64,000 bases of DNA from an uncultured Anaerolineaceae bacterium (GTDB lineage: Bacteria; Chloroflexota; Anaerolineae; Anaerolineales; UBA11579), in NCBI GenBank assembly GCA_964572455.1, contig CAZNFL010000007.1, positions 1,672 to 65,671 of the forward strand, given 5' to 3'. Positions 1 to 64,000 of the stretch are shown here, piece by piece (position 1 is the first letter of the stretch; each line of letters starts with the position of its first letter). The translations under genes and the position numbers were made by a program. A model generated the notes under the pieces. The model was given only the letters and a program-made list of their open reading frames with translations, was not told the DNA's origin and did no database searches.

Positions 1-253
1 TCAAAAGGTCTTTTGGAAGTATCCAGGCTACAGCCAGACCGAAGAACCCATCCCAGCCATTACACTGACCGGCGAACAATTGGACGGGAACGGCACGTTC
101 GAACCACTTGGGCCCGGCACAAACGCCGGGGCCTCAGACCTGCTGGGTGCTGCAATCCTCACCGGTGTGGAAATTCCGAACGCAGGTTGCTGGCAGCTAA
201 CCGGCCAATATCGTGACAGCCAGCTTAGTTTTGTGGTTTGGGTAGGGGATTAG
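1..253 (+). CDS. 3' end of a CDS that begins upstream of the window; unknown protein (last 83 codons)
   Basis: Frame +2 is open from nt 2 to TAG 251-253. It reads QKVFWKYPGYSQTEEPIPAITLTGEQLDGNGTFEPLGPGTNAGASDLLGAAILTGVEIPNAGCWQLTGQYRDSQLSFVVWVGD*. It is missing from the ORF track only because its start lies outside the window. No family recognised. Confidence 0.45.
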   Translation, partial: QKVFWKYPGYSQTEEPIPAITLTGEQLDGNGTFEPLGPGTNAGASDLLGAAILTGVEIPNAGCWQLTGQYRDSQLSFVVWVGD

Positions 254-2625
254 TTTTCTTTAAAATACGCCACGGTCACCCCTTCGCCGCCTTCGTGGGG
301 CGCGGCGTAATCGAAGCGCTCGATATATTTGCGCTTGCCCAGCTCCTTGCGCACCATCTCGCGCAGCACGCCGGTACCCTTGCCATGGATGATGCGCGCC
401 AAGCGCAGCCCTGCTGCATTGGCGGCATCCAAATAACGATCTAAGGCGTCCTCGGCATCCTCGAAACGCTGGCCGCGCAGCGAGATCTCGTTCCCGGGCG
501 ATGCGGCCACCAGCGGCAGGCTGCCCCAGTTTTCCCTCTGGTCTCCGTTGGTTGGCCCTTCCGGCAGCAATTCCAAGTCACCCAGCCGCGCCCGGGCGCG
601 CAGGGCGCCGATCTGCACCTCAGCTTCCTCTTCGCCCAGGGCGATAACGATACCGCGGTGCCCCAGGCTGCGCACCTGCACCGCGTCGCCCAGCCGCAGC
701 CCGCGGTCGGGCGCTGATTCGGGCACCGCCCTGCGCCGCGCCGGCGTCTCCACTTTTTCTTCCAGTTCGGCGGCCGCAGCCTGCACGGCTTGCATTTGCT
801 GCAATGGCTGCCGGGCGCGGGCTAATTCGGCCCGCAATTTACCGATCTCCTCACTCAGGCTGGCCAGTTCCTCTTCTGCCTGCTTGCGTGCTTTTTCCAG
901 GATCTGCACACGCTCGTCTTCGATCTTCTCCAGGCGTTCTGCCAGCTCAGCTTTCGCAGCCTGCGCTTCCTGTTCGGCCTCTTCGGCTCGGCTGCGCGCT
1001 TGCCGCGCCCGCTCCCGCTCCCGGTGGATCTCGTCCAGCAGGTCTTCGGCCTTCAATTCGCTAGGGTCAATGGCGTTGCGCGCCATCTCGATTACTTCTT
1101 TGGGCAAGCCCAAGCGCGTGGCAATCGCCAGAGCGTTAGACCGACCGGGTAGCCCCACCACCAAATGGTAGGTCGGCGCCAAGGTCTTGAGGTCAAATTC
1201 TACGCTGGCGTTGACCACCCCTTTGGTGGCGTGGGCGTAGGCTTTCAATTCCGGATAATGGGTGGCCACCAGGGTTGTGATGCCGCGCTTCACTAGATGA
1301 TCGAGCAAGGCTCGGGCCAGCGCGGCACCCTCTTGGGGATCGGTGCCGGCCCCTAATTCATCAAGGAGCACCAGGCAGCCTTGGTCAGCTGCCTGCAAAA
1401 TTCGCGCAATGTTGGTGATGTGCCCCGAAAAGGTGGATAGCGATTGTTCGATGGATTGCTCGTCGCCTATATCGGCATAAATATTGTCGAAGAACGAGAT
1501 CTGGCTGCCTGCGTCCGCGGGAATGTGCATCCCGCTCTGGCCCATCAGGGCCAGCAAGCCCACCGCTTTTAGCGTCACCGTTTTGCCGCCGGTGTTAGGT
1601 CCGGTGATCACCAGGCAATAGTTTTCCGGGAAGAGTTCGATATCCAGCGAGACCACCTTGGCTGGATCAAGCAAGGGATGCCGCACTCCGAACAAACGCA
1701 GCACCACGCCGGGGTGCGGCTGATCTTGCTTTGTCCGCATAGGCAACAGGTCGGGCCGGTTGGCGCGCAGTTCGTTTGCATATTTGGCGCGCGCAAAGGT
1801 CAAGTCCAGGCTGGCCAGCCCCTCTAGCACCGCGCTGATCTCGGCGGCATACTCGCTCACCAGATCGCTAAGCTCCAGCAAGATACGCTGTTCCTCATCC
1901 CGTTGAGCCAGTTGCAGTTCTCGCCAGCGATTGTTAAGCTCCACCACTTGCAAGGGCTCTACAAACAGTGTGGCGCCCGAAGAGGATTGGTCGTGAACGA
2001 TAGCTTTTACTCGCGAGCGCGCTTCGGCTTTGACCGGCAACACATAGCGCCCGTCGCGTTGGGTAATAAGCGGCTCTTGCAAGGCCTTAGCAAACGGCTC
2101 GGTGGTCAGTAATTTCTGCATGCGCGCCAGCAAACGCTCGTGGGCGATGCTCAATTCGCTGCGGATCGAAGCCAGCTTGGGCGAGGCGGCATCCAGGATC
2201 TCGGCCCGGGCGGAGATAGCTTTGCTGATGGCGTCCACCACGCCAGCGGGGCTGGGAAACCCAGCGGCGATGGCGGCCAGTAATGAGTATTTCGCGGCCT
2301 CATCGGCTAGTTGGCGCGCCAAGTTGCGCCCGGCGACCAGCGTGCCTTTTACATCCAGCAACTCGGCCGGGGTGAGCGCCAACCCGCGCCTGGCGTTCTC
2401 CAAATAAGCTCGCAGGTCGCGGGCGCCGCCAATGCTGGTTTGCGGCTGGTCCTTTAGTAGCCCGCGCGCCTCGGAGGTTAGATCCAGCCCGCGCTGGGCC
2501 TCCGCAAGGTCTTGCGCCGGGCGCAATTGGCGGGCGCGTTCCGCCGACAGGGAGAAGGCCGTGTGCCGCGCTAAACGCTCCAATACTTTCGGGTATTCGA
2601 GCGTATTGAGCGTTTTTTCGTCCAT
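250..2625 (-). CDS. mutS2: Endonuclease MutS2 (MutS ATPase + C-terminal Smr domain)
   Basis: Walker A GPNTGGKTVTLK, Walker B LVLLDELGAGTDP, long charged coiled coil, C-terminal Smr-type IHGKGTGVLR. Start set at ATG 2625 because MDEKTLNTLEYPKV resembles MutS2 N-termini. The longest ORF reaches 2694. Confidence 0.9.
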   Translation of the reverse strand: MDEKTLNTLEYPKVLERLARHTAFSLSAERARQLRPAQDLAEAQRGLDLTSEARGLLKDQPQTSIGGARDLRAYLENARRGLALTPAELLDVKGTLVAGRNLARQLADEAAKYSLLAAIAAGFPSPAGVVDAISKAISARAEILDAASPKLASIRSELSIAHERLLARMQKLLTTEPFAKALQEPLITQRDGRYVLPVKAEARSRVKAIVHDQSSSGATLFVEPLQVVELNNRWRELQLAQRDEEQRILLELSDLVSEYAAEISAVLEGLASLDLTFARAKYANELRANRPDLLPMRTKQDQPHPGVVLRLFGVRHPLLDPAKVVSLDIELFPENYCLVITGPNTGGKTVTLKAVGLLALMGQSGMHIPADAGSQISFFDNIYADIGDEQSIEQSLSTFSGHITNIARILQAADQGCLVLLDELGAGTDPQEGAALARALLDHLVKRGITTLVATHYPELKAYAHATKGVVNASVEFDLKTLAPTYHLVVGLPGRSNALAIATRLGLPKEVIEMARNAIDPSELKAEDLLDEIHRERERARQARSRAEEAEQEAQAAKAELAERLEKIEDERVQILEKARKQAEEELASLSEEIGKLRAELARARQPLQQMQAVQAAAAELEEKVETPARRRAVPESAPDRGLRLGDAVQVRSLGHRGIVIALGEEEAEVQIGALRARARLGDLELLPEGPTNGDQRENWGSLPLVAASPGNEISLRGQRFEDAEDALDRYLDAANAAGLRLARIIHGKGTGVLREMVRKELGKRKYIERFDYAAPHEGGEGVTVAYFKEN

Positions 2626-2792
2626 CGCGGCCGAGTCTATCACAGCGCTCTCGGCGGGCCTCAACGCGGCCTCTTTGTGTGTCTTTTCACGCAAAAATTA
2701 ATGTGCTGTTGATTCCTCATAACAAACCTTGTAGAATCACGCCAAAGCGCTGTCTAGCCAACCTGCGCACAGCACAGCTGGCAGGGACCTAC

Positions 2793-3104
2793 GTGGACGT
2801 CATCAAGGTTTCAGGTTCCTCTCGAACATCAGCAGTCGCCGGAGCTATTGCCGGTGTTTTCCGCGAAAATAAACGCGCCGAAGTTCAAGCCATTGGCGCC
2901 GGGGCTGTAAACCAGGCCATTAAGGCGCTTATTTTGGCGCGCGGCTACCTGAAGGAAGACGGCTATGACGTCATCTGCGCACCCGAATTTGCCGATGTAG
3001 ATATCGACGGCAAAGTGCGCACCGCCATTAAGCTGGTCGTCGTATTGCGCGGGGATCCCGCAGATCAGGAAGCCCCACCGCCAACGAAAAACGCCGCTGA
3101 ATGA
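2793..3104 (+). CDS. spoVS: SpoVS-like protein (stage V sporulation protein S family)
   Basis: VIKVSGSSRTSAVAGAIAGVFRE..AEVQAIGAGAVNQAIKALILARGYL..VICAPEF..VDIDG..RTAIKLVV follows the SpoVS pattern. Start moved to GTG 2793. The ATG at 2679 would add 38 unrelated residues overlapping the mutS2 5' end. Confidence 0.8.
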   Translation: MDVIKVSGSSRTSAVAGAIAGVFRENKRAEVQAIGAGAVNQAIKALILARGYLKEDGYDVICAPEFADVDIDGKVRTAIKLVVVLRGDPADQEAPPPTKNAAE

Positions 3105-3115
3105 GCGGCGTTTTT
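3087..3115. terminator. Intrinsic terminator hairpin, usable in both directions
   Basis: AAAAACGCCGCT-gaat-gAGCGGCGTTTTT: GC stem flanked by an A-run and a T-run. It overlaps the spoVS stop and faces the converging kinase gene. Confidence 0.6.
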
Positions 3116-3136
3116 ATTTCTGGCCATTGACGATCT

Positions 3137-3799
3137 TCAATCGGTAAAGCTGCGCACCTCTTCAGGCGAAAACACTACTTCCTCTTTCCCCATCAGCTTA
3201 TCAGCCATCTTGTGGGTGATCAATTCCAAATGGCCATTGTGCGCTACGAAGTTAATCTCATCTGTTGGCACGGTCAGTACAGGGCACAAAGCAAAATTGG
3301 CAATCCATTGCTCGTAAAGCCCGTTTAGCTGCTCCAGGTATTCCGCCTGGATGGTGCTTTCAAAATCGCGCCCGCGCGTAGCGATGCGGCGCTGCAGGGT
3401 GGGCACCGACGCGCGCAAATAGATAACCAGGTCCGGAGGCCTCAGCATGTCGCACAGCAGGCGATAGAGTTTGCTGTATGTCGAATAATCGCGTTCATTG
3501 AGCTGTCCCTGGCGGAACAGGTTGGCGGCAAAGATCTCGGCGTCCTCATAGACCGACCGGTCTTGCACAACCGACTTGGGATCTTCGAGCAGGGACAAAT
3601 GCATGCGCAGGCGGTGGCTGAGGAAGAAGACCTGGGAATGGAACGCCCAGGCTTTCATGTTCTCGTAGAAATCTTCGAGATAAGGATTTTCAGCCACAGG
3701 CTCGTAATACGGCTGCCAGCCAAGCCGGGCGCACAATTTGCCGACCAGCGTAGATTTGCCCACGCCGATATTGCCCGCCACAGCCACAAAATGCTTCAT
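3137..3799 (-). CDS. Deoxynucleoside kinase (dCK/dGK family), copy 1
   Basis: P-loop GNIGVGKST, DRSVYEDAEIF motif, Arg-rich lid RRIATRGRDFE. Its start codon overlaps the upstream stop in ATGA (3796-3799). Confidence 0.85.
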   Translation of the reverse strand: MKHFVAVAGNIGVGKSTLVGKLCARLGWQPYYEPVAENPYLEDFYENMKAWAFHSQVFFLSHRLRMHLSLLEDPKSVVQDRSVYEDAEIFAANLFRQGQLNERDYSTYSKLYRLLCDMLRPPDLVIYLRASVPTLQRRIATRGRDFESTIQAEYLEQLNGLYEQWIANFALCPVLTVPTDEINFVAHNGHLELITHKMADKLMGKEEVVFSPEEVRSFTD

Positions 3800-6129
3800 G
3801 CGTCCTGGTCCTCCGGCTTGAGAAAAGCCACCGAACGATTTGCTTCCGAATCCATTATAAGCTCCATTATGTGGCCGGGAGTAACGTCGCCAACGGAGAT
3901 CAGCCGCAAGGTTTTCTGCATCCCTTCGAGTTCAGGCAGCCAGGTGGTGAGCCGGTTGGGCGAGTCGTAGAAAAATTCTCGATTGAGCACCGAGCCTTTG
4001 TCATCCAGGTAGACTGCCAAGGGGAAGATGTTCGACTCGATCAGATCCTGGAAGAAATGAGTGCCATAAGAAGGTTCGGGGGCAGGTCCCACGCCCTTGC
4101 CGGAAACCTCGACCAGCGCCCGCGTGTTGTAAATATCCGCGTAAGAAACGCTCACGCCCAGGTCCGGGTTCACTGTGCCCCAGCGCCCAGGGCCCACGCA
4201 AATAAAGGTTTCGCCCTTCAACACGCTGTTCAGGCGGCCGATGGCGCGGGTTAACGCCTGGCGGTCCTCGGCCTTCGGGAGCGAATAATACGATTCGGGC
4301 GGAACGAAGAGCACATAACGAATATCGCTCACTTTTCCGTGGGGCGCCATTTTGTCGGTGGAAAATATCAATTGCTTTTTATCCAGCCGTTCGGGCAGCT
4401 GCACAGCTTCTTCGTGCAACTGGCTTTGCGGCCTGCATTGCAAAATAAACAACTTAATGTCGGTCTTTTTTCCTTTGGCCTGCTGCAGTTGGACGGTAAA
4501 TTCCATATCCACCGGGGACTTATAATGCTTCTCCAGCTGTTTGAGGATGCGGCGCATGCGCTCGGCCAAAGGCGTGGAGCGCAAAGCGCCATCTAGGGTT
4601 AGCACCAGCGTGCCATCTTCGTCACCCAGCGTCGAACGGATCGGGCGCAGATCGCCCTCCTTGAATAACGAAGCCAGCAAAGGCAAATAGGGGTACTGGT
4701 TGTCCAACACTTCTTTCATAGGGAGTGTTTTGAAACTGTTGTCTTCGAGATCCACCACGTCGATCTGATGTTGGGAATAGGTGAGCAAAGCGTTCACATC
4801 CGCGGTTGCGCGCAATTCCGGGTGGCTTAGCGCCACCAGACGCGGGTAATCGTTGCCCACGTGCTCTACGGCACGAGTACCCATGCCCGCCACCAGCCGT
4901 AAAAAGCCATCCTCGCTCCTGATCTTGGGCGACCAGCGGAACAGGTTTCGGCTAAAGGCCACCCCCGCCAGGTGCGGGAAGTAGTAGCGGCCGTAAGCCT
5001 CGCCTTGCACGACCTGGATGAGCACCCCCAGGCGCTCATCGTAATCTTGCAAGCCGTGCGCCCGGCGGTACAGCAGGGCATCCGGGTTCAGCCCGCTGGC
5101 GTACACGGCGGCAATGGCGCGCATGCAAGCTGCCAGGTTTTCCGCGGGGGTACCCTGGTTGGGGCAGAAATAGCTGGCGTACTTACCGGCAAAGGAGGAC
5201 CCGAAGTTATCTTCCAGCAAGCTGGACGAGCGCACGATGATGGGCGCTGTGCCCACCCGCTCCAATAGTTGGGCCAGCTCAGCCCTAATATCCGCGGGGA
5301 AGGATCCCGCGGCGTATTCCTTTTGGATGGTGGGGTACTCATCCCGAATTTGGTCTACTTCCTTATATTTCTGATCGGCCCAGTGGATCATGCCGTTATG
5401 CGCCATGAACGCATACATCACGTCGGCACCGAGGAAATAGGATTCGGGGATGGTCACGTGTTGCCCAAGGTCCTTTTCGGCGGTGCGTTGCAAAATACGC
5501 AAGGCCAGCAGCATGCCCGCGGCCTTGCCTCCCACTTTGCCCTTGCCGATCTTATGCCTGCGAATACTGAGCAGATCGTCCAGGGTAAACCATTCCTTGG
5601 CCACGTTGATGTACGCCAATTGGTCCGAGATCATCGTGCGGATCAGCACTACCTTTATCTCGCGTTCGCGGGCTTCATATCTGGCGCGCTCTTTGGCGGG
5701 AAGCCGCGCGATCGCCTTAGCTTGCTCGAACAAGGCTTCTTGCGGCGCCAGCTCCGGGTTGAACGTGCGCAGCAGGTCTTCGCTTTCCGCGCCGCGCTCG
5801 GCGAGGACTTGCTTTACAAGATCCTCAAAGACTTCATAGGGTAAGTTGTTGGCAAAGTGCAGGTCAGTCAGGTGTTCGCGCACCAGATCGACGCGCAGTT
5901 TCCAGTCCTCGTCGGCTTCTTCACTGACCGCATCGGCGATGCCTTCGCGCAATTGGGAATCCGCAGCCTGCTGGCGCACCAGCTCCTCCAAAGCTTCGCC
6001 CGAAAGGATGCCGCGCTTGAACAATTCCAGGCGCATCCTGTTGCGGATGCGCCGGCGCAGCAGCGGAAATTGCGCCAGAGTCAAATAAATGCGATAGGTC
6101 GGATCGAAGGAACTTGAAGGAAGCGTCAT
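3796..6129 (-). CDS. PEP/pyruvate-binding (PPDK_N ATP-grasp) domain protein without recognisable phosphohistidine or PEP-utiliser domains
   Basis: GKGKVGGKAAGMLLA and IVRSSSLLEDNFGSSFAGKYASY resemble the nucleotide-binding domain of PEP synthase/PPDK. No swivel-His motif seen in the 777 aa. Confidence 0.7.
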   Translation of the reverse strand: MTLPSSSFDPTYRIYLTLAQFPLLRRRIRNRMRLELFKRGILSGEALEELVRQQAADSQLREGIADAVSEEADEDWKLRVDLVREHLTDLHFANNLPYEVFEDLVKQVLAERGAESEDLLRTFNPELAPQEALFEQAKAIARLPAKERARYEAREREIKVVLIRTMISDQLAYINVAKEWFTLDDLLSIRRHKIGKGKVGGKAAGMLLALRILQRTAEKDLGQHVTIPESYFLGADVMYAFMAHNGMIHWADQKYKEVDQIRDEYPTIQKEYAAGSFPADIRAELAQLLERVGTAPIIVRSSSLLEDNFGSSFAGKYASYFCPNQGTPAENLAACMRAIAAVYASGLNPDALLYRRAHGLQDYDERLGVLIQVVQGEAYGRYYFPHLAGVAFSRNLFRWSPKIRSEDGFLRLVAGMGTRAVEHVGNDYPRLVALSHPELRATADVNALLTYSQHQIDVVDLEDNSFKTLPMKEVLDNQYPYLPLLASLFKEGDLRPIRSTLGDEDGTLVLTLDGALRSTPLAERMRRILKQLEKHYKSPVDMEFTVQLQQAKGKKTDIKLFILQCRPQSQLHEEAVQLPERLDKKQLIFSTDKMAPHGKVSDIRYVLFVPPESYYSLPKAEDRQALTRAIGRLNSVLKGETFICVGPGRWGTVNPDLGVSVSYADIYNTRALVEVSGKGVGPAPEPSYGTHFFQDLIESNIFPLAVYLDDKGSVLNREFFYDSPNRLTTWLPELEGMQKTLRLISVGDVTPGHIMELIMDSEANRSVAFLKPEDQDA

Positions 6130-6196
6130 GCCGGGCCGATAAAACCCGCAATGAGCGGATTTGAGGGAGTTGCTAGATTGTAATCGCTGGAGGAGA

Positions 6197-7330
6197 CTAC
6201 TTGCCCAGGTGCATGGGCATGATCACGTGCAGGAAATCCTCATTGCCGACGGGGTGGAGCACGCCGGGCGCGGCGGCCGCGCTGGTTTCCAGGGCCACGT
6301 CAGAAGACTTCATCACGTCCAGGGCTTCGCGCAGGAAACGCACATTGAAGGCGATCAGGATGGGCACGCCTTCCACGGTGGCGTCCATCTTGCTGTCGTT
6401 GGAGCCGGTTTCCTCCGATTGGGCGGATATTTCCATTGTGCCGGGCGCTTTGCCGTCACCGGGCTTGATGTCCAATCGCGCAATATGCGAGCTCTCCCGC
6501 GCAAAGATCTCGGCTTGCTTGGCCGCTTTCAAAAAGGACTCGGCAGAGACGATGGTGCGTGTCTTGTGCCCGTTGGGAATGATCTGCTGGTATTCGGGGA
6601 AAGCGCCTTCCACCAATTGGCAGCGCAGCTCGGCGTCCTTGAGACTGAAGACCACCTGGCCGCGGCCGGGCGGCAGCACCATGTGCACCTGCTCTTTGTC
6701 GTCAGCGGCGATGCGCGCTACTTCGTTCAGGGCGCGGGCCGGCACAATAGCGCGCAGTGGTTGCTCCACCGCCGATTTCAGCTCGGCCTTGCGCACAGAC
6801 AGGCGGAAGCCGTCGGCAGCCGCCATGGTCATGGTCTTGCCTTCAACGGTGATTAGCACGCCGGTGAGCACGGGCCGGGCGTCGTCCCGCGAGGCGGCGA
6901 AGACCACCTGTTGGATCATTTCCTTGAAATCGCCGGCGGTGAGTTCGATGCCGGCCGACTTATCCGGCTCCGGCATCGGCGGGAATTCTTGGGCGTCGAT
7001 GCCCTTGATCTCGGCATTGGAACGGCCGGCGCGCAACTGCAGGGTCTGGGTGCGCACCACTAGTTCCATCTGAATGGTCTCATTGGGGAAGGTGGTCACC
7101 AGGTCGCTAAGGGTACGGGCTGGCACGGTGGTGGCGCCGGGTTCTTCGATCTTGGCACCGATCCAGGCGGTGATACCCAGTTCGCGGTCGGTGGCGGAGA
7201 GTTTGAGGCGCCCATCTTCGGCGGCGATGAGCACATTAGCCAGAATCGGGTAGGTGCTGCGCGCAGAAACGGCGCGGGACACCACGTTTAGGCCTTGAGC
7301 GAGGTTTTCCTGGAGGACAGAGACTTTCAT
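6197..7330 (-). CDS. dnaN: DNA polymerase III beta sliding clamp
   Basis: MKVSVLQENLAQGLNVVSRAV..RSTYPILANVLI...LKLSATDRELGI is a typical DnaN N-terminus with three-domain length. The track start 7342 is a GTG 4 codons upstream of the ATG used here. Confidence 0.92.
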   Translation of the reverse strand: MKVSVLQENLAQGLNVVSRAVSARSTYPILANVLIAAEDGRLKLSATDRELGITAWIGAKIEEPGATTVPARTLSDLVTTFPNETIQMELVVRTQTLQLRAGRSNAEIKGIDAQEFPPMPEPDKSAGIELTAGDFKEMIQQVVFAASRDDARPVLTGVLITVEGKTMTMAAADGFRLSVRKAELKSAVEQPLRAIVPARALNEVARIAADDKEQVHMVLPPGRGQVVFSLKDAELRCQLVEGAFPEYQQIIPNGHKTRTIVSAESFLKAAKQAEIFARESSHIARLDIKPGDGKAPGTMEISAQSEETGSNDSKMDATVEGVPILIAFNVRFLREALDVMKSSDVALETSAAAAPGVLHPVGNEDFLHVIMPMHLGK

Positions 7331-7362
7331 TTGTAGAGGCACCCGAAGGGTGGTTTAATCAA

Positions 7363-7392
7363 AGTATACACTGATTTCTCGAGGCTTTTCAA
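7363..7392 (-). promoter_or_regulatory. Possible sigma70-type promoter for dnaN
   Basis: On the minus strand: TTGAAA (7392-7387), 18-nt spacer, TATACT (7368-7363), about 30 nt upstream of the dnaN ATG. Confidence 0.35.
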
Positions 7393-7445
7393 AAGCCATA
7401 ATTTTTGTCAAATCGGTAGCTTGATTGCAAACCCCGGAGGAGAAC

Positions 7446-7961
7446 GTGACAACAGAACATATCAAGAAATCGGTAGAAGCAGCAATTGATTACCTAGGCA
7501 ATCATCGGGGCGAAGCGCGCTACACGGACACCTGGGCCAAAGCTACTTTGGAAGAGGGACTGCACTTCCGGATTGTGGATGCGAATGCCAATGCGGTCTT
7601 CAGCGACATGCCGGCCAGCGTGGGCGGCGGCGGGGCGGCGCCCTCACCCGCCTGGCTGATGCGCGCCGGCTTGGCCAGCTGCGCGGCTACGCTGATCGCC
7701 ATCCAAGCCGCGCGTGAAGGGCTGCAACTAACGCAGCTCGAGGTGCTGGTGGACAGCGAATCGGATGATTACGGCATCCTGGGGATGGACTCCTCGGTGC
7801 CTGCCGGCCCGCTGAGCGTGAAGGTGAAGGTGCGCATCGCGGCCAAAGGAGCGAACGAAACCAAGCTGCGCGAGATAGTGAAGTGGGGAGTGGAACACTG
7901 CCCAGTGGCGGATGCTATTCAGCGGGCTGTGCCTATGTCGACTGAAGTTGAGATCGGCTAG
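7446..7961 (+). CDS. OsmC/Ohr family peroxiredoxin-like protein
   Basis: OsmC-like size and the two-Cys pattern (..GLASCAATL.. and ..VEHCPVADA..). GGAGGAG at 7437-7443 precedes GTG 7446. The track start at TTG 7425 is less likely. Confidence 0.75.
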   Translation: MTTEHIKKSVEAAIDYLGNHRGEARYTDTWAKATLEEGLHFRIVDANANAVFSDMPASVGGGGAAPSPAWLMRAGLASCAATLIAIQAAREGLQLTQLEVLVDSESDDYGILGMDSSVPAGPLSVKVKVRIAAKGANETKLREIVKWGVEHCPVADAIQRAVPMSTEVEIG

Positions 7962-8019
7962 CAATTCGCAACGGGAAAAAACGCCGTGGGCATTTGCCTA
8001 CATGATTGGCAGAAGTTCG

Positions 8020-8100
8020 GTCATTCGGAATTGAGGCAATTGGGATTCCTCGTTGTCGAATCTTTATCGGGTGGTGAGACATTAGATCTCCCGGAATGAC
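8020..8100. repeat. Short inverted-repeat element, variant C (GTCATTCGGAA ... CCGGAATGAC)
   Basis: The termini are imperfect reverse complements. Related ends recur at 42592-42615 and 47304-47317. Confidence 0.5.
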
Positions 8101-8111
8101 AAAGGGGAAGC

Positions 8112-8132
8112 GGGAGGGTCAGAGACCCTCCC
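8112..8132. terminator. GC-rich hairpin between converging osmC-like and gdhA genes
   Basis: GGGAGGGTC-aga-GACCCTCCC is a perfect 9-bp stem. The U-tract is weak on either strand. Confidence 0.3.
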
Positions 8133-8175
8133 CACAGAACCGGACGAGAGGTTTAGAACGAATGACGATTAGAAG

Positions 8176-9462
8176 TTACAGCCAGCCGCGTAGTTCCATG
8201 GCTTCCACCACCGCGCCGATGGCCACCATGTAGGCTGCATCGCGCATATAGAGGCCTTCTTTGGCTGAAAGCTGCAGCACTTTATTGAACGCTTCAGTGA
8301 TCTTGGTGTCGAGACGCTGCAAGACGTCGTCCTGCGTCCAGTAATAGTTCATATCGCTTTGCACGCTCTCAAAATAGGAGACGGTTACGCCGCCGGCGTT
8401 GCACAGGAAATCCGGGATCACGAAGATGCCGCGTTCCTTGAGGGCTTTGTCGGCGTCCGGGGTGGTGGGGCCATTGGCGCCTTCGGCCACCAGCTTCACC
8501 TTCCCACTGAGCTTCTTGACCGTTTCGCCATTGAGCTGCCCTTCCAGGGCGGCGGGAATAAGCACATCCACGTCCTGGGCCAACCAGGCATCGCCATCTT
8601 CAATCGAGTAGCCTTGTTCCTTGGCTTTTTCTTTGTTGATCGAACCATATTCGTCGGTGATGTTTTGCAGAAAGGGAATGTCCAACCCTTTGCTGCTGAC
8701 GATGCTATACGAGGCCTTATCCTTGCGGTCCCAATAGGAGACGCAAACCACTTTGCCGCCGAGCTGCTGTGAAAAGCCCAGGGCCGCATATTGCGCCACA
8801 TTGCCGAACCCTTGGAAGGCAGCGCTGGCTTTGGAGCCGTCCATCTTGAGATGATTCATGGCTTCGCGCACCGTGTAAATAACGCCATACCCGGTGGCCT
8901 CTTTGCGTCCCCTAGAACCGCCGCTGCCCACCGGTTTGCCGGTGAACGCCCCGGGGGCGAATTGGCCGGTCAGTTTGGAATACTCGTCCATCATCCAAGC
9001 CATCATCTGGGGCGTGGTGCCCACGTCGGGGGCGGGCACATCGCTGCGCGGCCCCAGGTTGCGATAAATGGCATCCACCCAGCCGCGGCACAGCCGTTCC
9101 TTCTCTTTGAGGGAAAGGGTGGCTGAGTCGACCGCCACGCCGCCTTTGGCGCCGCCCAAGGGAATATCGGCCACGGCGCACTTCCAGGTCATCCACATAG
9201 ATAAGGCGCGCACAGTGTCCATGGTTTCCGATGGATGGAAGCGAATGCCGCCTTTGGTGGGCCCACGCGAATCGTTATGCTGGACACGATAGCCGAAGAA
9301 GACTTGCAGCTCGCCATCGTCGCCGCGCACCGGGATCTGGAACTTGAATTCGCGCCGCGGCCAGCGCAGGGTCTCTTTTACGTAGGGCTCAAGATGCAGC
9401 AGGTCGGCGACTTTGTCGAACTGGGCCTGGGCGATCTGGAATGCGTTGGTGTTCTCTGACAT
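8176..9462 (-). CDS. gdhA: Glutamate dehydrogenase (Glu/Leu/Phe/Val dehydrogenase family)
   Basis: KGGIRFHP, PLGGAKGGV (catalytic Lys region), GFGNVAQYAA Rossmann motif. Start at ATG 9462 is preceded by GGAGG. The track start 9489 adds 9 residues. Confidence 0.9.
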   Translation of the reverse strand: MSENTNAFQIAQAQFDKVADLLHLEPYVKETLRWPRREFKFQIPVRGDDGELQVFFGYRVQHNDSRGPTKGGIRFHPSETMDTVRALSMWMTWKCAVADIPLGGAKGGVAVDSATLSLKEKERLCRGWVDAIYRNLGPRSDVPAPDVGTTPQMMAWMMDEYSKLTGQFAPGAFTGKPVGSGGSRGRKEATGYGVIYTVREAMNHLKMDGSKASAAFQGFGNVAQYAALGFSQQLGGKVVCVSYWDRKDKASYSIVSSKGLDIPFLQNITDEYGSINKEKAKEQGYSIEDGDAWLAQDVDVLIPAALEGQLNGETVKKLSGKVKLVAEGANGPTTPDADKALKERGIFVIPDFLCNAGGVTVSYFESVQSDMNYYWTQDDVLQRLDTKITEAFNKVLQLSAKEGLYMRDAAYMVAIGAVVEAMELRGWL

Positions 9463-9499
9463 AAGCCTCCGAGCATGAGCGGGGCACACCCCGCCCCTA

Positions 9500-9540
9500 C
9501 TTTAAATAAATATGCGGGTGCCTCGGTGAAGTACCCGCAT
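9500..9540 (-). terminator. Possible intrinsic terminator after the gatB-MOSC unit (or gdhA leader structure)
   Basis: Minus strand: stem ATGCGGGT/ACCCGCAT (9533-9540 and 9512-9519, 13-nt loop) followed by ATATTTATTTAAA. It lies only about 40 nt upstream of the gdhA start, so its role is ambiguous. Confidence 0.35.
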
Positions 9541-9676
9541 TATGTTCGTTGAGGTTTGATTGTTCCGGCGGTTCACGGCCATTGTGACCCGAAGAATCTT
9601 AACGTTAACCGATACTGCTGGGCGAGTCAAGGAATGGCGTTTGGCACGAGTCATCGTCCCCAAATGGCACCTGAGA

Positions 9677-10234
9677 TCAGGTATGAATGTCTTCGGCGAG
9701 GCGGATGGTTACGGATTCGCCCTTGCGAATGACACCGGGTTTCTCCACCCAGGCCACCAGGCCGCGCTTGCCGATCGCCTTCTTGGGGAAGGCGGTGGTG
9801 ATATCGGGCCTGTCTGGGAATTGGTTTTGCAGGCTGCCGCCGGCGGTGACGCAGGGCATGTTCTCGCCCTCGATCACAATGCCGACCCCATTCTCAAAAA
9901 ACAGGCGGCTGCCCGAGGGCAGTTGGGTGAGGCCGGGGACGCCGGAAATCATCATGTTGGCGCCCACCCAGCTTGGATCGATGGCGGGCAGCTGCATGTT
10001 CTCGGCCACCGCGCTCAATTCTTCGACTGAGACAATCGAAATCTGGCGCACGTTGCGCACTTGGCTGCCTTTTGGATACGGTTTTTGGCTGCTGCCGGCC
10101 TTCATGGTGAGGCCATAATGCTTATCGCCCACCAGGCCTTCCCAATTCACCTCCACCTCGTCCACCGGGTTACCCGGCATGTATTGAGGGGTGATCACCA
10201 AGGCCTCGACCTTGCCCTTCATGTCAGCTGCCAT
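9677..10234 (-). CDS. MOSC domain protein (YiiM-like)
   Basis: GLVGDKH, RQISIVSVEEL and a conserved Cys in ENMPCVTAG fit the MOSC beta-barrel family. It starts directly after the gatB stop (TGAATG). Confidence 0.75.
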   Translation of the reverse strand: MAADMKGKVEALVITPQYMPGNPVDEVEVNWEGLVGDKHYGLTMKAGSSQKPYPKGSQVRNVRQISIVSVEELSAVAENMQLPAIDPSWVGANMMISGVPGLTQLPSGSRLFFENGVGIVIEGENMPCVTAGGSLQNQFPDRPDITTAFPKKAIGKRGLVAWVEKPGVIRKGESVTIRLAEDIHT

Positions 10235-11719
10235 TCAGCTACTCTCCTTTTTAAGTTTGCGCTGGGCTATGGCTAGTTGCTTTTCCAGCTCGCCGCGCAA
10301 TTTATCGGGGTTGGCTTTGCCACCTGAAACTTTGACTACCTGCCCGAACAACCAATTGAGCACGGGGGCATTGCCACCAAAATAATCGGTTACTTGCTGG
10401 GGATGCTGCTCCAGCACTTTCCGCACCCAGGCGCCCAGTTGCTTGGCATCCGAGACCTGCTTCAGGCTGCGCGCATTGATGATTTTATCCGGCTTGCCGC
10501 CCTTAGCAAACAGTTCCGCCAAGACTACTCTGGCACCGGCCGGGTTGAGTTCGCCCTCAGCCAGCAGGTCGAGCAGCTTGGCTAATTCATCCGGGCCAAA
10601 TAGCAGGTCACCGGTTTCAGCGCCGGCCTCGTTCATCAGGCTGAACAGCGGCCCGCTGACCCAATTGGCTACCGCTTTTGGCTCGGCCTTTTTGGCCGCC
10701 AGCACGGCGGCCTCATAGAACTCGGCCATCTCGCGTTCGGCGGCCAGCACGCCGGCGTCATAGGCGCTCAGTGTATAGTCGCGCATAAAGTGCGCTTGCT
10801 TGGCGTGCGGCAGTTCCGGCAGGCCGGCGTGGATCTCATCCACCCAGCTTTGCTCCACCACGAGTGGCGGTAAGTCAGGCTCGGGGAAGTAGCGATAATC
10901 TTCGGCGACTTCTTTGGAGCGCTGCGCCAGGGTGACGCCGCGCACATCGTCCCAGCCCAGGGTCTGCTGCTGCACAGCTTTGCCCTGATCAGCCAGGGCA
11001 GCCTGGCGCTTCAGCTCGTAGCTGGTGGCGCGCTCCAATGAACGGAAGCTATTGAGGTTTTTGACCTCTACCCGCGTGCCGAATTCGCCGCTTCCAACTG
11101 GGCGAATGGAAATATTGGGTTCGATGCGCAGCAAACCCTTCTCCAAATTGCCGGAGTTCACCCCCACGTAGCGCAGGATGCTGCGCAGGGCATAGGCGCA
11201 ATTACGCACGGCTTCCACGGAATGCAACTCGGGTTCGGTGACGATCTCCAGCAGCGGCACGCCGGAGCGGTTGAGGTCTACCAACGAGTAGCGTTGGGCG
11301 CCTTTTTCGACGTGGGTCAGCTTGCCAGTATCTTCTTCGATATGCACACGGCGGATGCCGACGCGCACTTCGCCCTCCGCGGCGGCCACCAGCAGCCAGC
11401 CATCCGTGGCTAGCGGCTGCTCGTATTGCGAGATCTGGTAACCCTTAGGCAGGTCCGGGTAAAAATAACTTTTGCGGGCGAAGATGCTGGTGGTGTGCAC
11501 CTGGCAATTCAGCGCCAGGGCCACGCGCAGGGCATATTCCACCGCAGCGCGATTGATGACCGGCAGCATGCCGGGCATGCCGGCGCACACCGGGCACACG
11601 GCCACGTTAGGCTCCTGGTGGGTGGAATCCACAACCGGGCAATCGCAAAACATCTTGGAGCGCGTCTCCAGGACAGCATGCACTTCGAGCCCGATGACGG
11701 GTTGGTATTGTTGGCTCAT
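10235..11719 (-). CDS. gatB: Asp/Glu-tRNA amidotransferase subunit B
   Basis: YQPVIGLEVHAVL, CPVCAGMPGMLPV, IEEDTGKL, and a C-terminal GatB/YqeY helical domain. Confidence 0.95.
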   Translation of the reverse strand: MSQQYQPVIGLEVHAVLETRSKMFCDCPVVDSTHQEPNVAVCPVCAGMPGMLPVINRAAVEYALRVALALNCQVHTTSIFARKSYFYPDLPKGYQISQYEQPLATDGWLLVAAAEGEVRVGIRRVHIEEDTGKLTHVEKGAQRYSLVDLNRSGVPLLEIVTEPELHSVEAVRNCAYALRSILRYVGVNSGNLEKGLLRIEPNISIRPVGSGEFGTRVEVKNLNSFRSLERATSYELKRQAALADQGKAVQQQTLGWDDVRGVTLAQRSKEVAEDYRYFPEPDLPPLVVEQSWVDEIHAGLPELPHAKQAHFMRDYTLSAYDAGVLAAEREMAEFYEAAVLAAKKAEPKAVANWVSGPLFSLMNEAGAETGDLLFGPDELAKLLDLLAEGELNPAGARVVLAELFAKGGKPDKIINARSLKQVSDAKQLGAWVRKVLEQHPQQVTDYFGGNAPVLNWLFGQVVKVSGGKANPDKLRGELEKQLAIAQRKLKKESS

Positions 11720-11781
11720 GGCTGCAGATCTGGGATTATAACCAAGGCTAAAAGCTTAACGTTTAAGGTCGACTGTTGAAG

Positions 11782-11816
11782 ATAATAAAAAGCCGCCCGA
11801 AATTTGGGCGGCTTTC
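11782..11816 (-). terminator. Intrinsic terminator downstream of the protease gene
   Basis: Minus strand: AAGCCGCCC-aaatttc-GGGCGGCTT followed by TTTTATTATCTT. Confidence 0.65.
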
Positions 11817-11841
11817 AGTATTGGTGTTTTGGCAGGGAGGG

Positions 11842-13878
11842 CTAGTATTCGATCACTTCGAAATTATCGAAGGAGACCACCAGCCCGCCGTTCTCCCAGG
11901 TGCCCGCGATGAGGCCCACGTAGCCAGTGGCGAAATCCGTGTCAGTGGCCGTGGCCAGCAACTCGCCGTTGATCCCGACCGAAAGCTGTGACCCATCGCA
12001 AGAGGCGTTGATCACGAAAGGCGAGCTATCGACGGGAACCAGATCGGACAAAGCCCAGTCAACCAAATAAACCGCTTCGCCATTTACCTCTTTCCAGATG
12101 GAGTAGTACCCGTCTTCCGAGACCTCCAGGGCGTAGAAATTATCTGCATCCACATAGCGGCACAAGACGCCGATGTCCCCGTCATGGGCGGGTTGTTCGA
12201 TGTTCACGTCCACATTGACCACGATATTGGTGTAGGTAGTCTCAAGGAGAGGGCTGGTCAGTGAAAACTGGTTCGGGTTGACCTGTAAAAAGTAGCGGCC
12301 ACCTTCATAGTATGTAGCCCAATCCGGGTCTGATTCCTCGACCCAGCCGCTGGAGGGGTCGGAGAAGTCATCGAGGAATACGGTTTCTCCGCTAACCAGG
12401 TCACTGCCAAGCGCCACCGCCTCGAAGTTATCGAAGGCGGCCAAGAAATAGTTGTCCGCGGTGTACACGGCCAAGCCCAGATCGCCGGAAACAAAGCTGT
12501 CATCCAAAACTTCGGCGACCAGTGAGCCGTCCACGCTGAGTGACAGGTGGGTGCCGTCGCACACTACTGTGACGCGGTGGACGCCAGACCCCAGCGGCGC
12601 GCTGCCGGCCTGCTTCTCGACCAGGGTGATGTAATCCCCAGCCAGCCATTTCGAAATGCCGACGGTGCCATCCTCAAACAGACGGAACTCGTAGTTATTG
12701 CTCTCGTCCACGTAGCGGCAGATGAAATCGATCTCGTTGACGCCATCACTCTGCTCCACGCGCACGTCAATGCCCATTTGGACATTATCGAGGTTCCGGT
12801 TGGAGAGCGCCTGGTAATACGGGGAGCCGTTGATATCTTCCAGGTAGTACTCGCCAATCAAATAGTAAGCCGAGCCCGATTCGAAAGAGTACACATCCCA
12901 GCCGCTGGCTTCGTCAGAGAAATCATCGGTGATCGCCCCGCTGACCACGGGTTCGACGGCTGCCACCGGCTCTTCGGCGCCGATGATGCTCACCTCACCG
13001 CGCTGGGCAGCTTCGATGAGCGGCACGGCCAGGGCCACAGGCCGCAGGGCGTTGATGAAGCCGCCCGTGGGCACGCAGTTATCCGAGTCGTTCACCAGGC
13101 CATCTCGATTGGTATCCACCAGCACGCGGCAATCCACATACTGGTCCGTCCCGCCGTAACCCAGCTGGGTGGGCACGCCCACCAGGTTGCCGCTGGCATC
13201 CACCGCCATTCCGCCGCTATTGCCGCCGGCAATGGTGGCGGAGGTCTTAATAAAAGCGCGGATGCCATAATCGGGCTGGCTGGTGAAACCGCTCACTTCG
13301 CCGCTGGTCAGCGTGACTGTGGAGCCGCCGATGCCGGGGTAGCCCAGGATGGTCAGCCGGTCGCCCAGGTTGAGATCATCCGAATTGCCCATCGTGACAT
13401 AGGGTAAGACCAAAGTTGATGGCACTTCGTTGCCGTCGTAGTCATGGGTGATGCGGATCACCGCCAGGTCCAGCGTCGCGTCTGCCTGCAAGACCTCGGC
13501 GAAGTAAGAGGGCACGGGGTCCGCATCCTGATCGACCGTCATAGCTATGATCAATTCGTCCACCGGGAAATACCGGTCAGGCAGCACCACATGGGCGTTG
13601 GTGAGGATGAGGCCATTAGGGCTGATGATGGTGCCAGAGCCGGTCCAGCCGATCTGCAACTCACCAACTTCGTCATAGAAGGCAGCCCAGATCTGCACCA
13701 CGGCCTCGAAGGGAACGGCCGGATTGGTGAAGGGGCTCTGGGTGGGAGTGCTGGTGGCCGCTGGCGGAACGGTGGCCGCCAAGGTGGGTTGGACTTGGGC
13801 GCCGCCGCAGGCGGCCAGCAGCGCAGACAAGGCAACTAAGGTCACGATCAAAACGCGAGAGTTTGATTTAGGTTTCAT
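11842..13878 (-). CDS. Secreted lipoprotein: trypsin-like serine protease followed by two tandem jelly-roll-like domains
   Basis: Lipobox LSALLAACGG. His in LTNAHVV and Ser in GGNSGGMAV. Then two roughly 170-aa repeats, each beginning DDFSD..SGW and ending FDNFE. Confidence 0.8.
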   Translation of the reverse strand: MKPKSNSRVLIVTLVALSALLAACGGAQVQPTLAATVPPAATSTPTQSPFTNPAVPFEAVVQIWAAFYDEVGELQIGWTGSGTIISPNGLILTNAHVVLPDRYFPVDELIIAMTVDQDADPVPSYFAEVLQADATLDLAVIRITHDYDGNEVPSTLVLPYVTMGNSDDLNLGDRLTILGYPGIGGSTVTLTSGEVSGFTSQPDYGIRAFIKTSATIAGGNSGGMAVDASGNLVGVPTQLGYGGTDQYVDCRVLVDTNRDGLVNDSDNCVPTGGFINALRPVALAVPLIEAAQRGEVSIIGAEEPVAAVEPVVSGAITDDFSDEASGWDVYSFESGSAYYLIGEYYLEDINGSPYYQALSNRNLDNVQMGIDVRVEQSDGVNEIDFICRYVDESNNYEFRLFEDGTVGISKWLAGDYITLVEKQAGSAPLGSGVHRVTVVCDGTHLSLSVDGSLVAEVLDDSFVSGDLGLAVYTADNYFLAAFDNFEAVALGSDLVSGETVFLDDFSDPSSGWVEESDPDWATYYEGGRYFLQVNPNQFSLTSPLLETTYTNIVVNVDVNIEQPAHDGDIGVLCRYVDADNFYALEVSEDGYYSIWKEVNGEAVYLVDWALSDLVPVDSSPFVINASCDGSQLSVGINGELLATATDTDFATGYVGLIAGTWENGGLVVSFDNFEVIEY

Positions 13879-13965
13879 CGTTTTCCTGTGGATATAGCTG
13901 GAATAGAGAACATTGAGCGATTCTTTCGAAGATTATAGTACCAAGAAGCTTGACCGTTCATACCG

Positions 13966-14985
13966 TTAGCCTGATTTCTCATTTACTTGTGAATCGTCCC
14001 CAATATTCACTGTGCCGTGCACGCCGCGTACCTGGCTACGTTCGCCCAGCATCGAGTTCTGCAGGGTGCTGTCTTCCACCAGGGCGCCGGGTTCCAGGAT
14101 GGCGTCTTCGATGGTGCTGTTGCGCACCACGCAATCGCGGCCAACGGACACATAGGGCCCCACGGTGGAGGCCTCCACGGTGGCGCTGGGGTGGATATAC
14201 ACCGGCGGCTTGATGGTCACGCCGCTGCGCTGGCCGGCTTCGGCGGAGTTGTCGCGGCCTTTGTCCAGCAGGCGGCGGTTGGTTTCGAGCACCGATTCCG
14301 GCAGACCGGCATCCAGCCACTCATCCACCACTTTGATGCGCATCTTGAAGCCTTTTTTGAGCATGAGGTCGATGGCATCCGCCAGGAAGTATTCGTTCTT
14401 GGTGCGCGCCCTTGTTTGCATCTGCTCGTCGATGGCGGCCATCAGGTCTTCGCCGCGCTTGAAATAATAAATGCCCACAACGGCCAGGTTGTTGCTCATG
14501 TCGCTGGGCTTCTCGATCAGTCCGGTTACCCAGCCATCGGCGTCCACCGCAGCTACGCCAAAGCGGCGCGGGTCCTCCACGGGTTTCACCCAGGCCACCG
14601 CGTCGGCCTCCTCTTTATCCAGGCCGGAGAAATCGGTTTCGACCACGGTATCCACAAAGATCACGATGGTGGGGCCATGCAAAAACTGGCGCGCCTGCGC
14701 CAGGGCGTGGGATTGGCCCAGCAATTCTTTCTGCTCCACGAAGTGGGTTTTGATATTGGGATGCTCCGTCCGCATATAGCGCTGCACCTGGTCACCCAGG
14801 TAGCCGACGATGAAGACGAACTCGGCTTGCTCGGCGCCGGGCGCGGTGCGCAGCAACTTGAGCACGTGGCCCAGCACCGTGTCGCCTGCCGCGCTGAGCA
14901 GGGGCTTGGGCCGGCTCCAGGTGTGCGGGCGCAACCGGGTCCCGAAGCCCGCCATGGGGATGATAATCTTGAGCGGCTCTGCCAT
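13966..14985 (-). CDS. Sugar-phosphate nucleotidyltransferase with C-terminal hexapeptide (LbH) region
   Basis: PMAGFGTRLRPHTWSRPKPLL N-terminal signature. The C-terminus has isoleucine-patch-like repeats. Its start overlaps the upstream stop in ATGA. Confidence 0.8.
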   Translation of the reverse strand: MAEPLKIIIPMAGFGTRLRPHTWSRPKPLLSAAGDTVLGHVLKLLRTAPGAEQAEFVFIVGYLGDQVQRYMRTEHPNIKTHFVEQKELLGQSHALAQARQFLHGPTIVIFVDTVVETDFSGLDKEEADAVAWVKPVEDPRRFGVAAVDADGWVTGLIEKPSDMSNNLAVVGIYYFKRGEDLMAAIDEQMQTRARTKNEYFLADAIDLMLKKGFKMRIKVVDEWLDAGLPESVLETNRRLLDKGRDNSAEAGQRSGVTIKPPVYIHPSATVEASTVGPYVSVGRDCVVRNSTIEDAILEPGALVEDSTLQNSMLGERSQVRGVHGTVNIGDDSQVNEKSG

Positions 14986-15590
14986 CAGTTCTCCAGTTTA
15001 GTGCATACCAGCAAGCCCAGGCCCACCGGCAGCACCACTGCGTCTACCGCTTTATCCTTGCGCGCTTTGTCGACGAAGTCTTGCAGCTCGTCTTTGTGGC
15101 TGATGACGTTGTCGGCCACCAGCATGCCGCCGGGCAGCAAGCGCGGCACAAGCAACTCATAGAATTCGGCATACATTTCTTTTTCTGCATCCAGAAAACA
15201 GAAGGCGATCTCTTCGTACTCCTTAATTTTAGAACGGGCATCGCCGTGCGCAAGATCGACCAGTTCTTCTATCTTGGCTTTGGCAAACGTTTCGCGGGCC
15301 AGCTCGGCTTTCTCCGGCAGCAGTTCAAAGGTGTGCAGTTTGCCGCCCCGTTGCTGGCAAGCCTGGGCCAGCCACAGCGACGAATAGCCACCGCTGGTGC
15401 CGATCTCCACCACCAGGCCGGGCGGCGCGCCGGCCGCCAGCAAGGCCAGCAGCATGCCGGTTTGCGGCGGGACCTGGCGCAACCGTTTCAGCGGAGGCGT
15501 GCCGTCTTTGCGCTCGCGGGCATCGCGCTGCTCCAGATAAGCCATGCGCTCGAGGACCGGCTTGGAAAATTCTTCGAAAATCGGCCTCAT
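14985..15590 (-). CDS. Class I SAM-dependent O-methyltransferase (family 3-like)
   Basis: VVEIGTSGGYSSLWLA (SAM motif I), FLDAEKEMY, GGMLVADNV. Start set at ATG 15590, which overlaps the gatA stop as ATGA. The track start 15632 would overlap gatA by 46 nt. Confidence 0.75.
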   Translation of the reverse strand: MRPIFEEFSKPVLERMAYLEQRDARERKDGTPPLKRLRQVPPQTGMLLALLAAGAPPGLVVEIGTSGGYSSLWLAQACQQRGGKLHTFELLPEKAELARETFAKAKIEELVDLAHGDARSKIKEYEEIAFCFLDAEKEMYAEFYELLVPRLLPGGMLVADNVISHKDELQDFVDKARKDKAVDAVVLPVGLGLLVCTKLEN

Positions 15591-17077
15591 CGCCGGGCGT
15601 CCATGGCCGCCATAGGCGTAACCGTGTGCCAATCGGTAATTTGTTGGTAAGCGTGAGCTACTTGCAGCAAGTGCTCTTCGGAAAAATGCGGGCCGATCAG
15701 TTGCAGGCTGAGCGGCAATTCCTGGCTGTCGAAGCCGGCCGGCAGCGCCAGGCCGGGCACCCCGGCCAAATTGGCCGGCAGGGTGAACACGTCTTCCAGG
15801 TACATGTCAAGCGGGTTGCCGCTGTGCGCCCCAATGCGGAATGCGCTGTTGGGCGTGGTAGGCGCGGCGATCAGGTCCACCTGCTCAAAGGCCTGCTCGA
15901 AATCGCGGCGGATCAGTGTGCGCACCTTTTGCGCCTGGCCATAGTAGGCATCGTAATAGCCGGCCGAGAGGGCATAGGTGCCGATCATGACGCGCCGCTT
16001 CACTTCGGGGCCAAAACCCCGGCCGCGCGTGCGGGTGAACATATCGAATAATTTGTCTTCAGGCACGCGCAGGCCGTAGCGCACGCCGTCGAAGCGCGCC
16101 AGGTTGGCGGAGGCTTCGGCGGGGGCGATGATGTAATACACCGGTAACGCATACTCGGTGTGTGGCAGGCTGATCTGGCTGACCACCGCACCCAAATCTT
16201 CCAACTGGGCGATGGCAGCGCGCACAGCTTGCTCCACCTCGGGCTGCAGGCCTTCGATAAAATATTCCTTGGGCACACCGATCTTCAATCCTTTTAGCTC
16301 GAACTTGCCGTTGAGCTTGATCTTTGGAGCGGCGTTTTGCAGCGTGGTGGCGTCGCGCGGGTCAAATCCGGCCATTACGCCCAGGATTGTCGCTGCGTCC
16401 TGGGCGGTTCGGGCCAGCACGCCCACGGTATCCAACGAGGAGCCGAAGGCGATCAGCCCATAACGCGAGACGCGCCCATAAGTGGCCTTGAGGCCGGTGA
16501 GCCCGCACAGCGCGGCGGGTTGGCGCACCGAGCCGCCGGTGTCGGTGCCCAGCGCTACCGGCGCCAAGCCGGCGGCCACCGCCGCGGCGCTGCCGCCGCT
16601 GGATCCGCCTGGCACGCGCTCCTCATCCCACGGGTTGCGCACCACGCCGTAGGCGGAATTTTCGGTGGAGGAGCCCATGGCGAATTCGTCGGTATTGGTC
16701 TTGCCGAGGACGACCACGCCGGCGTCCAATAAACGTTGCACGGCAGTAGCGTTGTAGGTGGGCACGAATCCTTCGAGGATGCGCGAGCCAGCGGTGGCCG
16801 GCATACCAGCCACGGTGAGCACGTCCTTAACCGCGATGGGCAGGCCGAGCAGCTGGGGGAGTTTGCTTTTAGTCTTGCGGGCTTTGGCCAGCTCTTTGTC
16901 CGCTTTGGCCGCGGCTTTCAAGGCGGACTCGCCGGCCACATACAGATAGGCGTTCAGACGCGGGTTATGTTCTTCGATGCGTTTGAGATAGGCCGCGGTC
17001 AGTTCGCGGCTGGAGAAATCTGCGGCGCGCAGGCCTTTCAGGGCTTGCGCGACTGTCAGCGTGTGCAGGTCGCTCAC
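15587..17077 (-). CDS. gatA: Glu-tRNA(Gln) amidotransferase subunit A
   Basis: Amidase signature GGSSGGSAAAVAAG with upstream KDV..TAG; 496 aa. Confidence 0.95.
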   Translation of the reverse strand: MSDLHTLTVAQALKGLRAADFSSRELTAAYLKRIEEHNPRLNAYLYVAGESALKAAAKADKELAKARKTKSKLPQLLGLPIAVKDVLTVAGMPATAGSRILEGFVPTYNATAVQRLLDAGVVVLGKTNTDEFAMGSSTENSAYGVVRNPWDEERVPGGSSGGSAAAVAAGLAPVALGTDTGGSVRQPAALCGLTGLKATYGRVSRYGLIAFGSSLDTVGVLARTAQDAATILGVMAGFDPRDATTLQNAAPKIKLNGKFELKGLKIGVPKEYFIEGLQPEVEQAVRAAIAQLEDLGAVVSQISLPHTEYALPVYYIIAPAEASANLARFDGVRYGLRVPEDKLFDMFTRTRGRGFGPEVKRRVMIGTYALSAGYYDAYYGQAQKVRTLIRRDFEQAFEQVDLIAAPTTPNSAFRIGAHSGNPLDMYLEDVFTLPANLAGVPGLALPAGFDSQELPLSLQLIGPHFSEEHLLQVAHAYQQITDWHTVTPMAAMDARR

Positions 17078-17370
17078 GGCGGCCCGCCCAACACCGGCGG
17101 TACGCGGAACTGGTCGTCGGCCACGTCCGGCGCGTCGCTCAGCAGGTCCTCGCGCGGCATGGCCGGGCCAGGCTCGTCCTCGCGCAAGCGGGCTTGCTCC
17201 ACCACAACGCTGCTCATAGGTTGCACGGCGCTGGTATCCAATTCCTGCAACTTGCTGATGTGGTCGAGAATATTGGAAAGCTGCTCCCGATAACGCTCTT
17301 TTTCCTCCTCGGTCAGGTGAAGGCGCGCCAGGTTGGCGATGTGTTCGACGTCTGCGCGGCTCAGCGGCAT
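17074..17370 (-). CDS. gatC: Asp/Glu-tRNA amidotransferase subunit C
   Basis: 98 aa; VEHIANLARLHLTEEE...D is typical of GatC. It overlaps the gatA start by 4 nt. Confidence 0.9.
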   Translation of the reverse strand: MPLSRADVEHIANLARLHLTEEEKERYREQLSNILDHISKLQELDTSAVQPMSSVVVEQARLREDEPGPAMPREDLLSDAPDVADDQFRVPPVLGGPP

Positions 17371-17376
17371 GGCGGA

Positions 17377-17382
17377 ATTATA
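17377..17382 (-). promoter_or_regulatory. TATAAT -10 box 6 nt upstream of the gatC ATG (leaderless-type arrangement)
   Basis: Minus strand reads TATAAT-TCCGCC-ATG. No Shine-Dalgarno can fit in between. Confidence 0.45.
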
Positions 17383-17399
17383 ACGGCGGGACCCCTCTC

Positions 17400-17553
17400 G
17401 TCATTGCGAGGAGTGGCTTGCGAAGCAAGCCCAGAGCCTGCCCTGAGCTAGCCAAGCAAAGCCTTGGCTTAGCGAATGGGCGGCAATCTCCACCACGAGC
17501 CAGGAGAGACTTCGCGGAGTTTACGCTGAGCAGAGCGAAGTGCTCGCAGTGAC
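17400..17553. repeat. Short inverted-repeat element, variant A (GTCATTGCGAGGAGTG ... GGCAATCTCC ... GGAGAGACTTCGC ... CTCGCAGTGAC)
   Basis: Termini GTCATTGCGAG / CTCGCAGTGAC are reverse complements with 1 mismatch. The internal blocks are shared with 29143-29228. Confidence 0.6.
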
Positions 17554-17558
17554 GAACT

Positions 17559-18440
17559 TTACCACTCCGCCGCATACCAGCGCAGATACAACTCCACGTG
17601 GCTGCTCCAATACTCCTCGCTGTGGTTCCCGCTGAACAGGTGCCAGTCGTGCGGGAGGTCGCGTTCGTCGAGCAGGCTCTCGAACCAAAATGCGGAGTCC
17701 ATAATATTCTTGGTGTCGCGGTCCCCGATATCCAGCCAGATGCGCGGCATCAACTCCTCGGGGATCGTGTCTAGCCAACCGGCTACCTTGTTGGCCTCTT
17801 CGATGAAAACCGGCGGACTATGCCCGCCAAGCGCCCCAAAAAGGTCGGGCTCGGTCAGTGCGAAATGGATAGCCCACGATGCGCCGCGCGAAATGCCGCC
17901 GACGGCGCGATGTTCACGGTCAGCCAGCGTGCGGTATTCGGCGTCAATCCAGGGGATCAGCTCTTGCAGGAATGCGTCATCGAAGAACCCAACGGTGGGC
18001 CGCAGCGAATTGTGGTCGTGCGGCATCACGATAATGAATGGTGCTACCTCGCCTAACACGATCAGCCTATCCGCTGCCTCATCGGCTCCTATTCGGTCCC
18101 ATTGTTCATTATTGAATGACTGCCCGTGGATGAGGTACAGCACCGGATAGCGCTCATCGGCGCGTTCTTGGTAACAAGGCGGTGTGTATACGCGGAAGGT
18201 CAATCCGTCGTCGAAAATTTCGGAAACCAGCGTGTGCTGCTCGATCCTGCCCCCAGCAGCCAGGCAGGTCTCTTTGTCGAGCGCGCCTAATGGCGTCTCC
18301 TTGGTCAGCGCCGCGGAAAGGGTTGCCGTACTTCGCGCTTCTTCCGTTGGAGAAGGCGAGGTCGCCTGCACAACGGGCGCGGGCAAACACGCGGCCAGGA
18401 ATATTAATAATATTGGAAAAACGGAAACGCAATTCTTCAT
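17559..18440 (-). CDS. Secreted alpha/beta-hydrolase, putative esterase family
   Basis: Lipobox FLAACLP, YPVLYLIHGQS, nucleophile elbow GGISRGASWA. Confidence 0.7.
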   Translation of the reverse strand: MKNCVSVFPILLIFLAACLPAPVVQATSPSPTEEARSTATLSAALTKETPLGALDKETCLAAGGRIEQHTLVSEIFDDGLTFRVYTPPCYQERADERYPVLYLIHGQSFNNEQWDRIGADEAADRLIVLGEVAPFIIVMPHDHNSLRPTVGFFDDAFLQELIPWIDAEYRTLADREHRAVGGISRGASWAIHFALTEPDLFGALGGHSPPVFIEEANKVAGWLDTIPEELMPRIWLDIGDRDTKNIMDSAFWFESLLDERDLPHDWHLFSGNHSEEYWSSHVELYLRWYAAEW

Positions 18441-18507
18441 GGGTGCGCGCTGAAAAGCAAATCGCCTGCGGAGCAGAACTTGGTTACTCGGAAGAGAACA
18501 TTATAAG

Positions 18508-18569
18508 GATTCTTCGGCTCGCCGACCCGTTCGACTTCGCTCAGGGCATGGCCCGCCTCAGAATGAGAC
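18508..18569. repeat. Partial inverted-repeat element, variant B-like (GGATTCTTCGGCTCGCC ... CCTCAGAATGAGAC)
   Basis: Shares the ATTCTTCGGCTCGCC block with 45317-45384 and the CTCAGAATGA end with variant B. Confidence 0.45.
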
Positions 18570-18578
18570 CGGTGACGT

Positions 18579-19226
18579 TTACCACCCTCGGGCAAAGCGT
18601 TGTTCCTCCCATACGTTGGCCCGGTTGTGGTAGCCAGCCTGCTCCCAGAAGCCGAGCTGGTCTTCGGTGAGGAATTCGAGACCACGCAGCCACTTGGCGC
18701 CTTTCCAGAAGTACGGCGTTTCCAGTTCTTGCTTGCCGGGGATGAAACCCACGATGGCGCGCAGCGGGTAGCCGTGGTCCGGGGTCAGCGGCTCGCCCTC
18801 GAACTTGTCCGCCATCAGGAAATTTTCCGCCAGGGCCACTTCGACCGGCACATTGACGGTGAAGCCGTATTCGGCGTGCTGCAGCACGAACTTGGCGCCC
18901 TTGTTGAGCTTAATATGCCGCTGGTCCACCAAGTCTTTGAGCGACACGCCGTCCCAGGTCGTGTCGAATTTGCTCCAGCGCGTGACGCAATGGATATCCA
19001 ACTTCGCTGTGCGGCGTGGCAGCTTTTGGAATTCATCCCAGGTCCAGCGCTTCTCCTCTTCCACTTCGCCCCACACATGCAGGTCCCAGGTGGCCGGGTT
19101 GAAACGCGGGATGGGACCATAGTGCAGCACAGGGAACTTTTGGGTCAGGGCCTGGCCGGGCGGCAGTCTGCCTTCCTTGCGGATGCGGTCTTCCTCTTCG
19201 CGGCGGCCCTTCATCTTTTCAAACAT
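18579..19226 (-). CDS. Sulfite-oxidase-family molybdopterin-binding oxidoreductase (single domain)
   Basis: IHCVTRWSKFD (Mo-ligand Cys context), GYPLRAIVGF.PG, KGAKWLRGLEF. Start set at ATG 19226, preceded by AGGAG. The track start 19295 adds 23 residues. Confidence 0.75.
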   Translation of the reverse strand: MFEKMKGRREEEDRIRKEGRLPPGQALTQKFPVLHYGPIPRFNPATWDLHVWGEVEEEKRWTWDEFQKLPRRTAKLDIHCVTRWSKFDTTWDGVSLKDLVDQRHIKLNKGAKFVLQHAEYGFTVNVPVEVALAENFLMADKFEGEPLTPDHGYPLRAIVGFIPGKQELETPYFWKGAKWLRGLEFLTEDQLGFWEQAGYHNRANVWEEQRFARGW

Positions 19227-19338
19227 GTGCGCTCCTGTGGGTTGGCTCTGGTAATAATAACAATAGTTGCCGGGTTTAGTAATTAGTAATGGCAAGTGCT
19301 CCCTGACTGTATAGATTATGGAAGATCAAAAAGAAAGC

Positions 19339-20130
19339 CTAAAGCAACCTGGAGAGCATTCGCAGAGTTTTCGAGACCGTGTTCTCGAACTCGGCAAACA
19401 CAGCGCTAATAAATTCCCCCCTCACCTCAGGAGGACTGAGAAGCCTAATATTCCAAGTGGCTTCGAGACTATCTGGGTCAAAATTCTCCTCACGGGCTTC
19501 TGGGGGAATGGGAAAAGTAAGGATTTTTGTGCCGTCTATCAATGGGTGAGGGATTTTGTACAAGGTGAGAGTGCCGGTGTCGATGAGTCTCTTCCAAGCT
19601 GGGCTGGGTTTGATGACAAGCAGACTAAGAGTGTCGATGGCTGTGATGAAGAGGCGGTGTTTGTCGTAAATATCGACTTGATGAAGCCGCCAATACGACT
19701 TGTTCCCATCGCCATAAGGCTGGAGTCTGTCAATGATATGCTCCGCTCTGGGGCAAATTCCCTTTATCTCTCTGCTCTTGTTGGATTTGTAGTCATGGGC
19801 GGTTTTGTGAATGGGGAATTGGTTGTGTCGGGTAATTTGGGACTTGCCCGTCAATACGAGCTCGCAGACCATATGGTCAAGCGCAGAGCGCAAATTATGG
19901 ATGGCATCACCAATCAAAACAGACCATCGCAGAATGGGAGCGTCCTTCCTGACCCGTACTATGAGATTGCCAAGAGTTCTATCTTTGTCGTACTGGACGG
20001 AAAACTTATAAGGCTTTTCGTCAAGAAACTTCCCGAATTCCGCATTCAGTTGGTTGATATGCTCTTTGGCCCGATTTAGTTTCACCGTCCCCACTGGCGG
20101 TAAAGGACTATAGTGCGTCGGTCGTGTCAT
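19339..20130 (-). CDS. Hypothetical protein with an R-x4-H (HEPN-like) motif, in an AT-rich patch
   Basis: 263-aa ORF. Motifs HNLRSALDH (R-x4-H) and DIYDKHRLF. Its composition is clearly more AT-rich than the flanks. A 253-aa ORF on the opposite strand competes with it (see rejected list). Confidence 0.5.
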   Translation of the reverse strand: MTRPTHYSPLPPVGTVKLNRAKEHINQLNAEFGKFLDEKPYKFSVQYDKDRTLGNLIVRVRKDAPILRWSVLIGDAIHNLRSALDHMVCELVLTGKSQITRHNQFPIHKTAHDYKSNKSREIKGICPRAEHIIDRLQPYGDGNKSYWRLHQVDIYDKHRLFITAIDTLSLLVIKPSPAWKRLIDTGTLTLYKIPHPLIDGTKILTFPIPPEAREENFDPDSLEATWNIRLLSPPEVRGEFISAVFAEFENTVSKTLRMLSRLL

Positions 20131-20151
20131 CAGGCGCTCTTTTTCAGCTTT

Positions 20152-20832
20152 TTATACTTCCAAGCTTTCGCCGGAAATGAGCACGTGCACTTTGGTTTTG
20201 GTTTCTTTTCCCACGCGCTGCGCCCAGACTTGTGGATCCTGCTTGATCAGATCCCAGGTGCTGTAGTGCACGGGAACCACCTGCTTGGGTTCGAGTAGTT
20301 TGACCGCCTTCAGCGCGTCGTCCGGCCCCATGGTGTAGTGTCCGCCGATCGGCAGCACCGCCAAATCCAGACCTACCTCGCCGATCAGCTTCATGTCGGA
20401 GAACATAGCGGTGTCACAGGCCAGGTAGATCTTCTTGCCCTCGGCTTCGATCAGCAAGCCGGCGGCGCTGCCGCCGCTGGTTCCGTCCGGCAGCTTGGAG
20501 CCGTGTTCCGCGATAGTGAGTTTGAGCTGGCCGAAGGGATGCTGCTGCCAACCCCCGATTGGCTGCCCGTGGGTCTTCAGCCCCTTGTCCTCAAACCAAC
20601 TGGCGATCTCGGGGTTGCTGATCACCAGGGCGCCGGTGCGCTTGGCCAGCGGCTCCACATCCTGCACATGGTCGTAATGCCCATGGCTGACCAGGATGAA
20701 GTCGGCCTCAACATGGTCCACCGTGGTGGCGGCGGCCGGGTTATCGGCAAAGTAGGGGTCTATGACCACGGAGAATCCGCCTATTGAAAGGCTAGAGGTA
20801 CCGTGTCCTAACCATGTGTAGGTGATCGTCAT
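20152..20832 (-). CDS. Metallo-beta-lactamase-fold hydrolase (UPF0173-like)
   Basis: LVSHGHYDH zinc motif; 226 aa; MTITYTWLGHGT start typical of this family. Confidence 0.8.
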   Translation of the reverse strand: MTITYTWLGHGTSSLSIGGFSVVIDPYFADNPAAATTVDHVEADFILVSHGHYDHVQDVEPLAKRTGALVISNPEIASWFEDKGLKTHGQPIGGWQQHPFGQLKLTIAEHGSKLPDGTSGGSAAGLLIEAEGKKIYLACDTAMFSDMKLIGEVGLDLAVLPIGGHYTMGPDDALKAVKLLEPKQVVPVHYSTWDLIKQDPQVWAQRVGKETKTKVHVLISGESLEV

Positions 20833-21196
20833 CGCGGCTCCATTAAATAGACGCCTAGTTATAACAGAAGCTTATATCTTAATTATTCTCCTATATCTAT
20901 TAGGTAGTTCTCTTTATAGTAATAATAGTAGTGCCTGGGGATAAGCGGAATAAGACTGTGGACGATCCAAACACCCCCCATAGGAGAGCTTTCTAAGACC
21001 TGCCGACCCCAGGCATGTGCCAACTACCCAACGAAACGAAGTCTTTTTGTTGTGTACAGAAAACTAACAAAGTGGCGTTTCTACGGGGAAAGGGCCTAAG
21101 CAGGCTAGTTTTCAACAAAAGTATAGAAGTTATCCCCCGGTTGTAAACCACCATACACCGACAGGCTACGAGGGAACTGCCCCAAAAAACCCAGGG

Positions 21197-21205
21197 TTAT
21201 CCACA
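21197..21205 (+). promoter_or_regulatory. Perfect DnaA box TTATCCACA
   Basis: Exact consensus 9-mer inside the 12-mer GTTATCCACAGG. Confidence 0.7.
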
Positions 21206-21217
21206 GGATCGTCGGAG

Positions 21218-21226
21218 TTATCCACA
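21218..21226 (+). promoter_or_regulatory. Perfect DnaA box TTATCCACA
   Basis: Exact consensus 9-mer inside the same 12-mer GTTATCCACAGG, 21 bp downstream of the first box and in the same orientation. Confidence 0.7.
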
Positions 21227-21234
21227 GGCACGCG

Positions 21235-22362
21235 TCAGATATCCTTGATGTACACGCGGTGGTTCTTGTAGCGCTTGCCGCCCAGGTTCTCCAGGTCGCG
21301 GCGCATCTCCCAGGCGGATTCGGCCACCTGGGTCAGATCGCCGTGCTGGAACTGGAAATCCCGCAGGGTCTTCTCCGTCTCGGAATACAGCAAGGCGTTG
21401 CCGCCGCGGCCCTGGAATTCCGGTAGCACGCCGGCTCCGTTCAGCGCCACCCACTTGGTGCGGCGCAGCTCCAGCAGCAGGTCGAGGATGCCGAACGGGA
21501 ACAGGCGCCCGCGGGCACGCTGCAAGGCCGCCGACACGTCCGGGAAGGCGAACAGGAAGCCGACGATGTCCTCGCCATGGGTGATGATCTTGATCAGTTT
21601 GGGGTCGGCGATCACCATAATGTTCTGAATGACGAAAGCCACTTCGCGTTCGCTGAGTGGATAGTATTCCCAATTGTTCACAAAGGCTTCGTTATAAGTG
21701 CGGCCGATACGCGGCCCCCATGCCACCAGTTCCTTCTTGTTGCGAAACCGTTTGACTCCCAGCGTGCCACGCTGCTCCACGCGAGCGGCGATGCTGTGCA
21801 CCCGCTCCGGGAAATGGAAAGTGTTGCGGTCCAGATAGCAGGAAACGAAATCGACTTCCTTGCGGAAGCCCAGCGCCTCCACCAGGCGCTGGTAATAGGC
21901 GTAGTTGTAATTCATCATGGTCATCACCTGGCGGTGTTCGAAACCTTCCACCTGGATGCCGTAACCGTCCAACGGACCAAAGCCCTTGGGCCCTACTACC
22001 TGGTTCAGGCCGCGGCTGCGCGCCCATTCGAAAACGTGCTCAAAGAGCGCCGCGGCCACCTCTTGGTCTTCGACGGTGTCGAAGAGATAGAACTGGGCCT
22101 GCTTTTTATGGTGATATTGGTTGTAAGGTTTATTTTCGATGGCCGCGATGCGCCCGACCACCTCGCCGTCGCGCGCCGCCACGAAGAAATCCGCATCCGA
22201 ATGTTCGTAAAAGGGATGCTTGTTCTGGTCAAGGAACATGTAGGCGTCGATGAACAGCGGCGGCACCCACTGCGCGCAATCGCGATATAGCTTGTAAGGA
22301 AACTCTACGAAACGGCGCGCCTCGGCCTTTGAAGCCGTATCGATCTGTTGGATGGCGAGCAT
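21235..22362 (-). CDS. GNAT-like N-acetyltransferase family protein (375 aa)
   Basis: The C-terminal LNGAGVLPEFQGRGGNALLY resembles GNAT motif A. The rest is unassigned. Confidence 0.55.
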   Translation of the reverse strand: MLAIQQIDTASKAEARRFVEFPYKLYRDCAQWVPPLFIDAYMFLDQNKHPFYEHSDADFFVAARDGEVVGRIAAIENKPYNQYHHKKQAQFYLFDTVEDQEVAAALFEHVFEWARSRGLNQVVGPKGFGPLDGYGIQVEGFEHRQVMTMMNYNYAYYQRLVEALGFRKEVDFVSCYLDRNTFHFPERVHSIAARVEQRGTLGVKRFRNKKELVAWGPRIGRTYNEAFVNNWEYYPLSEREVAFVIQNIMVIADPKLIKIITHGEDIVGFLFAFPDVSAALQRARGRLFPFGILDLLLELRRTKWVALNGAGVLPEFQGRGGNALLYSETEKTLRDFQFQHGDLTQVAESAWEMRRDLENLGGKRYKNHRVYIKDI

Positions 22363-22368
22363 GGCGGG

Positions 22369-22374
22369 ATTATA
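22369..22374 (-). promoter_or_regulatory. TATAAT -10 box 6 nt upstream of the ATG at 22362 (leaderless-type)
   Basis: Minus strand reads TATAAT-CCCGCC-ATG. Confidence 0.45.
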
Positions 22375-22607
22375 AGGGAGGCACTGAGTAGTGAACAGTT
22401 ACCGGGGACCGAGGATGAGGGCAGAGGATGGAGCTAAGGAAAACCGAGGGTCCCAACCAAAACAGCGTTCCAACCCAGCACAAAAGGCATCTGCGTGCGC
22501 AACCCTTCATTATTGGCAGGTGCAACTTACTGTGCGAGAATTCTGGTCCCTCCCTGGCGGACCGGGGCTGTCGAGGGTGGGCAAGCCTGGTTCAAATCGT
22601 GCGAGAT

Positions 22608-23258
22608 ATGGGGCCGCTAACCAAAGGCTCCAGGGAGAAAGCAATTAACATTTCAAGCATCAAACCGATCAAAGCCAGTCGCAATTCCGCTGTTGGACGC
22701 ACCGTTTTGGCCGCCCTGCTGCTGGCCGTCCTCGCCCTGGCCATCTTTGTAGGTGGTACTCAGGACGCGCAAGCCCAGGTTGGCATTACCGCCAATTACA
22801 ACTACATATCCAACGGTTCCTTCGAAAGTGGGCCCAGCTTACCCGCCAGCTGGTTTGGGGCATTTCTAACATCCGTGGATAAGCGCGTATGCAACCAGAG
22901 TTATGCAGGGTCCTGCTCCTTCAAAATGGTGGGCGATAATACCCTCAAATATCTGGGTCAATGTATTGGCCTTACGGGCACCATTGCCGGCCAAGAGTTT
23001 AAATTAAAGGCCTGGACGAAAGGCAAATCGATTAATCTTGGAGGAGGGGAGGCAACCGCCTACGTGGAATTCTTTAACCTGGGTGCCTCCGTCAACTTTG
23101 AAGTGTTCGCTATACCTGGCGGAACCTCACCATGGACTTCGCACCAGGTGTCGGCGACCGCGGCCGCAGACTATGATGAGATATGTATATTGTTGGTATT
23201 TGATGCCGACAGCGGTAAAATATGGTTCGATAAAGTTTCACTGGTGTATCTTCCATAG
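22608..23258 (+). CDS. Small secreted or anchored protein with a carbohydrate-binding-module-like jelly roll
   Basis: Hydrophobic anchor VLAALLLAVLALAIFV, then NGSFESG..W.. and ..KIWFDKVSL, as in CBM4_9-type domains. Start uncertain: first ATG of the plausible part is 22608; the track ORF starts at 22428. Confidence 0.55.
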   Translation: MGPLTKGSREKAINISSIKPIKASRNSAVGRTVLAALLLAVLALAIFVGGTQDAQAQVGITANYNYISNGSFESGPSLPASWFGAFLTSVDKRVCNQSYAGSCSFKMVGDNTLKYLGQCIGLTGTIAGQEFKLKAWTKGKSINLGGGEATAYVEFFNLGASVNFEVFAIPGGTSPWTSHQVSATAAADYDEICILLVFDADSGKIWFDKVSLVYLP

Positions 23259-23284
23259 CGCCGCGAATAAAAACATTCTTAAAA

Positions 23285-23320
23285 CAAAAAAAGAGGCCGA
23301 GAACCGGCCTCCTTTTTTTG
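23285..23320. terminator. Intrinsic terminator (bidirectional shape)
   Basis: AAAAAAAA-GAGGCCG-agaac-CGGCCTC-CTTTTTTT. Confidence 0.7.
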
Positions 23321-23427
23321 CCCTTGGCGGAATGTATCCGCCATGGGCAGGTTGGCTGCGTTGCAATGCAACGCCAGGGCATCTGCCGGCTATGCCGGGT
23401 AACGATCCTTCAGCAGGGTTAGAAAAA

Positions 23428-23655
23428 TTACAAGCCGCGCTTAGCTGCTAGTTCTTCCAACTTCTGGACATTAATTTCCAGTTCGCGAAAGGCAGCTTCG
23501 ATGGGGCGCCTTGCTGCTCATATCCACGCCAGCCAGCTTGAACAGGTCCATCGCATAGCGCGAGCCGCCGGCCTGCATGAAGCGGTGATAACCTGCCGTG
23601 GCGCCCTCCTCGCCGGCCATAATGCCGGTAGGAACCAACCCCCCCTGGGCAGGCG
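23428..23655 (-). pseudogene. Remnant of the C-terminal ~75 codons of an M3B oligoendopeptidase F, with a frameshift
   Basis: ..EEGATAGYHRFMQAGGSRYAMDLFKLAGVDMSS.. then, in another frame, PIEAAFRELEINVQKLEELAAKRGL*. This parallels the intact pepF C-terminus at 58165 (..LLSSGGSRSPEEILKRAGINM...VDELEKLSAK). The frames switch at the G4 run 23503-23506. Confidence 0.6.
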
Positions 23656-23714
23656 AAAGAATCGAAAACAAGGAGGGCCAGACAGGTCCTCCTTGTTTTC
23701 CATGTGTGGATTCT

Positions 23715-25163
23715 TTACTCTGTTGCAGCCCCTTCATGAAAGATCTCCGGGTTTTCTTCTCCCTCGACGTGCAGGATACCCACCAAGCCGCGCTCCAAGC
23801 GACTCAAGGCGTGGTCAACCAGGATGTAGTCGCCGGGCACATCCAGGGTAAATTCCACTATCCAAGCCCCGCCGGGCGCCACCGAAATAGTCTGGACGTC
23901 GGTGAGCGCATCCGCAGCGAGGGAGCCAAAGGGATAGACCTTATCGAAGATCTCGCCGATGACATGGAAGGAGGATGTAAAGTTGGGGCCGCCCACGCCG
24001 AAGTAGATGCGCACAGTGTCACCTACATTGGCGGTCAACCTGTTTTCTTCCGCGGTCAGCCCCCGCGAGGCGCCGTTGAACACCAGGTATTCCGGGGTCT
24101 CATCGAGCATCTTGTCCACGCTAAAGGTGAGTTGGCCCTTAGCCCCAAAAGCCTCCTCCGTGTAGATCTCCCCCTGCATCACATAGAACTCGCGGTCCAC
24201 AGGAGGCAAACCGCCTGCGGGCTCGATCAGGATCAGCCCATACATGCCACTGGTTATGTGATGAGCCACGCTAGGCGTTGCGCAGTGATAAACATAGATG
24301 CCCGGATTCAGGGCCTTGAAGGTGACGACCTTGGTCTCGCCGGGCATCACCTGCGTGTATACCGCGCCGCCACCGGGCCCGTTAACCGCGTGCAAATCCA
24401 CAGAATGGGTGAAGGAGCTGTCCATCTCGTTGGTCATGGTGATTTCGACCGTGTCGCCGATCTGGGCGCGAATGAAAGGTCCAGGCACCGTGCCATTGAA
24501 GGTGAAATAAGGGTAGGTCGCACCCTCGGCCAGCTGGCCCTCCACTTCCTGCGCAACCAATTCCACCTGCACCAGTTGCGGCCCGCGGCCGCCTAAAGGT
24601 CCGGGCAGGTCGCTGGGATTTTTGATGATGGAAGTCCCCGCGGCAACCTCCGATAGCTCTCCAACCTGCAGCATTCCTACCATGCCAGCCGCGCGGTGCC
24701 CGGGAATGCCGCAGTAATATTCGAAGGTGCCTTCCTGGTCGGCTACAAAAGTAATCACGCGTTCTTCATTCAACTGCGTCACCGATCCAGTCGCCACGCT
24801 GAACTCGTCAATGCGTAAATCGTGCTCGATTGCCTGGGCGTTGATCAGAGTTATCTGCACTACGTCGCCGAGGTTGACGACCAACGTTGGATTGGCCACC
24901 CCATCTATCTCCCCGTCGACGCCATAGAACAGCAGGCTGTACCCATCACCGCCCGCCGCCAAAGTAAATTCGACATCCGCCGGTCCCAAATCCACATTGG
25001 TACCTTCGGCAGGGGCAACCTCCCCTGCACCGGGCGCGTTTATTTGAGTCTCCAATACCCCTACGGTGGCCTGCAAATTCGTCACATCGCTGGATTCAAT
25101 ACAAGCCGGGACGGCCAGAGCCAGGACTGCCAAAACAGCAAAGATTGGAGCTTTTCTCCTCAT
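23715..25163 (-). CDS. nirK: Copper-containing nitrite reductase with an extra N-terminal cupredoxin domain; lipoprotein
   Basis: Lipobox LALAVPAC. N-terminal type-1 Cu-like YYCGIPGHRAAGMVGM. NirK core THSVDLHAVNG, YVYHCATPSVAHHITSGMYG, two cupredoxin domains. Confidence 0.85.
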   Translation of the reverse strand: MRRKAPIFAVLAVLALAVPACIESSDVTNLQATVGVLETQINAPGAGEVAPAEGTNVDLGPADVEFTLAAGGDGYSLLFYGVDGEIDGVANPTLVVNLGDVVQITLINAQAIEHDLRIDEFSVATGSVTQLNEERVITFVADQEGTFEYYCGIPGHRAAGMVGMLQVGELSEVAAGTSIIKNPSDLPGPLGGRGPQLVQVELVAQEVEGQLAEGATYPYFTFNGTVPGPFIRAQIGDTVEITMTNEMDSSFTHSVDLHAVNGPGGGAVYTQVMPGETKVVTFKALNPGIYVYHCATPSVAHHITSGMYGLILIEPAGGLPPVDREFYVMQGEIYTEEAFGAKGQLTFSVDKMLDETPEYLVFNGASRGLTAEENRLTANVGDTVRIYFGVGGPNFTSSFHVIGEIFDKVYPFGSLAADALTDVQTISVAPGGAWIVEFTLDVPGDYILVDHALSRLERGLVGILHVEGEENPEIFHEGAATE

Positions 25164-25362
25164 GGATCACCTCTTGGAATGCTTCTGACGAATCAGAAGT
25201 TGAAGTTCTATCGAATCTAAGGGGAATAAGGGCTCGATCAAAAGGACATTTACCCTCAATAGTTAAGACATTCGTAATGTAATAATTAACGAAGCGGCAA
25301 TCGCCTCCAGAACAAGTTTATGAAGGTTTTTAGTGCCTGGTCTGCGACTCACACTTTGGCGA

Positions 25363-25614
25363 TCAGCCCTGGCGGCTTTTGGCCTGCTCGTCGCTGTTGT
25401 CCACCGTAGCGGCCCAGCCCACGAAACCGCCCAGCTCGCCCAGGCTTACGGCCTGCTTTTCATAGACCTCGAACCAATCCGCCGGCTTGGCAGCCGTGAT
25501 CAGCTTGCCGTTGTACTTCTTCAGCTTGGCAGGTCCTTCTTGGCTTTTTCGAATTGCTTGTCCCAGGCCCCCAGGTGGCTTCGATAGGGACGTCGGAGCG
25601 GTTAGGGTGGGCAT
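25363..25614 (-). CDS. Hypothetical small protein (83 aa)
   Basis: ORF with native-looking high-GC codon usage. Start set at ATG 25614 (MPTLTAPTS..). The track extension to 25710 runs into AT-rich non-coding DNA. Confidence 0.4.
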   Translation of the reverse strand: MPTLTAPTSLSKPPGGLGQAIRKSQEGPAKLKKYNGKLITAAKPADWFEVYEKQAVSLGELGGFVGWAATVDNSDEQAKSRQG

Positions 25615-25773
25615 GTTAGTTCCCTTGGTTAGATGGTTGGAATGGTTTATTGTACTAAGCGTGGAGCAGGGTGCCCAAACGCCACACTTAGTATTTTCGT
25701 ATAAAATCATCTCACCTAGGGAAAAATGGAAATCCTAATTTTAATTGGGGTTATTTGAGCAATAATAGCATAC

Positions 25774-26484
25774 TTGAATTCTCGGAATGAGGGGGCGAGA
25801 CGCGCTCGTCACCCACGTACAAATCAAAGCCAACGACCTACTCCCACTTCAACTCCGAGGACCGAACGAAATCCTAATCTCTATCGCCCATCCACAGTTG
25901 CTAGACCCGCTAAGGCATCTATTGTTTTTAGTACCGTCGGGGCTGAGGCGAAGCTAACCACAGATTTCCAATTAAAAGATCTAATGGATGCATATACCGG
26001 TGCACCCCTTCAAGCGTCTCTAGGTCTTTTCCAGTGTCAGAAGTGCAAGGTTTTTTACCAGTCTCACAGCATGGAGGTTATTAGAAGCGAAAACAGCGGC
26101 CAGTGCGTGGCTTGTTTAAGCAAAAATATACTTTATGTATCTATATTACATGAAGCTCGCGGCCGTAATGCAGATGTCAGTGTCGTTACTATGGCCAACT
26201 ACCGGCAACACCTCGGTCACGTCGCTACTTTTGAAGAATTGGTGTATACAATTCTACAAAGCCGGCGTGGCACCGATTATGCCGTCATGTTTGAAAACGC
26301 TCGGTGGACGCGTGGTTTCAAAATGGTTGTTTTCAAAGGGGATGTTAGTAAAATTGGTGGAAGCTCGCTTCTTTACCAATTAGTTGGGAAAACCGTTCGC
26401 GTACGCGGCCTTCTAGTCAATCACAACAGGTACGGATATCAAATCATTGTTAGCGAGAGCGGAATGATATTGAGTGTAAAATGA
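25774..26484 (+). CDS. Islet gene 1: basic Pro/Thr/Arg-rich linker + CxxC..CxxC zinc ribbon + OB-fold-like beta domain
   Basis: FQCQKCKVFY..(17)..GQCVACL zinc ribbon. C-terminal V.T.A......G..ATFEE.V......RG.DYAVMFE......F.MVVFKGD........L.GKTVRVRGLL..H..YGYQIIV resembles OB-fold modules. An in-frame ATG at 25726 with an AGGGA RBS lies upstream, separated by one TGA. The stop overlaps the next start as ATGA. Confidence 0.6.
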   Translation: MNSRNEGARRARHPRTNQSQRPTPTSTPRTERNPNLYRPSTVARPAKASIVFSTVGAEAKLTTDFQLKDLMDAYTGAPLQASLGLFQCQKCKVFYQSHSMEVIRSENSGQCVACLSKNILYVSILHEARGRNADVSVVTMANYRQHLGHVATFEELVYTILQSRRGTDYAVMFENARWTRGFKMVVFKGDVSKIGGSSLLYQLVGKTVRVRGLLVNHNRYGYQIIVSESGMILSVK

Positions 26485-26867
26485 AGTGGAAAAACAGAAA
26501 CCCCAATTTATCTGACGAATTTTCACGTCTCACGGGACTGGATCCGTACGAATTATTAAATGTTCCAAGAAATGCGACGAAAGACGAGGTAAAAACCGCC
26601 TACTTAACTCTAGTGAAGGTTTATCATCCAGACAAGGCTGACCCGTTCATGAAGGCGCACAACGAGCAAATTATTAAGCTCATAAATTTAGCTTACGGAA
26701 AATTAATTGGTAGGTTTGCGGAGAACAATGACGAATCTATGTGTTACAAACGCGCGTTCGCGCAATCATGTCACATTTGGAATCAGATTATCGTGAATTG
26801 GGGGGCTTGCTTATTGGTCATGTTTGGCAAAATCAAGGTCATTCTCAGAATCCAAGCGCACCACTAA
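26481..26867 (+). CDS. Islet gene 2: stand-alone J-domain (DnaJ-like) protein
   Basis: DPYELLNVPRNATKDEVKTAYLTLVKVYHPDKADP...INLAYGKL is a complete J domain with the HPD tripeptide. The last ~40 codons of the ORF overlap the JAMM reading frame and are probably not genuine. Confidence 0.75.
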   Translation: MKWKNRNPNLSDEFSRLTGLDPYELLNVPRNATKDEVKTAYLTLVKVYHPDKADPFMKAHNEQIIKLINLAYGKLIGRFAENNDESMCYKRAFAQSCHIWNQIIVNWGACLLVMFGKIKVILRIQAHH

Positions 26868-27188
26868 TAATTATCAATGAAATCTGTTAGTAGCATTAGT
26901 TATCGAAATTCTGCTGTCGCACTAGAAATGAGCTCCGAAATATGGAATCAATTAGCTGGACGTAATCACGAAGACCTTGTTGTCGGTTGGTACCACAGCC
27001 ACCCGAACCTCGGGGCATTTTTTAGTGGCACGGATCGAAAAACACAAAAAGCATTTTTTAATCATGCCTATTCATTGGGTTGGGTAATTGATCCAATTAA
27101 AAAAGAGCAGAAGGTCTTTGTTGCAGGTGAATCAATTGAATATGGCCATCCAATTATGGTGCTTGAGCATGGTTTGGCGCTGGCGTAA
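26741..27188 (+). pseudogene. Islet gene 3: JAMM/MPN+ metallopeptidase, split over two reading frames
   Basis: The frame of 26741-26890 reads VLQTRVRAIMSHLESDYRELGGLLIGHV.. (catalytic Glu context E.GG.L.G). The frame of 26877-27188 reads ..EDLVVGWYHSHPNLGAFFSGTD (H-x-H-x7-S-x2-D). Joining them needs a +1 shift near 26876-26888. Confidence 0.75.
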
Positions 27189-27447
27189 ATATATTAATAT
27201 CGGAGGGGGCGTCCGTGGTTCTGTATCTCGGAGCGGTGTTGGGTGGAGCTGGGGATTTCCAGGATTTAGAATTGGAAAAGGGGCAGACGGATCTAACTGG
27301 ATTTCATTCGGAATTCCCGGATTGGGCCTTTATTTTACGAAGCGCTTTAATAGACCTTATTGGAATCGGGCAGCTAGCATAGAATATGAAAATACTGCAA
27401 GTAAAATGCGAAAAACGAAAGTTAAGAGTTGGAAAAATATTAAATAG
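27169..27447 (+). CDS. Islet gene 4: DUF4236-like small protein
   Basis: MVWRWRKYINIGGGVRGSVSRSGVGWSWGFPGFRIGKGADGSNWISFGIPGLGLYFTKRF matches my recollection of the DUF4236 pattern (RFRKSI.LG.GVRLN.SKSG.S.S.G..G.R...G.....S.GIPGTGL). It overlaps the JAMM stop by 20 nt. Confidence 0.6.
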   Translation: MVWRWRKYINIGGGVRGSVSRSGVGWSWGFPGFRIGKGADGSNWISFGIPGLGLYFTKRFNRPYWNRAASIEYENTASKMRKTKVKSWKNIK

Positions 27448-27501
27448 CTGCCCTCCACCCTTGCGAACATTTTTATCAACTTGCTTCTAAATCACTTGTA
27501 A

Positions 27502-27577
27502 GGTGCCCCAGGTGGGACTCGAACCCACAACCTCAGCCTTAGGAGTGCTTTGCTCTATCCATTTGAGCTACCGGGGC
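27502..27577 (-). tRNA. tRNA-Arg (anticodon CCU) with a weak anticodon stem
   Basis: Minus strand: GCCCCGG-TA-GCTC-AAATGGATA-GAGC-A-AAGCA-CTCCTAA-GGCTG-AGGTT-GTGGG-TTCGAGT-CCCAC-CTGGGGC-A-CC. Acceptor, D and T arms are canonical. The anticodon stem has only 3 Watson-Crick pairs flanked by A/G mismatches. Confidence 0.8.
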
Positions 27578-27702
27578 GTGCCAACGCCAAAAGCTGGCGT
27601 TGTCTTAAGAGTTTCTACTCGGTTTCACCGAATAACGAAACTCCACGACTGCGAGTTTACACCGTCCAAGGTCCCACGTCTAGGCGTCCGGCGTCAGAGG
27701 CT

Positions 27703-28482
27703 TTACCGGCCCTTCCATTCCGGTTTGCGCTTCTCGCTAAAAGAGCGCATGCCTTCCTTCTGGTCTTCGGTGGCGAACAGGAAGTAGAAGGCCTGGCGCT
27801 CTTCGGCGATGCCGTCCGCCAGATGCGTTTCCTGGGCGCGGTTCACCGCTTCCTTACCCAGGCGCACCGCCAGCGGAGCTCGGGAGGCGATCTCGCTAGC
27901 CAATTCGAGAGCTACGTCCAGGTAACGCTCGACTGGGACTACGCGATTGACCAGCCCATAGCGCAGCGCCTCTTCGGCGGTCAGGTTGCGGTTGTTCAGC
28001 ACCATCTCCATGGCCAGCGCCTTACCTACCGCCCGCGTCAGGCGCTGGGTGCCGCCCGCCCCAGGGATCACGCCCAGGTTGATCTCGGGCTGGCCAAAGC
28101 GAGCCGTCTCGGAGGCCACGATCATGTCGCAAGACAGGGCTAGTTCGTTGCCGCCGCCCAGGCACCAGCCGGAAACCGCGGCAATCACGGGCTTGGAGAT
28201 CTTGCGGATACGGTCAAAGGGCGAGATATGCCCTTTGAGCAACAGCTCGATCGAGGAAGACTCCGCCATCTCCTTGATGTCGGCGCCGGCGGCGAAAGCA
28301 CGCGCGTCACCGGTGAGCACGAAGGCGCCGATGGCCGCGTCCGCGTCCAGCTTTTCCAGCGCGTCCATCAGCTCGAGCATCAGCGGCGTATTGAGCGCGT
28401 TCATCGCCTCGGGCCGGTTGAGGCGCAGCAAGGCCACCCGCCCGCGGATCTCGGTGAGGATAAGAGAATTGGAGTTAAGCAT
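27703..28482 (-). CDS. Enoyl-CoA hydratase/isomerase (crotonase) family
   Basis: FVLTGDARAFAAGADIKEM and GWCLGGGNELALSCDMIVASETARFGQPEINLGVIPGAGGTQRL. Confidence 0.9.
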   Translation of the reverse strand: MLNSNSLILTEIRGRVALLRLNRPEAMNALNTPLMLELMDALEKLDADAAIGAFVLTGDARAFAAGADIKEMAESSSIELLLKGHISPFDRIRKISKPVIAAVSGWCLGGGNELALSCDMIVASETARFGQPEINLGVIPGAGGTQRLTRAVGKALAMEMVLNNRNLTAEEALRYGLVNRVVPVERYLDVALELASEIASRAPLAVRLGKEAVNRAQETHLADGIAEERQAFYFLFATEDQKEGMRSFSEKRKPEWKGR

Positions 28483-28501
28483 AAAGGCTCCTTCGATTGG
28501 A

Positions 28502-29125
28502 TTAGGGATTGGAAATTGGAGATCGTTTCTGCAGGCAAATCTTCAGGATGCTTTGTGCGTCGGCTTGCTCTCCGGAAAAAGAATGAACTTGAATGTTGTG
28601 CGCTGCGAATTCGGCGGAAGCAGCTTGGGTGAGCGCTCCCAACCCGGCGGCTGCGGCTTCGTACACCGGTGAAGCGACTTGGCAGCTTTGCAGTATGTTC
28701 ACTATCACCCCGCCGCCCAACTGGCGCATGACGCGGCCTACTGATTGCATACAAAGGAAGGCCGCGCTGAGATTGAGATCCAAAGCGCGGTGCCAATCCC
28801 ATTCGTCCAAGTCCAGCAGCGGGCCACTGGGCTGCACAGACGGAATGAAGACGAGGATGTCGATGCGCTCCCAGGCCTCCAGGATCTCTTGCAGCATGGT
28901 TTGTAAAGCCAGCTTGCGGCTCAGGTCGGCCGGGAGAGCTACGGCTTCGCCGTTGGCTTCGCCACCGGCCGCGTTGAGCTCAGCGGCCAGAGCCTCGATG
29001 TGGTTGGGCAGCAGGTCATTCAATGCGACCCGTAACCCGCCTGCGGCCAGGCCGCGGGCCAGTTGTTCGCCCAGCGGCGAGCCGGCGCCGACGACCAAAG
29101 CGACTCGGGAGTTATTGTTGGTCAT
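28502..29125 (-). CDS. Short-chain dehydrogenase/reductase-like protein with a degenerate active site
   Basis: Rossmann VVGAGSPLGEQLA. The usual Y-x3-K reads PVYEAAAAGL (Lys replaced by Ala). It is short (207 aa). Confidence 0.6.
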   Translation of the reverse strand: MTNNNSRVALVVGAGSPLGEQLARGLAAGGLRVALNDLLPNHIEALAAELNAAGGEANGEAVALPADLSRKLALQTMLQEILEAWERIDILVFIPSVQPSGPLLDLDEWDWHRALDLNLSAAFLCMQSVGRVMRQLGGGVIVNILQSCQVASPVYEAAAAGLGALTQAASAEFAAHNIQVHSFSGEQADAQSILKICLQKRSPISNP

Positions 29126-29142
29126 TGGACTTCTGAGCAGTC

Positions 29143-29228
29143 GTCATTGCGAGGAGTGCCCACATGGTGGGCCGACGTGGCAATCTCCCTCTAAATGAGG
29201 GAGACTGCTTCGCTTCGCTCGCAGTGAC
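29143..29228. repeat. Short inverted-repeat element, variant A
   Basis: GTCATTGCGAGGAGTG..GGCAATCTCCCTCtaaatGAGGGAGACTGCTTCGC..CTCGCAGTGAC, with terminal inverted repeats and an internal hairpin. Confidence 0.6.
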
Positions 29229-29235
29229 CGTATTG

Positions 29236-30006
29236 TTACTGTCCATCTGGTTCTACCAGATCCCAATTCTCGACAATGAACTCTCCGGCGCACAGCGGGA
29301 TCTCGTCGGGGTTCTTGCGGTGGTTGAGTGCTAGATTGAAATATGGGCTGGGGTCATAGGTGTTGCGAATGTCCAATTCGTTGAGGAAGTCCCCGCTTTC
29401 ATCCTTTACAACAGAGAAATGCAAGTGCAGGCCGGTGGGGTTGCCCGGGTCACCGGAGAAGTCGCCCATATATCCAAGAAAGGTGCCGGCTTCCACGAAT
29501 TTTTCCGATGTGCCTTGGGGGAACTCTTCGGAAATGAAACTCTCTCCATCTTGGTTGGCGAGGTGCGTGTAATAGGTCCAGATCTGGCGGCCGGGGTTCA
29601 GCGGGTCACTGGGGATGCGGATAATGACCGTGGCGATCCAATCCGGCAGCCGCGAGAGGTAGCCGGGATAGGCGACGTAGACCGGCGTCACCCCGGGCTC
29701 AGCACCTGAGAAGATGTCGATGCCCGCGTGGCGGTGGAGGAAGCGGTACGACTGGTCCCACAGCCCGAGGATCACGCCGCGCGTAGGAAACGCAAACGGC
29801 GCCTCGCCGCAACGCAGGCCGGGCAGCAAGGCATAGTGGGCGAAGATCTCAGGGTCGGCGCGCAATTCAGCAAAGCGCGCCCAGCGGCCGGAGGGTCGCA
29901 CATATTCAAAATACCCATAGGCGGCTATGAGAATTGCTGCAACAACTACGAGGGCAATAATTGCGATCAGCATTTGCCTGCGAGCAACTACTTTTTTATG
30001 TGTCAT
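29236..30006 (-). CDS. Membrane-anchored M23 (LytM-type) metallopeptidase
   Basis: N-terminal TM helix. HRHAGIDIF (HxxxD) and GLHLHFSV (HxH). Confidence 0.85.
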   Translation of the reverse strand: MTHKKVVARRQMLIAIIALVVVAAILIAAYGYFEYVRPSGRWARFAELRADPEIFAHYALLPGLRCGEAPFAFPTRGVILGLWDQSYRFLHRHAGIDIFSGAEPGVTPVYVAYPGYLSRLPDWIATVIIRIPSDPLNPGRQIWTYYTHLANQDGESFISEEFPQGTSEKFVEAGTFLGYMGDFSGDPGNPTGLHLHFSVVKDESGDFLNELDIRNTYDPSPYFNLALNHRKNPDEIPLCAGEFIVENWDLVEPDGQ

Positions 30007-30020
30007 TCAGAGTCGCCCGG

Positions 30021-30155
30021 GTGTCATTCTGAGCGAGTAAGGCTTGCGCTGCAAGCCGTGACGACGCGAAGAAGTATCGAAACCTCTTTTTTCGAATCAC
30101 ATGAACCTGGCACAAAGATGATAACGATAGCTCTTCGCTGCGCTCAGAGTGACAC
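30021..30155. repeat. Short inverted-repeat element, variant B (GTGTCATTCTGAGCG ... CGCTCAGAGTGACAC)
   Basis: 15-nt termini are reverse complements with 1 mismatch. A further half-site GTGTCATTCAGAGTCG sits at 29999-30014 across the M23 start codon. Confidence 0.6.
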
Positions 30156-30164
30156 AAAACGTTT

Positions 30165-30527
30165 CTATGCCCGTTTGCTGGGCGGCGCGGGTTCTTCGGC
30201 CGGTTGGTGCCGGTGGATGTGGGAAAGCTCGTCCTGCAGGTGGTCGGCCAGCAGCAGGGTCAGCTTGCCGCCGCTGATCTCCTGCAACAGCTGCCCGGCG
30301 CTCTTCCCGGCGGGCGAAGCCATGGCGTCCGTCGCCGCCGTCAGCGAGTCGAAGTGCAGTTCGTGGATCAGGTGCGCCGGCTTGCCATGCAGCACGCGGT
30401 CCACCCGCGCGGTCACCTCGCGGCGCAGGCCGGGCATACGCTCCGCCTTGGCCAGGAACTCCGGCCAGCGGCGGTCAAACTCGGCCGAATGGTCCTGGGG
30501 TTCGATCAGGATGACCAATTTGTACAT
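30165..30527 (-). CDS. EthD-like small protein (tentative)
   Basis: MYKLVILIE.. start and ~120-aa size fit EthD-type ferredoxin-like proteins. A TATAAT at 30538-30543 argues for the ATG at 30527 rather than 30539 or 30575. Confidence 0.5.
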   Translation of the reverse strand: MYKLVILIEPQDHSAEFDRRWPEFLAKAERMPGLRREVTARVDRVLHGKPAHLIHELHFDSLTAATDAMASPAGKSAGQLLQEISGGKLTLLLADHLQDELSHIHRHQPAEEPAPPSKRA

Positions 30528-30636
30528 AGGGTCAGGCATTATAACCTTGCGCTTTTTTGCCCAATCGACTCTCATGCAATGCGCAAATGTGTATGGTAAT
30601 ATTCGCCGCTATAAGGTTCAGGATAGGCGCATAAAG

Positions 30637-31017
30637 ATGCAAGAGAAGATCACTATCATCGAAGGCCCCGCCCCGACTTTTGAAGTCGTGGACGAGGGCT
30701 GGTCCACGGGGGTGATGGAAGGCCCGTCACTGTATGGAGTAGCGCTGACCCATCTGCGCACCTTCAATGGCCGCGAGCTGGTGGAGCGCTGCCACCGGGC
30801 CTGGAAGAAAGCCGAGAATATCTCGCTGGAATATCGCGACGAAGATGGCGGCCACAAAGAAGCGCCCATCCTGGCGGCGCGCGCCGCCGAAACAGACGAA
30901 GGCGAACTGCTCATGCTGTGGGTGCGCCTGCCCGACGAAGAGATCGAACTGGCCATCGGCTACGAAGATGATGAGCCCGAGGACAGCGAAAGCGACGACC
31001 TCGACCCGCTAGTCTAG
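30637..31017 (+). CDS. Hypothetical acidic protein (126 aa)
   Basis: This is the only plausible part of the 429-aa track ORF 29728..31017. It starts at ATG 30637 (MQEKITIIEGPAPTFEV..) and has an acidic tail DDEPEDSESDDLD. Confidence 0.5.
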   Translation: MQEKITIIEGPAPTFEVVDEGWSTGVMEGPSLYGVALTHLRTFNGRELVERCHRAWKKAENISLEYRDEDGGHKEAPILAARAAETDEGELLMLWVRLPDEEIELAIGYEDDEPEDSESDDLDPLV

Positions 31018-31053
31018 TTTCCCTAATAAAATATTCAATATCTAAAAGTCATT

Positions 31054-31093
31054 CAATACGAAACACGCAACCCATATTGCGTGTTTCGTATTG
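31054..31093. promoter_or_regulatory. Perfect 17-bp-arm palindrome upstream of the crotonase gene
   Basis: CAATACGAAACACGCAA-cccata-TTGCGTGTTTCGTATTG, 25 nt upstream of the ATG at 31118. Could be an operator or an RNA hairpin. Confidence 0.5.
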
Positions 31094-31117
31094 CGTGTCA
31101 ATCTTGAGGAGAAATCT

Positions 31118-31891
31118 ATGCCCGACGTGATCTTGAGAGAGCTTAAGGACGGCGTGCTGGCCTTGACCCTGAACCGGCCGAAGGCTAATGCCTTTGATTC
31201 CCCGATGGTAGCTCTCATGCAAGGCTTCTTAAAAGAAGCCGCCCGCGACAGCGGCGTGCGCTGTGTGCTGCTGAAAGCCAACGGGAAGCTGTTCAGCGCC
31301 GGGCAGGACGTCACCGAATTCGGCGGTGGTGAGCATGTTTCCTTCCGCAAACATCTGCTAAAAAACTACAACCCGCTCATCTTGCAGATGCGCCAACTGG
31401 AGAAACCGATCCTGGCTTCCATCCAGGGCGCGGCGGCGGGCGCCGCGCTGGGTATCGCCCTGGCCTGCGATCTGCGCATCGGCTCGCCCGAGGCGCGCTT
31501 CGTTGTTGGTTTTAGCGGCATCGGCTTGGCGCCGGATTCGGCGGTCTCGCTGCTGCTGCCGACCCTCATCGGGTTGGGCCGCGCCGCGCAGGCTACCTTC
31601 TTCAATGAGCCGATCAGCGCCGAACTGGCGCTGGACTGGGGGCTGCTCAATGCGGTGGTTCCAGCAGAGGAGCTGGAAGCAAAAGCCTGGGACTGGGCGA
31701 CAAAACTGGCCAAAGGGCCGGTGGGCGCTATGGGCCTATCTAAGCGCGACTTCAACAAAGCCATGCTGCCCAACCTGGAGGAAGTGCTGGACTACGAAGC
31801 GCACACCCAGGAGATCGCCGGTGAAGGCGCGGATCACAAAGAAGGCCTGGCCGCGTTCTTGGAAAAGCGCGAGCCGAAATATTTCAAATGA
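31118..31891 (+). CDS. Enoyl-CoA hydratase/isomerase family protein
   Basis: VLLKANGKLFSAGQDVTEF and GAAAGAALGIALACDLRIGSPEARF. GAGGAG RBS at 31106-31111 precedes ATG 31118. Confidence 0.85.
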   Translation: MPDVILRELKDGVLALTLNRPKANAFDSPMVALMQGFLKEAARDSGVRCVLLKANGKLFSAGQDVTEFGGGEHVSFRKHLLKNYNPLILQMRQLEKPILASIQGAAAGAALGIALACDLRIGSPEARFVVGFSGIGLAPDSAVSLLLPTLIGLGRAAQATFFNEPISAELALDWGLLNAVVPAEELEAKAWDWATKLAKGPVGAMGLSKRDFNKAMLPNLEEVLDYEAHTQEIAGEGADHKEGLAAFLEKREPKYFK

Positions 31892-31903
31892 CCTTTGGGG
31901 GAC

Positions 31904-32704
31904 CTAAAAGAACTTAAGGCTGGCTAAGCCAAGGAAAATGACAGCAACCAAAGAAGCAGCCAGCCAAACGCGGCCGGCAGAGGTGCGGTTCACCAGAGAA
32001 AATTCCACGCCTTCCGCTTCGAGGGAATAGAGCGGCGCGGCCAGCCAGGCGAATAAGCTGCCGCCCAACAGCCCGCCAACATGGCCCCAGTTGTCGATGC
32101 CCGGTGAAAGCCCGATCAGTAGATTGATCACGGCAATATTAAGGATACTGCGCAGGATAGCCTGGGCGCGGCGCCCGAAGAGCTTCTGATTGCGATAGAC
32201 GAAGACACCCTGGGCCCCCAGCAGGCCAAAGATCGCCGTAGAGGCTCCCAGGGACGGGCTGGCGGTCAGCAAGAACGACAACACGATCCCGGAAAAACCA
32301 CTGAGCAGATACATAATCAAGAATAGAACATGCCCAAAGTGGCGCTCCAGATCCGGCCCAAGGATATACAGCGCGTACATATTGAAGCCGATGTGCAATA
32401 ACGAGGCATGTAGTACGACCGGGGTAATAAAGCGCCACCATTGGCCGGCCAGGATGAGGTCGTTGATCTTCATGCCGAAACAAGCGGCCATATCGCCGCA
32501 GGCCACGTTGCCGACCACCAAGCCGGCGTCGGTGGTGGCCATTTGCAGCAGGAACACGCCGATGGTGATTCCCAGCAAGGTGTAGACCACGATCGGCGCG
32601 CGCTGCGGCAGGCGCACCGCGGCACGCACGGGTTCGATCTGGGCTAAGGGTTGGGGGTCTTGCGCTGGGTCTGGCGGGATGTCCGTATGCAGGGCCGCGC
32701 TCAC
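31904..32704 (-). CDS. Rhomboid-family intramembrane serine protease
   Basis: LHIGFNM (HxxxN), GASTAIFG (GxSxxxF catalytic Ser), WGHVGGLLGG (catalytic His); multiple TM helices. Confidence 0.88.
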   Translation of the reverse strand: MSAALHTDIPPDPAQDPQPLAQIEPVRAAVRLPQRAPIVVYTLLGITIGVFLLQMATTDAGLVVGNVACGDMAACFGMKINDLILAGQWWRFITPVVLHASLLHIGFNMYALYILGPDLERHFGHVLFLIMYLLSGFSGIVLSFLLTASPSLGASTAIFGLLGAQGVFVYRNQKLFGRRAQAILRSILNIAVINLLIGLSPGIDNWGHVGGLLGGSLFAWLAAPLYSLEAEGVEFSLVNRTSAGRVWLAASLVAVIFLGLASLKFF

Positions 32705-33321
32705 AAATTCACCCGGCGCGGCTCCACGCGGTGGTGCTCGGCTTGGATGATGTCGTTGATCACCTCAACGGTGGCATCCAGCTCGTCTTCCCGGTTGACC
32801 ACGATGTAATCGAATTCGTTGACCCGTTTGAATTCCTGGCGGGCGGTGGCGATGCGCAGCTTGAGATCTTCGGCTTTTTCGGTCTTGCGCTTCTTCAGAC
32901 GCTCAACTAACTCCTCTTCGCTGGAGGTGGTGAGAAAGACCAGGATGGCTTCGGGGGAGATCTTGCGAACGGTGGCTGCGCCTTGTACGTCTACGCGCAT
33001 GATCACATCCTTGCCGCTGGCCAGCGCCTTGCGCACTTGGGCCTTGGGGATGCCTTTGTATTCGCCATAAACCAGGGCGTACTCCATCAGTTCCCCCTTT
33101 TCGATCATCTCGGCGAATTCTTCTCGGCCCACGAAAATGTAATCGACCCCTTCTTTTTCTTCCAGGCGCTGCGGTCGAGTGGTGGCAGTCACAACGAAAT
33201 GGAAGGGCAGCCCGCGATCTTTCATGCGCTGCAGCACGCTGTCTTTGCCCACCCCAGACGGGCCGGAGATGACGATGAGCAACGGGACTTGCGGTGGGCC
33301 GAATTGGGGCGTGTCTTTCAA
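32701..33321 (-). CDS. gmk: Guanylate kinase
   Basis: GPSGVGKDS P-loop, TTRPQRLEEKEGVDYIFV. TTG start preceded by GGAGAA. Confidence 0.9.
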   Translation of the reverse strand: MKDTPQFGPPQVPLLIVISGPSGVGKDSVLQRMKDRGLPFHFVVTATTRPQRLEEKEGVDYIFVGREEFAEMIEKGELMEYALVYGEYKGIPKAQVRKALASGKDVIMRVDVQGAATVRKISPEAILVFLTTSSEEELVERLKKRKTEKAEDLKLRIATARQEFKRVNEFDYIVVNREDELDATVEVINDIIQAEHHRVEPRRVNL

Positions 33322-33395
33322 AAGTTCTCCGTGAGAGTCGTACTGGGAGGACCGTATTATACATGTGGCTCGGTATAATAAATTTTAGAGTCCAC

Positions 33396-33779
33396 ATGCC
33401 AGTCTATTCTTTTGTTTGCGAAAAATGCGGGGCGCGTTTTGCCCGTCACCTTTCCTACCAGGATTATGGCGCCACGAGGATCAATTGCCCCAAGTGCGGC
33501 GCGGCTGAGGTGCGCCGCCGCATCGGGCGGCCGCGCATGCTGCGCGGCGAGGGCAGCCACCTCGCCGACCTGGATGACCCCGGCGACCTGGAAGAGGACC
33601 CGCGCGCCATGGCGCGCATGATGCGCGAGATGAGCAGCGAGTCGGGCGAAGAGCTGGGACCGGAGTTCGACGAGGTGGTGGACCGGCTCGATAAAGGTCA
33701 AAGCCCCGAAGACATCGAGCGCGAACTGCCAGATATGGGGATGGGTGGAGACGATTTGGGTGCGGGGGATGAGTTCTAA
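33396..33779 (+). CDS. FmdB-family zinc-ribbon protein with acidic tail
   Basis: MPVYSFVCEKCG...INCPKCG (CxxC..CxxC at the N-terminus). TATAAT at 33374-33379 lies upstream. Confidence 0.75.
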   Translation: MPVYSFVCEKCGARFARHLSYQDYGATRINCPKCGAAEVRRRIGRPRMLRGEGSHLADLDDPGDLEEDPRAMARMMREMSSESGEELGPEFDEVVDRLDKGQSPEDIERELPDMGMGGDDLGAGDEF

Positions 33780-34396
33780 ACACCCTGCTTAAGGCGATCT
33801 AAGACAACCTTCTGCAATTCAGCGGCCACGGCTTGGGGCGGCTGGGCGGCGTTCACTACCACCCAGCGATCGGGTTCGGCGGCGATGAGTTCGGCGTAGC
33901 CGGCGCGCACGCGGCGGTGGAAAGCCAGGTCATAGTCGTCCAGGCGATTCCAGTCGCCGCCTTTATTTCGGCGCTTGAGGCCTTCTTCCACGGGGATATC
34001 CAGAAAGATGGTCAGGTCGGGCTTTAGTCCGCCGGTGGCGAAAGAAACGATCTCGCGCAGCACATCCAGATCAACGCCATGCCCATAGCCCTGATATGCC
34101 AGGGTTGAATCGGCATAGCGGTCACATAAGACAATGATTCCATCTTTTAGCGCAGGGCGAATAATCTCTTCCACCAATTGGGCGCGGGATGCCTGGAAGA
34201 GCAAGATCTCCGTGCGCGGGTCCATGGTTTTGTTGTCGAGATCGAAAAGCACCCGGCGGATTTGGTCGCCAATCGAGGTGCCACCCGGTTCCCGAGTGGT
34301 AAGCAACTCGAAACCCTGAGAGCGCAACGCCTCCGCCAGGGCAGGCAGCTGCGAGGTCTTGCCGCTGCCGTCCGAGCCTTCGAGGGTGATGAACAT
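33776..34396 (-). CDS. tmk: Thymidylate kinase
   Basis: MFITLEGSDGSGKTSQ, CDRYADSTLAYQG. Confidence 0.92.
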   Translation of the reverse strand: MFITLEGSDGSGKTSQLPALAEALRSQGFELLTTREPGGTSIGDQIRRVLFDLDNKTMDPRTEILLFQASRAQLVEEIIRPALKDGIIVLCDRYADSTLAYQGYGHGVDLDVLREIVSFATGGLKPDLTIFLDIPVEEGLKRRNKGGDWNRLDDYDLAFHRRVRAGYAELIAAEPDRWVVVNAAQPPQAVAAELQKVVLDRLKQGV

Positions 34397-34494
34397 GGCG
34401 GAAAGTGTACCGCGAAGGAAATAGTGGATCAGGTGATCAGATGATCGGGAAAGATTCGATTTTGATTCCTGGACCCCTGTTCATTGTTGTCTAT

Positions 34495-36381
34495 TTACTT
34501 GTTTTCCCGTTCATGCCTGAATTGAGTCTCGTACAAGATAGCGTAGAGGCCACCACTGGCCAGCAGTTCAGCGTGGGTGCCCTGTTCCACCAGGCGGCCC
34601 TCATCCATCACCAGGATGACATCGGCGGCCAGGATGGTGGACAAGCGGTGGGCGATGACCAGGCTGGTGCGGCCGCGCAGCAGAGGCTCCAGAGCGGCCT
34701 GGATAAGCGCTTCGGACTGCGAGTCGAGGTGCGAGGTAGCCTCGTCGAGGATGAGGATGCGCGGGTCTTTGAGCACCACGCGAGCGATGGAGAGGCGCTG
34801 CTTTTCGCCACCGCTCATGCGGTAACCGCGTTCGCCGACCAAGGTGTCGTAACCCTGAGGCAGGCCAGCGATCATGTCGTGGATATTAGCAGCTCTGGCG
34901 GCGGCTTCCAACTCTGCTTGGGTCGCCTCCGGCTTGGCATAAAGCAGATTGGCGCGCACCGTATCGTGGAACAGATAACTTTCCTGGGTGACGACACCGA
35001 TCTGGTGGGCCAACCAGTCCAGCTTAAGATCGCGCAGGTCGTGGCCATCCAGCAGGATGCGGCCTTCCGTGGGGTCATAGAGGCGGGGCAGCAGGTAAGT
35101 GATGGTGGTCTTGCCGGCTCCGCTGGGCCCCACTAAAGCGGCCAGTTGACCGGGCTGGATCTCGAAACTTACATTCTTCAGCGCGTCCCGCCGCGTCGGC
35201 TCCACGAGAACCGCCGGCTCTTTGTCCCCGTTCGTGGAGGCAACCACCGACGGGGGCACCCCGGGCAGCTCCCCGGTTAAATAGCTGAATGAGACTTCTT
35301 CGAAACGGATGGAACCTTTTACGTCCGGAAGTTCCAGCGCGGTGGGCTTATCCTGGATCTCGATGGGCAAATCGAGAAATTCAAAGACGCGCTCGAAGCT
35401 CACCATTGACGTAGCGAATTCCACCTGGACGTTCGACAGCGAAGAAACCGGCCCATACAACCTATATACATACGCAACGAAAGCCACAATGCTGCCTGGG
35501 CTGATGGAACCCTCCAGCACGAAATAACCTCCGACGGCGAAGATGAGCACCGTGCCCACTGTGCCGGCCAACTCCAGCCATACGGAAAACAAGCGCCCAA
35601 TCAGGGCGCGACGCAAGCCGTTGTCACGTACATTTTCATTGGACCGGCGATAGCGTTCCCGCTCCTGCTGCTGGCGGCCAAAGGTCTTGGAGAGCAACGC
35701 CCCGCTTATGCTCAGGGTTTCAGCCACGATAGTGGACATCTCAGCGTTGTAGTTCATGCCTTTGCGGCGGATGTCCCGCAGGATGCGGCCAACCCGCCGG
35801 GCGGGCAGCAAGAACAGCGGCAACACCAAGCAAGCCATCAGAGTTAGGCGCCACTCGAGGGCGAACATGACTGCCAGAACACTGACCAGCGTGACGACGT
35901 TGGTAAGCACATTGGGAATTGTTCCGGTGATGGCGTTTTGGGCGCCTACCACGTCTTCCTCAAAGCGGGAGATGATGACCCCGGATTTAGTATGGGTGAA
36001 GAAGCGCAGGCCCATACGCTGCAGGTGATCGTACATGCTTTGGCGCAGGTCGAAGATAATGCCTTCACCGATGCGGGCACTCAGCAAACGCTCACCGACA
36101 CCGATCGCGCTGCTGGTTATGGGCACGGCCAGCATCAATAAGCCGAGCATGGTCAGCCGGGAGTAATCCTTGGTGGGCAGGACATTGTCGAACAGGTCAC
36201 GGTAGAGGAGCGGCGGGATGAGTTCTATCAGGGAGGTGAAAACGATGGAGGCCAACAGGAGCGCCAGCGGCCAAAAATAAGGCCGGGCGTAGCCCCACAC
36301 GCGGCGCAACAAGGCGCGATCCACTTGGGCTTTGCCCTGTGTTTCGTCGTAACGAAGGTAACGCCACCAGCCGCCGTACAT
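34495..36381 (-). CDS. ABC exporter, fused permease/ATPase (MsbA-like)
   Basis: Six-TM domain, then GPSGAGKTT, MSGGEKQRLSIAR, ILILDEATSHLD. Confidence 0.9.
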   Translation of the reverse strand: MYGGWWRYLRYDETQGKAQVDRALLRRVWGYARPYFWPLALLLASIVFTSLIELIPPLLYRDLFDNVLPTKDYSRLTMLGLLMLAVPITSSAIGVGERLLSARIGEGIIFDLRQSMYDHLQRMGLRFFTHTKSGVIISRFEEDVVGAQNAITGTIPNVLTNVVTLVSVLAVMFALEWRLTLMACLVLPLFLLPARRVGRILRDIRRKGMNYNAEMSTIVAETLSISGALLSKTFGRQQQERERYRRSNENVRDNGLRRALIGRLFSVWLELAGTVGTVLIFAVGGYFVLEGSISPGSIVAFVAYVYRLYGPVSSLSNVQVEFATSMVSFERVFEFLDLPIEIQDKPTALELPDVKGSIRFEEVSFSYLTGELPGVPPSVVASTNGDKEPAVLVEPTRRDALKNVSFEIQPGQLAALVGPSGAGKTTITYLLPRLYDPTEGRILLDGHDLRDLKLDWLAHQIGVVTQESYLFHDTVRANLLYAKPEATQAELEAAARAANIHDMIAGLPQGYDTLVGERGYRMSGGEKQRLSIARVVLKDPRILILDEATSHLDSQSEALIQAALEPLLRGRTSLVIAHRLSTILAADVILVMDEGRLVEQGTHAELLASGGLYAILYETQFRHERENK

Positions 36382-36455
36382 ATAGAAGACCGTTTATTCT
36401 ATCAAGTATGGGGAAACAAAAGGGAATGGCCTAGCAGAAGAAAGCAACAATTGGG

Positions 36456-36872
36456 CTAGCTATGGTGCAATAAGATCATCGGTATTTGACGTTTGGTTTT
36501 GTTCCCGTATTTAATGTAATAAGGGGACAAGCTGATCAGCTTTTGCCACAATCTCTGGCGCGTTTTAGGATCGGACACCTCGGCCAAGGCGGAAAATTGG
36601 ATGTCGTTGATACGCACTCCTACCTTTAGGTTTCTTTTCAAGTTCAAAAACCACTCGGGGTGCTTATCCGCACCTCCATTCGACGCGATGATGACGTAAT
36701 CCGGCCCCTCCTCAAAATAGCATAAGGGCTTGGTGCGCTGCTTGCCTGTTTTTCTTCCCGTCGTGGACAACAAGAGCACTTTAAGCCCTACTATTGTTCC
36801 GCCGATCTTTCCGTTAGTTAGGCGGTATAGGCTTGCGTAGATCCATATGGCAAATCTGATCACGGCGTTCAT
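36456..36872 (-). CDS. Deazaflavin (F420)-dependent nitroreductase family protein (DUF385-like)
   Basis: LLLSTTGRKTGKQRTKPLCYFEEG.DYVIIASNGGADKHPEWFLNL fits the Ddn-like family pattern. Confidence 0.7.
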   Translation of the reverse strand: MNAVIRFAIWIYASLYRLTNGKIGGTIVGLKVLLLSTTGRKTGKQRTKPLCYFEEGPDYVIIASNGGADKHPEWFLNLKRNLKVGVRINDIQFSALAEVSDPKTRQRLWQKLISLSPYYIKYGNKTKRQIPMILLHHS

Positions 36873-36884
36873 ACGGGTCTCATT

Positions 36885-37508
36885 TCACAGCACAACGAGA
36901 CCCAACCGCACGCCGCGGCGCACGGCTTCGGTGCGGTTGGTGACGCCCAGTTTGGCATAAATCGCGGAGACGTGGAACTTTACGGTGTGCTCACTGATAG
37001 CCAGCTGCAGGGCGATCTGCTTGTTGGGAAAGCCCTGGGCGAGGAGCTGCAGCACCTGGCCTTCGCGATCGGTGAGCTCTTCGGCGAGCTCGTCGGTTTC
37101 GGCCAAGGCGGCGGCCGGGCCGAATAGCGGCTGCACCAGCGCTGGCGCAGCAGCCAATAGCCCTTCGTGCAAGGCGGCGACGGCTGCAATCAATTCTTCT
37201 TCGCCGGCTTCGGGCGGAAGCAGACCCCAAGCGCGCAATGGCAGCCCGGCCAGGCTGCGAGCGGCCGTGGTTTCTTCGCTGAGCAATAACAGCGCGGGAG
37301 GCGCCTCCGCGTTTTCCAACGCAGCGCGCAAGGCCTCCAGCGAATAGTTTTCGCCAGCGACCAACAACACGTCCAGCGCGCCCAGGTCATCAAGATCGCG
37401 CGGAGCGGCGGCCTCTACCAGCACTTCGATGCGCTCGTCGGCAGCCAACAAGGCGCGCAGACCGCTACGTAGAGCGGGAGTCGGGGCGAGGAGAGCAACT
37501 CTAATCAT
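36885..37508 (-). CDS. LuxR-family transcriptional regulator (receiver-like N-terminus + HTH)
   Basis: C-terminal LTDREGQVLQLLAQGFPNKQIALQLAISEHTVKFHVSAIYAKLGV. Confidence 0.8.
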   Translation of the reverse strand: MIRVALLAPTPALRSGLRALLAADERIEVLVEAAAPRDLDDLGALDVLLVAGENYSLEALRAALENAEAPPALLLLSEETTAARSLAGLPLRAWGLLPPEAGEEELIAAVAALHEGLLAAAPALVQPLFGPAAALAETDELAEELTDREGQVLQLLAQGFPNKQIALQLAISEHTVKFHVSAIYAKLGVTNRTEAVRRGVRLGLVVL

Positions 37509-37520
37509 TTGGTTTGGATT

Positions 37521-37551
37521 GCTAATCGATTAATCATTAATCTGTTAATCA
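37521..37551. repeat. TTAATC array (4 copies in 31 bp)
   Basis: gcTAATCgaTTAATCaTTAATCtgTTAATCa. Confidence 0.6.
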
Positions 37552-37575
37552 AATGGCCAGTAATTCATGACGGCA

Positions 37576-37604
37576 ACTAACCGATTACCTGATTAACCGA
37601 TTGC
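37576..37604. repeat. Degenerate TTAACC/TTACC array
   Basis: acTAACCgaTTACCtgaTTAACCgattgc, adjacent to the previous array. Confidence 0.4.
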
Positions 37605-38167
37605 ATCTTAGTTACAAAATCGATTGCCACTGCGCTGGGGATAGCGACGCCCTGATCTCCGCCGACGATGAGCGTGTTGATGCCGACGACTTGGCCGGCG
37701 GCATTGAGCAAAGGGCCGCCGGAATTGCCGGGGGCCAGCCGGGCGTCGGTGCGGATGATGGGGATGACGCCGCGCCGCCCGCGGGTTTGGGCGCTGCCTA
37801 AATGGCTGATGACGCCCATACTGGCTGCATTGCGCTGGCCCCAGGGATGGCCGAGAGTGAAGACCAATTCGCCGGCGCGCAACTGGGTCGAATCACCCAT
37901 GTGAGCGGCAGGTAGTTCCCCCGCCGGGATGCGCAATAGGGCCAAGTCGATCTCCTCGTCGGTGGCAATCACCTCGGCCTCGAAAGATCGTTCATCAGCC
38001 AGCAAGACGCGCGGCCTTTGGCGGCCGAGCACGTGACGATTGGTGAGCACCAGTCCATCCGCGCTCCACAGGATGCCGGCGCCGGCGCCGTAGCGCTTGG
38101 CGAAAACGGCCACCAGGCTAGGGCGCGCCGCGGCGATGACGGAATGAAAGTCGATAGTTAGCGGCAT
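37577..38167 (-). CDS. Trypsin-like serine protease (S1C-like, no PDZ)
   Basis: LVLTNRHVL (His), IDLALLRI (Asp), PGNSGGPLLN (Ser). Confidence 0.8.
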   Translation of the reverse strand: MPLTIDFHSVIAAARPSLVAVFAKRYGAGAGILWSADGLVLTNRHVLGRQRPRVLLADERSFEAEVIATDEEIDLALLRIPAGELPAAHMGDSTQLRAGELVFTLGHPWGQRNAASMGVISHLGSAQTRGRRGVIPIIRTDARLAPGNSGGPLLNAAGQVVGINTLIVGGDQGVAIPSAVAIDFVTKMQSVNQVIG

Positions 38168-39123
38168 TAGCGCCTCCAGCCGCGGCGGCGGCCAAAATGC
38201 CGGCCGTGCGCTTCGCGCTCGGCGGCTTCGTCGTGTTCGCCGATGGTGACCTTCACCATCTGCGGTTTGCCGCCGCGCAACACTTCCAGCTCGATAGCTT
38301 TGCCAACCACGCCGCTGTTGAGCTGCAGCAGCAATTCGTCGTGGTCGGCAACCGGCTGCCCGGCAAAACCGGCGATGAGATCGCCCACGATCAGGCCGGC
38401 CGCGACGGCCGGGCTATCTTTTTCAACACTCATGACCAAGAGACCGGAGGCTTGCTCACGTTTGAGGGATTTACTTGCGTCGGCAGAGATCTCGACTAGT
38501 TGGCTGCGAATACCCAGGTAGCCGCGCTTCACGCCGCCGTGTTCTTCGATAGACTTGGCGATGCTCCAAGCCAACTTGGCGGGAATGGTGAGCGAAGCGC
38601 CCATGCCCAAGCCGGAGGTATTGAGGCCCAGGACGCGGCCTTCGGCGTCGACCAGTGGACCGCCGGAAAAACCGGGGTAGGGGATGGCGTCGGTGCGTAG
38701 ATAGGATTCGAGCAGACCGCCGTGGTGCGAGCGCAGCGGGCCGCCGATGGCGCTGACGATGCCAAGGCTGGCTTGAGCGCCTTCGGAGGTAGGGCGGCCG
38801 AGAGCTAACGCTAATTGGCCGACCTGTGGGTTGGTGTTGGTCTGAGCCGCAGCGCCTTTGGCGGCGGAAAGTTTGAGCACGGCCAGGTCGCTATGCGGAT
38901 CGCGGCCGAGCAGCTCAGCGGTCAGTTCTTCGCCGTCGGGTAAGGTGACCTTAATTTCGTCTTCTTGCACGACATGGCTGGCGGTGAGCACCAACCCGGG
39001 GGCGGTGACTACACCGGATGCGGGGAAACGCGACCGGGCATCTACAGTGACCAGCGAGGCACCGGCAGCCTGCACGGCGTTGGCCAGGGCGGACGATAGG
39101 GCCTGCAATTCTGAATTAGGCAT
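38167..39123 (-). CDS. HtrA/DegP-like serine protease with one PDZ domain
   Basis: LVLTASHVV, DLAVLKL, GFSGGPLVD, then PDZ-like GYLGIRSQ..GLLVMSVEKDSPAVAAGLIVGDLI. Confidence 0.85.
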   Translation of the reverse strand: MPNSELQALSSALANAVQAAGASLVTVDARSRFPASGVVTAPGLVLTASHVVQEDEIKVTLPDGEELTAELLGRDPHSDLAVLKLSAAKGAAAQTNTNPQVGQLALALGRPTSEGAQASLGIVSAIGGPLRSHHGGLLESYLRTDAIPYPGFSGGPLVDAEGRVLGLNTSGLGMGASLTIPAKLAWSIAKSIEEHGGVKRGYLGIRSQLVEISADASKSLKREQASGLLVMSVEKDSPAVAAGLIVGDLIAGFAGQPVADHDELLLQLNSGVVGKAIELEVLRGGKPQMVKVTIGEHDEAAEREAHGRHFGRRRGWRR

Positions 39124-39284
39124 GGGACTCCTTAGGTTGGAATGATGCTAACAGGCGAGTATTGTTTTACCGTTAGAGTCTATGACGCAAGGGGCAAGAC
39201 AGCATCCGCCGTTCGGCTAGGTGCAGGCTGGGCGTTTGGGTAGCGTATGGTAAAGTAATCGTGATTCTGCTATTCGAGGGAAAA

Positions 39285-40400
39285 ATGGAATATTACTTAG
39301 ATGTCTTTTCACCAGAAACCTATGAGGCTTATAGTAAATCCGACAGAAGGATCACTGGATTTGCTCCAAGATATGCTTCTCGGGCAAAAAGGGTCGAACC
39401 GGGAGATAAATTCTTATGCTATATCACTGGTCTATCCAGGTGGGCCGGAATGCTGGAGGTCAAATCAAAATCGTTTGAAGATAAAACTCCAAGATTTTAC
39501 GAAAAGGACGACCCTTATATCGTGCGCTTTAAGGTGGAACCTATAATTTGGCTTGGGAAAGAAAATGCTATACCAATCCGAGAAGATAATATTTGGAATA
39601 ATCTCTCTATAACAAAAAATTATAAAAAAAGTTCCAAGGAGTGGACGGGACCGTTTCGTGCTAGCCTCTATCATTTTAGTAACGAAGATGCTGAGCTTAT
39701 TGCACAAGCACTTTTTAGGCAAAGTGAGAAAAATCAACTTTACCCTATTGACGAAAAGGATCAAAAGGCCTTAAAAGAAAGCCACCGACGTCTTGATAAA
39801 ACATTAAACACATCCGCAATAGTTGATGATGATGATGAAAAGGACATCCCAACTGAATTAGCAACCGAAGTTCGGAAATCTGCCCAAATCCAAGCAATTC
39901 TTGCTCGGATTGGTGAAGAAATGGGTTTTTCAATTTGGATACCTAAAAGCGACAGAAACCTGGTACTACAAGAATTGGTTTCAGCACCAAAGAACTTAGT
40001 TGATCACCTACCGTTAAATTATGACGAGATAACACTAAAGACAATTGAGCAAATTGATGTTATTTGGTTGAACAAAAGATCAATTGTTAGAGCATTCGAA
40101 ATTGAACACACAACCTCTGTATATTCAGGCATATTGCGAATGGCTGATTTACTAGCTCTTCAACCCAATATGGATATCAAGCTGCATATCGTGGCACCTT
40201 TGGATAGGCGAGGAAAAGTATTTCGCCAATTACAGCGGCCGGTATTTGGCCTTCTTGAAAAGGCGCCACTATCTGGCATGTGTTCTTTTATTTCATATGA
40301 CAGTGTTGAGCAACTTTCACAAGACCGTCACTTATCTCATTTATCGGATTCTGTTTTGGAAGATTACGAAGAATATGCCAATGATTTAGACAACTGCTAG
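39285..40400 (+). CDS. Fusion of an EVE/PUA-like N-terminal domain with a restriction-endonuclease-like C-terminal domain (candidate modification-dependent nuclease)
   Basis: The N-terminus YYLDVFSPETY...PGDKFLCYITGLSRWAGMLEV.S...D..P......PYIVRFKVEPIIWL resembles EVE-type beta barrels. The C-terminus IDVIWLNKRSIVRAFEIEHTTSVYSGILRMADL has a D...E-x-E nuclease-core look. AT-rich single-gene insert. GAGGGA RBS precedes ATG 39285. Confidence 0.55.
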   Translation: MEYYLDVFSPETYEAYSKSDRRITGFAPRYASRAKRVEPGDKFLCYITGLSRWAGMLEVKSKSFEDKTPRFYEKDDPYIVRFKVEPIIWLGKENAIPIREDNIWNNLSITKNYKKSSKEWTGPFRASLYHFSNEDAELIAQALFRQSEKNQLYPIDEKDQKALKESHRRLDKTLNTSAIVDDDDEKDIPTELATEVRKSAQIQAILARIGEEMGFSIWIPKSDRNLVLQELVSAPKNLVDHLPLNYDEITLKTIEQIDVIWLNKRSIVRAFEIEHTTSVYSGILRMADLLALQPNMDIKLHIVAPLDRRGKVFRQLQRPVFGLLEKAPLSGMCSFISYDSVEQLSQDRHLSHLSDSVLEDYEEYANDLDNC

Positions 40401-40415
40401 AATAAAGGAATATTT

Positions 40416-40913
40416 ATGGCAGACAATAAACCCGAAATGGTTGTAGATGATGTGGTGGTGAGCCTGGCCTACACACTCACCGTAGACGGCGAAGTGCTGG
40501 ATATGGCTGATGATCACGACGCCATCCAATTTTTGCAGGGACGCAAAAACATTATCTCCGGCCTTGAGTCACAGATCGCAGGGATGAAGGTGGGCGAAAG
40601 CAAGCAGGTGGTGGTGCCCGCCGAGAGCGGCTACGGCCCGATAGACAAGAACGCCATCGATGACATTCCCCTCAGCGAATTCCCCGAGGAAGTGGAGCCT
40701 GAGGTGGGCATGGAGCTTGAGGTCAAAGATAAAGAAGGCAACGAGATGTTCGGGAAGGTGCTATCCATCCAGGGGGAGACGGCCACCATGGATTTCAATC
40801 ATCCGCTGGCCGGCAAGGAACTACACTTCGAGGTCAAGGTCGTAGACTTGCGACAAGCCACCGCAGAAGAACTGGCCCACGGGCATGTGCACGAGCCGGG
40901 GCATCATCATTAA
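40416..40913 (+). CDS. slyD: FKBP-type peptidyl-prolyl isomerase, SlyD-like
   Basis: FKBP core with insert-in-flap and His-rich tail HGHVHEPGHHH. Confidence 0.85.
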   Translation: MADNKPEMVVDDVVVSLAYTLTVDGEVLDMADDHDAIQFLQGRKNIISGLESQIAGMKVGESKQVVVPAESGYGPIDKNAIDDIPLSEFPEEVEPEVGMELEVKDKEGNEMFGKVLSIQGETATMDFNHPLAGKELHFEVKVVDLRQATAEELAHGHVHEPGHHH

Positions 40914-40941
40914 TAGTTGACAGTAGACCGCTGACAGAATA

Positions 40942-40969
40942 AGCGCGCCGATAGGTGCGCTTTTTGTTT
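40942..40969 (+). terminator. Intrinsic terminator after slyD
   Basis: AGCGCGCC-gata-GGTGCGCT followed by TTTTGTTT. Confidence 0.6.
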
Positions 40970-41666
40970 ACGCGGCGGTGGCTTCCCTGAGCGCGGCGCG
41001 GGCCAACAGGCGGGTCGAGTCCAGCGTTGGCAGCACAGAATCGGCGGGATCGATGAGCAGCGGGATCTCGGTGCAGCCCAGAATGACCGCGTCGCAGCCC
41101 TGTGCGGCAAACTCGGCGATCAAACTCTTGAAAGAATCACGCGTGGCCGGCAGCATGGTGCCATAGATCAACTCTTCGACGATATATTGGTGCACTTTGC
41201 GGCGCACGTCGAGCGCCGGCGTGAGGACCTGGATGCCACGCGGCTCTAATTTGCGCGGATACACCGGACCTTCCATCAGCGGCTGCGTGCCCAGCAGGCC
41301 TAGTTTGCGGAAAGCAGAGCTTTCCGCAGCTTTAGCGACTTCCTCGGCGATGTGCAGCCAGGGTAGCGGGGATTGTTCAATGATGGGATCGATGGAGACA
41401 TGCACGGTATTGTCGGGGCAGATCAGGAAATCCGCGCCGGCATTCGCCAGGATGTGGGCAGAGGCCAGGATGCGCTCGCCCACCAGCTCCCAGCGATCGG
41501 CGTCCGACGGTTTTTTGTAGTCATTCAGGTTGAAGGTGTGCATGGTGACTTCGGGGTGCTCGTACATGCCCAGCCAGTCCTTGCCCTCCTGGCAGATGGT
41601 GCGATAGCACAGCGCGGCGCCTTCGTAAGAGACGCCGACGATGCCGATGTGTTTGGGGATGGACAT
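40968..41666 (-). CDS. Aspartate/glutamate racemase family protein
   Basis: Two-Cys layout (..LICPDNTVH.. and ..VILGCTEIPLL..). Confidence 0.8.
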   Translation of the reverse strand: MSIPKHIGIVGVSYEGAALCYRTICQEGKDWLGMYEHPEVTMHTFNLNDYKKPSDADRWELVGERILASAHILANAGADFLICPDNTVHVSIDPIIEQSPLPWLHIAEEVAKAAESSAFRKLGLLGTQPLMEGPVYPRKLEPRGIQVLTPALDVRRKVHQYIVEELIYGTMLPATRDSFKSLIAEFAAQGCDAVILGCTEIPLLIDPADSVLPTLDSTRLLARAALREATAA

Positions 41667-41758
41667 AGGAGATTTGGGGAGAACGAGTAGCTTTCAGCAG
41701 TCTGAGTTACAGCTTGTAGATTGCGACAACCTTGTTGTTTTATAGATAGGTATGTGGC

Positions 41759-42595
41759 TCATGCCATCACGTCGCTCTTGGGCGCTTCGTTCCACAATAC
41801 CGAGTTGTCCTTTGGCTGGTAACCCATTTGCTTCTCAGCATACTCAATATCTAGCCAGCGAGTTGGGTTATTGCTAACTCCATAAAAAATGTCGAAAGGC
41901 GAGTCATCATAATCCAAACAACATTGCACAAGCTGCAAAAGATCGCGCCTCGAAAGCCACAATGCCTTCAGGCGTTTCACTTTATGCTCGTATACTGAAT
42001 CATTCCTTTGGCATTCGCCATCGCGTACTCCGGATTCTGCATCGCCGTAAGGATGGTCCTCTGCAGTTGAACGCACACCGCCAATGCGCAACGCATAAAA
42101 ACGCAATTCGCCTCTCTCCGCAAAATATCGCCCTAGATTTTCGCCGAAGAGCTTGCTGACCCCGTAATAAGAATCAGGGCGAGGCTCGGCTTCTTTGGTA
42201 AGCATGATGCCGTGGCCTGATTCGTAGATGTGTGGCGTGTTCTCTAATTCGACCATGCCGACCACATGGTTGCTACTTGCGAAAACAACTTGCTCCACGC
42301 CCGCTAGTCTAGATGCCTCCAGCACGGTTTGCGTGCCGAGAATATTGTTTTGAAGCACTTCTTCCCAGGAACTCTCCAGGGAGGCACTGGCGGCGAGGTG
42401 GACAACTACTTGACAGCCTTCCATCGATTGTTCTAGCAAGTTTCTGTCTTGAATTTTCCCTTGTACAACACCGGGTTTGCCCTTAAATTCGTTGGGAATC
42501 TTTTTATCGAAGAGCACTTTGTCGCAAGGCAAATTTGCCAAGGCCGTACCCACTATGCCAAATGCCCCCGTGATAAAAATCTTCCTAGCTATCAT
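41759..42595 (-). CDS. NAD-dependent epimerase/dehydratase family protein
   Basis: ITGAFGIVGTAL Rossmann motif and YGVSKLFGE (YxxxK). GC is lower than the neighbours. Confidence 0.8.
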   Translation of the reverse strand: MIARKIFITGAFGIVGTALANLPCDKVLFDKKIPNEFKGKPGVVQGKIQDRNLLEQSMEGCQVVVHLAASASLESSWEEVLQNNILGTQTVLEASRLAGVEQVVFASSNHVVGMVELENTPHIYESGHGIMLTKEAEPRPDSYYGVSKLFGENLGRYFAERGELRFYALRIGGVRSTAEDHPYGDAESGVRDGECQRNDSVYEHKVKRLKALWLSRRDLLQLVQCCLDYDDSPFDIFYGVSNNPTRWLDIEYAEKQMGYQPKDNSVLWNEAPKSDVMA

Positions 42596-42626
42596 TCGGC
42601 GTCGCTCGGAATGACAAACTATTTGA

Positions 42627-44252
42627 TCACTCTCTAAATATCCTTACTCGCCGATTGGGCTCTTTGCCGTAGGAATGCGAGACCAGGTTGGATTGCTGGG
42701 CCAAAGCGTGCTGTAGGCGTCGCACGTAAGAAGATGCCGGCGGCAGTTCCACCCAACGCTCGCCGTTGAGCACGGCGTTGATGGCCTGCTGGGTGTTGCG
42801 CATCTGCTCCTCCACGGTGTCGTTCTCCTCGGTTGGGCCGGGAATATCGAAGAGCCCGGAGAGAAAGCGCTCCATCTGCGTGACTGTGTTGGCGCGCAGC
42901 ACGTAGACGGGCATGCCGCGCTGCTCGGCGTCCACGATGGTGCGCTGGCGTTTGCGGTAATAAGAACGCAGAGTGACCAGGACGTCCGCTTCGCTGGCTT
43001 CCTTCACCGGCACGGCCGGCACGCCCAGGCGCTTGGCGGCGTTCACCAGGCGGTTGCGGGCCACCCCGTAGGGGTAAACGCGCACGGGCTGCACGCCGGC
43101 CCCGTTGCGGCGCGGCGGCGGGACCACGACCTCGTCAGGAGGAACAAGGGGCGCCAGGCGGGCATACGGTTCGGGGGCGGAGGCAGCGAGTGGCGCTTCG
43201 CTGCGGCGCGGGCCGCTGGAGCTGCTGCCGCGCGCCGGTTTGCGCGGCTGCTCGGATGCTTTTTTGACCTGGATCTCGCCGGATTCGTCACGGGTGCGGA
43301 TCTCGGGAATCAGCGGATAACCGCGCAGGAGAGAGTCCACAGAGGCGGCCACGTCGCGGTGCACGGCCAGCTGGTCGCGGGTCTGGATCTCGATGAGCAC
43401 ATCGAAGCTGGGCGGGGAGCGGCGCTCGAGCACGGTCTTCTGCGTGCCGCGGCGGCGGGCTTCTTCGTCGGAAAGGGTCACCGATTCGATACCGCCCAAA
43501 AGATCGGAGAGAGTGGGGTTGAGCAGCAAGTTTTCCAGCGTGTTGCCATGAGCGGTGCCGATAAGCTGCACGCCGCGTTCGGCGATGGTGCGGGCCGCCA
43601 TGGCTTCCAGCTCACGGCCGATCTCATCGATGACGATGACCTCGGGGTTGTGATTCTCCACGGCTTCGATCATCACCTCGTGCTGGCGGGAGGGCGTGGC
43701 CACCTGCATGCGGCGGGCGCGGCCCACCGCGGGGTGGGGCACGTCGCCGTCGCCGCCGATCTCGTTGGAGGTGTCGACGATGACGACGCGCTTCAGGTCG
43801 GCGAGGAAACGGGCAGCCTCGCGCAGCAGCGTGGTTTTGCCCACACCGGGGCGGCCCAACAGGAGAAGGCTCTTGCCTTCTTCGATCAGATCCTTAATGA
43901 TGTCGAAGGTGCCGAAGACGGCGCGCCCCACGCGCAGGGTGAGCCCGACCACATCGCCGCGGCGATTGCGGATGCCGGAGATGCGGTGCAAGGTGCGCTC
44001 GATGCCGGCGCGGTTGTCCTCGTCGAAATCGCCGAGATGGCGCACGACGTATTCAATATCCTCGTGGGTGACCTCGCGCTCGACAAGTACAACTTCCTCG
44101 GTGACCATGCGGGCGGTGGGCACGCGCCCAAGATCGAGGATCATTTCCAGCAGGTCGCTGCTGTTGTTGCGCAGGCGCACGGCCGCATCGATATCCTTCG
44201 GCAGCACAGAAAGCAGGGCATCTAGATCATCGGTGATTTGGTGTTTGATCAT
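42627..44252 (-). CDS. SpoIIIAA/Ycf45-like AAA ATPase with C-terminal nucleic-acid-binding (R3H-like) region
   Basis: LLLLGRPGVGKTTLLRE, VIVIDEIG, GVQLIGTAHGN, and a long Pro/Arg-rich linker before the C-terminal domain. Confidence 0.7.
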   Translation of the reverse strand: MIKHQITDDLDALLSVLPKDIDAAVRLRNNSSDLLEMILDLGRVPTARMVTEEVVLVEREVTHEDIEYVVRHLGDFDEDNRAGIERTLHRISGIRNRRGDVVGLTLRVGRAVFGTFDIIKDLIEEGKSLLLLGRPGVGKTTLLREAARFLADLKRVVIVDTSNEIGGDGDVPHPAVGRARRMQVATPSRQHEVMIEAVENHNPEVIVIDEIGRELEAMAARTIAERGVQLIGTAHGNTLENLLLNPTLSDLLGGIESVTLSDEEARRRGTQKTVLERRSPPSFDVLIEIQTRDQLAVHRDVAASVDSLLRGYPLIPEIRTRDESGEIQVKKASEQPRKPARGSSSSGPRRSEAPLAASAPEPYARLAPLVPPDEVVVPPPRRNGAGVQPVRVYPYGVARNRLVNAAKRLGVPAVPVKEASEADVLVTLRSYYRKRQRTIVDAEQRGMPVYVLRANTVTQMERFLSGLFDIPGPTEENDTVEEQMRNTQQAINAVLNGERWVELPPASSYVRRLQHALAQQSNLVSHSYGKEPNRRVRIFRE

Positions 44253-45214
44253 GGCTCCATCACGGGCTCTGAGAATTGCGCCTGCGGCTCAGGCACTTGC
44301 ATCGGGGTGGTAGGCTCGGCGCGGCGAGCGGACGCTGGCACGCGGCGTCCTTCTTCTGCGAGCACGGCTAGGCTGGTGCGGCGGGCCACCACCACCTGGC
44401 GCGGGCCGGCCGCGGCGCCCAAGTCCTCGAGGGCGCGCTGCAGCCAATCTTGATACGAACGCAAGCAGACATAAACCGGGCGGCCGGGGCGCGGCCGCAG
44501 CTGGGCAATCAACTCTGCCATAGCTTTTTCGAAAGGCTCGGCATCCAGGTTAACGAAGGGCAGCACCCAAATGCCGTGTGGCCCGCGGCGCACCTCGGCG
44601 TAGGCGACGATCTCACCGTCTTGGCGCAGCACATAGCCATCCAGCGGCTCCGCGGTTTCCATCTCGATCTGCTGCACTTGCCCGGGCACGAGGGCTTTGC
44701 GCAACAGGTGCACGCCGAAGAGGTCGCGCTCCAGGGCCGGCCGCCAGCCGGCGGATTCAGTTGAACTGCGAAACTTGGTGAGCTTCCACACCTGTTGTCG
44801 GGCAAAAATGCCGAAGCCGTTCTGGCGCAGCGCTTTAAAGGCCGGAGACACTTCCTCCACTTCGGCCACCAGGCCGAAGGCGCCGCGCCCGCCAATATGC
44901 TTGGTCAAGCCATCCAGCAACTCAGGCAGCGCGGGCGAATCCACAGCGGTCGAAGGGGCGAGAAAGAGACAATAGGCCAACGGCGAGCCGGAGGCATGGT
45001 AGGCCTGGGCGAATAGCGGATGGCTGTTTCCCTGAGCCTGGCTGGTGAAGGTGTGGAGGCCGGTAAAGGCGGATAGCGGGGACAGCAAGGCACCCCTTAA
45101 GCTGGCGCCCACCCCGTAGGTGAGCACAATTTGGTTATTTAGAAAAACAGCTTTTTTGGTCAGCTTGCGCAGCACCCCATAATCAGACAATGTAAACGAT
45201 CGTAACACGCGCAT
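44249..45214 (-). CDS. Hypothetical protein (321 aa), translationally coupled to the ATPase
   Basis: Long ORF with native codon usage. Its stop overlaps the downstream start (ATGA). No motif recognised with confidence. Confidence 0.5.
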   Translation of the reverse strand: MRVLRSFTLSDYGVLRKLTKKAVFLNNQIVLTYGVGASLRGALLSPLSAFTGLHTFTSQAQGNSHPLFAQAYHASGSPLAYCLFLAPSTAVDSPALPELLDGLTKHIGGRGAFGLVAEVEEVSPAFKALRQNGFGIFARQQVWKLTKFRSSTESAGWRPALERDLFGVHLLRKALVPGQVQQIEMETAEPLDGYVLRQDGEIVAYAEVRRGPHGIWVLPFVNLDAEPFEKAMAELIAQLRPRPGRPVYVCLRSYQDWLQRALEDLGAAAGPRQVVVARRTSLAVLAEEGRRVPASARRAEPTTPMQVPEPQAQFSEPVMEP

Positions 45215-45316
45215 ATTTTACAACAGCGTCCCAAAAGTTGCGTAAGGGCGGAAACGGGAAATGCGAGATGAGGAAATCAGGCACTGCAGAACCAGGCTAA
45301 TGGAAGACAGCGTATT

Positions 45317-45384
45317 GAGAATTCTTCGGCTCGCCAAGCTCGCCTCAGAATTACACTATAGACGGCTCGCCTCAAGAATGGCAC
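45317..45384. repeat. Inverted-repeat element fragments, variant B-like
   Basis: GAGAATTCTTCGGCTCGCCaagCTCGCCTCAGAATTACAC and GACGGCTCGCCTCAAGAATGGCAC. Confidence 0.45.
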
Positions 45385-45389
45385 AGTTG

Positions 45390-45974
45390 TTAGCTCTCTC
45401 CAGCCAACTTGAGGAAATAACGGTGGAAGCGATCGTCGCCGGTGAGCTCGGGGTGAAAGGCGGTGGCCAGCAGCTTGCCTTCCTGGGCGGCCACTATGCG
45501 CCCATCGGGCAGCGAGGCCAGCGCCTTGGCGTTGCCGGATACCTTTTCGATGAGCGGGGCGCGGATGAAGACAGCGTGCACGGGCGTGTTCTTAGCGTCG
45601 ACTTCTTTGAGGGCAGGCACATCCAGCTCGGCCTCGAAGCTTTCCACCTGGCGGCCGAAGGCGTTGCGCTCGACGGTGATGTCCATCAGGCTCAACAAGG
45701 GCTGCTCACGGAGTGCGTCTTTGGAGAGCAAAATGGCGCCGGCGCAAGTGCCCCAGATGGCCTTCTTTTTTCCGAACTTGCGCAGCGGCTCAATGAGGCC
45801 AAAGTCCACGGCCAACTTACCGATGGTGGTGGATTCACCGCCGGGGATGATTAGGCCGTCCAGGCCCTGCAGGTCCTCGGGCAGGCGCACCTCGCGGCCC
45901 TGCACACCCAGCCGCGAGAGCATGGCCAGGTGCTCGGCAAAATCACCTTGGAGGGCAAGGACGCCAATTTTCAT
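45390..45974 (-). CDS. pdxT: Pyridoxal 5'-phosphate synthase glutaminase subunit
   Basis: MKIGVLALQGDF.EH, GGESTT, WGTCAG (catalytic Cys), FHPEL. Confidence 0.93.
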   Translation of the reverse strand: MKIGVLALQGDFAEHLAMLSRLGVQGREVRLPEDLQGLDGLIIPGGESTTIGKLAVDFGLIEPLRKFGKKKAIWGTCAGAILLSKDALREQPLLSLMDITVERNAFGRQVESFEAELDVPALKEVDAKNTPVHAVFIRAPLIEKVSGNAKALASLPDGRIVAAQEGKLLATAFHPELTGDDRFHRYFLKLAGES

Positions 45975-45995
45975 TCGAGATCGAAAGGCGAACTA

Positions 45996-46883
45996 CTACC
46001 AACCGCGTTGCGCGATCAGATCTTCTTTCGGGATATCAGTCACCTGGCGGCCGACCATGGGCTCGCCCAGGTTGCGGCTGACGTCGGCCAGGATGGTGGG
46101 ATTGTTGAAATGGGTGGTGGCCTTGACGATGGCTTCGGCGCGGCGGGCCGGGTCTCCGGATTTGAAGATGGCGGAGCCCACGAACACGCCGTCGACGCCG
46201 AGTTGCATCATCAACGCCGCATCCGCAGGAGTGGCCAGGCCGCCGGCGGCAAAGTTCACCACGGGCAGGCGGCCGAGCTCTTTGGTTTCCTTCACTAATT
46301 CATACGGCGCGCCCAGTTCTTTGGCGAAGGCCATCAACTCTTCATCGGGCATAGTTTGCAAACGGCGAATGTCGCCCAGCACAGAGCGGGCATGGCGCAC
46401 GGCTTCCACCACGTCGCCGGTGCCGGCTTCGCCCTTGGTGCGGATCATGGCGGCGCCTTCGCCGATGCGGCGCAGGGCTTCGCCCAGGTTGCGGCAGCCG
46501 CACACGAAAGGGATCTTGAAATCATGCTTGTTGATGTGATGGGCCTCGTCGGCCGGGGTGAGCACTTCGGATTCGTCGACGTAGTCGACGCCGAGGGCTT
46601 CGAGGATCTGCGCTTCGACGAAATGGCCAATGCGCACCTTGGCCATCACCGGGATGGTGACGGAGTCCATGATCTCTTCGATGAGGCCGGGGTCGCTCAT
46701 GCGCGCCACGCCGCCTTGGGCGCGGATGTCGGCCGGCACTCGTTCGAGGGCCATCACGGCCGCGGCGCCGGCGTTCTCGGCGATCTTGGCGTGTTCGGCG
46801 GTGACCACGTCCATGATCACGCCGCCCTTAAGCATTTGGGCCAGGCCCTTTTTTACGGCAAAAGTGGCTACTTGCTGTTCCAT
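45996..46883 (-). CDS. pdxS: Pyridoxal 5'-phosphate synthase lyase subunit
   Basis: [47 protein letters not shown]. Confidence 0.95.
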
Positions 46884-47371
46884 GAGAGGCTCCCGGAAGC
46901 AAAATTTAGGTAGAAAATCGATTCTACCATGCTGAAAAATGGATAAACCGTGGTAGGTATGTACGTATTATCGATCTAGCGATTTGGTAACTATGGTAGC
47001 TCTGGTAGTTTCTCCGGCTCAGGCAATAAGTTGTAATATCTGTCTAGGTGGGAGGGGGGTCGATACACTTTGACAAACCCCCGGTATGCGTAGAAGGTTT
47101 TTCGCGGCGCGAGACATGGAATATTAAATAGCATGGGACAAGCGGGCCGGGGGAAAAGAGCCAATGATGTCAAGGCGTTCTAAGGATTGGCTAACGGGAA
47201 GAACTAAGTCCGGGTAGATCTGCAGAAGATCGGTAATTTGGAATATGAGGCTATAAGAATTCCTCGCTTTAGTGATTCTCTTGCTGGTAAGGACTTCGGT
47301 ATGCCGCACGGAATGACAAAAAAGATGAATATTCTAGTACTAGAGTATTAGTTTCCCCTCAAAGATAGGGG

Positions 47372-47928
47372 CTATTTTCCCGGCAGAACTTTGTGCATGA
47401 CGTGCCTACGTTTGCCTGCGCGGCCGGTTTCGGTGAAGCCGGCTTTCTTGAAGCTGGAAACGCGACCCATGAAGCGATAGCTGGGGGAATCGGGATCGAC
47501 GGGATAGGCTTCGACGACGCGGGCGCCTTTCTTCTGCGCGGTTTTCAGCGCGGCCTGCAGCAAATGGTCATCACACCTTGCTGGCGCAAAGAGCGCGGGA
47601 TGAAGAAGCACACCAGCGACCAGACATTTTCTTCGGCGACGCCAGCGTAGTCAGTGCCGCCCAGCGGCAGATACGTGGAGCGCGGGGCAATCGAAACCCA
47701 GGCTACCGGCTGCTTGCCTTCGTAGGCCAGGATGCCCACAGGCGTGCCCGCGGAAACTAAACGCTTCATGGCTCGCTTGCGGACCGCGTTGCTAGCTTTC
47801 GTGCGATCTTCGGGCAAAGGCCGCCAGGCCATGCACCAACAATACGAAGGACAGCCCTTGCTCTCGAAGAGCTGCACGAAATCATCCCAATTCGTTCGAT
47901 CAACTTCGCGGAATCTTTTAATTGCCAT
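47372..47928 (-). pseudogene. GNAT-type acetyltransferase interrupted by a 1-nt frameshift
   Basis: ORF 47545..47928 ends ..FFIPRSLRQQGVMTICCRPR*. ORF 47372..47611 continues in another frame with ..DDHLLQAALKTAQKKGARVVEAYPVD... Together they give a normal GNAT motif A. The junction is near 47561-47580. Confidence 0.65.
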
Positions 47929-47934
47929 AAAGAA

Positions 47935-48492
47935 TCATTTGTGATAATGAAGCGCAATAACTCCCGAACGGAAAGTTTTCGATCCGACAAGCTTTAGTGA
48001 ATGTTCCCCGCCTGATTCGAACAACCGGGGACCTTTCCCCGCAATGATCGGGTGTACGACAAAATGATACTCATCGATAAGGTTCCATTGTGCGACTTGC
48101 GATGCAATGTTCAATCCGCCAATGAAAATATTTTTCCCTGGCTGTTGTTTTAACTTCAGAATTTCTTCCCGTAGGTTTGAGCTCAGAAGTATCGTGTTGT
48201 TCCACTCAACGCTTTTCAGCGTCGTTGAAAAGACGATCTTCGCTATCGAATCGTACGACCGTGCAAATTCATTTACCGTTTTGGTCTCCGATTGATTCAC
48301 TGCGACATCGTGCCAGTACGGATACATCAGTTGATAGGTGTTGCGTCCAAAAATTTCAATGTCTGCATCTCGCAAGAGCCCTGTGAAATACTCGTGCATT
48401 TCGTCGTCAGCGAGCATCGTTTCATGGCCGCAGTAACCGTCTATCGTGATATTTATTGCAAAGACCACTTTTCTCATTTGTTCTTCTGACAT
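47935..48492 (-). CDS. Dihydrofolate-reductase-like (RibD C-terminal domain) family protein
   Basis: KVVFAINITIDGY, IFGRNTYQL, NIFIGGLNIASQ; AT-rich. Confidence 0.75.
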   Translation of the reverse strand: MSEEQMRKVVFAINITIDGYCGHETMLADDEMHEYFTGLLRDADIEIFGRNTYQLMYPYWHDVAVNQSETKTVNEFARSYDSIAKIVFSTTLKSVEWNNTILLSSNLREEILKLKQQPGKNIFIGGLNIASQVAQWNLIDEYHFVVHPIIAGKGPRLFESGGEHSLKLVGSKTFRSGVIALHYHK

Positions 48493-48714
48493 TGTTATCC
48501 TTTATAAATCGAAAGAAAGAGTGCCAACGCTCAAACCAGATTTTTTGCTTTATGACTCCTGCTTTATGCGGAATCCGAAAAGCGGGACTTCACTTCGCTC
48601 CTTCCCAACAATCCGTAGGCAGTAAGATTTTTCAGACGACTTACACCACTGCTTTTTTCTATCTACCTCTGGTGGGAAGGTTTCTTAGAAAGGGATTTCT
48701 TGGAAACCGTTTTC

Positions 48715-49575
48715 TCAGGCAAATTTATAGCTAAGTATCTTGTAGACCAGCTTGGCCGCCAGGAAATCTGGCGCCTTGTTGTGCGCGCTGGGGCTGAGCT
48801 CCACTAGGTCGCAGCCGACCAGGCGGCGGGCCTTGGTCACTTCACGCAATAGCTGGAGCACTTGATACCAGGTTAGGCCGCCGGGCTCCGGGGTGCCGGT
48901 GGAGGGCATGATGGCCGGGTCGAAGACGTCCAGGTCCAAGGTGAGGTAGACGTTCGGCTGCAGCAGCTTGACCACGTCCTTGATCCAATCCATGGAGTGG
49001 AAGATGTTTTCGGCGTAGAAGACCTTTTTCTTGTCCAAGTATTGCAGTTCGGAAACATCCAGGCTGCGGATGCCCACGGAGACGATGTCGTCGTTCAGCT
49101 CCGAGATGCGGCGCAAGGTGCAGGCGTGGCTGAAGGGATCGCCCTCGAACTCCTCGCGGCGATCGGTATGCGCGTCCAGGTGCAGGATGCTCAGTTTCGG
49201 GAATTTATCGATGTGAGCCTGGGCCGCACCGTAGGAGATGGAATGTTCGCCGCCCAGGGTGACCACGAATTTGCCGGCAGCCAGGTGGGCGGCCACACAT
49301 TCGTGGACCTTCTTATTGAGTTCCTCTGTGCTTTTGGCTTCCACGTCCTTATCGGTGAAGATGCCGCGCAGGTAAACCTCGCTCTTAGTCTCGATATCGT
49401 AGAGTTCGACGTAGCCGGAGGCTTCGATAAGCGCCTTGGGGCCGCGGCGGGTGCCGGGCAACCAGGAGGTCGTTAAATCGAAAGGCACAGGTACGACAAC
49501 GGCCTGTGCCTTTTTGTACTCAGTAAACTTGGCAGGCAAGCCCCCGAAGTTATACGGGGGGTTCTCGTGGCTCAT
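48715..49575 (-). CDS. speB: Agmatinase (arginase/ureohydrolase family)
   Basis: [27 protein letters not shown] Mn-binding motifs. The ATG at 49575 overlaps the pdaD stop as ATGA. Confidence 0.88.
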
Positions 49576-50120
49576 TCGGCTTCGATAAGCACCGCGGCCG
49601 CCAGCACCGTAGTCCACAGGCCGTCCTTGTTCGCCTCGGCGGATTGCACGATGTTGCGTGTCTTGAAAATGTGCGGATTGGCGTTGTAGATCTGCTTGCG
49701 CTCGTCCCAGGCCAGGTTGGGATCGAATTCGATGCCCATGGTGGTGGCCAGCATAGTGGCCGCCAGGTCTTCGGCATAGTCGCCGCTTTTTTCCATGGTT
49801 TCCCCATGGGCATGGTGCTCGGATAGATAGCCGTAGCGGCTGCTGTCTTGCGGCACGGCCACACCAATGGCGGCGGATACCAGGCGGTTGGGCTCATTGG
49901 TCTCGCTGCGGGCCATGACGCAATACACGATCTCGCCGGGGCTAAGGTGCTTGAGGCCTTCGTCCACTGTCACCGTTTTGCAGTTGGGCGGAAAGATGCT
50001 GGAAACGTAGACCAAGTTGAACTTTTCGATCTTGGCATCCCGCAGGGCGGCTTCGAACGAGGCCAGGCGGTCTTTGTGGACCCCGGCGCCTTTGGTGAAA
50101 AACATCTTGTTTGGGATCAA
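49572..50120 (-). CDS. pdaD: Pyruvoyl-dependent arginine decarboxylase
   Basis: [33 protein letters not shown], including the Ser-Ser self-cleavage site. Confidence 0.85.
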
Positions 50121-51148
50121 TTCTTACGTCCTTCTAGGAAGGCGTTGAAGTTTTTGGCGGTGCGGGCCTTCCAAGACATCTGATGATAGGCATAACTGGC
50201 CAAAAGCGGGAAAGCTAGCGTAGCTTCGGCAAACACCATCTGCTCGGCGCCCTGGTCCACCTTGCCCCAGGAGTGCGCCTCCTTTAATGTAGAGCCGGAA
50301 AGGCCGCCATCACGCTCGTCCGCCACGGTGATCTGGATGGCGTACTTGTGCATGTCGACTTCGGCGCCCAGGATCTCGGCGGCCACGGTGGTGTCCTGCG
50401 CAAAGTTCTTAGGCACCCCGCCGCCGATCATCAGCAGGCCGGTGGTCTTGGCTTCGATCTTGATCTTGGTGAGTTCAAGGAAATCCTTGGCCGAGTCGAT
50501 CGAGACGGTCGGTTTGTCCCCGGCGTGGAACTGGTGCTCTATCAGGCCAAAGCCGGCGCTAGAATCGGAGAAGGCGGGCACGAAGATGGGCACGCCTTTT
50601 TCGTAGGCGCGGCGCACCACGGAGCCCCCGCCCTTTTTGTTGTCGACCAAATATTTGCCCATATGCCAGATGAACTCACGTGAGGAATAGGGCCGGGGCG
50701 GCAGGCTGTCGGCGATGTCGCGGGTCGTATCGTCGCAGATACGCAGCTCGTCCTCGTCGATGTAGGTGTCGTAGATGCGGTCGATGTGCTGGTTCATCAG
50801 CTCGTCATCGTCGGCGTGAGGGGAGCCGATGTAGTGCTTGAAGCCGAGGCCTTCGAAGAAATCCTGGTCCACGATGATGGCGCCGGTGGATACGATGGCG
50901 TCCAGCATGTTATTGTCCACCAGGTCGTAGATCACCTTCTTGAGGCCGGCGCTAATCAGCGAGCCTGCCAGGCAGAGGATGACGGCGCACTGGGTGTCTT
51001 TGAGCATCTGGTCGTAGATCAGCGAGGCGCGGGCCAGATTGCGCGCCTGAAAAGCCATCATCTCGAATTGCTGCATCAGAGGGGTAGCGTCGAAGGACTT
51101 GATATCGATGTGTTGTACTTCCGTGTGGAGATGGTCTTTCGTTGGCAT
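50117..51148 (-). CDS. Deoxyhypusine synthase-like protein
   Basis: 343 aa; ...[10 protein letters not shown]..., ...[10 protein letters not shown]... fit the DHS fold family. It overlaps pdaD by 4 nt. Confidence 0.8.
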
Positions 51149-51154
51149 ACGCGC

Positions 51155-51160
51155 ATTATA
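51155..51160 (-). promoter_or_regulatory. TATAAT -10 box 6 nt upstream of the DHS-like ATG (leaderless-type)
   Basis: Minus strand reads TATAAT-GCGCGT-ATG. Confidence 0.45.
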
Positions 51161-51272
51161 ACGAGAAATGTGCCGCCGAGGTTATTGAGGAAATAATTGA
51201 TTGCTTCGTGGCGGCTGGGCAGAAAGTACGAGATTGGGGAAACAGACGAGGGGTTTGGTACCGACGAGCAAC

Positions 51273-51310
51273 TTATCGATTAATCGACTAATCGATTGGT
51301 TGAAATCGAG
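51273..51310. repeat. TTAATC-type array
   Basis: TTATCgaTTAATCgacTAATCgattggttgAAATCg. Confidence 0.5.
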
Positions 51311-51332
51311 GCCCTTTCCCTCAGCGACTGAC

Positions 51333-51361
51333 TTGACAAATGCGTCCATTTGTAATACAAT
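51333..51361 (+). promoter_or_regulatory. Sigma70-type promoter of the GntR operon
   Basis: TTGACA (51333-51338), 17-nt spacer, TACAAT (51356-51361). Confidence 0.6.
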
Positions 51362-51401
51362 CGTACACAGATACAATCATACAAAGGCACAATGATACAA
51401 T

Positions 51402-51821
51402 ATGAAGGAGGTTATGAAAGTTGAAGTCGACTTGACCGCCCACCGCCCCGTGTATATGCAGATCATGGAGCAGGTGAAGCGCGCCATCGCCACCGGCAGC
51501 CTGAAGCCGGGCGACCAGCTGCCTACGGTGCGGCAGATGGCCGCCGACCTGCGGGTGAACTTCAACACGGTGGCCCGGACTTACCGCCTGCTGGACGAGG
51601 AAGGCGTGATTTCCACTCAGCATGGCCGCGGCACCTACATCCTGAGCCCGTCCTCGTCCAGGGACGCTAAACGCTCCCGCCAGCAGCAGCTCGCCTTGCT
51701 GACCGAGCATTATGTGGAGGAGGCGGAAAAACTCGGTTTCACGCTCAAAGAGGTCCGAGCGCTGGTGAAAGAGCAACTGAAGATCTGGGAAGAAGAACGA
51801 AAAAGAAAGTCTGCTTCGTAA
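51402..51821 (+). CDS. GntR-family transcriptional regulator, YtrA-like (short C-terminus)
   Basis: GDQLPTVRQMAADLRVNFNTVARTYRLLDEEGVISTQHGRGTYI winged helix. The start could be ATG 51402 or 51414. Confidence 0.85.
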   Translation: MKEVMKVEVDLTAHRPVYMQIMEQVKRAIATGSLKPGDQLPTVRQMAADLRVNFNTVARTYRLLDEEGVISTQHGRGTYILSPSSSRDAKRSRQQQLALLTEHYVEEAEKLGFTLKEVRALVKEQLKIWEEERKRKSAS

Positions 51822-51833
51822 AAGGTAAAGGAG

Positions 51834-52772
51834 ATGAACATGACTAATGTACAAACTTACTCGTTTCGGCCGCGCGCCGACGAAACGGTGCGCATCAACG
51901 GAGTGGCCCTAACCGCGGCTCTCCTGATCTGGCTGGCTAGCGCGGTGGGTTCAATGCTGCTGGCCGTGTCTGCCAAAGAGATCTGGGTGCTGGCCTATGC
52001 GCTGGTCACCCTCTTGGCTGGCTTCTTTGTGTTGTTTTCCCTTAAGATCGCTAAGCAATGGGAGAAGGCCGTGGTGCTGCGTTTCGGTAAGTTTGCCGGC
52101 CTCAGGGGTCCCGGAGTCTTTTGGATCGCCCCGATCGTTGAGACCGTGACGCAGTGGATCGACCACCGCGTGATGGTCTCCCCTTTCCGCGCCGAAAAGA
52201 CCCTGACCAAGGACACCGTGCCGGTGGATGTGGACGCGGTGCTCTTTTGGCTGGTGTGGGATGCCGAAAAGGCCGCGTTGGAAGTGGAGGATTATCGCTC
52301 GGCGATCAGCTGGGCGGCGCAGACCGCGTTGCGCGAAGTGATCGGCGTATTGAACCTGGCGGACATCCTGATCGGCCGCGCCAAGATGGACAAAGATCTG
52401 CAGAAGATCATTGACCAGCGCACCACGCCCTGGGGCATCACTGTGCAATCCGTGGAGATCCGCGACATCGTCATCCCCAAGGATTTGGAAGACGCCATGT
52501 CTCGCCAGGCGCAGGCCGAACGCGAGCGCCAGGCGCGCGTTATTCTGGGAGAATCCGAAATGCAGATCGCGGCTTCCTTTGCAGAAGCTTCGCTATCGTA
52601 CAAAGACAATCCCACAGCCCTGCACCTGCGGGCCATGAACATGCTGTTCGAGGGATTGAAGGAAAAGGGCGCTCTGGTGATCGTACCTAGCAGCGCGGTG
52701 GAAACCATGAACCTGGGCGGCCTCAGCGGCATGGTGGCCCTGGCGCAAAACAACAAGCGCGATAACGGCTGA
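51834..52772 (+). CDS. SPFH/band-7 (stomatin-like) membrane protein
   Basis: N-terminal TM hairpin, then the SPFH core (..VVLRFGKF.G..GPG.FWI.P....V.T.DTVPV.VDAV..W..) and a coiled coil QAQAERERQARVI. Confidence 0.88.
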   Translation: MNMTNVQTYSFRPRADETVRINGVALTAALLIWLASAVGSMLLAVSAKEIWVLAYALVTLLAGFFVLFSLKIAKQWEKAVVLRFGKFAGLRGPGVFWIAPIVETVTQWIDHRVMVSPFRAEKTLTKDTVPVDVDAVLFWLVWDAEKAALEVEDYRSAISWAAQTALREVIGVLNLADILIGRAKMDKDLQKIIDQRTTPWGITVQSVEIRDIVIPKDLEDAMSRQAQAERERQARVILGESEMQIAASFAEASLSYKDNPTALHLRAMNMLFEGLKEKGALVIVPSSAVETMNLGGLSGMVALAQNNKRDNG

Positions 52773-52809
52773 GGCAAAATAGAGTTTCTCGCAGGCTCTA
52801 ACAGGGCAC

Positions 52810-52846
52810 GTTTCACGTGAAACCTGGCTGGCAAAAGGCGCCAGCC
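52810..52846 (+). repeat. Module 1: palindrome GTTTCACGTGAAACCT + stem-loop
   Basis: 16-mer at 52810-52825, then GGCTGGC-aaaaggc-GCCAGCC (52826-52846). Confidence 0.6.
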
Positions 52847-52898
52847 TTAAGAGTTCTGGCCTGCTGCGCAGGCCAAGAACTCAAATCAGAAAGGACCG

Positions 52899-53849
52899 AT
52901 GAAGCAAACGTTAGATCTACGTCGCATTGGCTTGTTCCTCTTTTTTGCCTTTGGCATTGCCTGGGCCTTTGGCTTATGGGTTTATCTCACGGGCGGGCTG
53001 GTCAATAGTCCGGAGCTTATCCCAGGTACAGGCATCACGCTGGCCCTGGCGCTGATCGCCCTGGGTTACATGTGGGCGCCGGCGTTGGCGCACATTCTTA
53101 CGCGGTTGGTGACCCGCGAAGGTTGGAAGGATACTGGGCTGGGACTGCGCCTGGAGCTTTGGTGGACCTGGGCAGCGGCCTGGTTTTTACCGGCAGTACT
53201 TACCTTCCTTGGAGTCGTGGTTTATTTTCTGGTCTTTCCCCAGCACTTCGATGCGGAACTGGGCGCGGTAAGCCAACTCCTGGAAGCGGCTGCAGAACAG
53301 ACCGGGCAAGTCATTCCGTTCAGCCCGTGGACCCTGGTGCTGATCCAATTGGGCGTGGGAGCTTTCATCGCCCCGTTCATTAACAGCTTCTTTACTTTCG
53401 GGGAGGAATTCGGCTGGCGCGCCTATCTGCAGCCCAAGCTGATGGCGCTGGGCTTTCGCCGCGCCATGCTGCTGATGGGTTTGATCTGGGGCGTGTGGCA
53501 TTGGCCGGTGATCGCCATGGGTCACAATTTCGGTTTCGATTATTGGGGCGCGCCGTGGGCCGGGTTCCTGATGATGACCTGGTTCACCTTGACCGCCTGC
53601 ATCATCTTTGGCTGGTTGACCCTGCGCGGCCAGAGCGTGTGGCCGGCGGTGATCGCCCACGCGGCCACCAACGGGATCGCTGCGGCCGGCATCTTGTTCT
53701 TGCGGCCGGACGCGGCGGTCAACCCGTTGTTGGGCCCCGCCCCAGTCGGCCTGATCGCCAATCTTCCATGGGCGATTGTGGCGGCTTACCTGTTTTGGAA
53801 AGGTGCGCCTAAGGATGTTTCAGGCAAGGATGTTTCACGTGAAACCTAA
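52899..53849 (+). CDS. CPBP-family intramembrane glutamic endopeptidase (CAAX protease/Abi family)
   Basis: GEEFGWRAYLQP (EExxxR), GVWHWP, IAHAATNG. Confidence 0.85.
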   Translation: MKQTLDLRRIGLFLFFAFGIAWAFGLWVYLTGGLVNSPELIPGTGITLALALIALGYMWAPALAHILTRLVTREGWKDTGLGLRLELWWTWAAAWFLPAVLTFLGVVVYFLVFPQHFDAELGAVSQLLEAAAEQTGQVIPFSPWTLVLIQLGVGAFIAPFINSFFTFGEEFGWRAYLQPKLMALGFRRAMLLMGLIWGVWHWPVIAMGHNFGFDYWGAPWAGFLMMTWFTLTACIIFGWLTLRGQSVWPAVIAHAATNGIAAAGILFLRPDAAVNPLLGPAPVGLIANLPWAIVAAYLFWKGAPKDVSGKDVSRET

Positions 53850-53872
53850 CCAGACCAAAAAACGGTCTGGTT
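53832..53872 (+). repeat. Module 2: palindrome GTTTCACGTGAAACCT + stem-loop
   Basis: Identical 16-mer at 53832-53847 (it contains the CPBP stop codon), then AACCAGACC-aaaaaac-GGTCTGGTT (53848-53872). Confidence 0.6.
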
Positions 53873-53937
53873 CAGGAGTTTCTAGCGGGCTTCGCCCCGC
53901 TAACGAAACTCCAGGTTACTCCCCATCTAAAGGCAGC

Positions 53938-54855
53938 ATGATTGTAGCCCGCGGGCTCACCAAGCGCTTTGGTAAGCTGGCTGCAGTAGAGGGACTGGAT
54001 CTCGACATCCCTGCTGGCGAGGTGTTCGGCTTGCTAGGCCCCAACGGGGCCGGCAAGACCACCACCATCCGTATGTTGGGCGCGCTGATCGCACCTACGG
54101 CCGGCGAAGCCTGGGTGGCCGGGTATCGGGTAGGCGAGGAGGACGGCAAGCTGCGCAAGTCGGTCGGCATCCTCACCGAGACGCCGGGCCTATACGAGCA
54201 ATTGAGTGCGGAGCGCAACCTGGCGTTCTTTGCCCAAATGTACGAGGTGGAGAAAGTCGACCAGCAGGTCGAGCGCTATCTGCGCATGTTGGGCCTGTGG
54301 AACCGCCGCCGCGAGCCGGTGGGCACTTTTTCCAAGGGGATGCGCCAGAGGCTAGCCATCGCCCGCGCCCTCCTACATGAGCCTCAAGTGCTTTTTCTTG
54401 ATGAGCCCACCAGCGGCCTGGACCCCGAGGCGGCCCACCTGGTGCGGGACTTCATCTCTGAATTAGGCAAAGAAGGCCGCACCATCGTGCTGTGCACGCA
54501 TAACCTGGACGAAGCCGACCGGCTTTGCGACCGGGTGGCGGTCTTCAAGACACGCCTATTAGCCCTGGATTCGCCGCTCAACTTGCGGCGCAAACTTTTC
54601 GGGCGGGCAGTAGTGTTTCATTTGACCAAGGTCAAGCCAGCTTTTTCTGAAGCCCTGCGCCAAAAAGCGTTTGTGCAGGACGTGGAAACGGTGGATAACA
54701 AGTTGGTGGTGAAATTGGACGATCCGGAAGCGCGCAACCCCGAGCTGGTGCGGGAGTTGGTGAGCCTGGGCGCCGAGATCCAATTCGTGGGCGAGAAGCG
54801 CCAAAGCCTGGAAGACGTTTATTTGCAACTGATCGGGGATGAGGTGCGAGCATGA
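53938..54855 (+). CDS. ABC transporter ATP-binding protein
   Basis: GLLGPNGAGKTT, FSKGMRQRLAIAR, LFLDEPTSGLD. Start set at ATG 53938 (MIVARGLTKRFG). The track ORF starts inside the CPBP gene. Confidence 0.9.
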   Translation: MIVARGLTKRFGKLAAVEGLDLDIPAGEVFGLLGPNGAGKTTTIRMLGALIAPTAGEAWVAGYRVGEEDGKLRKSVGILTETPGLYEQLSAERNLAFFAQMYEVEKVDQQVERYLRMLGLWNRRREPVGTFSKGMRQRLAIARALLHEPQVLFLDEPTSGLDPEAAHLVRDFISELGKEGRTIVLCTHNLDEADRLCDRVAVFKTRLLALDSPLNLRRKLFGRAVVFHLTKVKPAFSEALRQKAFVQDVETVDNKLVVKLDDPEARNPELVRELVSLGAEIQFVGEKRQSLEDVYLQLIGDEVRA

Positions 54856-55655
54856 AGAAAATATTGGTCCTGGTGCATAAGGAGTGGTCCGAGGTGTTCA
54901 AGAACAAGATGGTGCTTTTCAGTGTCAGCTTCATGCCGCTGATCTTTTGCATTATTCCACTGGCGATCTTGTTCAGTATGCAAAGCGCTACCGCCAGCGA
55001 TATGAGCGGCCTGGAAGCCGAGCTCGGCGCGGCCTTTGACCGGCTGCGCCCGCTATGCGGGCCGCTAGTGGGGTTGGATTGCACCCAGTTCCTGATCCTG
55101 CAGCAATTCATGGTGCTGTTCCTGATGATGCCGGCCATCATCCCGGTCACCATCGCTTCGTATAGCATCGTGGGCGAAAAGAACACGCGCACCTTAGAGC
55201 CGCTGCTGGCCACGCCGATCACCACCGGACAATTGCTGGCGGGCAAGGCGCTGGCCGCCGCCATCCCGGCGGTGATCGCCAGCCTGGGCAGCTTCCTGAT
55301 CTTTGCCGGCGGCACGGCGCTGCTGGCGGCTAGCCCGGCCGTGGCGCTGCAGCTGTTCAGCCCGCTGTGGCTGTTGGGCATCTTTGTAGTCGGGCCGCTG
55401 CTCTCGCTGGCCGGCGTGAGCCTGGCGGTGATGATCTCCTCGCGGGTCAACGACCCGCGCGCCGCAGAGCAACTGGCCGTGCTGGTGATCCTGCCGATCC
55501 TGGCCTTGTTTCTTGGACAGTTAGCGGGCGTGGTGGTGATCAATCAGGGCTTGCTGCTGATCATCGCCGGGGTTCTGGTGCTGGTGGACGCCGCCTTACT
55601 CTTCTTCGCCACCCGTCTTTTTCAACGCGAATCCATTTTGACGCGATGGAAGTGA
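54852..55655 (+). CDS. ABC-2-type transporter permease
   Basis: Six predicted TM segments. The start overlaps the ATPase stop by 4 nt. Confidence 0.75.
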   Translation: MKKILVLVHKEWSEVFKNKMVLFSVSFMPLIFCIIPLAILFSMQSATASDMSGLEAELGAAFDRLRPLCGPLVGLDCTQFLILQQFMVLFLMMPAIIPVTIASYSIVGEKNTRTLEPLLATPITTGQLLAGKALAAAIPAVIASLGSFLIFAGGTALLAASPAVALQLFSPLWLLGIFVVGPLLSLAGVSLAVMISSRVNDPRAAEQLAVLVILPILALFLGQLAGVVVINQGLLLIIAGVLVLVDAALLFFATRLFQRESILTRWK

Positions 55656-55685
55656 AATCGATTAATCGCTTAGTCAGTTGGTCGT
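55655..55685. repeat. TTAATC-type array
   Basis: AAATCgaTTAATCgctTAGTCagttggtcg, directly after the permease stop. Confidence 0.45.
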
Positions 55686-55708
55686 TTTGAAAGTTTTGTG
55701 GAAATAGA

Positions 55709-56446
55709 ATGAGATCTGTAATTGCGCCCGTATTAGCTGCATTAATAATTTTCGTTGTGGTCGAATCGACTCTGGTTCAGGGGCCAGAACTCGTGTTATC
55801 AATTAATCGCGATTTTGGTTACGGCGGATTCGATAATAAGATCGAAGGATTGTTCAGCTTGCACGCCGCGGGGCCGGATGATCTGGTGCGGGTAGTTTTT
55901 TTCCTGGATGATAGTTTGCTGACCACTGATACTGAACCACCCTTTGAATTTCAATTTTCTACCAATGAATATGCGCCCGGTGAGCATCGCTTTTATGCGC
56001 TGGGCTCCACCGCGGCGGGCGCCGAGCTGCACTCCAATGAGATCGTGCGCGTCTTTATAACCAAAGAGGAATCGGGCCAGCAAGTCATTGGGCTGGTCGT
56101 CCCGCTGCTGGCTGGCGTCGCCGCGGTGGTGGTGATCATGCTGCTGGTGATGACCTTACTTGGGCGCAAGGCCAGCTTCAGCGGCGGCTATGGCATGCTG
56201 GCCGGCGCGGTGTGCCCGCAATGCGGGCTGCCATATGCGTTGAGCTTTTGGGCGCCCAGGCTGGTGATGGGCCGCCTGCAACGCTGCCCACATTGCGGCA
56301 AGTGGGCGCTGGTGCGCCGCGCCCGGCCGGAAGATCTGGCCGCGGCCGAAACCCGTTGGCGCGCAGCGGAGGGCGGGCAGGCGAACGCGGAAGAGGCAAA
56401 AAAACGCGCTCGTCGTCAAATAGACGACAGTCGATATGTAGATTAA
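55709..56446 (+). CDS. Hypothetical membrane protein: signal/anchor, Ig-like domain, TM helix, C-terminal zinc ribbon
   Basis: VVFFLDDSLL.TDTEPPFEFQF.T.EYAPGEHRFYA looks like a bacterial Ig-like domain. TM segment VIGLVVPLLAGVAAVVVIMLLV. Zinc ribbon CPQCG...CPHCG. Confidence 0.5.
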   Translation: MRSVIAPVLAALIIFVVVESTLVQGPELVLSINRDFGYGGFDNKIEGLFSLHAAGPDDLVRVVFFLDDSLLTTDTEPPFEFQFSTNEYAPGEHRFYALGSTAAGAELHSNEIVRVFITKEESGQQVIGLVVPLLAGVAAVVVIMLLVMTLLGRKASFSGGYGMLAGAVCPQCGLPYALSFWAPRLVMGRLQRCPHCGKWALVRRARPEDLAAAETRWRAAEGGQANAEEAKKRARRQIDDSRYVD

Positions 56447-56456
56447 GGAGTTAATT

Positions 56457-57104
56457 TTATTCGTTTGACAGTGAGAGCGGCATTTCCGTCTGGCGCGGGA
56501 TCTCGGTGAGGCGGGTACGGATCTGCTGCTCGATGTGGGCGAAATCTTCCGGGCGGCTGATGATGTTCAGTTTATTGGTGTCCACGCGCAGCACCGGCAC
56601 GCCTTGGAAATAATTGTCGAAGAAATCCTCGTAAGCTTCGTTCAGCGTGGCGATGTAGTCTTCTTCCATGTTGCGTTCGTAGGTACGATCGCGCGTGGCA
56701 ATGCGCTGCATCAGCACCTCAGTGTCGGCGCTTAGATAAACCACCAGATCCGGGCGCGGGATCTTCTCGGCCAGCGCATCGTGCACGTTGTAGTACATCT
56801 CCAGCTCGTCGCCTTCCAGGTTGATGCGGGCGAACAAGGCGTCTTTGGCAAAGGTGTAATCGGTGATCAGGTTCCTGCCGCGCTGCAAAGCTTCAAGTAC
56901 GGTGCGGTTCTGCTGGTGATAGCGGCTGAGCAGGAAGAAAATTTGTGTCTGGAACGCATAGCGGGCGCGGTCTTCGTAGAACTTGGTGAGGAAAGGATTT
57001 TCTTCGAAGACTTCCAGTAATAGTTCCGCCTGAAAGGTTTCTTGCAGCTGCCGCGCCAGGGTGGTTTTGCCCACCCCGATGACGCCCTCGATGGAAAGAT
57101 ACAT
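56457..57104 (-). CDS. Deoxynucleoside kinase (dCK/dGK family), copy 2
   Basis: MYLSIEGVIGVGKTT P-loop, FQTQIFFLLSRY, QRIATRDRTYE lid. Alternative ATG at 57149. The track ORF up to 57431 is antisense to the neighbouring gene. Confidence 0.85.
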   Translation of the reverse strand: MYLSIEGVIGVGKTTLARQLQETFQAELLLEVFEENPFLTKFYEDRARYAFQTQIFFLLSRYHQQNRTVLEALQRGRNLITDYTFAKDALFARINLEGDELEMYYNVHDALAEKIPRPDLVVYLSADTEVLMQRIATRDRTYERNMEEDYIATLNEAYEDFFDNYFQGVPVLRVDTNKLNIISRPEDFAHIEQQIRTRLTEIPRQTEMPLSLSNE

Positions 57105-57207
57105 GCGAATTAGGATACCACGGGAGAAATTCTTGATCTCAATCTCCATTCCTTTCTTCCTGCGCAAAAAAAGGCCCGATGCTATATTTAGTGCAGAGGT
57201 TACGCCC

Positions 57208-58050
57208 ATGAAACGATTCGCTCTTATTTTCCTTGTCCTTGCCCTGTTGCAGAGCGCCTGCTCCTTCTCAGTCGAGCCGACGCCTACTGAAATCATCCTG
57301 CCTACGGACACCCCGCAGGCCACCAACACACCGACCGAAACGGAAACGCTCCAGCCATCTGAGACGCCGACGGACACGTTAGAACCCAGCGAGACCGCTG
57401 AACCCAGCGAGACGCCCACAGAGACCGCCACGGCTACTGAGACTCCCTTTGATCCGTCATCAGCTTACGGGTCCCCGACGATTTTCGATAGCATGGACAG
57501 CGATCGCTATTGGGCCAGCAGCAGCGGGCTGCCGGACGACGCCAACATTCGCCTGGCGTTTGGCGGCGGCGAGCTGCACGTGACCGGCAAACAAGCCAAC
57601 TGGGATACCTGGTGGTTTACCGCCATAGCGCCCAGCGACTTCTTCATTGAGATGAAGGTAGACAGCGCAACCTGCACGGGTAAGCAAGCCTACGGCTTGA
57701 TCCTGCGCGGCCCGACAGCCGCCGGGGTGGATGCGCACGGATATATCTTCACTTTTTCGTGCGATGGCTCCTATCGCCTGGACCGGCTGGATGACACCGC
57801 CCCCTACACCAAGGTCGAGCTGATCGACTGGACCGAGTCTGTCTACATCAACGCCGGCGCAAACAAAACCAACGTGATCGCTATCCGCATGATCGGCGCG
57901 GATATAACCCTGTATGCGAACGGGATCTCGGTTGCTGATCTGGATGACGATGAATACCTGGCTGGCCGCTTTGGCCTGTTCGTCAACGCGGGTGACCCGG
58001 GCAATTACACCTTCGATGTGGATGAGCTGACCTACTGGAACCTGGACTAA
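57208..58050 (+). CDS. Lipoprotein with Thr/Pro/Glu-rich linker and a jelly-roll domain related to the repeats of the 11842..13878 protease
   Basis: Lipobox LLQSAC. Linker TPTETETLQPSETPTDTLEPSETAEPSETPTETATATETP. The C-terminal domain ends FDVDELTYWNL, like the FDNFE repeats. Confidence 0.7.
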   Translation: MKRFALIFLVLALLQSACSFSVEPTPTEIILPTDTPQATNTPTETETLQPSETPTDTLEPSETAEPSETPTETATATETPFDPSSAYGSPTIFDSMDSDRYWASSSGLPDDANIRLAFGGGELHVTGKQANWDTWWFTAIAPSDFFIEMKVDSATCTGKQAYGLILRGPTAAGVDAHGYIFTFSCDGSYRLDRLDDTAPYTKVELIDWTESVYINAGANKTNVIAIRMIGADITLYANGISVADLDDDEYLAGRFGLFVNAGDPGNYTFDVDELTYWNLD

Positions 58051-58053
58051 AAA

Positions 58054-58088
58054 TTAGTTAATCGGTTAATCAGCTAATCAAGAAATCA
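58054..58088. repeat. TTAATC-type array
   Basis: TTAGtTAATCggTTAATCagcTAATCaagaAATCaac. Confidence 0.55.
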
Positions 58089-58116
58089 ACGAGCGCCTAG
58101 TGGCGCTCGTTTTTTG
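58089..58116. terminator. Intrinsic terminator between converging genes
   Basis: ACGAGCGCC-tagt-GGCGCTCGT followed by TTTTTTG. Confidence 0.7.
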
Positions 58117-58128
58117 TATATATAAATC

Positions 58129-58157
58129 GTGACGGAGACTGCTTCGCCCGCAGTGAC
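58129..58157. repeat. Truncated inverted-repeat element, variant A
   Basis: GTGAC-GGAGACTGCTTCGC-CCGCAGTGAC shares the right-hand blocks of 29143-29228. Confidence 0.5.
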
Positions 58158-58164
58158 GAGCTAA

Positions 58165-59952
58165 TTATTTCGCGCTGAGCTTCTCCAACTCATCCACCAT
58201 CCCCGAGACGACATCGAAGCCGCCCTGCCAAAAGGCGGCGTCGCGCATGTTGATGCCGGCCCTTTTTAGAATTTCTTCCGGCGAACGAGAGCCGCCGGAG
58301 GAGAGCAGCTCCAGGTAACGCGGCTTGAACGCCGCGCCTTCCGCCTTGTATTGCTGATATAGGGCGAAGACCAGCAGTTGGCCGAAGGCGTAGGCATAAA
58401 CGTAAAAGGGATAGTAGAAGATGTGGGGAATGGAGACCCATTCCCATTTGAACTCATCGCCGATCTCCAGCGAGTCGCCGAATTGGTTCTTCAAGGTGTC
58501 CATGTAGGCAGAGGAAAGCTCGTCCACCGAGGTACCCTGGCTTACCATCTCGTGCGCTTTGCGCTCGAAGATGGCGAAGTACACCTGGCGCATGATGGTG
58601 GCATACGAGTCATCCACCTTGGCGAACAAAATGTCGCGGCGCACGGTTTCGTCGCTTTCCTGTTCTAGAAGCTTATCCACCAGCAGCATCTCGCTAAAGG
58701 TAGAAGCGGTCTCCGCCAGCGGCAGCGAAGAGTGGAAGTTGAAGACGTTGTGATGCCCGGCCAGCATGGCGTGGATGGCATGCCCGAATTCGTGGGCCAG
58801 CGTGGAGACATCCCGGGCCACGCCGGTGTAATTCAGCAGCACCCACGGCATCAGCGCCGGGTCGGCGGAGGAACAGAAGGCGCCGCCCTGCTTGCCTTTG
58901 CGCGCTTCACTGTCCACGTGGCCTGCCTCGAAAACTCTCTTCGAGAGTTTTTCGAGGCTGGGGTCGAACTCGGCGAAGCAATCCAAGGTCAGGTTGACGG
59001 CCTGCTCGTAGGAATAGCGTTTGTCGGAGCTGGTGACGGGGGCATAGATGTCGTAGCGGCGCAGCGTCTTGGTTTTGAGCAGCTTGGCCTTCAGGTTGAA
59101 GAAGCGCTGGAACACGCGGCTGTTCTCTTCCGAGACGCCCAGCAGAGTGTCCACCACTTCATCGGGAATGTCATTGCTCAGGTTGCGCACCGCGATCGGG
59201 CTGCTGAACTTGCGCAGGTCGATGTTCTCGTTGTGCCAGTCGCGGCTGAGTGCCTGGTAGATCTGGCCCAGGATGGGGCCATCGGCGCCGAAGACGCGGT
59301 ACAGCTCCTGGTAGGCAGCGGCGCGCAGGTCCGGGTTCGGTCCGTAGATCAGCTGAAACAACTGGGCGCGGGTATATTCTTTGGTCTCGCCCTCCACATC
59401 GACCTTGAAGACGTAGCGGTCGGTGAGCGAGCTATACAGGGTCTGCAGCGCGCTGGCGCCGGTGACGTCTTTGATGTTGATGATCTTTTCTTCGAGCTCG
59501 GCCAGGGTGTAGGGCTTGAAGTTGCGCATTTGGCGCAGGTAGTATTCGAATTCGCCGCTGGCCTTCATCAGGCGGTCAGCGGTCTTATCGTCCAGGTTTT
59601 TCCACCACAGGCTGAAAAATAGAGTGCGGTTGCGCAGTTCGGCCATCTTCTGGTCGATCTGCGCCTGGAACGACTGGGCGAGCTGGTTTTGGGTGTCTTC
59701 GGCAAAGAACAAGCCGGCAAACTGGCCCACCCGCCCGGCCAGGCGGCTGTTGGTTTCGATCAATTGCAAGATGGCCAGGAAATCTTTGTCCGAAATATCG
59801 GCGCTGAGCTTGTCGCGCCATTTTTCGATGGCGGCGGCCTGATCTTCGAGCTGTTTGATTGCAGCTTTCATTTCTTTGCTGTCGTGGGCGGGGAACAGGT
59901 CGGCCAGGCTCCAGCGGCCGAGGGTGTACTCTTGGGTCTTGATGGCGGTCAT
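58165..59952 (-). CDS. pepF: Oligoendopeptidase F (M3B metallopeptidase)
   Basis: HEFGH zinc motif; 595 aa; family-typical C-terminus. Confidence 0.92.
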   Translation of the reverse strand: MTAIKTQEYTLGRWSLADLFPAHDSKEMKAAIKQLEDQAAAIEKWRDKLSADISDKDFLAILQLIETNSRLAGRVGQFAGLFFAEDTQNQLAQSFQAQIDQKMAELRNRTLFFSLWWKNLDDKTADRLMKASGEFEYYLRQMRNFKPYTLAELEEKIINIKDVTGASALQTLYSSLTDRYVFKVDVEGETKEYTRAQLFQLIYGPNPDLRAAAYQELYRVFGADGPILGQIYQALSRDWHNENIDLRKFSSPIAVRNLSNDIPDEVVDTLLGVSEENSRVFQRFFNLKAKLLKTKTLRRYDIYAPVTSSDKRYSYEQAVNLTLDCFAEFDPSLEKLSKRVFEAGHVDSEARKGKQGGAFCSSADPALMPWVLLNYTGVARDVSTLAHEFGHAIHAMLAGHHNVFNFHSSLPLAETASTFSEMLLVDKLLEQESDETVRRDILFAKVDDSYATIMRQVYFAIFERKAHEMVSQGTSVDELSSAYMDTLKNQFGDSLEIGDEFKWEWVSIPHIFYYPFYVYAYAFGQLLVFALYQQYKAEGAAFKPRYLELLSSGGSRSPEEILKRAGINMRDAAFWQGGFDVVSGMVDELEKLSAK

Positions 59953-59957
59953 GTGGC

Positions 59958-61112
59958 TTATTTCCTTCGCCCGTTCCCTCGCTTCCCCTTCGCTACGCTC
60001 AGGGCGGCGGCTGGGGGCGGGCTCAGGACAGGCTCTTCTCGCAGGATTTGTCTTAACGCGTCAATGGGACGGCGCTTTCCGGTTTCCGGGTCCAAATAAT
60101 ACCAGTGTTGCCAGCCGTTAGCCGGAGCGGCCAGCAGCTGCTTGGCCACCTGGTGGATGGAGCCGCGCAGCCCATTGGCCTTCAGCGAACCATCCGCCAG
60201 GATGCGAGCGCTGAGCCGGCTGCGTTCACCCAGGTATAGGCGCTGGCCGGGTGACAGCAGGCCGGCTTCCAGCAAATTGCCAAATGGGATGCGCGCCTCG
60301 CGGCGGGGTTCGCGCGGGTCGAATAATTCCTGCTCGTAGGCCACCGGCTCGACCTGGTCGATGCGCCGGCGGGCGATCTTGATGTAGGCCTTTTCTTTTT
60401 CAATGCCGACCCACTGGCGGTGCAGGCGCTTGGCCACTGCGCCCGTGGTGCCGGCGCCGAAGAAGGGGTCGAGCACAATATCGCCGGGTGTGCTGCTGGA
60501 TAGCAAGACTCGGTAGAGCAGCGCCTCCGGCTTCTGGGTCGGGTGGGCAGCGCTGCCGTTGGCTTTGCGCAACCGCTCGGCGCCGGAGCTGACCGGCAGC
60601 AGCCAATCGCTGCGCATCTGGAGCCCTTCGTTCAATGCCTTCATGGCGTGGTGGTTGAAGGTGTAGGGCGCCCCCTTTTGTTTTTGGGCCCACAGCAGGG
60701 TCTCGTGGGCGTTGGTGAAGCGCACGCCGCGGAAGTTGGGCGTGGGATTGGTTTTGACCCACACCACCGAATTGAGCAGCCAATAATCCAGGTCTTGCAG
60801 GATGGCGCCGACCCGATGGATGTTGTGATAGCTGCCGATGACCCACAGCGTGCCGCTGGGTTTCAGCACGCGGCGGCAAGCCGCCAGCCAGGCGCGGCTG
60901 AAGTCGTCGTAGGCTTTGAAATCAGCGAAGCGGTCCCAGGCTTCCTGCACGCCGCGCACGCGGGTGTTATTTGGGCGGCGCAGTTCGTTCTGCAATTGCA
61001 GGTTATAGGGCGGGTCGGCGAAGATGAGGTCAACCGAGTTGGCGGGCAAGCCGGCGAGCAGTTCGACGCAATCGCCGTGCAGGATCTGGTTAAGGGGCAA
61101 CCGAGAAGACAT
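59958..61112 (-). CDS. CcrM-like beta-class N6-adenine DNA methyltransferase with C-terminal DNA-binding extension
   Basis: ILHGDCVELL, DLIFADPPYN (motif IV) precedes VLDPFFGAGTTG (motif I), which is the beta-class order. The ~90-aa C-terminal extension RIPFGNLLEAGLLSPGQRLY resembles CcrM. Confidence 0.88.
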   Translation of the reverse strand: MSSRLPLNQILHGDCVELLAGLPANSVDLIFADPPYNLQLQNELRRPNNTRVRGVQEAWDRFADFKAYDDFSRAWLAACRRVLKPSGTLWVIGSYHNIHRVGAILQDLDYWLLNSVVWVKTNPTPNFRGVRFTNAHETLLWAQKQKGAPYTFNHHAMKALNEGLQMRSDWLLPVSSGAERLRKANGSAAHPTQKPEALLYRVLLSSSTPGDIVLDPFFGAGTTGAVAKRLHRQWVGIEKEKAYIKIARRRIDQVEPVAYEQELFDPREPRREARIPFGNLLEAGLLSPGQRLYLGERSRLSARILADGSLKANGLRGSIHQVAKQLLAAPANGWQHWYYLDPETGKRRPIDALRQILREEPVLSPPPAAALSVAKGKRGNGRRK

Positions 61113-61149
61113 AGCGCCCCATTATGGACAAGATGGAGGAATTGTGCTG

Positions 61150-61183
61150 GAAAAATAAAGCCTGGCGAAGTCGCCAGGCTTTA
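61150..61183 (-). terminator. Intrinsic terminator after the large lipoprotein gene
   Basis: Minus strand: AAAGCCTGGCG-actt-CGCCAGGCTTT followed by ATTTTTCC. A CATAAT box (61121-61126) follows, 8 nt before the methyltransferase ATG. Confidence 0.65.
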
Positions 61184-61207
61184 TTCACGTACTCGAAAGT
61201 TGCTCGT

Positions 61208-63373
61208 CTATCCCGGGCCTACGATGGCTTGGATCTCGGGCAGCAGGAACTCTGCTTGCAGGGCCTGCACCAATATCTCGAAGACCTCGCCAGTGCTCCA
61301 GCGCCCTGCAAAACGCCACATCGGTTGAATGTATTCGGCAGCGCCATCTTCGGCAACCGCATTCAGACGCGGATCCTGCATAAAGTACACCAACTCCACC
61401 GTGTCTATGCTGGCGGTCGGCGGCACATAGTCGGGATCCGGTGCTTCGGGTTCATCCGTCACCCACGGCTGGTCGGCGGTGATTTGCATGTCGATGGCCT
61501 GGCCGTTCGCGTTCAGCGCAACGCCGCCGCTAAATATGCGCACGGTGGCAAAACCGCCGATGGTTTCACCGGGAATGAGCAGGCCTTCCAATAGAACTTC
61601 ATCCCCTTGCACACCGATCAGCGAAGTGTCCAGGTAGCCGCCTGGTATCACTTGCACATAAGGCTGGCCGTCGCTAGTGGTGAACAGGATGGCGGGCTTT
61701 TCGTCCACCAGAATTTCCTGTTGGGTGCCGCGCAGGATCTGGAATTGCAAGTCGGGGAAGGGGATCTCGAAACGCTCTACGTCCAGAGTTGCCTGGGCAA
61801 ATTGCTCATCATACGCGCTGATGCTTCCCCAGATATCCACCGGGCGATTATGCAAAGCTTGCAAGACTTCAAGTCCCTCGCCTTGCAAGATCATCGCGTA
61901 GGGATTTGCACCAGTGGAGTACAAAGTGTATTCGATGCGCTGGCTGCCATCTGGTTGGTTGTAAAAGGTCACCGTGACTACGCCGCGCTGGCCCTCAAAG
62001 CGCTGCCCGACCTGTGGGAGCTGCCTGACCTCCTGCGTCGGCAACGGCACCGGTGTGCCGGTCAGGTTGAGCTTGTATAAGCCCAGCCCGCCGCCACCTC
62101 CACCGCCTCCGCCCCCATTCGCCATACGCATGTCGAACGCGTTCCACTCAAACACGTCTCCGCGGGTTACTCCCATGGCGTACACGGATTCCAAGGGCAG
62201 AGGGACATCGCCAGGCACATCTGGCATCAGGAGTTCAGCCTGATCTGTCACCAGAAAAACTTTGTCATCCTTGGCTACCAAAGTTCCAAGCAATCCTTCT
62301 CCGAAGCCGCCATAAACAGACCAGGCTTCCAAGACGAACACATCTACGCCTCCTTCCGTGAGGAACTGGCCGGTGGCTTCGACAAAGGTCTCCGGCATGG
62401 TGGCAGCGATGCCCGCTAGATTACCGGTCGCGGTGTACCCGTCCAAGGTGACTAACGGCTTACCGCCCTCCAGCGAGGGTGTAGAGTTCATATACCCAAA
62501 TATCGTTACCGTTTGCTCTTGCGGGTAGGTACGCACCCAGGCAGAATATATTCCCACTGGTGAAATAAAACCCTCCAACTTCCCAACCTGAAGATTGGGA
62601 TCAAGGAATTTTTGCAAGGCTTCCGCCGGCGGAATGAGCCCGAAGGATCTCACTGGGTCATAACTTATCAAATTAGCTGTCACCGAAGAGATCCCCGATT
62701 CATTGAAGGAAAAAAAGTACCCGCTTGGTGTAAAGTGATTGTGCCGCAGCGGAAAACCGCCGGGCATCAGCGGCAAGGCGAAATAGGATCCGTGGATTTC
62801 AGAATAGTGCAGGTTGTACTCCTCGCCGAAGCCGTAGGCGCGCATGAAGTCCGCAATTTGCTGTTCTGCATCAGCCGGGTGGGCATGGTCCGTGGAGGTC
62901 CAATAGTTGGAATGGTCGGGGTAATAGCTGAAATCGCCATTGGCGCGCACCATTAAGCGGCGGTTACCGTCTACAACCAGAAATCCTCTGGCGCCTGGTA
63001 ACCCACTGAACCCTGCGTAGATTTCGCCGGACATTTCAAGCTGGTCGGCCAGGGCGCGGGCGCTTTCAACTGTGGCCGGCGTTTCCGGCTGCGCCCGGAA
63101 GACGCCAGCTTCGCTGGGGCCTGCGGGCAACGCGGCCGCAAGGGTGAGTGTGGTGCCGCGCCAGTTATAAGTGGTCTGGACGGGTACGTCGCTCTGGGTC
63201 GCAGTTGCCAGCGCGCTGGTCGCTGTGATGGAGGAGGAAAGCGTGGCCGCCGGAGAAGATGTGCAAGCGGAAATGACTGTGGCCAAAAGGATGATCGCGC
63301 CAAAAGTTATGACCATGTGTCGGGACATCATTGAGACTCCTTTATTCGTTATATCTTGTGGGGTGTTCATCAA
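61208..63373 (-). CDS. Large secreted lipoprotein, function unknown, with an internal Gly10 run
   Basis: Signal plus lipobox ILLATVISAC, probable start at 63331. No catalytic motif recognised. Gly10 is encoded at 62087-62116. Confidence 0.6.
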   Translation of the reverse strand: MMNTPQDITNKGVSMMSRHMVITFGAIILLATVISACTSSPAATLSSSITATSALATATQSDVPVQTTYNWRGTTLTLAAALPAGPSEAGVFRAQPETPATVESARALADQLEMSGEIYAGFSGLPGARGFLVVDGNRRLMVRANGDFSYYPDHSNYWTSTDHAHPADAEQQIADFMRAYGFGEEYNLHYSEIHGSYFALPLMPGGFPLRHNHFTPSGYFFSFNESGISSVTANLISYDPVRSFGLIPPAEALQKFLDPNLQVGKLEGFISPVGIYSAWVRTYPQEQTVTIFGYMNSTPSLEGGKPLVTLDGYTATGNLAGIAATMPETFVEATGQFLTEGGVDVFVLEAWSVYGGFGEGLLGTLVAKDDKVFLVTDQAELLMPDVPGDVPLPLESVYAMGVTRGDVFEWNAFDMRMANGGGGGGGGGGLGLYKLNLTGTPVPLPTQEVRQLPQVGQRFEGQRGVVTVTFYNQPDGSQRIEYTLYSTGANPYAMILQGEGLEVLQALHNRPVDIWGSISAYDEQFAQATLDVERFEIPFPDLQFQILRGTQQEILVDEKPAILFTTSDGQPYVQVIPGGYLDTSLIGVQGDEVLLEGLLIPGETIGGFATVRIFSGGVALNANGQAIDMQITADQPWVTDEPEAPDPDYVPPTASIDTVELVYFMQDPRLNAVAEDGAAEYIQPMWRFAGRWSTGEVFEILVQALQAEFLLPEIQAIVGPG

Positions 63374-63451
63374 TCCCCCTTGGCGTAGCGCATACTATAG
63401 CCAGCGCACAAACGTTCGTCAAGCGGCTGCTTAAATTCCAAGTGGGCGTAG

Positions 63452-63509
63452 ATGACACTCCACCATAGTGTGGGAGATTGCCACGCTCGCTACGCTCGCT
63501 CGCAATGAC
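63452..63509. repeat. Inverted-repeat element, variant A, reverse orientation
   Basis: The reverse complement reads GTCATTGCGAGCGAGCGTAGCGAGCGTGGCAATCTCCCACACTATGGTGGAGTGTCAT. Confidence 0.55.
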
Positions 63510-63541
63510 GGAACGAAAAGATGGCTTAGCGTCGTGTTGCC

Positions 63542-64000
63542 TTAAACATTAAACCGCACGTTGATCACATCCCCATCCGCCATTTTGTATTCTTTGCCTT
63601 CCAGGCGCAGGCGGCCTTTGTCGCGGGCGGCGGCCATGCCGCCCAGGTCCAGCAGTTCCTGGCCGGCCACGATCTCGGCGCGGATGAAGCCGCGGGCGAT
63701 ATCGGAGTGGATGGTTCCAGCCGCATCCAGGGCGCTCTCGCCGCGGTGCAGCATCCAGGCATGCGCTTCAGGCTCGCCCACCGTGTAGAAGGTTTGCGTG
63801 TTGAGCAGGTCATAGGCGGCGCGGATCACGCGGCGGGCGCCGCTTTCCTGCAGGCCGTATTCGGCGAGGAAGGCCTGCGCCTCTTCGGGCGGCAACTGGG
63901 CCAGTTCCATTTCGAGTTTGCCCTGCAGTGTGAGCAGAGGCGCTTGGGTGCCGGGGAGCGCGGGAGCGGGTTGACCTTCAGCTAGGTTGACGACGACCAG
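63542..64000 (-). CDS. ychF: Ribosome-binding ATPase YchF, C-terminal part (5' end outside the window)
   Basis: ..VVVNLAE...KLEMELAQL..EEA..FL...GL.ESG..R.I...Y.LL...TF.T.G..E..AW....G..A..AAG.IHSD..RGFIRAE..........G......GK.RLEGK.Y...DGDV...RFNV. The frame is open to the window edge. Confidence 0.85.
   Translation of the reverse strand: MVVVNLAEGQPAPALPGTQAPLLTLQGKLEMELAQLPPEEAQAFLAEYGLQESGARRVIRAAYDLLNTQTFYTVGEPEAHAWMLHRGESALDAAGTIHSDIARGFIRAEIVAGQELLDLGGMAAARDKGRLRLEGKEYKMADGDVINVRFNV

Follow-up and report, generated by a model that had tools for sequence, protein, structure and literature searches.

A low-GC islet next to a tRNA gene, with four closely packed genes for a zinc-ribbon/OB-fold protein, a J-domain protein, a JAB/JAMM peptidase and a DUF4236 protein, raises the question of whether these genes form a system of their own or are what is left of a larger one. 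The islet lies within a 64-kb stretch of DNA, here called the window. From the absence of E1, E2 and ubiquitin-like protein (Ubl) genes, the initial annotation had inferred a new four-gene cassette. That inference does not stand: the absence is secondary, since E1, Ubl and E2 genes lie between the J and JAB genes in approximately 30 other loci. We conclude with high confidence that the islet is what remains, in inactivated form, of a Ubl conjugation operon of seven genes that arrived by horizontal transfer. Its ancestral order would have been a membrane zinc-ribbon/OB gene (gene 1), a J-domain gene, a ThiF-type E1, a Ubl ending in LVAG, a UBC-type E2, an Rpn11-like JAB and DUF4236. The operon would have landed directly 3' of a tRNA-Arg(CCT) gene, after which approximately 2.0 kb would have been lost, probably by a short-homology deletion.

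The islet and its insertion site

GC content ranges from 0.40 to 0.47 across approximately 25.55 to 27.5 kb and from 0.56 to 0.66 on either side. The islet itself (25727-27447) has a GC content of 0.431, compared with 0.581 for the remainder of the 64-kb window, bearing out the drop in composition noted earlier. The only tRNA gene of the window, tRNA-Arg(CCT), is located at 27502-27577 (ARAGORN; Rfam, 58.6 bits). Its minus-strand orientation turns the 3' end towards the islet. Nothing besides this tRNA was found when the whole 64-kb window was scanned with Rfam. The islet had been described as tRNA flanked; it does adjoin a tRNA 3' end, but on one side only.

An empty site was found in a relative. 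L041, an Anaerolineales contig with approximately 81% nucleotide identity to the window, lacks the islet; in it, the tRNA is separated by approximately 190 unrelated nt from the region upstream of a copper-oxidase-like gene. In the alignment, homology between this contig and the window stops exactly at the 3' end of tRNA-Arg(CCT). Both features looked for in an island, adjacency to a tRNA 3' end and an empty site in a relative, are therefore present. By blastn, the segment absent from L041 spans 25290-27501 (no strand assigned) and comprises the operon remnant together with an 83-codon minus-strand ORF (25363-25614). The GC content of this ORF is above that of the operon remnant. It was considered as an operon member and rejected, as none of the operon loci contains a homologue.

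No integrase or att repeat that accounts for the arrival of the islet was found. There is no integrase-sized ORF inside or beside it, and searches for att sites or a duplicate of the tRNA 3' end, as direct and inverted repeats, returned only short chance matches. A Phage_integrase gene adjoins a related intact operon in contig L046.

The remnant genes and the deletion junction

The four islet genes are tightly coupled and share the same strand. Gene 1, the first gene of the ancestral operon, is now a pseudogene (25727-26484, plus strand). When intact homologues were used in tblastn, residues 1 to 275 aligned with 25726-26481 at 50 to 52% identity (E = 5e-91). The protein matches no Pfam family; 216 homologues of about 250 amino acids each were found, and the family numbers 374 representatives at the 50% identity level. 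Its architecture consists of an N-terminal transmembrane (TM) helix, a Pro/Ser-rich disordered linker, a CxxC-x19-CxxC zinc ribbon and a C-terminal OB fold. All four cysteines are invariant among 30 to 60 homologues. As modelled by AlphaFold (pLDDT, 83), the family combines the TM helix, the disordered linker, a small zinc-binding element and a C-terminal domain that resembles the OB folds of class IIb aminoacyl-tRNA synthetases and RPA. These results uphold the zinc-ribbon/OB reading of gene 1. An in-frame TGA (25757-25759, plus strand) interrupts the TM helix (MEILILIGVI*AIIAYL) in an alignment column that is Trp in most homologues (majority consensus, IGxIW), which is consistent with a change of TGG to TGA. 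The window copy still keeps 31 of the 32 family-invariant residues. Recoding of TGA was considered and rejected, since the frame break in the JAB gene lies among TAA and TAG stops that reassignment of TGA could not rescue; it is also disfavoured by the host, an ordinary Anaerolineales-like genome.

The J-domain gene, ancestrally of 83 codons, occupies 26481-26731 on the plus strand, and its start overlaps the gene 1 stop in the ATGA at 26481-26484. Residues 1 to 79 of the 83-residue protein were found in the window by tblastn at 68% identity, and Pfam DnaJ (PF00226) matched the gene with an E value of 4.5e-12 and 46.3 bits against a cut-off of 27.8. The HPD motif is present and is invariant in 26 orthologues. 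Because of a -1 frameshift at approximately 26718-26719, the annotated ORF extends as far as 26867, past the ancestral stop, which is a frame 2 TGA (26729-26731). Read in frame 2, the protein ends in ..GEQ*, compared with ..EGHK* or ..EGNE* in relatives, and the ATGA shared by this stop and the E1 start is the same as in those relatives.

Directly at this stop lies a deletion junction (26728-26737, plus strand), located by tblastn and by comparison with relatives. The remnant of an E1 start, ATG ACG AAT (M-T-N), overlaps JAB codons 39 and 40, CGA ATC (R-I). In relatives, the E1 protein starts with MTD or MIN followed by RY; in the window, MTN is followed directly by the RIYV of JAB. The first three E1 codons were apparently kept and fused to JAB codon 39, with CGAATC as a possible microhomology at the junction. 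Approximately 2.0 kb is gone, comprising E1 from about codon 4 onwards, both the Ubl and E2 genes and the first 38 codons of JAB. The 1,721 nt of the remnant plus the approximately 2,026 nt missing, as measured on L001, give 3,747 nt; the intact operon of L044 measures 3,752 nt. No homologue of E1, Ubl or E2 was detected by tblastn in the islet or elsewhere in the 64 kb. The nearest intact copies share only about 50 to 70% protein identity with the window genes, and the ancestral sequence of the junction, the microhomology and the -1 frameshift of the J gene are therefore reconstructions.

Downstream of the junction, the Rpn11-like JAB/JAMM gene survives as a 3' fragment, codons 39 to 190 (26732-27188, plus strand). 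By tblastn, residues 39 to 88 aligned with 26732-26881 and residues 88 to 190 with 26880-27185. A +1 insertion near 26885 (atc-t-gtt) divides the gene into a frame 2 part (26732-26887) and a frame 0 part (from approximately 26886). The catalytic motifs are readable despite the frameshift, as E..GG.L.G and HSHPNLGAFFSGTD (HxHx7Sx2D), and both Prok-JAB (PF14464; E = 1.7e-8) and JAB (PF01398; E = 3.8e-7) matched above their cut-offs. Judged from its sequence, the fragment is a JAMM/MPN+ member by descent and not a complete enzyme, being frameshifted and without codons 1 to 38. The DUF4236 gene (27169-27447, plus strand; 92 codons) appears intact. Its ATG at 27169 precedes the JAB stop (27186-27188), giving a 20-nt overlap that is the same in the intact operons of L001, L044 and L046. 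Pfam DUF4236 (PF14020) matched over profile positions 1 to 55 of 55 (E = 5.2e-14; 52.9 bits against a cut-off of 27), and tblastn recovered residues 1 to 93 of 94 at 53% identity. A search for DUF4236 homologues returned two matches only. The earlier J, JAMM and DUF4236 calls are all supported by these profile searches, and the gene overlaps described with them are confirmed in the sequence.

The window copy thus carries four lesions: the deletion, the nonsense codon in gene 1 and two frameshifts, one in the J gene (-1) and one in the JAB gene (+1). The initial annotation had cautioned that the locus might be decaying, and the stop and frameshift damage that it noted is real; the internal deletion of approximately 2 kb had been missed. 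Together with the empty site in the relative, these lesions indicate that the window feature is a recently inactivated, horizontally acquired relic.

The tight same-strand coupling, the significant domain matches and the readable J and JAMM motifs would also suit a functional, self-contained conflict cassette in which four genes link DnaK recruitment to (iso)peptide cleavage without E1, E2 or Ubl. We regard such a cassette as very improbable. Its JAB is truncated and frameshifted, its gene 1 is interrupted at a conserved Trp, its J gene has lost the normal stop and the start of E1 persists at the junction. Moreover, E1, Ubl and E2 separate J from JAB in all of the approximately 30 other loci. 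Gene 1, J and JAB do co-occur as neighbours in those loci, the check that had been suggested, but always with E1, Ubl and E2. No four-gene variant was seen in any locus examined, except in one identical contig (L009).

That contig bears on whether the deletion is real. The window comes from a metagenome-assembled, Anaerolineales-like contig of 69,750 nt, and low-GC islands are frequently poorly assembled, so that E1, Ubl and E2 genes present in the organism might have been collapsed or skipped. However, L009, an independent contig from the Logan assembly of run SRR6868922, is 100% identical over 4,143 nt across the junction. It probably derives from the same sample as the window assembly and possibly from the window's own sequencing run, and its identity therefore excludes an error specific to one assembler but not one specific to the sample. 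There is no collapse-prone repeat at the junction, and the three further inactivating lesions are expected of a real pseudogene. An assembly artefact is accordingly a very poor candidate.

The relic is predicted to be unable to conjugate or deconjugate. At most, it could still yield a J-domain polypeptide, a DUF4236 protein and an OB protein shortened at its N-terminus. A variant compatible with the relic reading is partial exaptation, in which conjugation is dead and one or more surviving ORFs are useful to the host. Candidates would be the J polypeptide, DUF4236 and an OB protein whose translation begins anew at TTG 25774 or ATG 25984. The nearly complete set of invariant gene 1 residues, the HPD motif and the intact 92-codon DUF4236 frame fit this variant, and gene callers predict ORFs of 166, 128, 103 and 55 amino acids in the islet. 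However, recent inactivation would equally leave few lesions and good conservation, the reduced gene set was seen in no other genome and a promoter and terminator scan of the islet gave no signal above shuffle background. We consider exaptation unlikely, if less so than either of the two preceding alternatives.

The intact parent operon

The order gene 1-J-E1-Ubl-E2-JAB is fixed in every other locus with enough flanking DNA. These approximately 30 loci include 27 of 30 species-representative genome loci, metagenomic contigs and a prophage; examples among the Vibrio and Pseudomonas loci are NZ_LLEI02000053 and NZ_CP195111. Hosts include Verrucomicrobiota, Vibrio, Photobacterium, Pseudomonas, Cupriavidus, Sphingobium, Nitrospirales, Omnitrophota, Flavobacteriaceae and Desulfobacterales, a spread over at least eight bacterial phyla or classes. 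A search of plasmids with the Vibrio gene 1 protein gave only a 53-residue partial match, on three Vibrio plasmids. A J-domain gene is present in nearly every operon locus examined. The DUF4236 gene is facultative; the clade nearest the window adds it, and all four closest relatives have the seven-gene form. In seven of seven loci checked, the GC content of the operon is below that of its flanks. Intact copies occur between umuDC and a BsuBI/PstI restriction-modification system in a P22-like prophage; in an integrase/primase element (L046); and in a Vibrio island that also holds pyocin, RadC and DUF2787 genes.

The J protein of the parent has 83 amino acids, the ThiF-type E1 371 to 374 and the Ubl 83 to 90. 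Across 26 to 30 loci, the HPD of J, the GxGxxG and Cys residues of E1, Asn90 and Cys98 of E2 and the HxH..D of JAB are invariant. Residues 3 to 173 (approximately) of E1 align with single-domain ThiF/MoeB and with only the active adenylation domain of Uba1. The E2 belongs to Pfam UQ_con (PF00179), and its best PDB matches are the eukaryotic UBE2T and Ubc13. An N-terminal MKWxN/D motif is common to the J and JAB proteins and could be a common docking peptide.

The Ubl family comprises 1,273 clusters. Its C-terminal LVAG is invariant, and some members carry a short tail, such as NQSL or GMAHGGQ, after the conserved Gly. By sequence only, the Ubl gave no significant result: Pfam YukD/Rad60-SLD matched with E values of 0.01 to 0.04, and neither a profile search of PDB sequences nor hhalign against ubiquitin reached significance. 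Its identity was settled by structure prediction and Foldseek. The AlphaFold model (pLDDT, 92.6) matched ubiquitin, SUMO, ISG15 and Caldiarchaeum ubiquitin with TM scores of 0.75 to 0.83 and E values of approximately 1e-5. In the parent family, on which this was tested, the model thus identifies the deleted gene as a ubiquitin-like beta-grasp modifier with a C-terminal Gly.

These features suggest how the intact parent would work. The E1 would adenylate the C-terminal Gly of the Ubl and hand the Ubl to the invariant E2 Cys, and the E2 would attach it to target lysines. The JAB would trim the C-terminal tails of pro-Ubl and reverse conjugation. Through its HPD, the J domain would recruit host DnaK, and the membrane OB protein would serve as sensor, adaptor or target. 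The link between a chaperone and (iso)peptide cleavage that had been proposed for the four genes fails for that unit; in modified form it carries over to the parent, which pairs a J domain with a Ubl conjugation and deconjugation module. The domains and neighbourhoods of the parent point to a role in phage or mobile-element conflict.

Comparison with known ubiquitin-like systems

PADLOC and NCBIfam, when run on the intact operon, gave only generic adenylation, JAB and DnaJ matches, none above a curated cut-off; neither contains a model of the operon or names it as a system. Full-text literature searches, which lay outside Burroughs et al. 2009 and 2011, returned no tie between a J domain or DnaJ and a bacterial E1/E2/JAB operon; either of those two papers may already describe the operon.

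Bil (bacterial ISG15-like) operons of types I and II, like the parent, encode their Ubl (BilA in Bil), E2 (BilB), JAB/JAMM (BilC) and E1 (BilD) in genes of their own and occur in mobile or defence contexts; the window, without E1, Ubl and E2, lacks three of the four Bil genes, whereas the parent has all four. The Ubls of both share a conserved Gly, and the short tail of some parent Ubls would need removal by JAB. The parent most likely shares the Bil mode of action, in which the Ubl is relayed as a thioester from E1 to E2, conjugated to lysines and processed by JAB. However, Bil genes are ordered Ubl-E2-DUB-E1, and the Bil E1 (BilD) combines an inactive adenylation domain at the N-terminus and an active one at the C-terminus with a CYS insertion (PMC10557695). 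The parent is ordered E1-Ubl-E2-JAB, and its E1 of approximately 372 amino acids has, by sequence, a single adenylation domain, to which the PADLOC BilD match is partial (1.2e-8). Its E2 has no PADLOC BilB match at an E value of 0.01 and is not of the BilB/CEHH type. The invariant J-domain and TM/zinc-ribbon/OB genes and the facultative DUF4236 gene are additional to the Bil set.

Bub operons (formerly 6E/DUF6527) encode the DUF6527 serine protease BubE and fused Ubl-E2 and JAB-E1 or E2-E1 proteins (PMC11601603). Some of the mobile elements that carry them are integrated at tRNA genes (PMC11601596). Both Bub and the parent are sparsely distributed E1/E2/Ubl operons on mobile elements. Bub uses oxyester chemistry, whereas the parent has separate genes and an invariant E2 Cys, with neither DUF6527 nor a fusion in loci with called genes. 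Of the type II CBASS models in PADLOC, Cap2 (E1-E2, 5e-17 over the adenylation core) and Cap3 (JAB, 1e-5) gave weak matches to the parent E1 and JAB. Cap2 is an E1-E2 fusion, whereas the parent has separate E1 and E2 proteins and a dedicated Ubl; no CD-NTase cyclase or effector was found in any parent neighbourhood. By the defining features tested in its sequences, the parent is not Bil, Bub or type II CBASS. The earlier statement that the locus matches no named JAMM system survives only for the intact parent, with respect to these three.

The eukaryote-like ubiquitin operon of Candidatus Caldiarchaeum subterraneum encodes ubiquitin, E1, E2, a small RING E3 and an Rpn11 homologue. Among PDB sequences, the parent JAB matches the Rpn11-like protein of this system best (6fjv; E = 8e-10), and the parent Ubl model matches Caldiarchaeum ubiquitin (6fno_D, 6fj7) with a TM score of about 0.8. 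However, a RING E3 gene was not detected in the parent operon, where the sole additional zinc element is the mononuclear CxxC..CxxC ribbon of gene 1; the parent also has J-domain and membrane OB partners and is bacterial and mobile. The Caldiarchaeum genome paper mentions DnaJ only outside the ubiquitin operon.

We therefore propose, tentatively and at somewhat less than even confidence, that the parent represents an uncharacterised, eukaryote-like family of bacterial ubiquitination in which a J co-chaperone and a membrane OB protein are obligate partners, coupling Hsp70 to Ubl modification, probably against phages or mobile elements. The islet itself is a relic and not a four-gene unit worth pursuing, which corrects its reading as a novel minimal system. 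Its value is as a pointer to the parent, a conserved ubiquitination-like operon of six or seven genes that occurs in prophages and islands. The E1, E2, Ubl and JAB of that operon look nearer to eukaryotic and Caldiarchaeum proteins than to those of Bil, Bub or Cap2/3. If the J-domain link is functional, the way in which chaperones cooperate with Ubl tagging would become open to study in a tractable bacterial model, and a further branch would join what is emerging about the bacterial origins of ubiquitination.

The low-GC islet and its tRNA-Arg junction

GC content is 43.1% in the islet (25727-27447) and 58.1% elsewhere in the window; the window profile shows 0.40 to 0.47 at about 25.55 to 27.5 kb versus 0.56 to 0.66 in the flanks. 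Two further local GC dips (0.45 to 0.47) lie outside the islet, at 20750-21200 and 23000-23450. The sole RNA gene of the window, tRNA-Arg(CCT), is on the minus strand at 27502-27577, with its 3' end towards the islet. The GC profile and a check of ORFs and sequence bore out the initial annotation of a low-GC islet of same-strand ORFs beside a tRNA, including the ATGA junction (26481-26484) and the 20 nt that JAB shares with the last gene. Pfam matches on the islet to DnaJ (E value, 4.5e-12), Prok-JAB (1.7e-8), JAB (3.8e-7), and DUF4236 (5.2e-14) were all above curated cut-offs, and the HPD, E..GG.L.G, and HxHx7Sx2D motifs are legible in its translations, so that the J-domain, JAMM, and DUF4236 calls stand. 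Gene 1 matched no Pfam family. The cysteines of CxxC-x19-CxxC are invariant across its family. In the AlphaFold model of the family (pLDDT, 83), a TM helix at the N terminus is joined by a disordered stretch of about 85 residues to a folded C-terminal part, and the top structural matches of this part are OB folds from RPA and from Asp/Lys/Asn-tRNA synthetases. These data confirm the zinc-ribbon/OB-like description of gene 1.

The enoyl-CoA hydratase of the window contig groups with Anaerolineales proteins. A related contig without the islet (L041, about 81% nucleotide identity) contains, in this order, the hydratase, tRNA-Arg(CCT), an unrelated spacer of about 190 nt, and the copper-oxidase-like gene upstream region, and its homology to the window ends exactly at the tRNA 3' end. 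This arrangement argues that the segment at roughly 25290-27501 is an insertion of about 2.2 kb, in keeping with the mobility first proposed. The islet sequence is not an assembly quirk, since a second assembly (Logan contig, run SRR6868922) is 100% identical over window positions 24149-28291. ORF inspection and a repeat search found that neither an integrase nor an att repeat is left at the islet. The segment missing from L041 also holds an 83-codon minus-strand ORF (25363-25614; GC about 0.55) that matches no Pfam family and has no counterpart in the operon loci; it may be insertion cargo or a host gene that L041 has lost. About 61 nt 5' of the tRNA-Arg gene (27582-27642) are likewise missing from L041, and a hairpin-forming sequence lies within them (GCCAGCTTTTGGCG).

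The parent operon and its remnant

A search with the repaired gene 1 product returned 216 homologues, each about 250 aa long and aligned with the query end to end; at the 50% identity level there were 374 representatives, 123 of them with E <= 1e-30. When the encoding loci were looked up, every contig of sufficient length contained one array. Gene 1 (TM/Zn-ribbon/OB protein, about 250 aa) is followed by genes for a DnaJ-domain protein (83-84 aa), a ThiF-family E1 (371-374 aa), a fourth product without a precomputed Pfam match (83-92 aa), a UQ_con (UBC) E2 (172-208 aa), JAB (188-191 aa), and, in some loci only, DUF4236 (76-94 aa). Scanning one genome per species gave 30 loci, with hosts in Verrucomicrobiota, Cellvibrionaceae, Vibrio, Photobacterium, Pseudomonas, Cupriavidus, Paraburkholderia, Sphingobium, Novosphingobium, Luteibacter, Dyella, Pseudooceanicola, Nitrospirales, Omnitrophota, Flavobacteriaceae, Desulfobacterales, and SAR116. 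Using tblastn with reference proteins, we found the complete ordered array wherever contig extent permits; among the loci compared, E1, the ubiquitin-like protein (Ubl), and E2 are missing only from the window and the identical Logan contig. All four loci nearest to the window copy (L001, L043, L044, and L046) have seven genes, with DUF4236 overlapping or behind JAB. Operon GC was below that of the flanks in 7/7 loci checked. The initial annotation had proposed a new four-gene system. This reading fails, since other loci with enough sequence have E1-Ubl-E2 between J and JAB; co-occurrence of the genes as neighbors in other genomes takes the form of a larger ordered operon, of which the islet cassette is a fragment.

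Intact proteins aligned to the window as follows: gene 1 residues 1-275 at 25726-26481, the alignment running across an in-frame TGA; J residues 1-79 of 83 at 26481-26717; JAB residues 39-88 at 26732-26881 in one frame and 88-190 at 26880-27185 in another; and DUF4236 residues 1-93, intact, at 27169-27444. E1, Ubl, and E2 had no match anywhere in the 64-kb window. The TGA (25757-25759) sits at a TM-helix Trp carried by most gene 1 homologues. At the J/E1 boundary, relatives read ...EGHK-stop, the stop and the E1 start share ATGA, and MTDRYQRH follows; their JAB codons 38-42 are (V)RIYAL. In the window, ...GRFA is succeeded by GEQ-stop in the next frame, with ATGA at 26728-26731 and the codons ATG ACG AAT (M-T-N), and then by CGA ATC TAT GTG (R-I-Y-V). 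We read this as a -1 frameshift four codons upstream of the ancestral J stop, because of which the J ORF is annotated at 128 instead of 83 codons, followed by the first three codons of E1 and, directly after this remnant, a JAB restart at codon 39. CGAATC may be common to both parents, which would make it microhomology at the deletion junction. On L001 the deleted piece is about 2026 nt long; together with the 1721-nt remnant this gives 3747 nt, versus 3752 nt in L044, whose operon is intact. One extra base near 26885 (atc-t-gtt) breaks the JAB frame, and its removal restores LIIINEI-VSSISYRN (LIILFEA-VPSVDYRN in L001). Inactivation looks recent, given that gene 1 keeps 31/32 family-invariant residues. 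With E1, Ubl, E2, and the JAB N terminus missing, a nonsense codon, and two frameshifts, the window copy can be active neither in conjugation nor in deconjugation. The observation as such is confirmed and its interpretation partly supported. The feature is an ordinary pseudogenized relic of a horizontally acquired operon.

Conserved features of the parent proteins

The fourth parent gene is predicted to encode a ubiquitin-fold protein, with a model (pLDDT, 92.6) at TM 0.75-0.83 to ubiquitin, SUMO, ISG15, and Caldiarchaeum ubiquitin. Its C-terminal end, QPVLVAG, is invariant, and most members terminate at that Gly. In the DUF4236-containing clade nearest the window, the Ubls of L001 (3267-3536) and L004 (Verrucomicrobiota; 8125-8403) have 4-7 residues past the Gly, e.g., NQSL and GMAHGGQ, which implies that JAB processing would be obligatory only for these tailed Ubls. 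Across 26-30 loci, the invariant residues comprise HPD in J; GxGxxG, a CxxC, Cys183 (RYSCGW), and Cys251 in E1; Asn90 and Cys98 in E2; and H127, H129, and D140 in JAB. By sequence, the nearest PDB entries are the eukaryotic Uba1/Uba6 active adenylation domain and MoeB/ThiF/MccB for E1, UBE2T/Ubc13 for E2, and the Caldiarchaeum Rpn11-like protein and Rpn11 for JAB.

In Vibrio-type operons (L006:8448-9074 and other loci with an E2 of about 208 aa), the 208-aa E2 carries an additional CxxC...CxxC zinc ribbon at its C terminus (CTHCETS...CPRCRK), which is missing from the shorter E2 (172-176 aa) in the window-nearest clade. J and JAB N termini are alike in 24/24 loci, M-(K/R)-W-x-(N/D/E)-(I/L/V), with Trp3 invariant in both families (e.g., L006:6822-6890 and 9071-9140). 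The window J retains this motif (MKWKNRN; 26481-26500) and the window JAB has lost it. The motif may be a common docking peptide or a translational-coupling signature. A hypothetical protein on Vibrio plasmids of about 180 kb (NZ_CP072682.1, NZ_CP071847.1, and NZ_CP024629.1) has 58% identity to Vibrio gene 1 residues 106-158; the resemblance is confined to the Zn-ribbon segment, and the ribbon module may thus be present in another context.

Genomic contexts, related systems, and proposed function

The contexts of intact operons are mobile or conflict-related. A complete six-gene operon lies within a P22-like prophage (L042:1-16795; IMG/VR UViG_2521172724_000002). There, umuD/umuC-like genes lie on one side of it and a BsuBI/PstI restriction-modification pair on the other; the portal gene is upstream, and downstream is a GH108 lysozyme. 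Besides the operon, the Vibrio island contains genes for S-pyocin/immunity, RadC, DUF2787, and an HTH-M78 regulator. The Verrucomicrobiota operon is surrounded (L004:1-5223 and 9891-12762) by genes of the FGE-sulfatase, protein kinase, VWA, ClpB-like AAA+, and PP2C types, a setting that resembles the multicomponent conflict systems of Kaur et al. 2020 (PMC7159879). In L046, the intact seven-gene operon has a divergent Phage_integrase gene on one side and a RepB_primase/PriCT/AAA_25 gene on the other (2617-3300 and 10447-11493), which points to a small integrative element as its carrier.

Bil systems have the gene order Ubl-E2-DUB-E1 and an E1 composed of IAD+AAD+CYS (PMC10557695; PMC11601603). 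In contrast, the parent operon differs in gene order, its E1 is, as judged from sequence, single-domain (about 372 aa) and matches BilD only partially, and its E2 is of the UQ_con type, with no BilB match. It has neither the DUF6527 and fusion proteins required by Bub nor the cyclase and Cap2 required by CBASS, and no NCBIfam or PADLOC model reached cut-off on an intact operon. In both content and sequence, the parent operon comes nearest to the eukaryote-like operon of the Caldiarchaeum type, from which it differs in having no RING E3 but J-domain and OB partners.

In the proposed mechanism, E1 would adenylate the C-terminal Gly of Ubl and relay Ubl to Cys98 of E2 for lysine conjugation, and JAB would mature tailed pro-Ubls and reverse conjugates. 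The J domain would stimulate the host DnaK ATPase at the place of action, with the membrane-anchored Zn-ribbon/OB protein as a putative sensor, adaptor, or substrate, and the system may act against phages or other mobile elements. We consider it likely that the intact operon carries out genuine Ubl conjugation and lean towards a defense role for it. Among the papers covered by full-text searches, none described a DnaJ-E1-E2-JAB operon, which may nonetheless have been cataloged earlier. Among bacterial ubiquitination-like systems, the parent operon stands as a new variant, and it is an intact copy, not the window copy, that merits follow-up.
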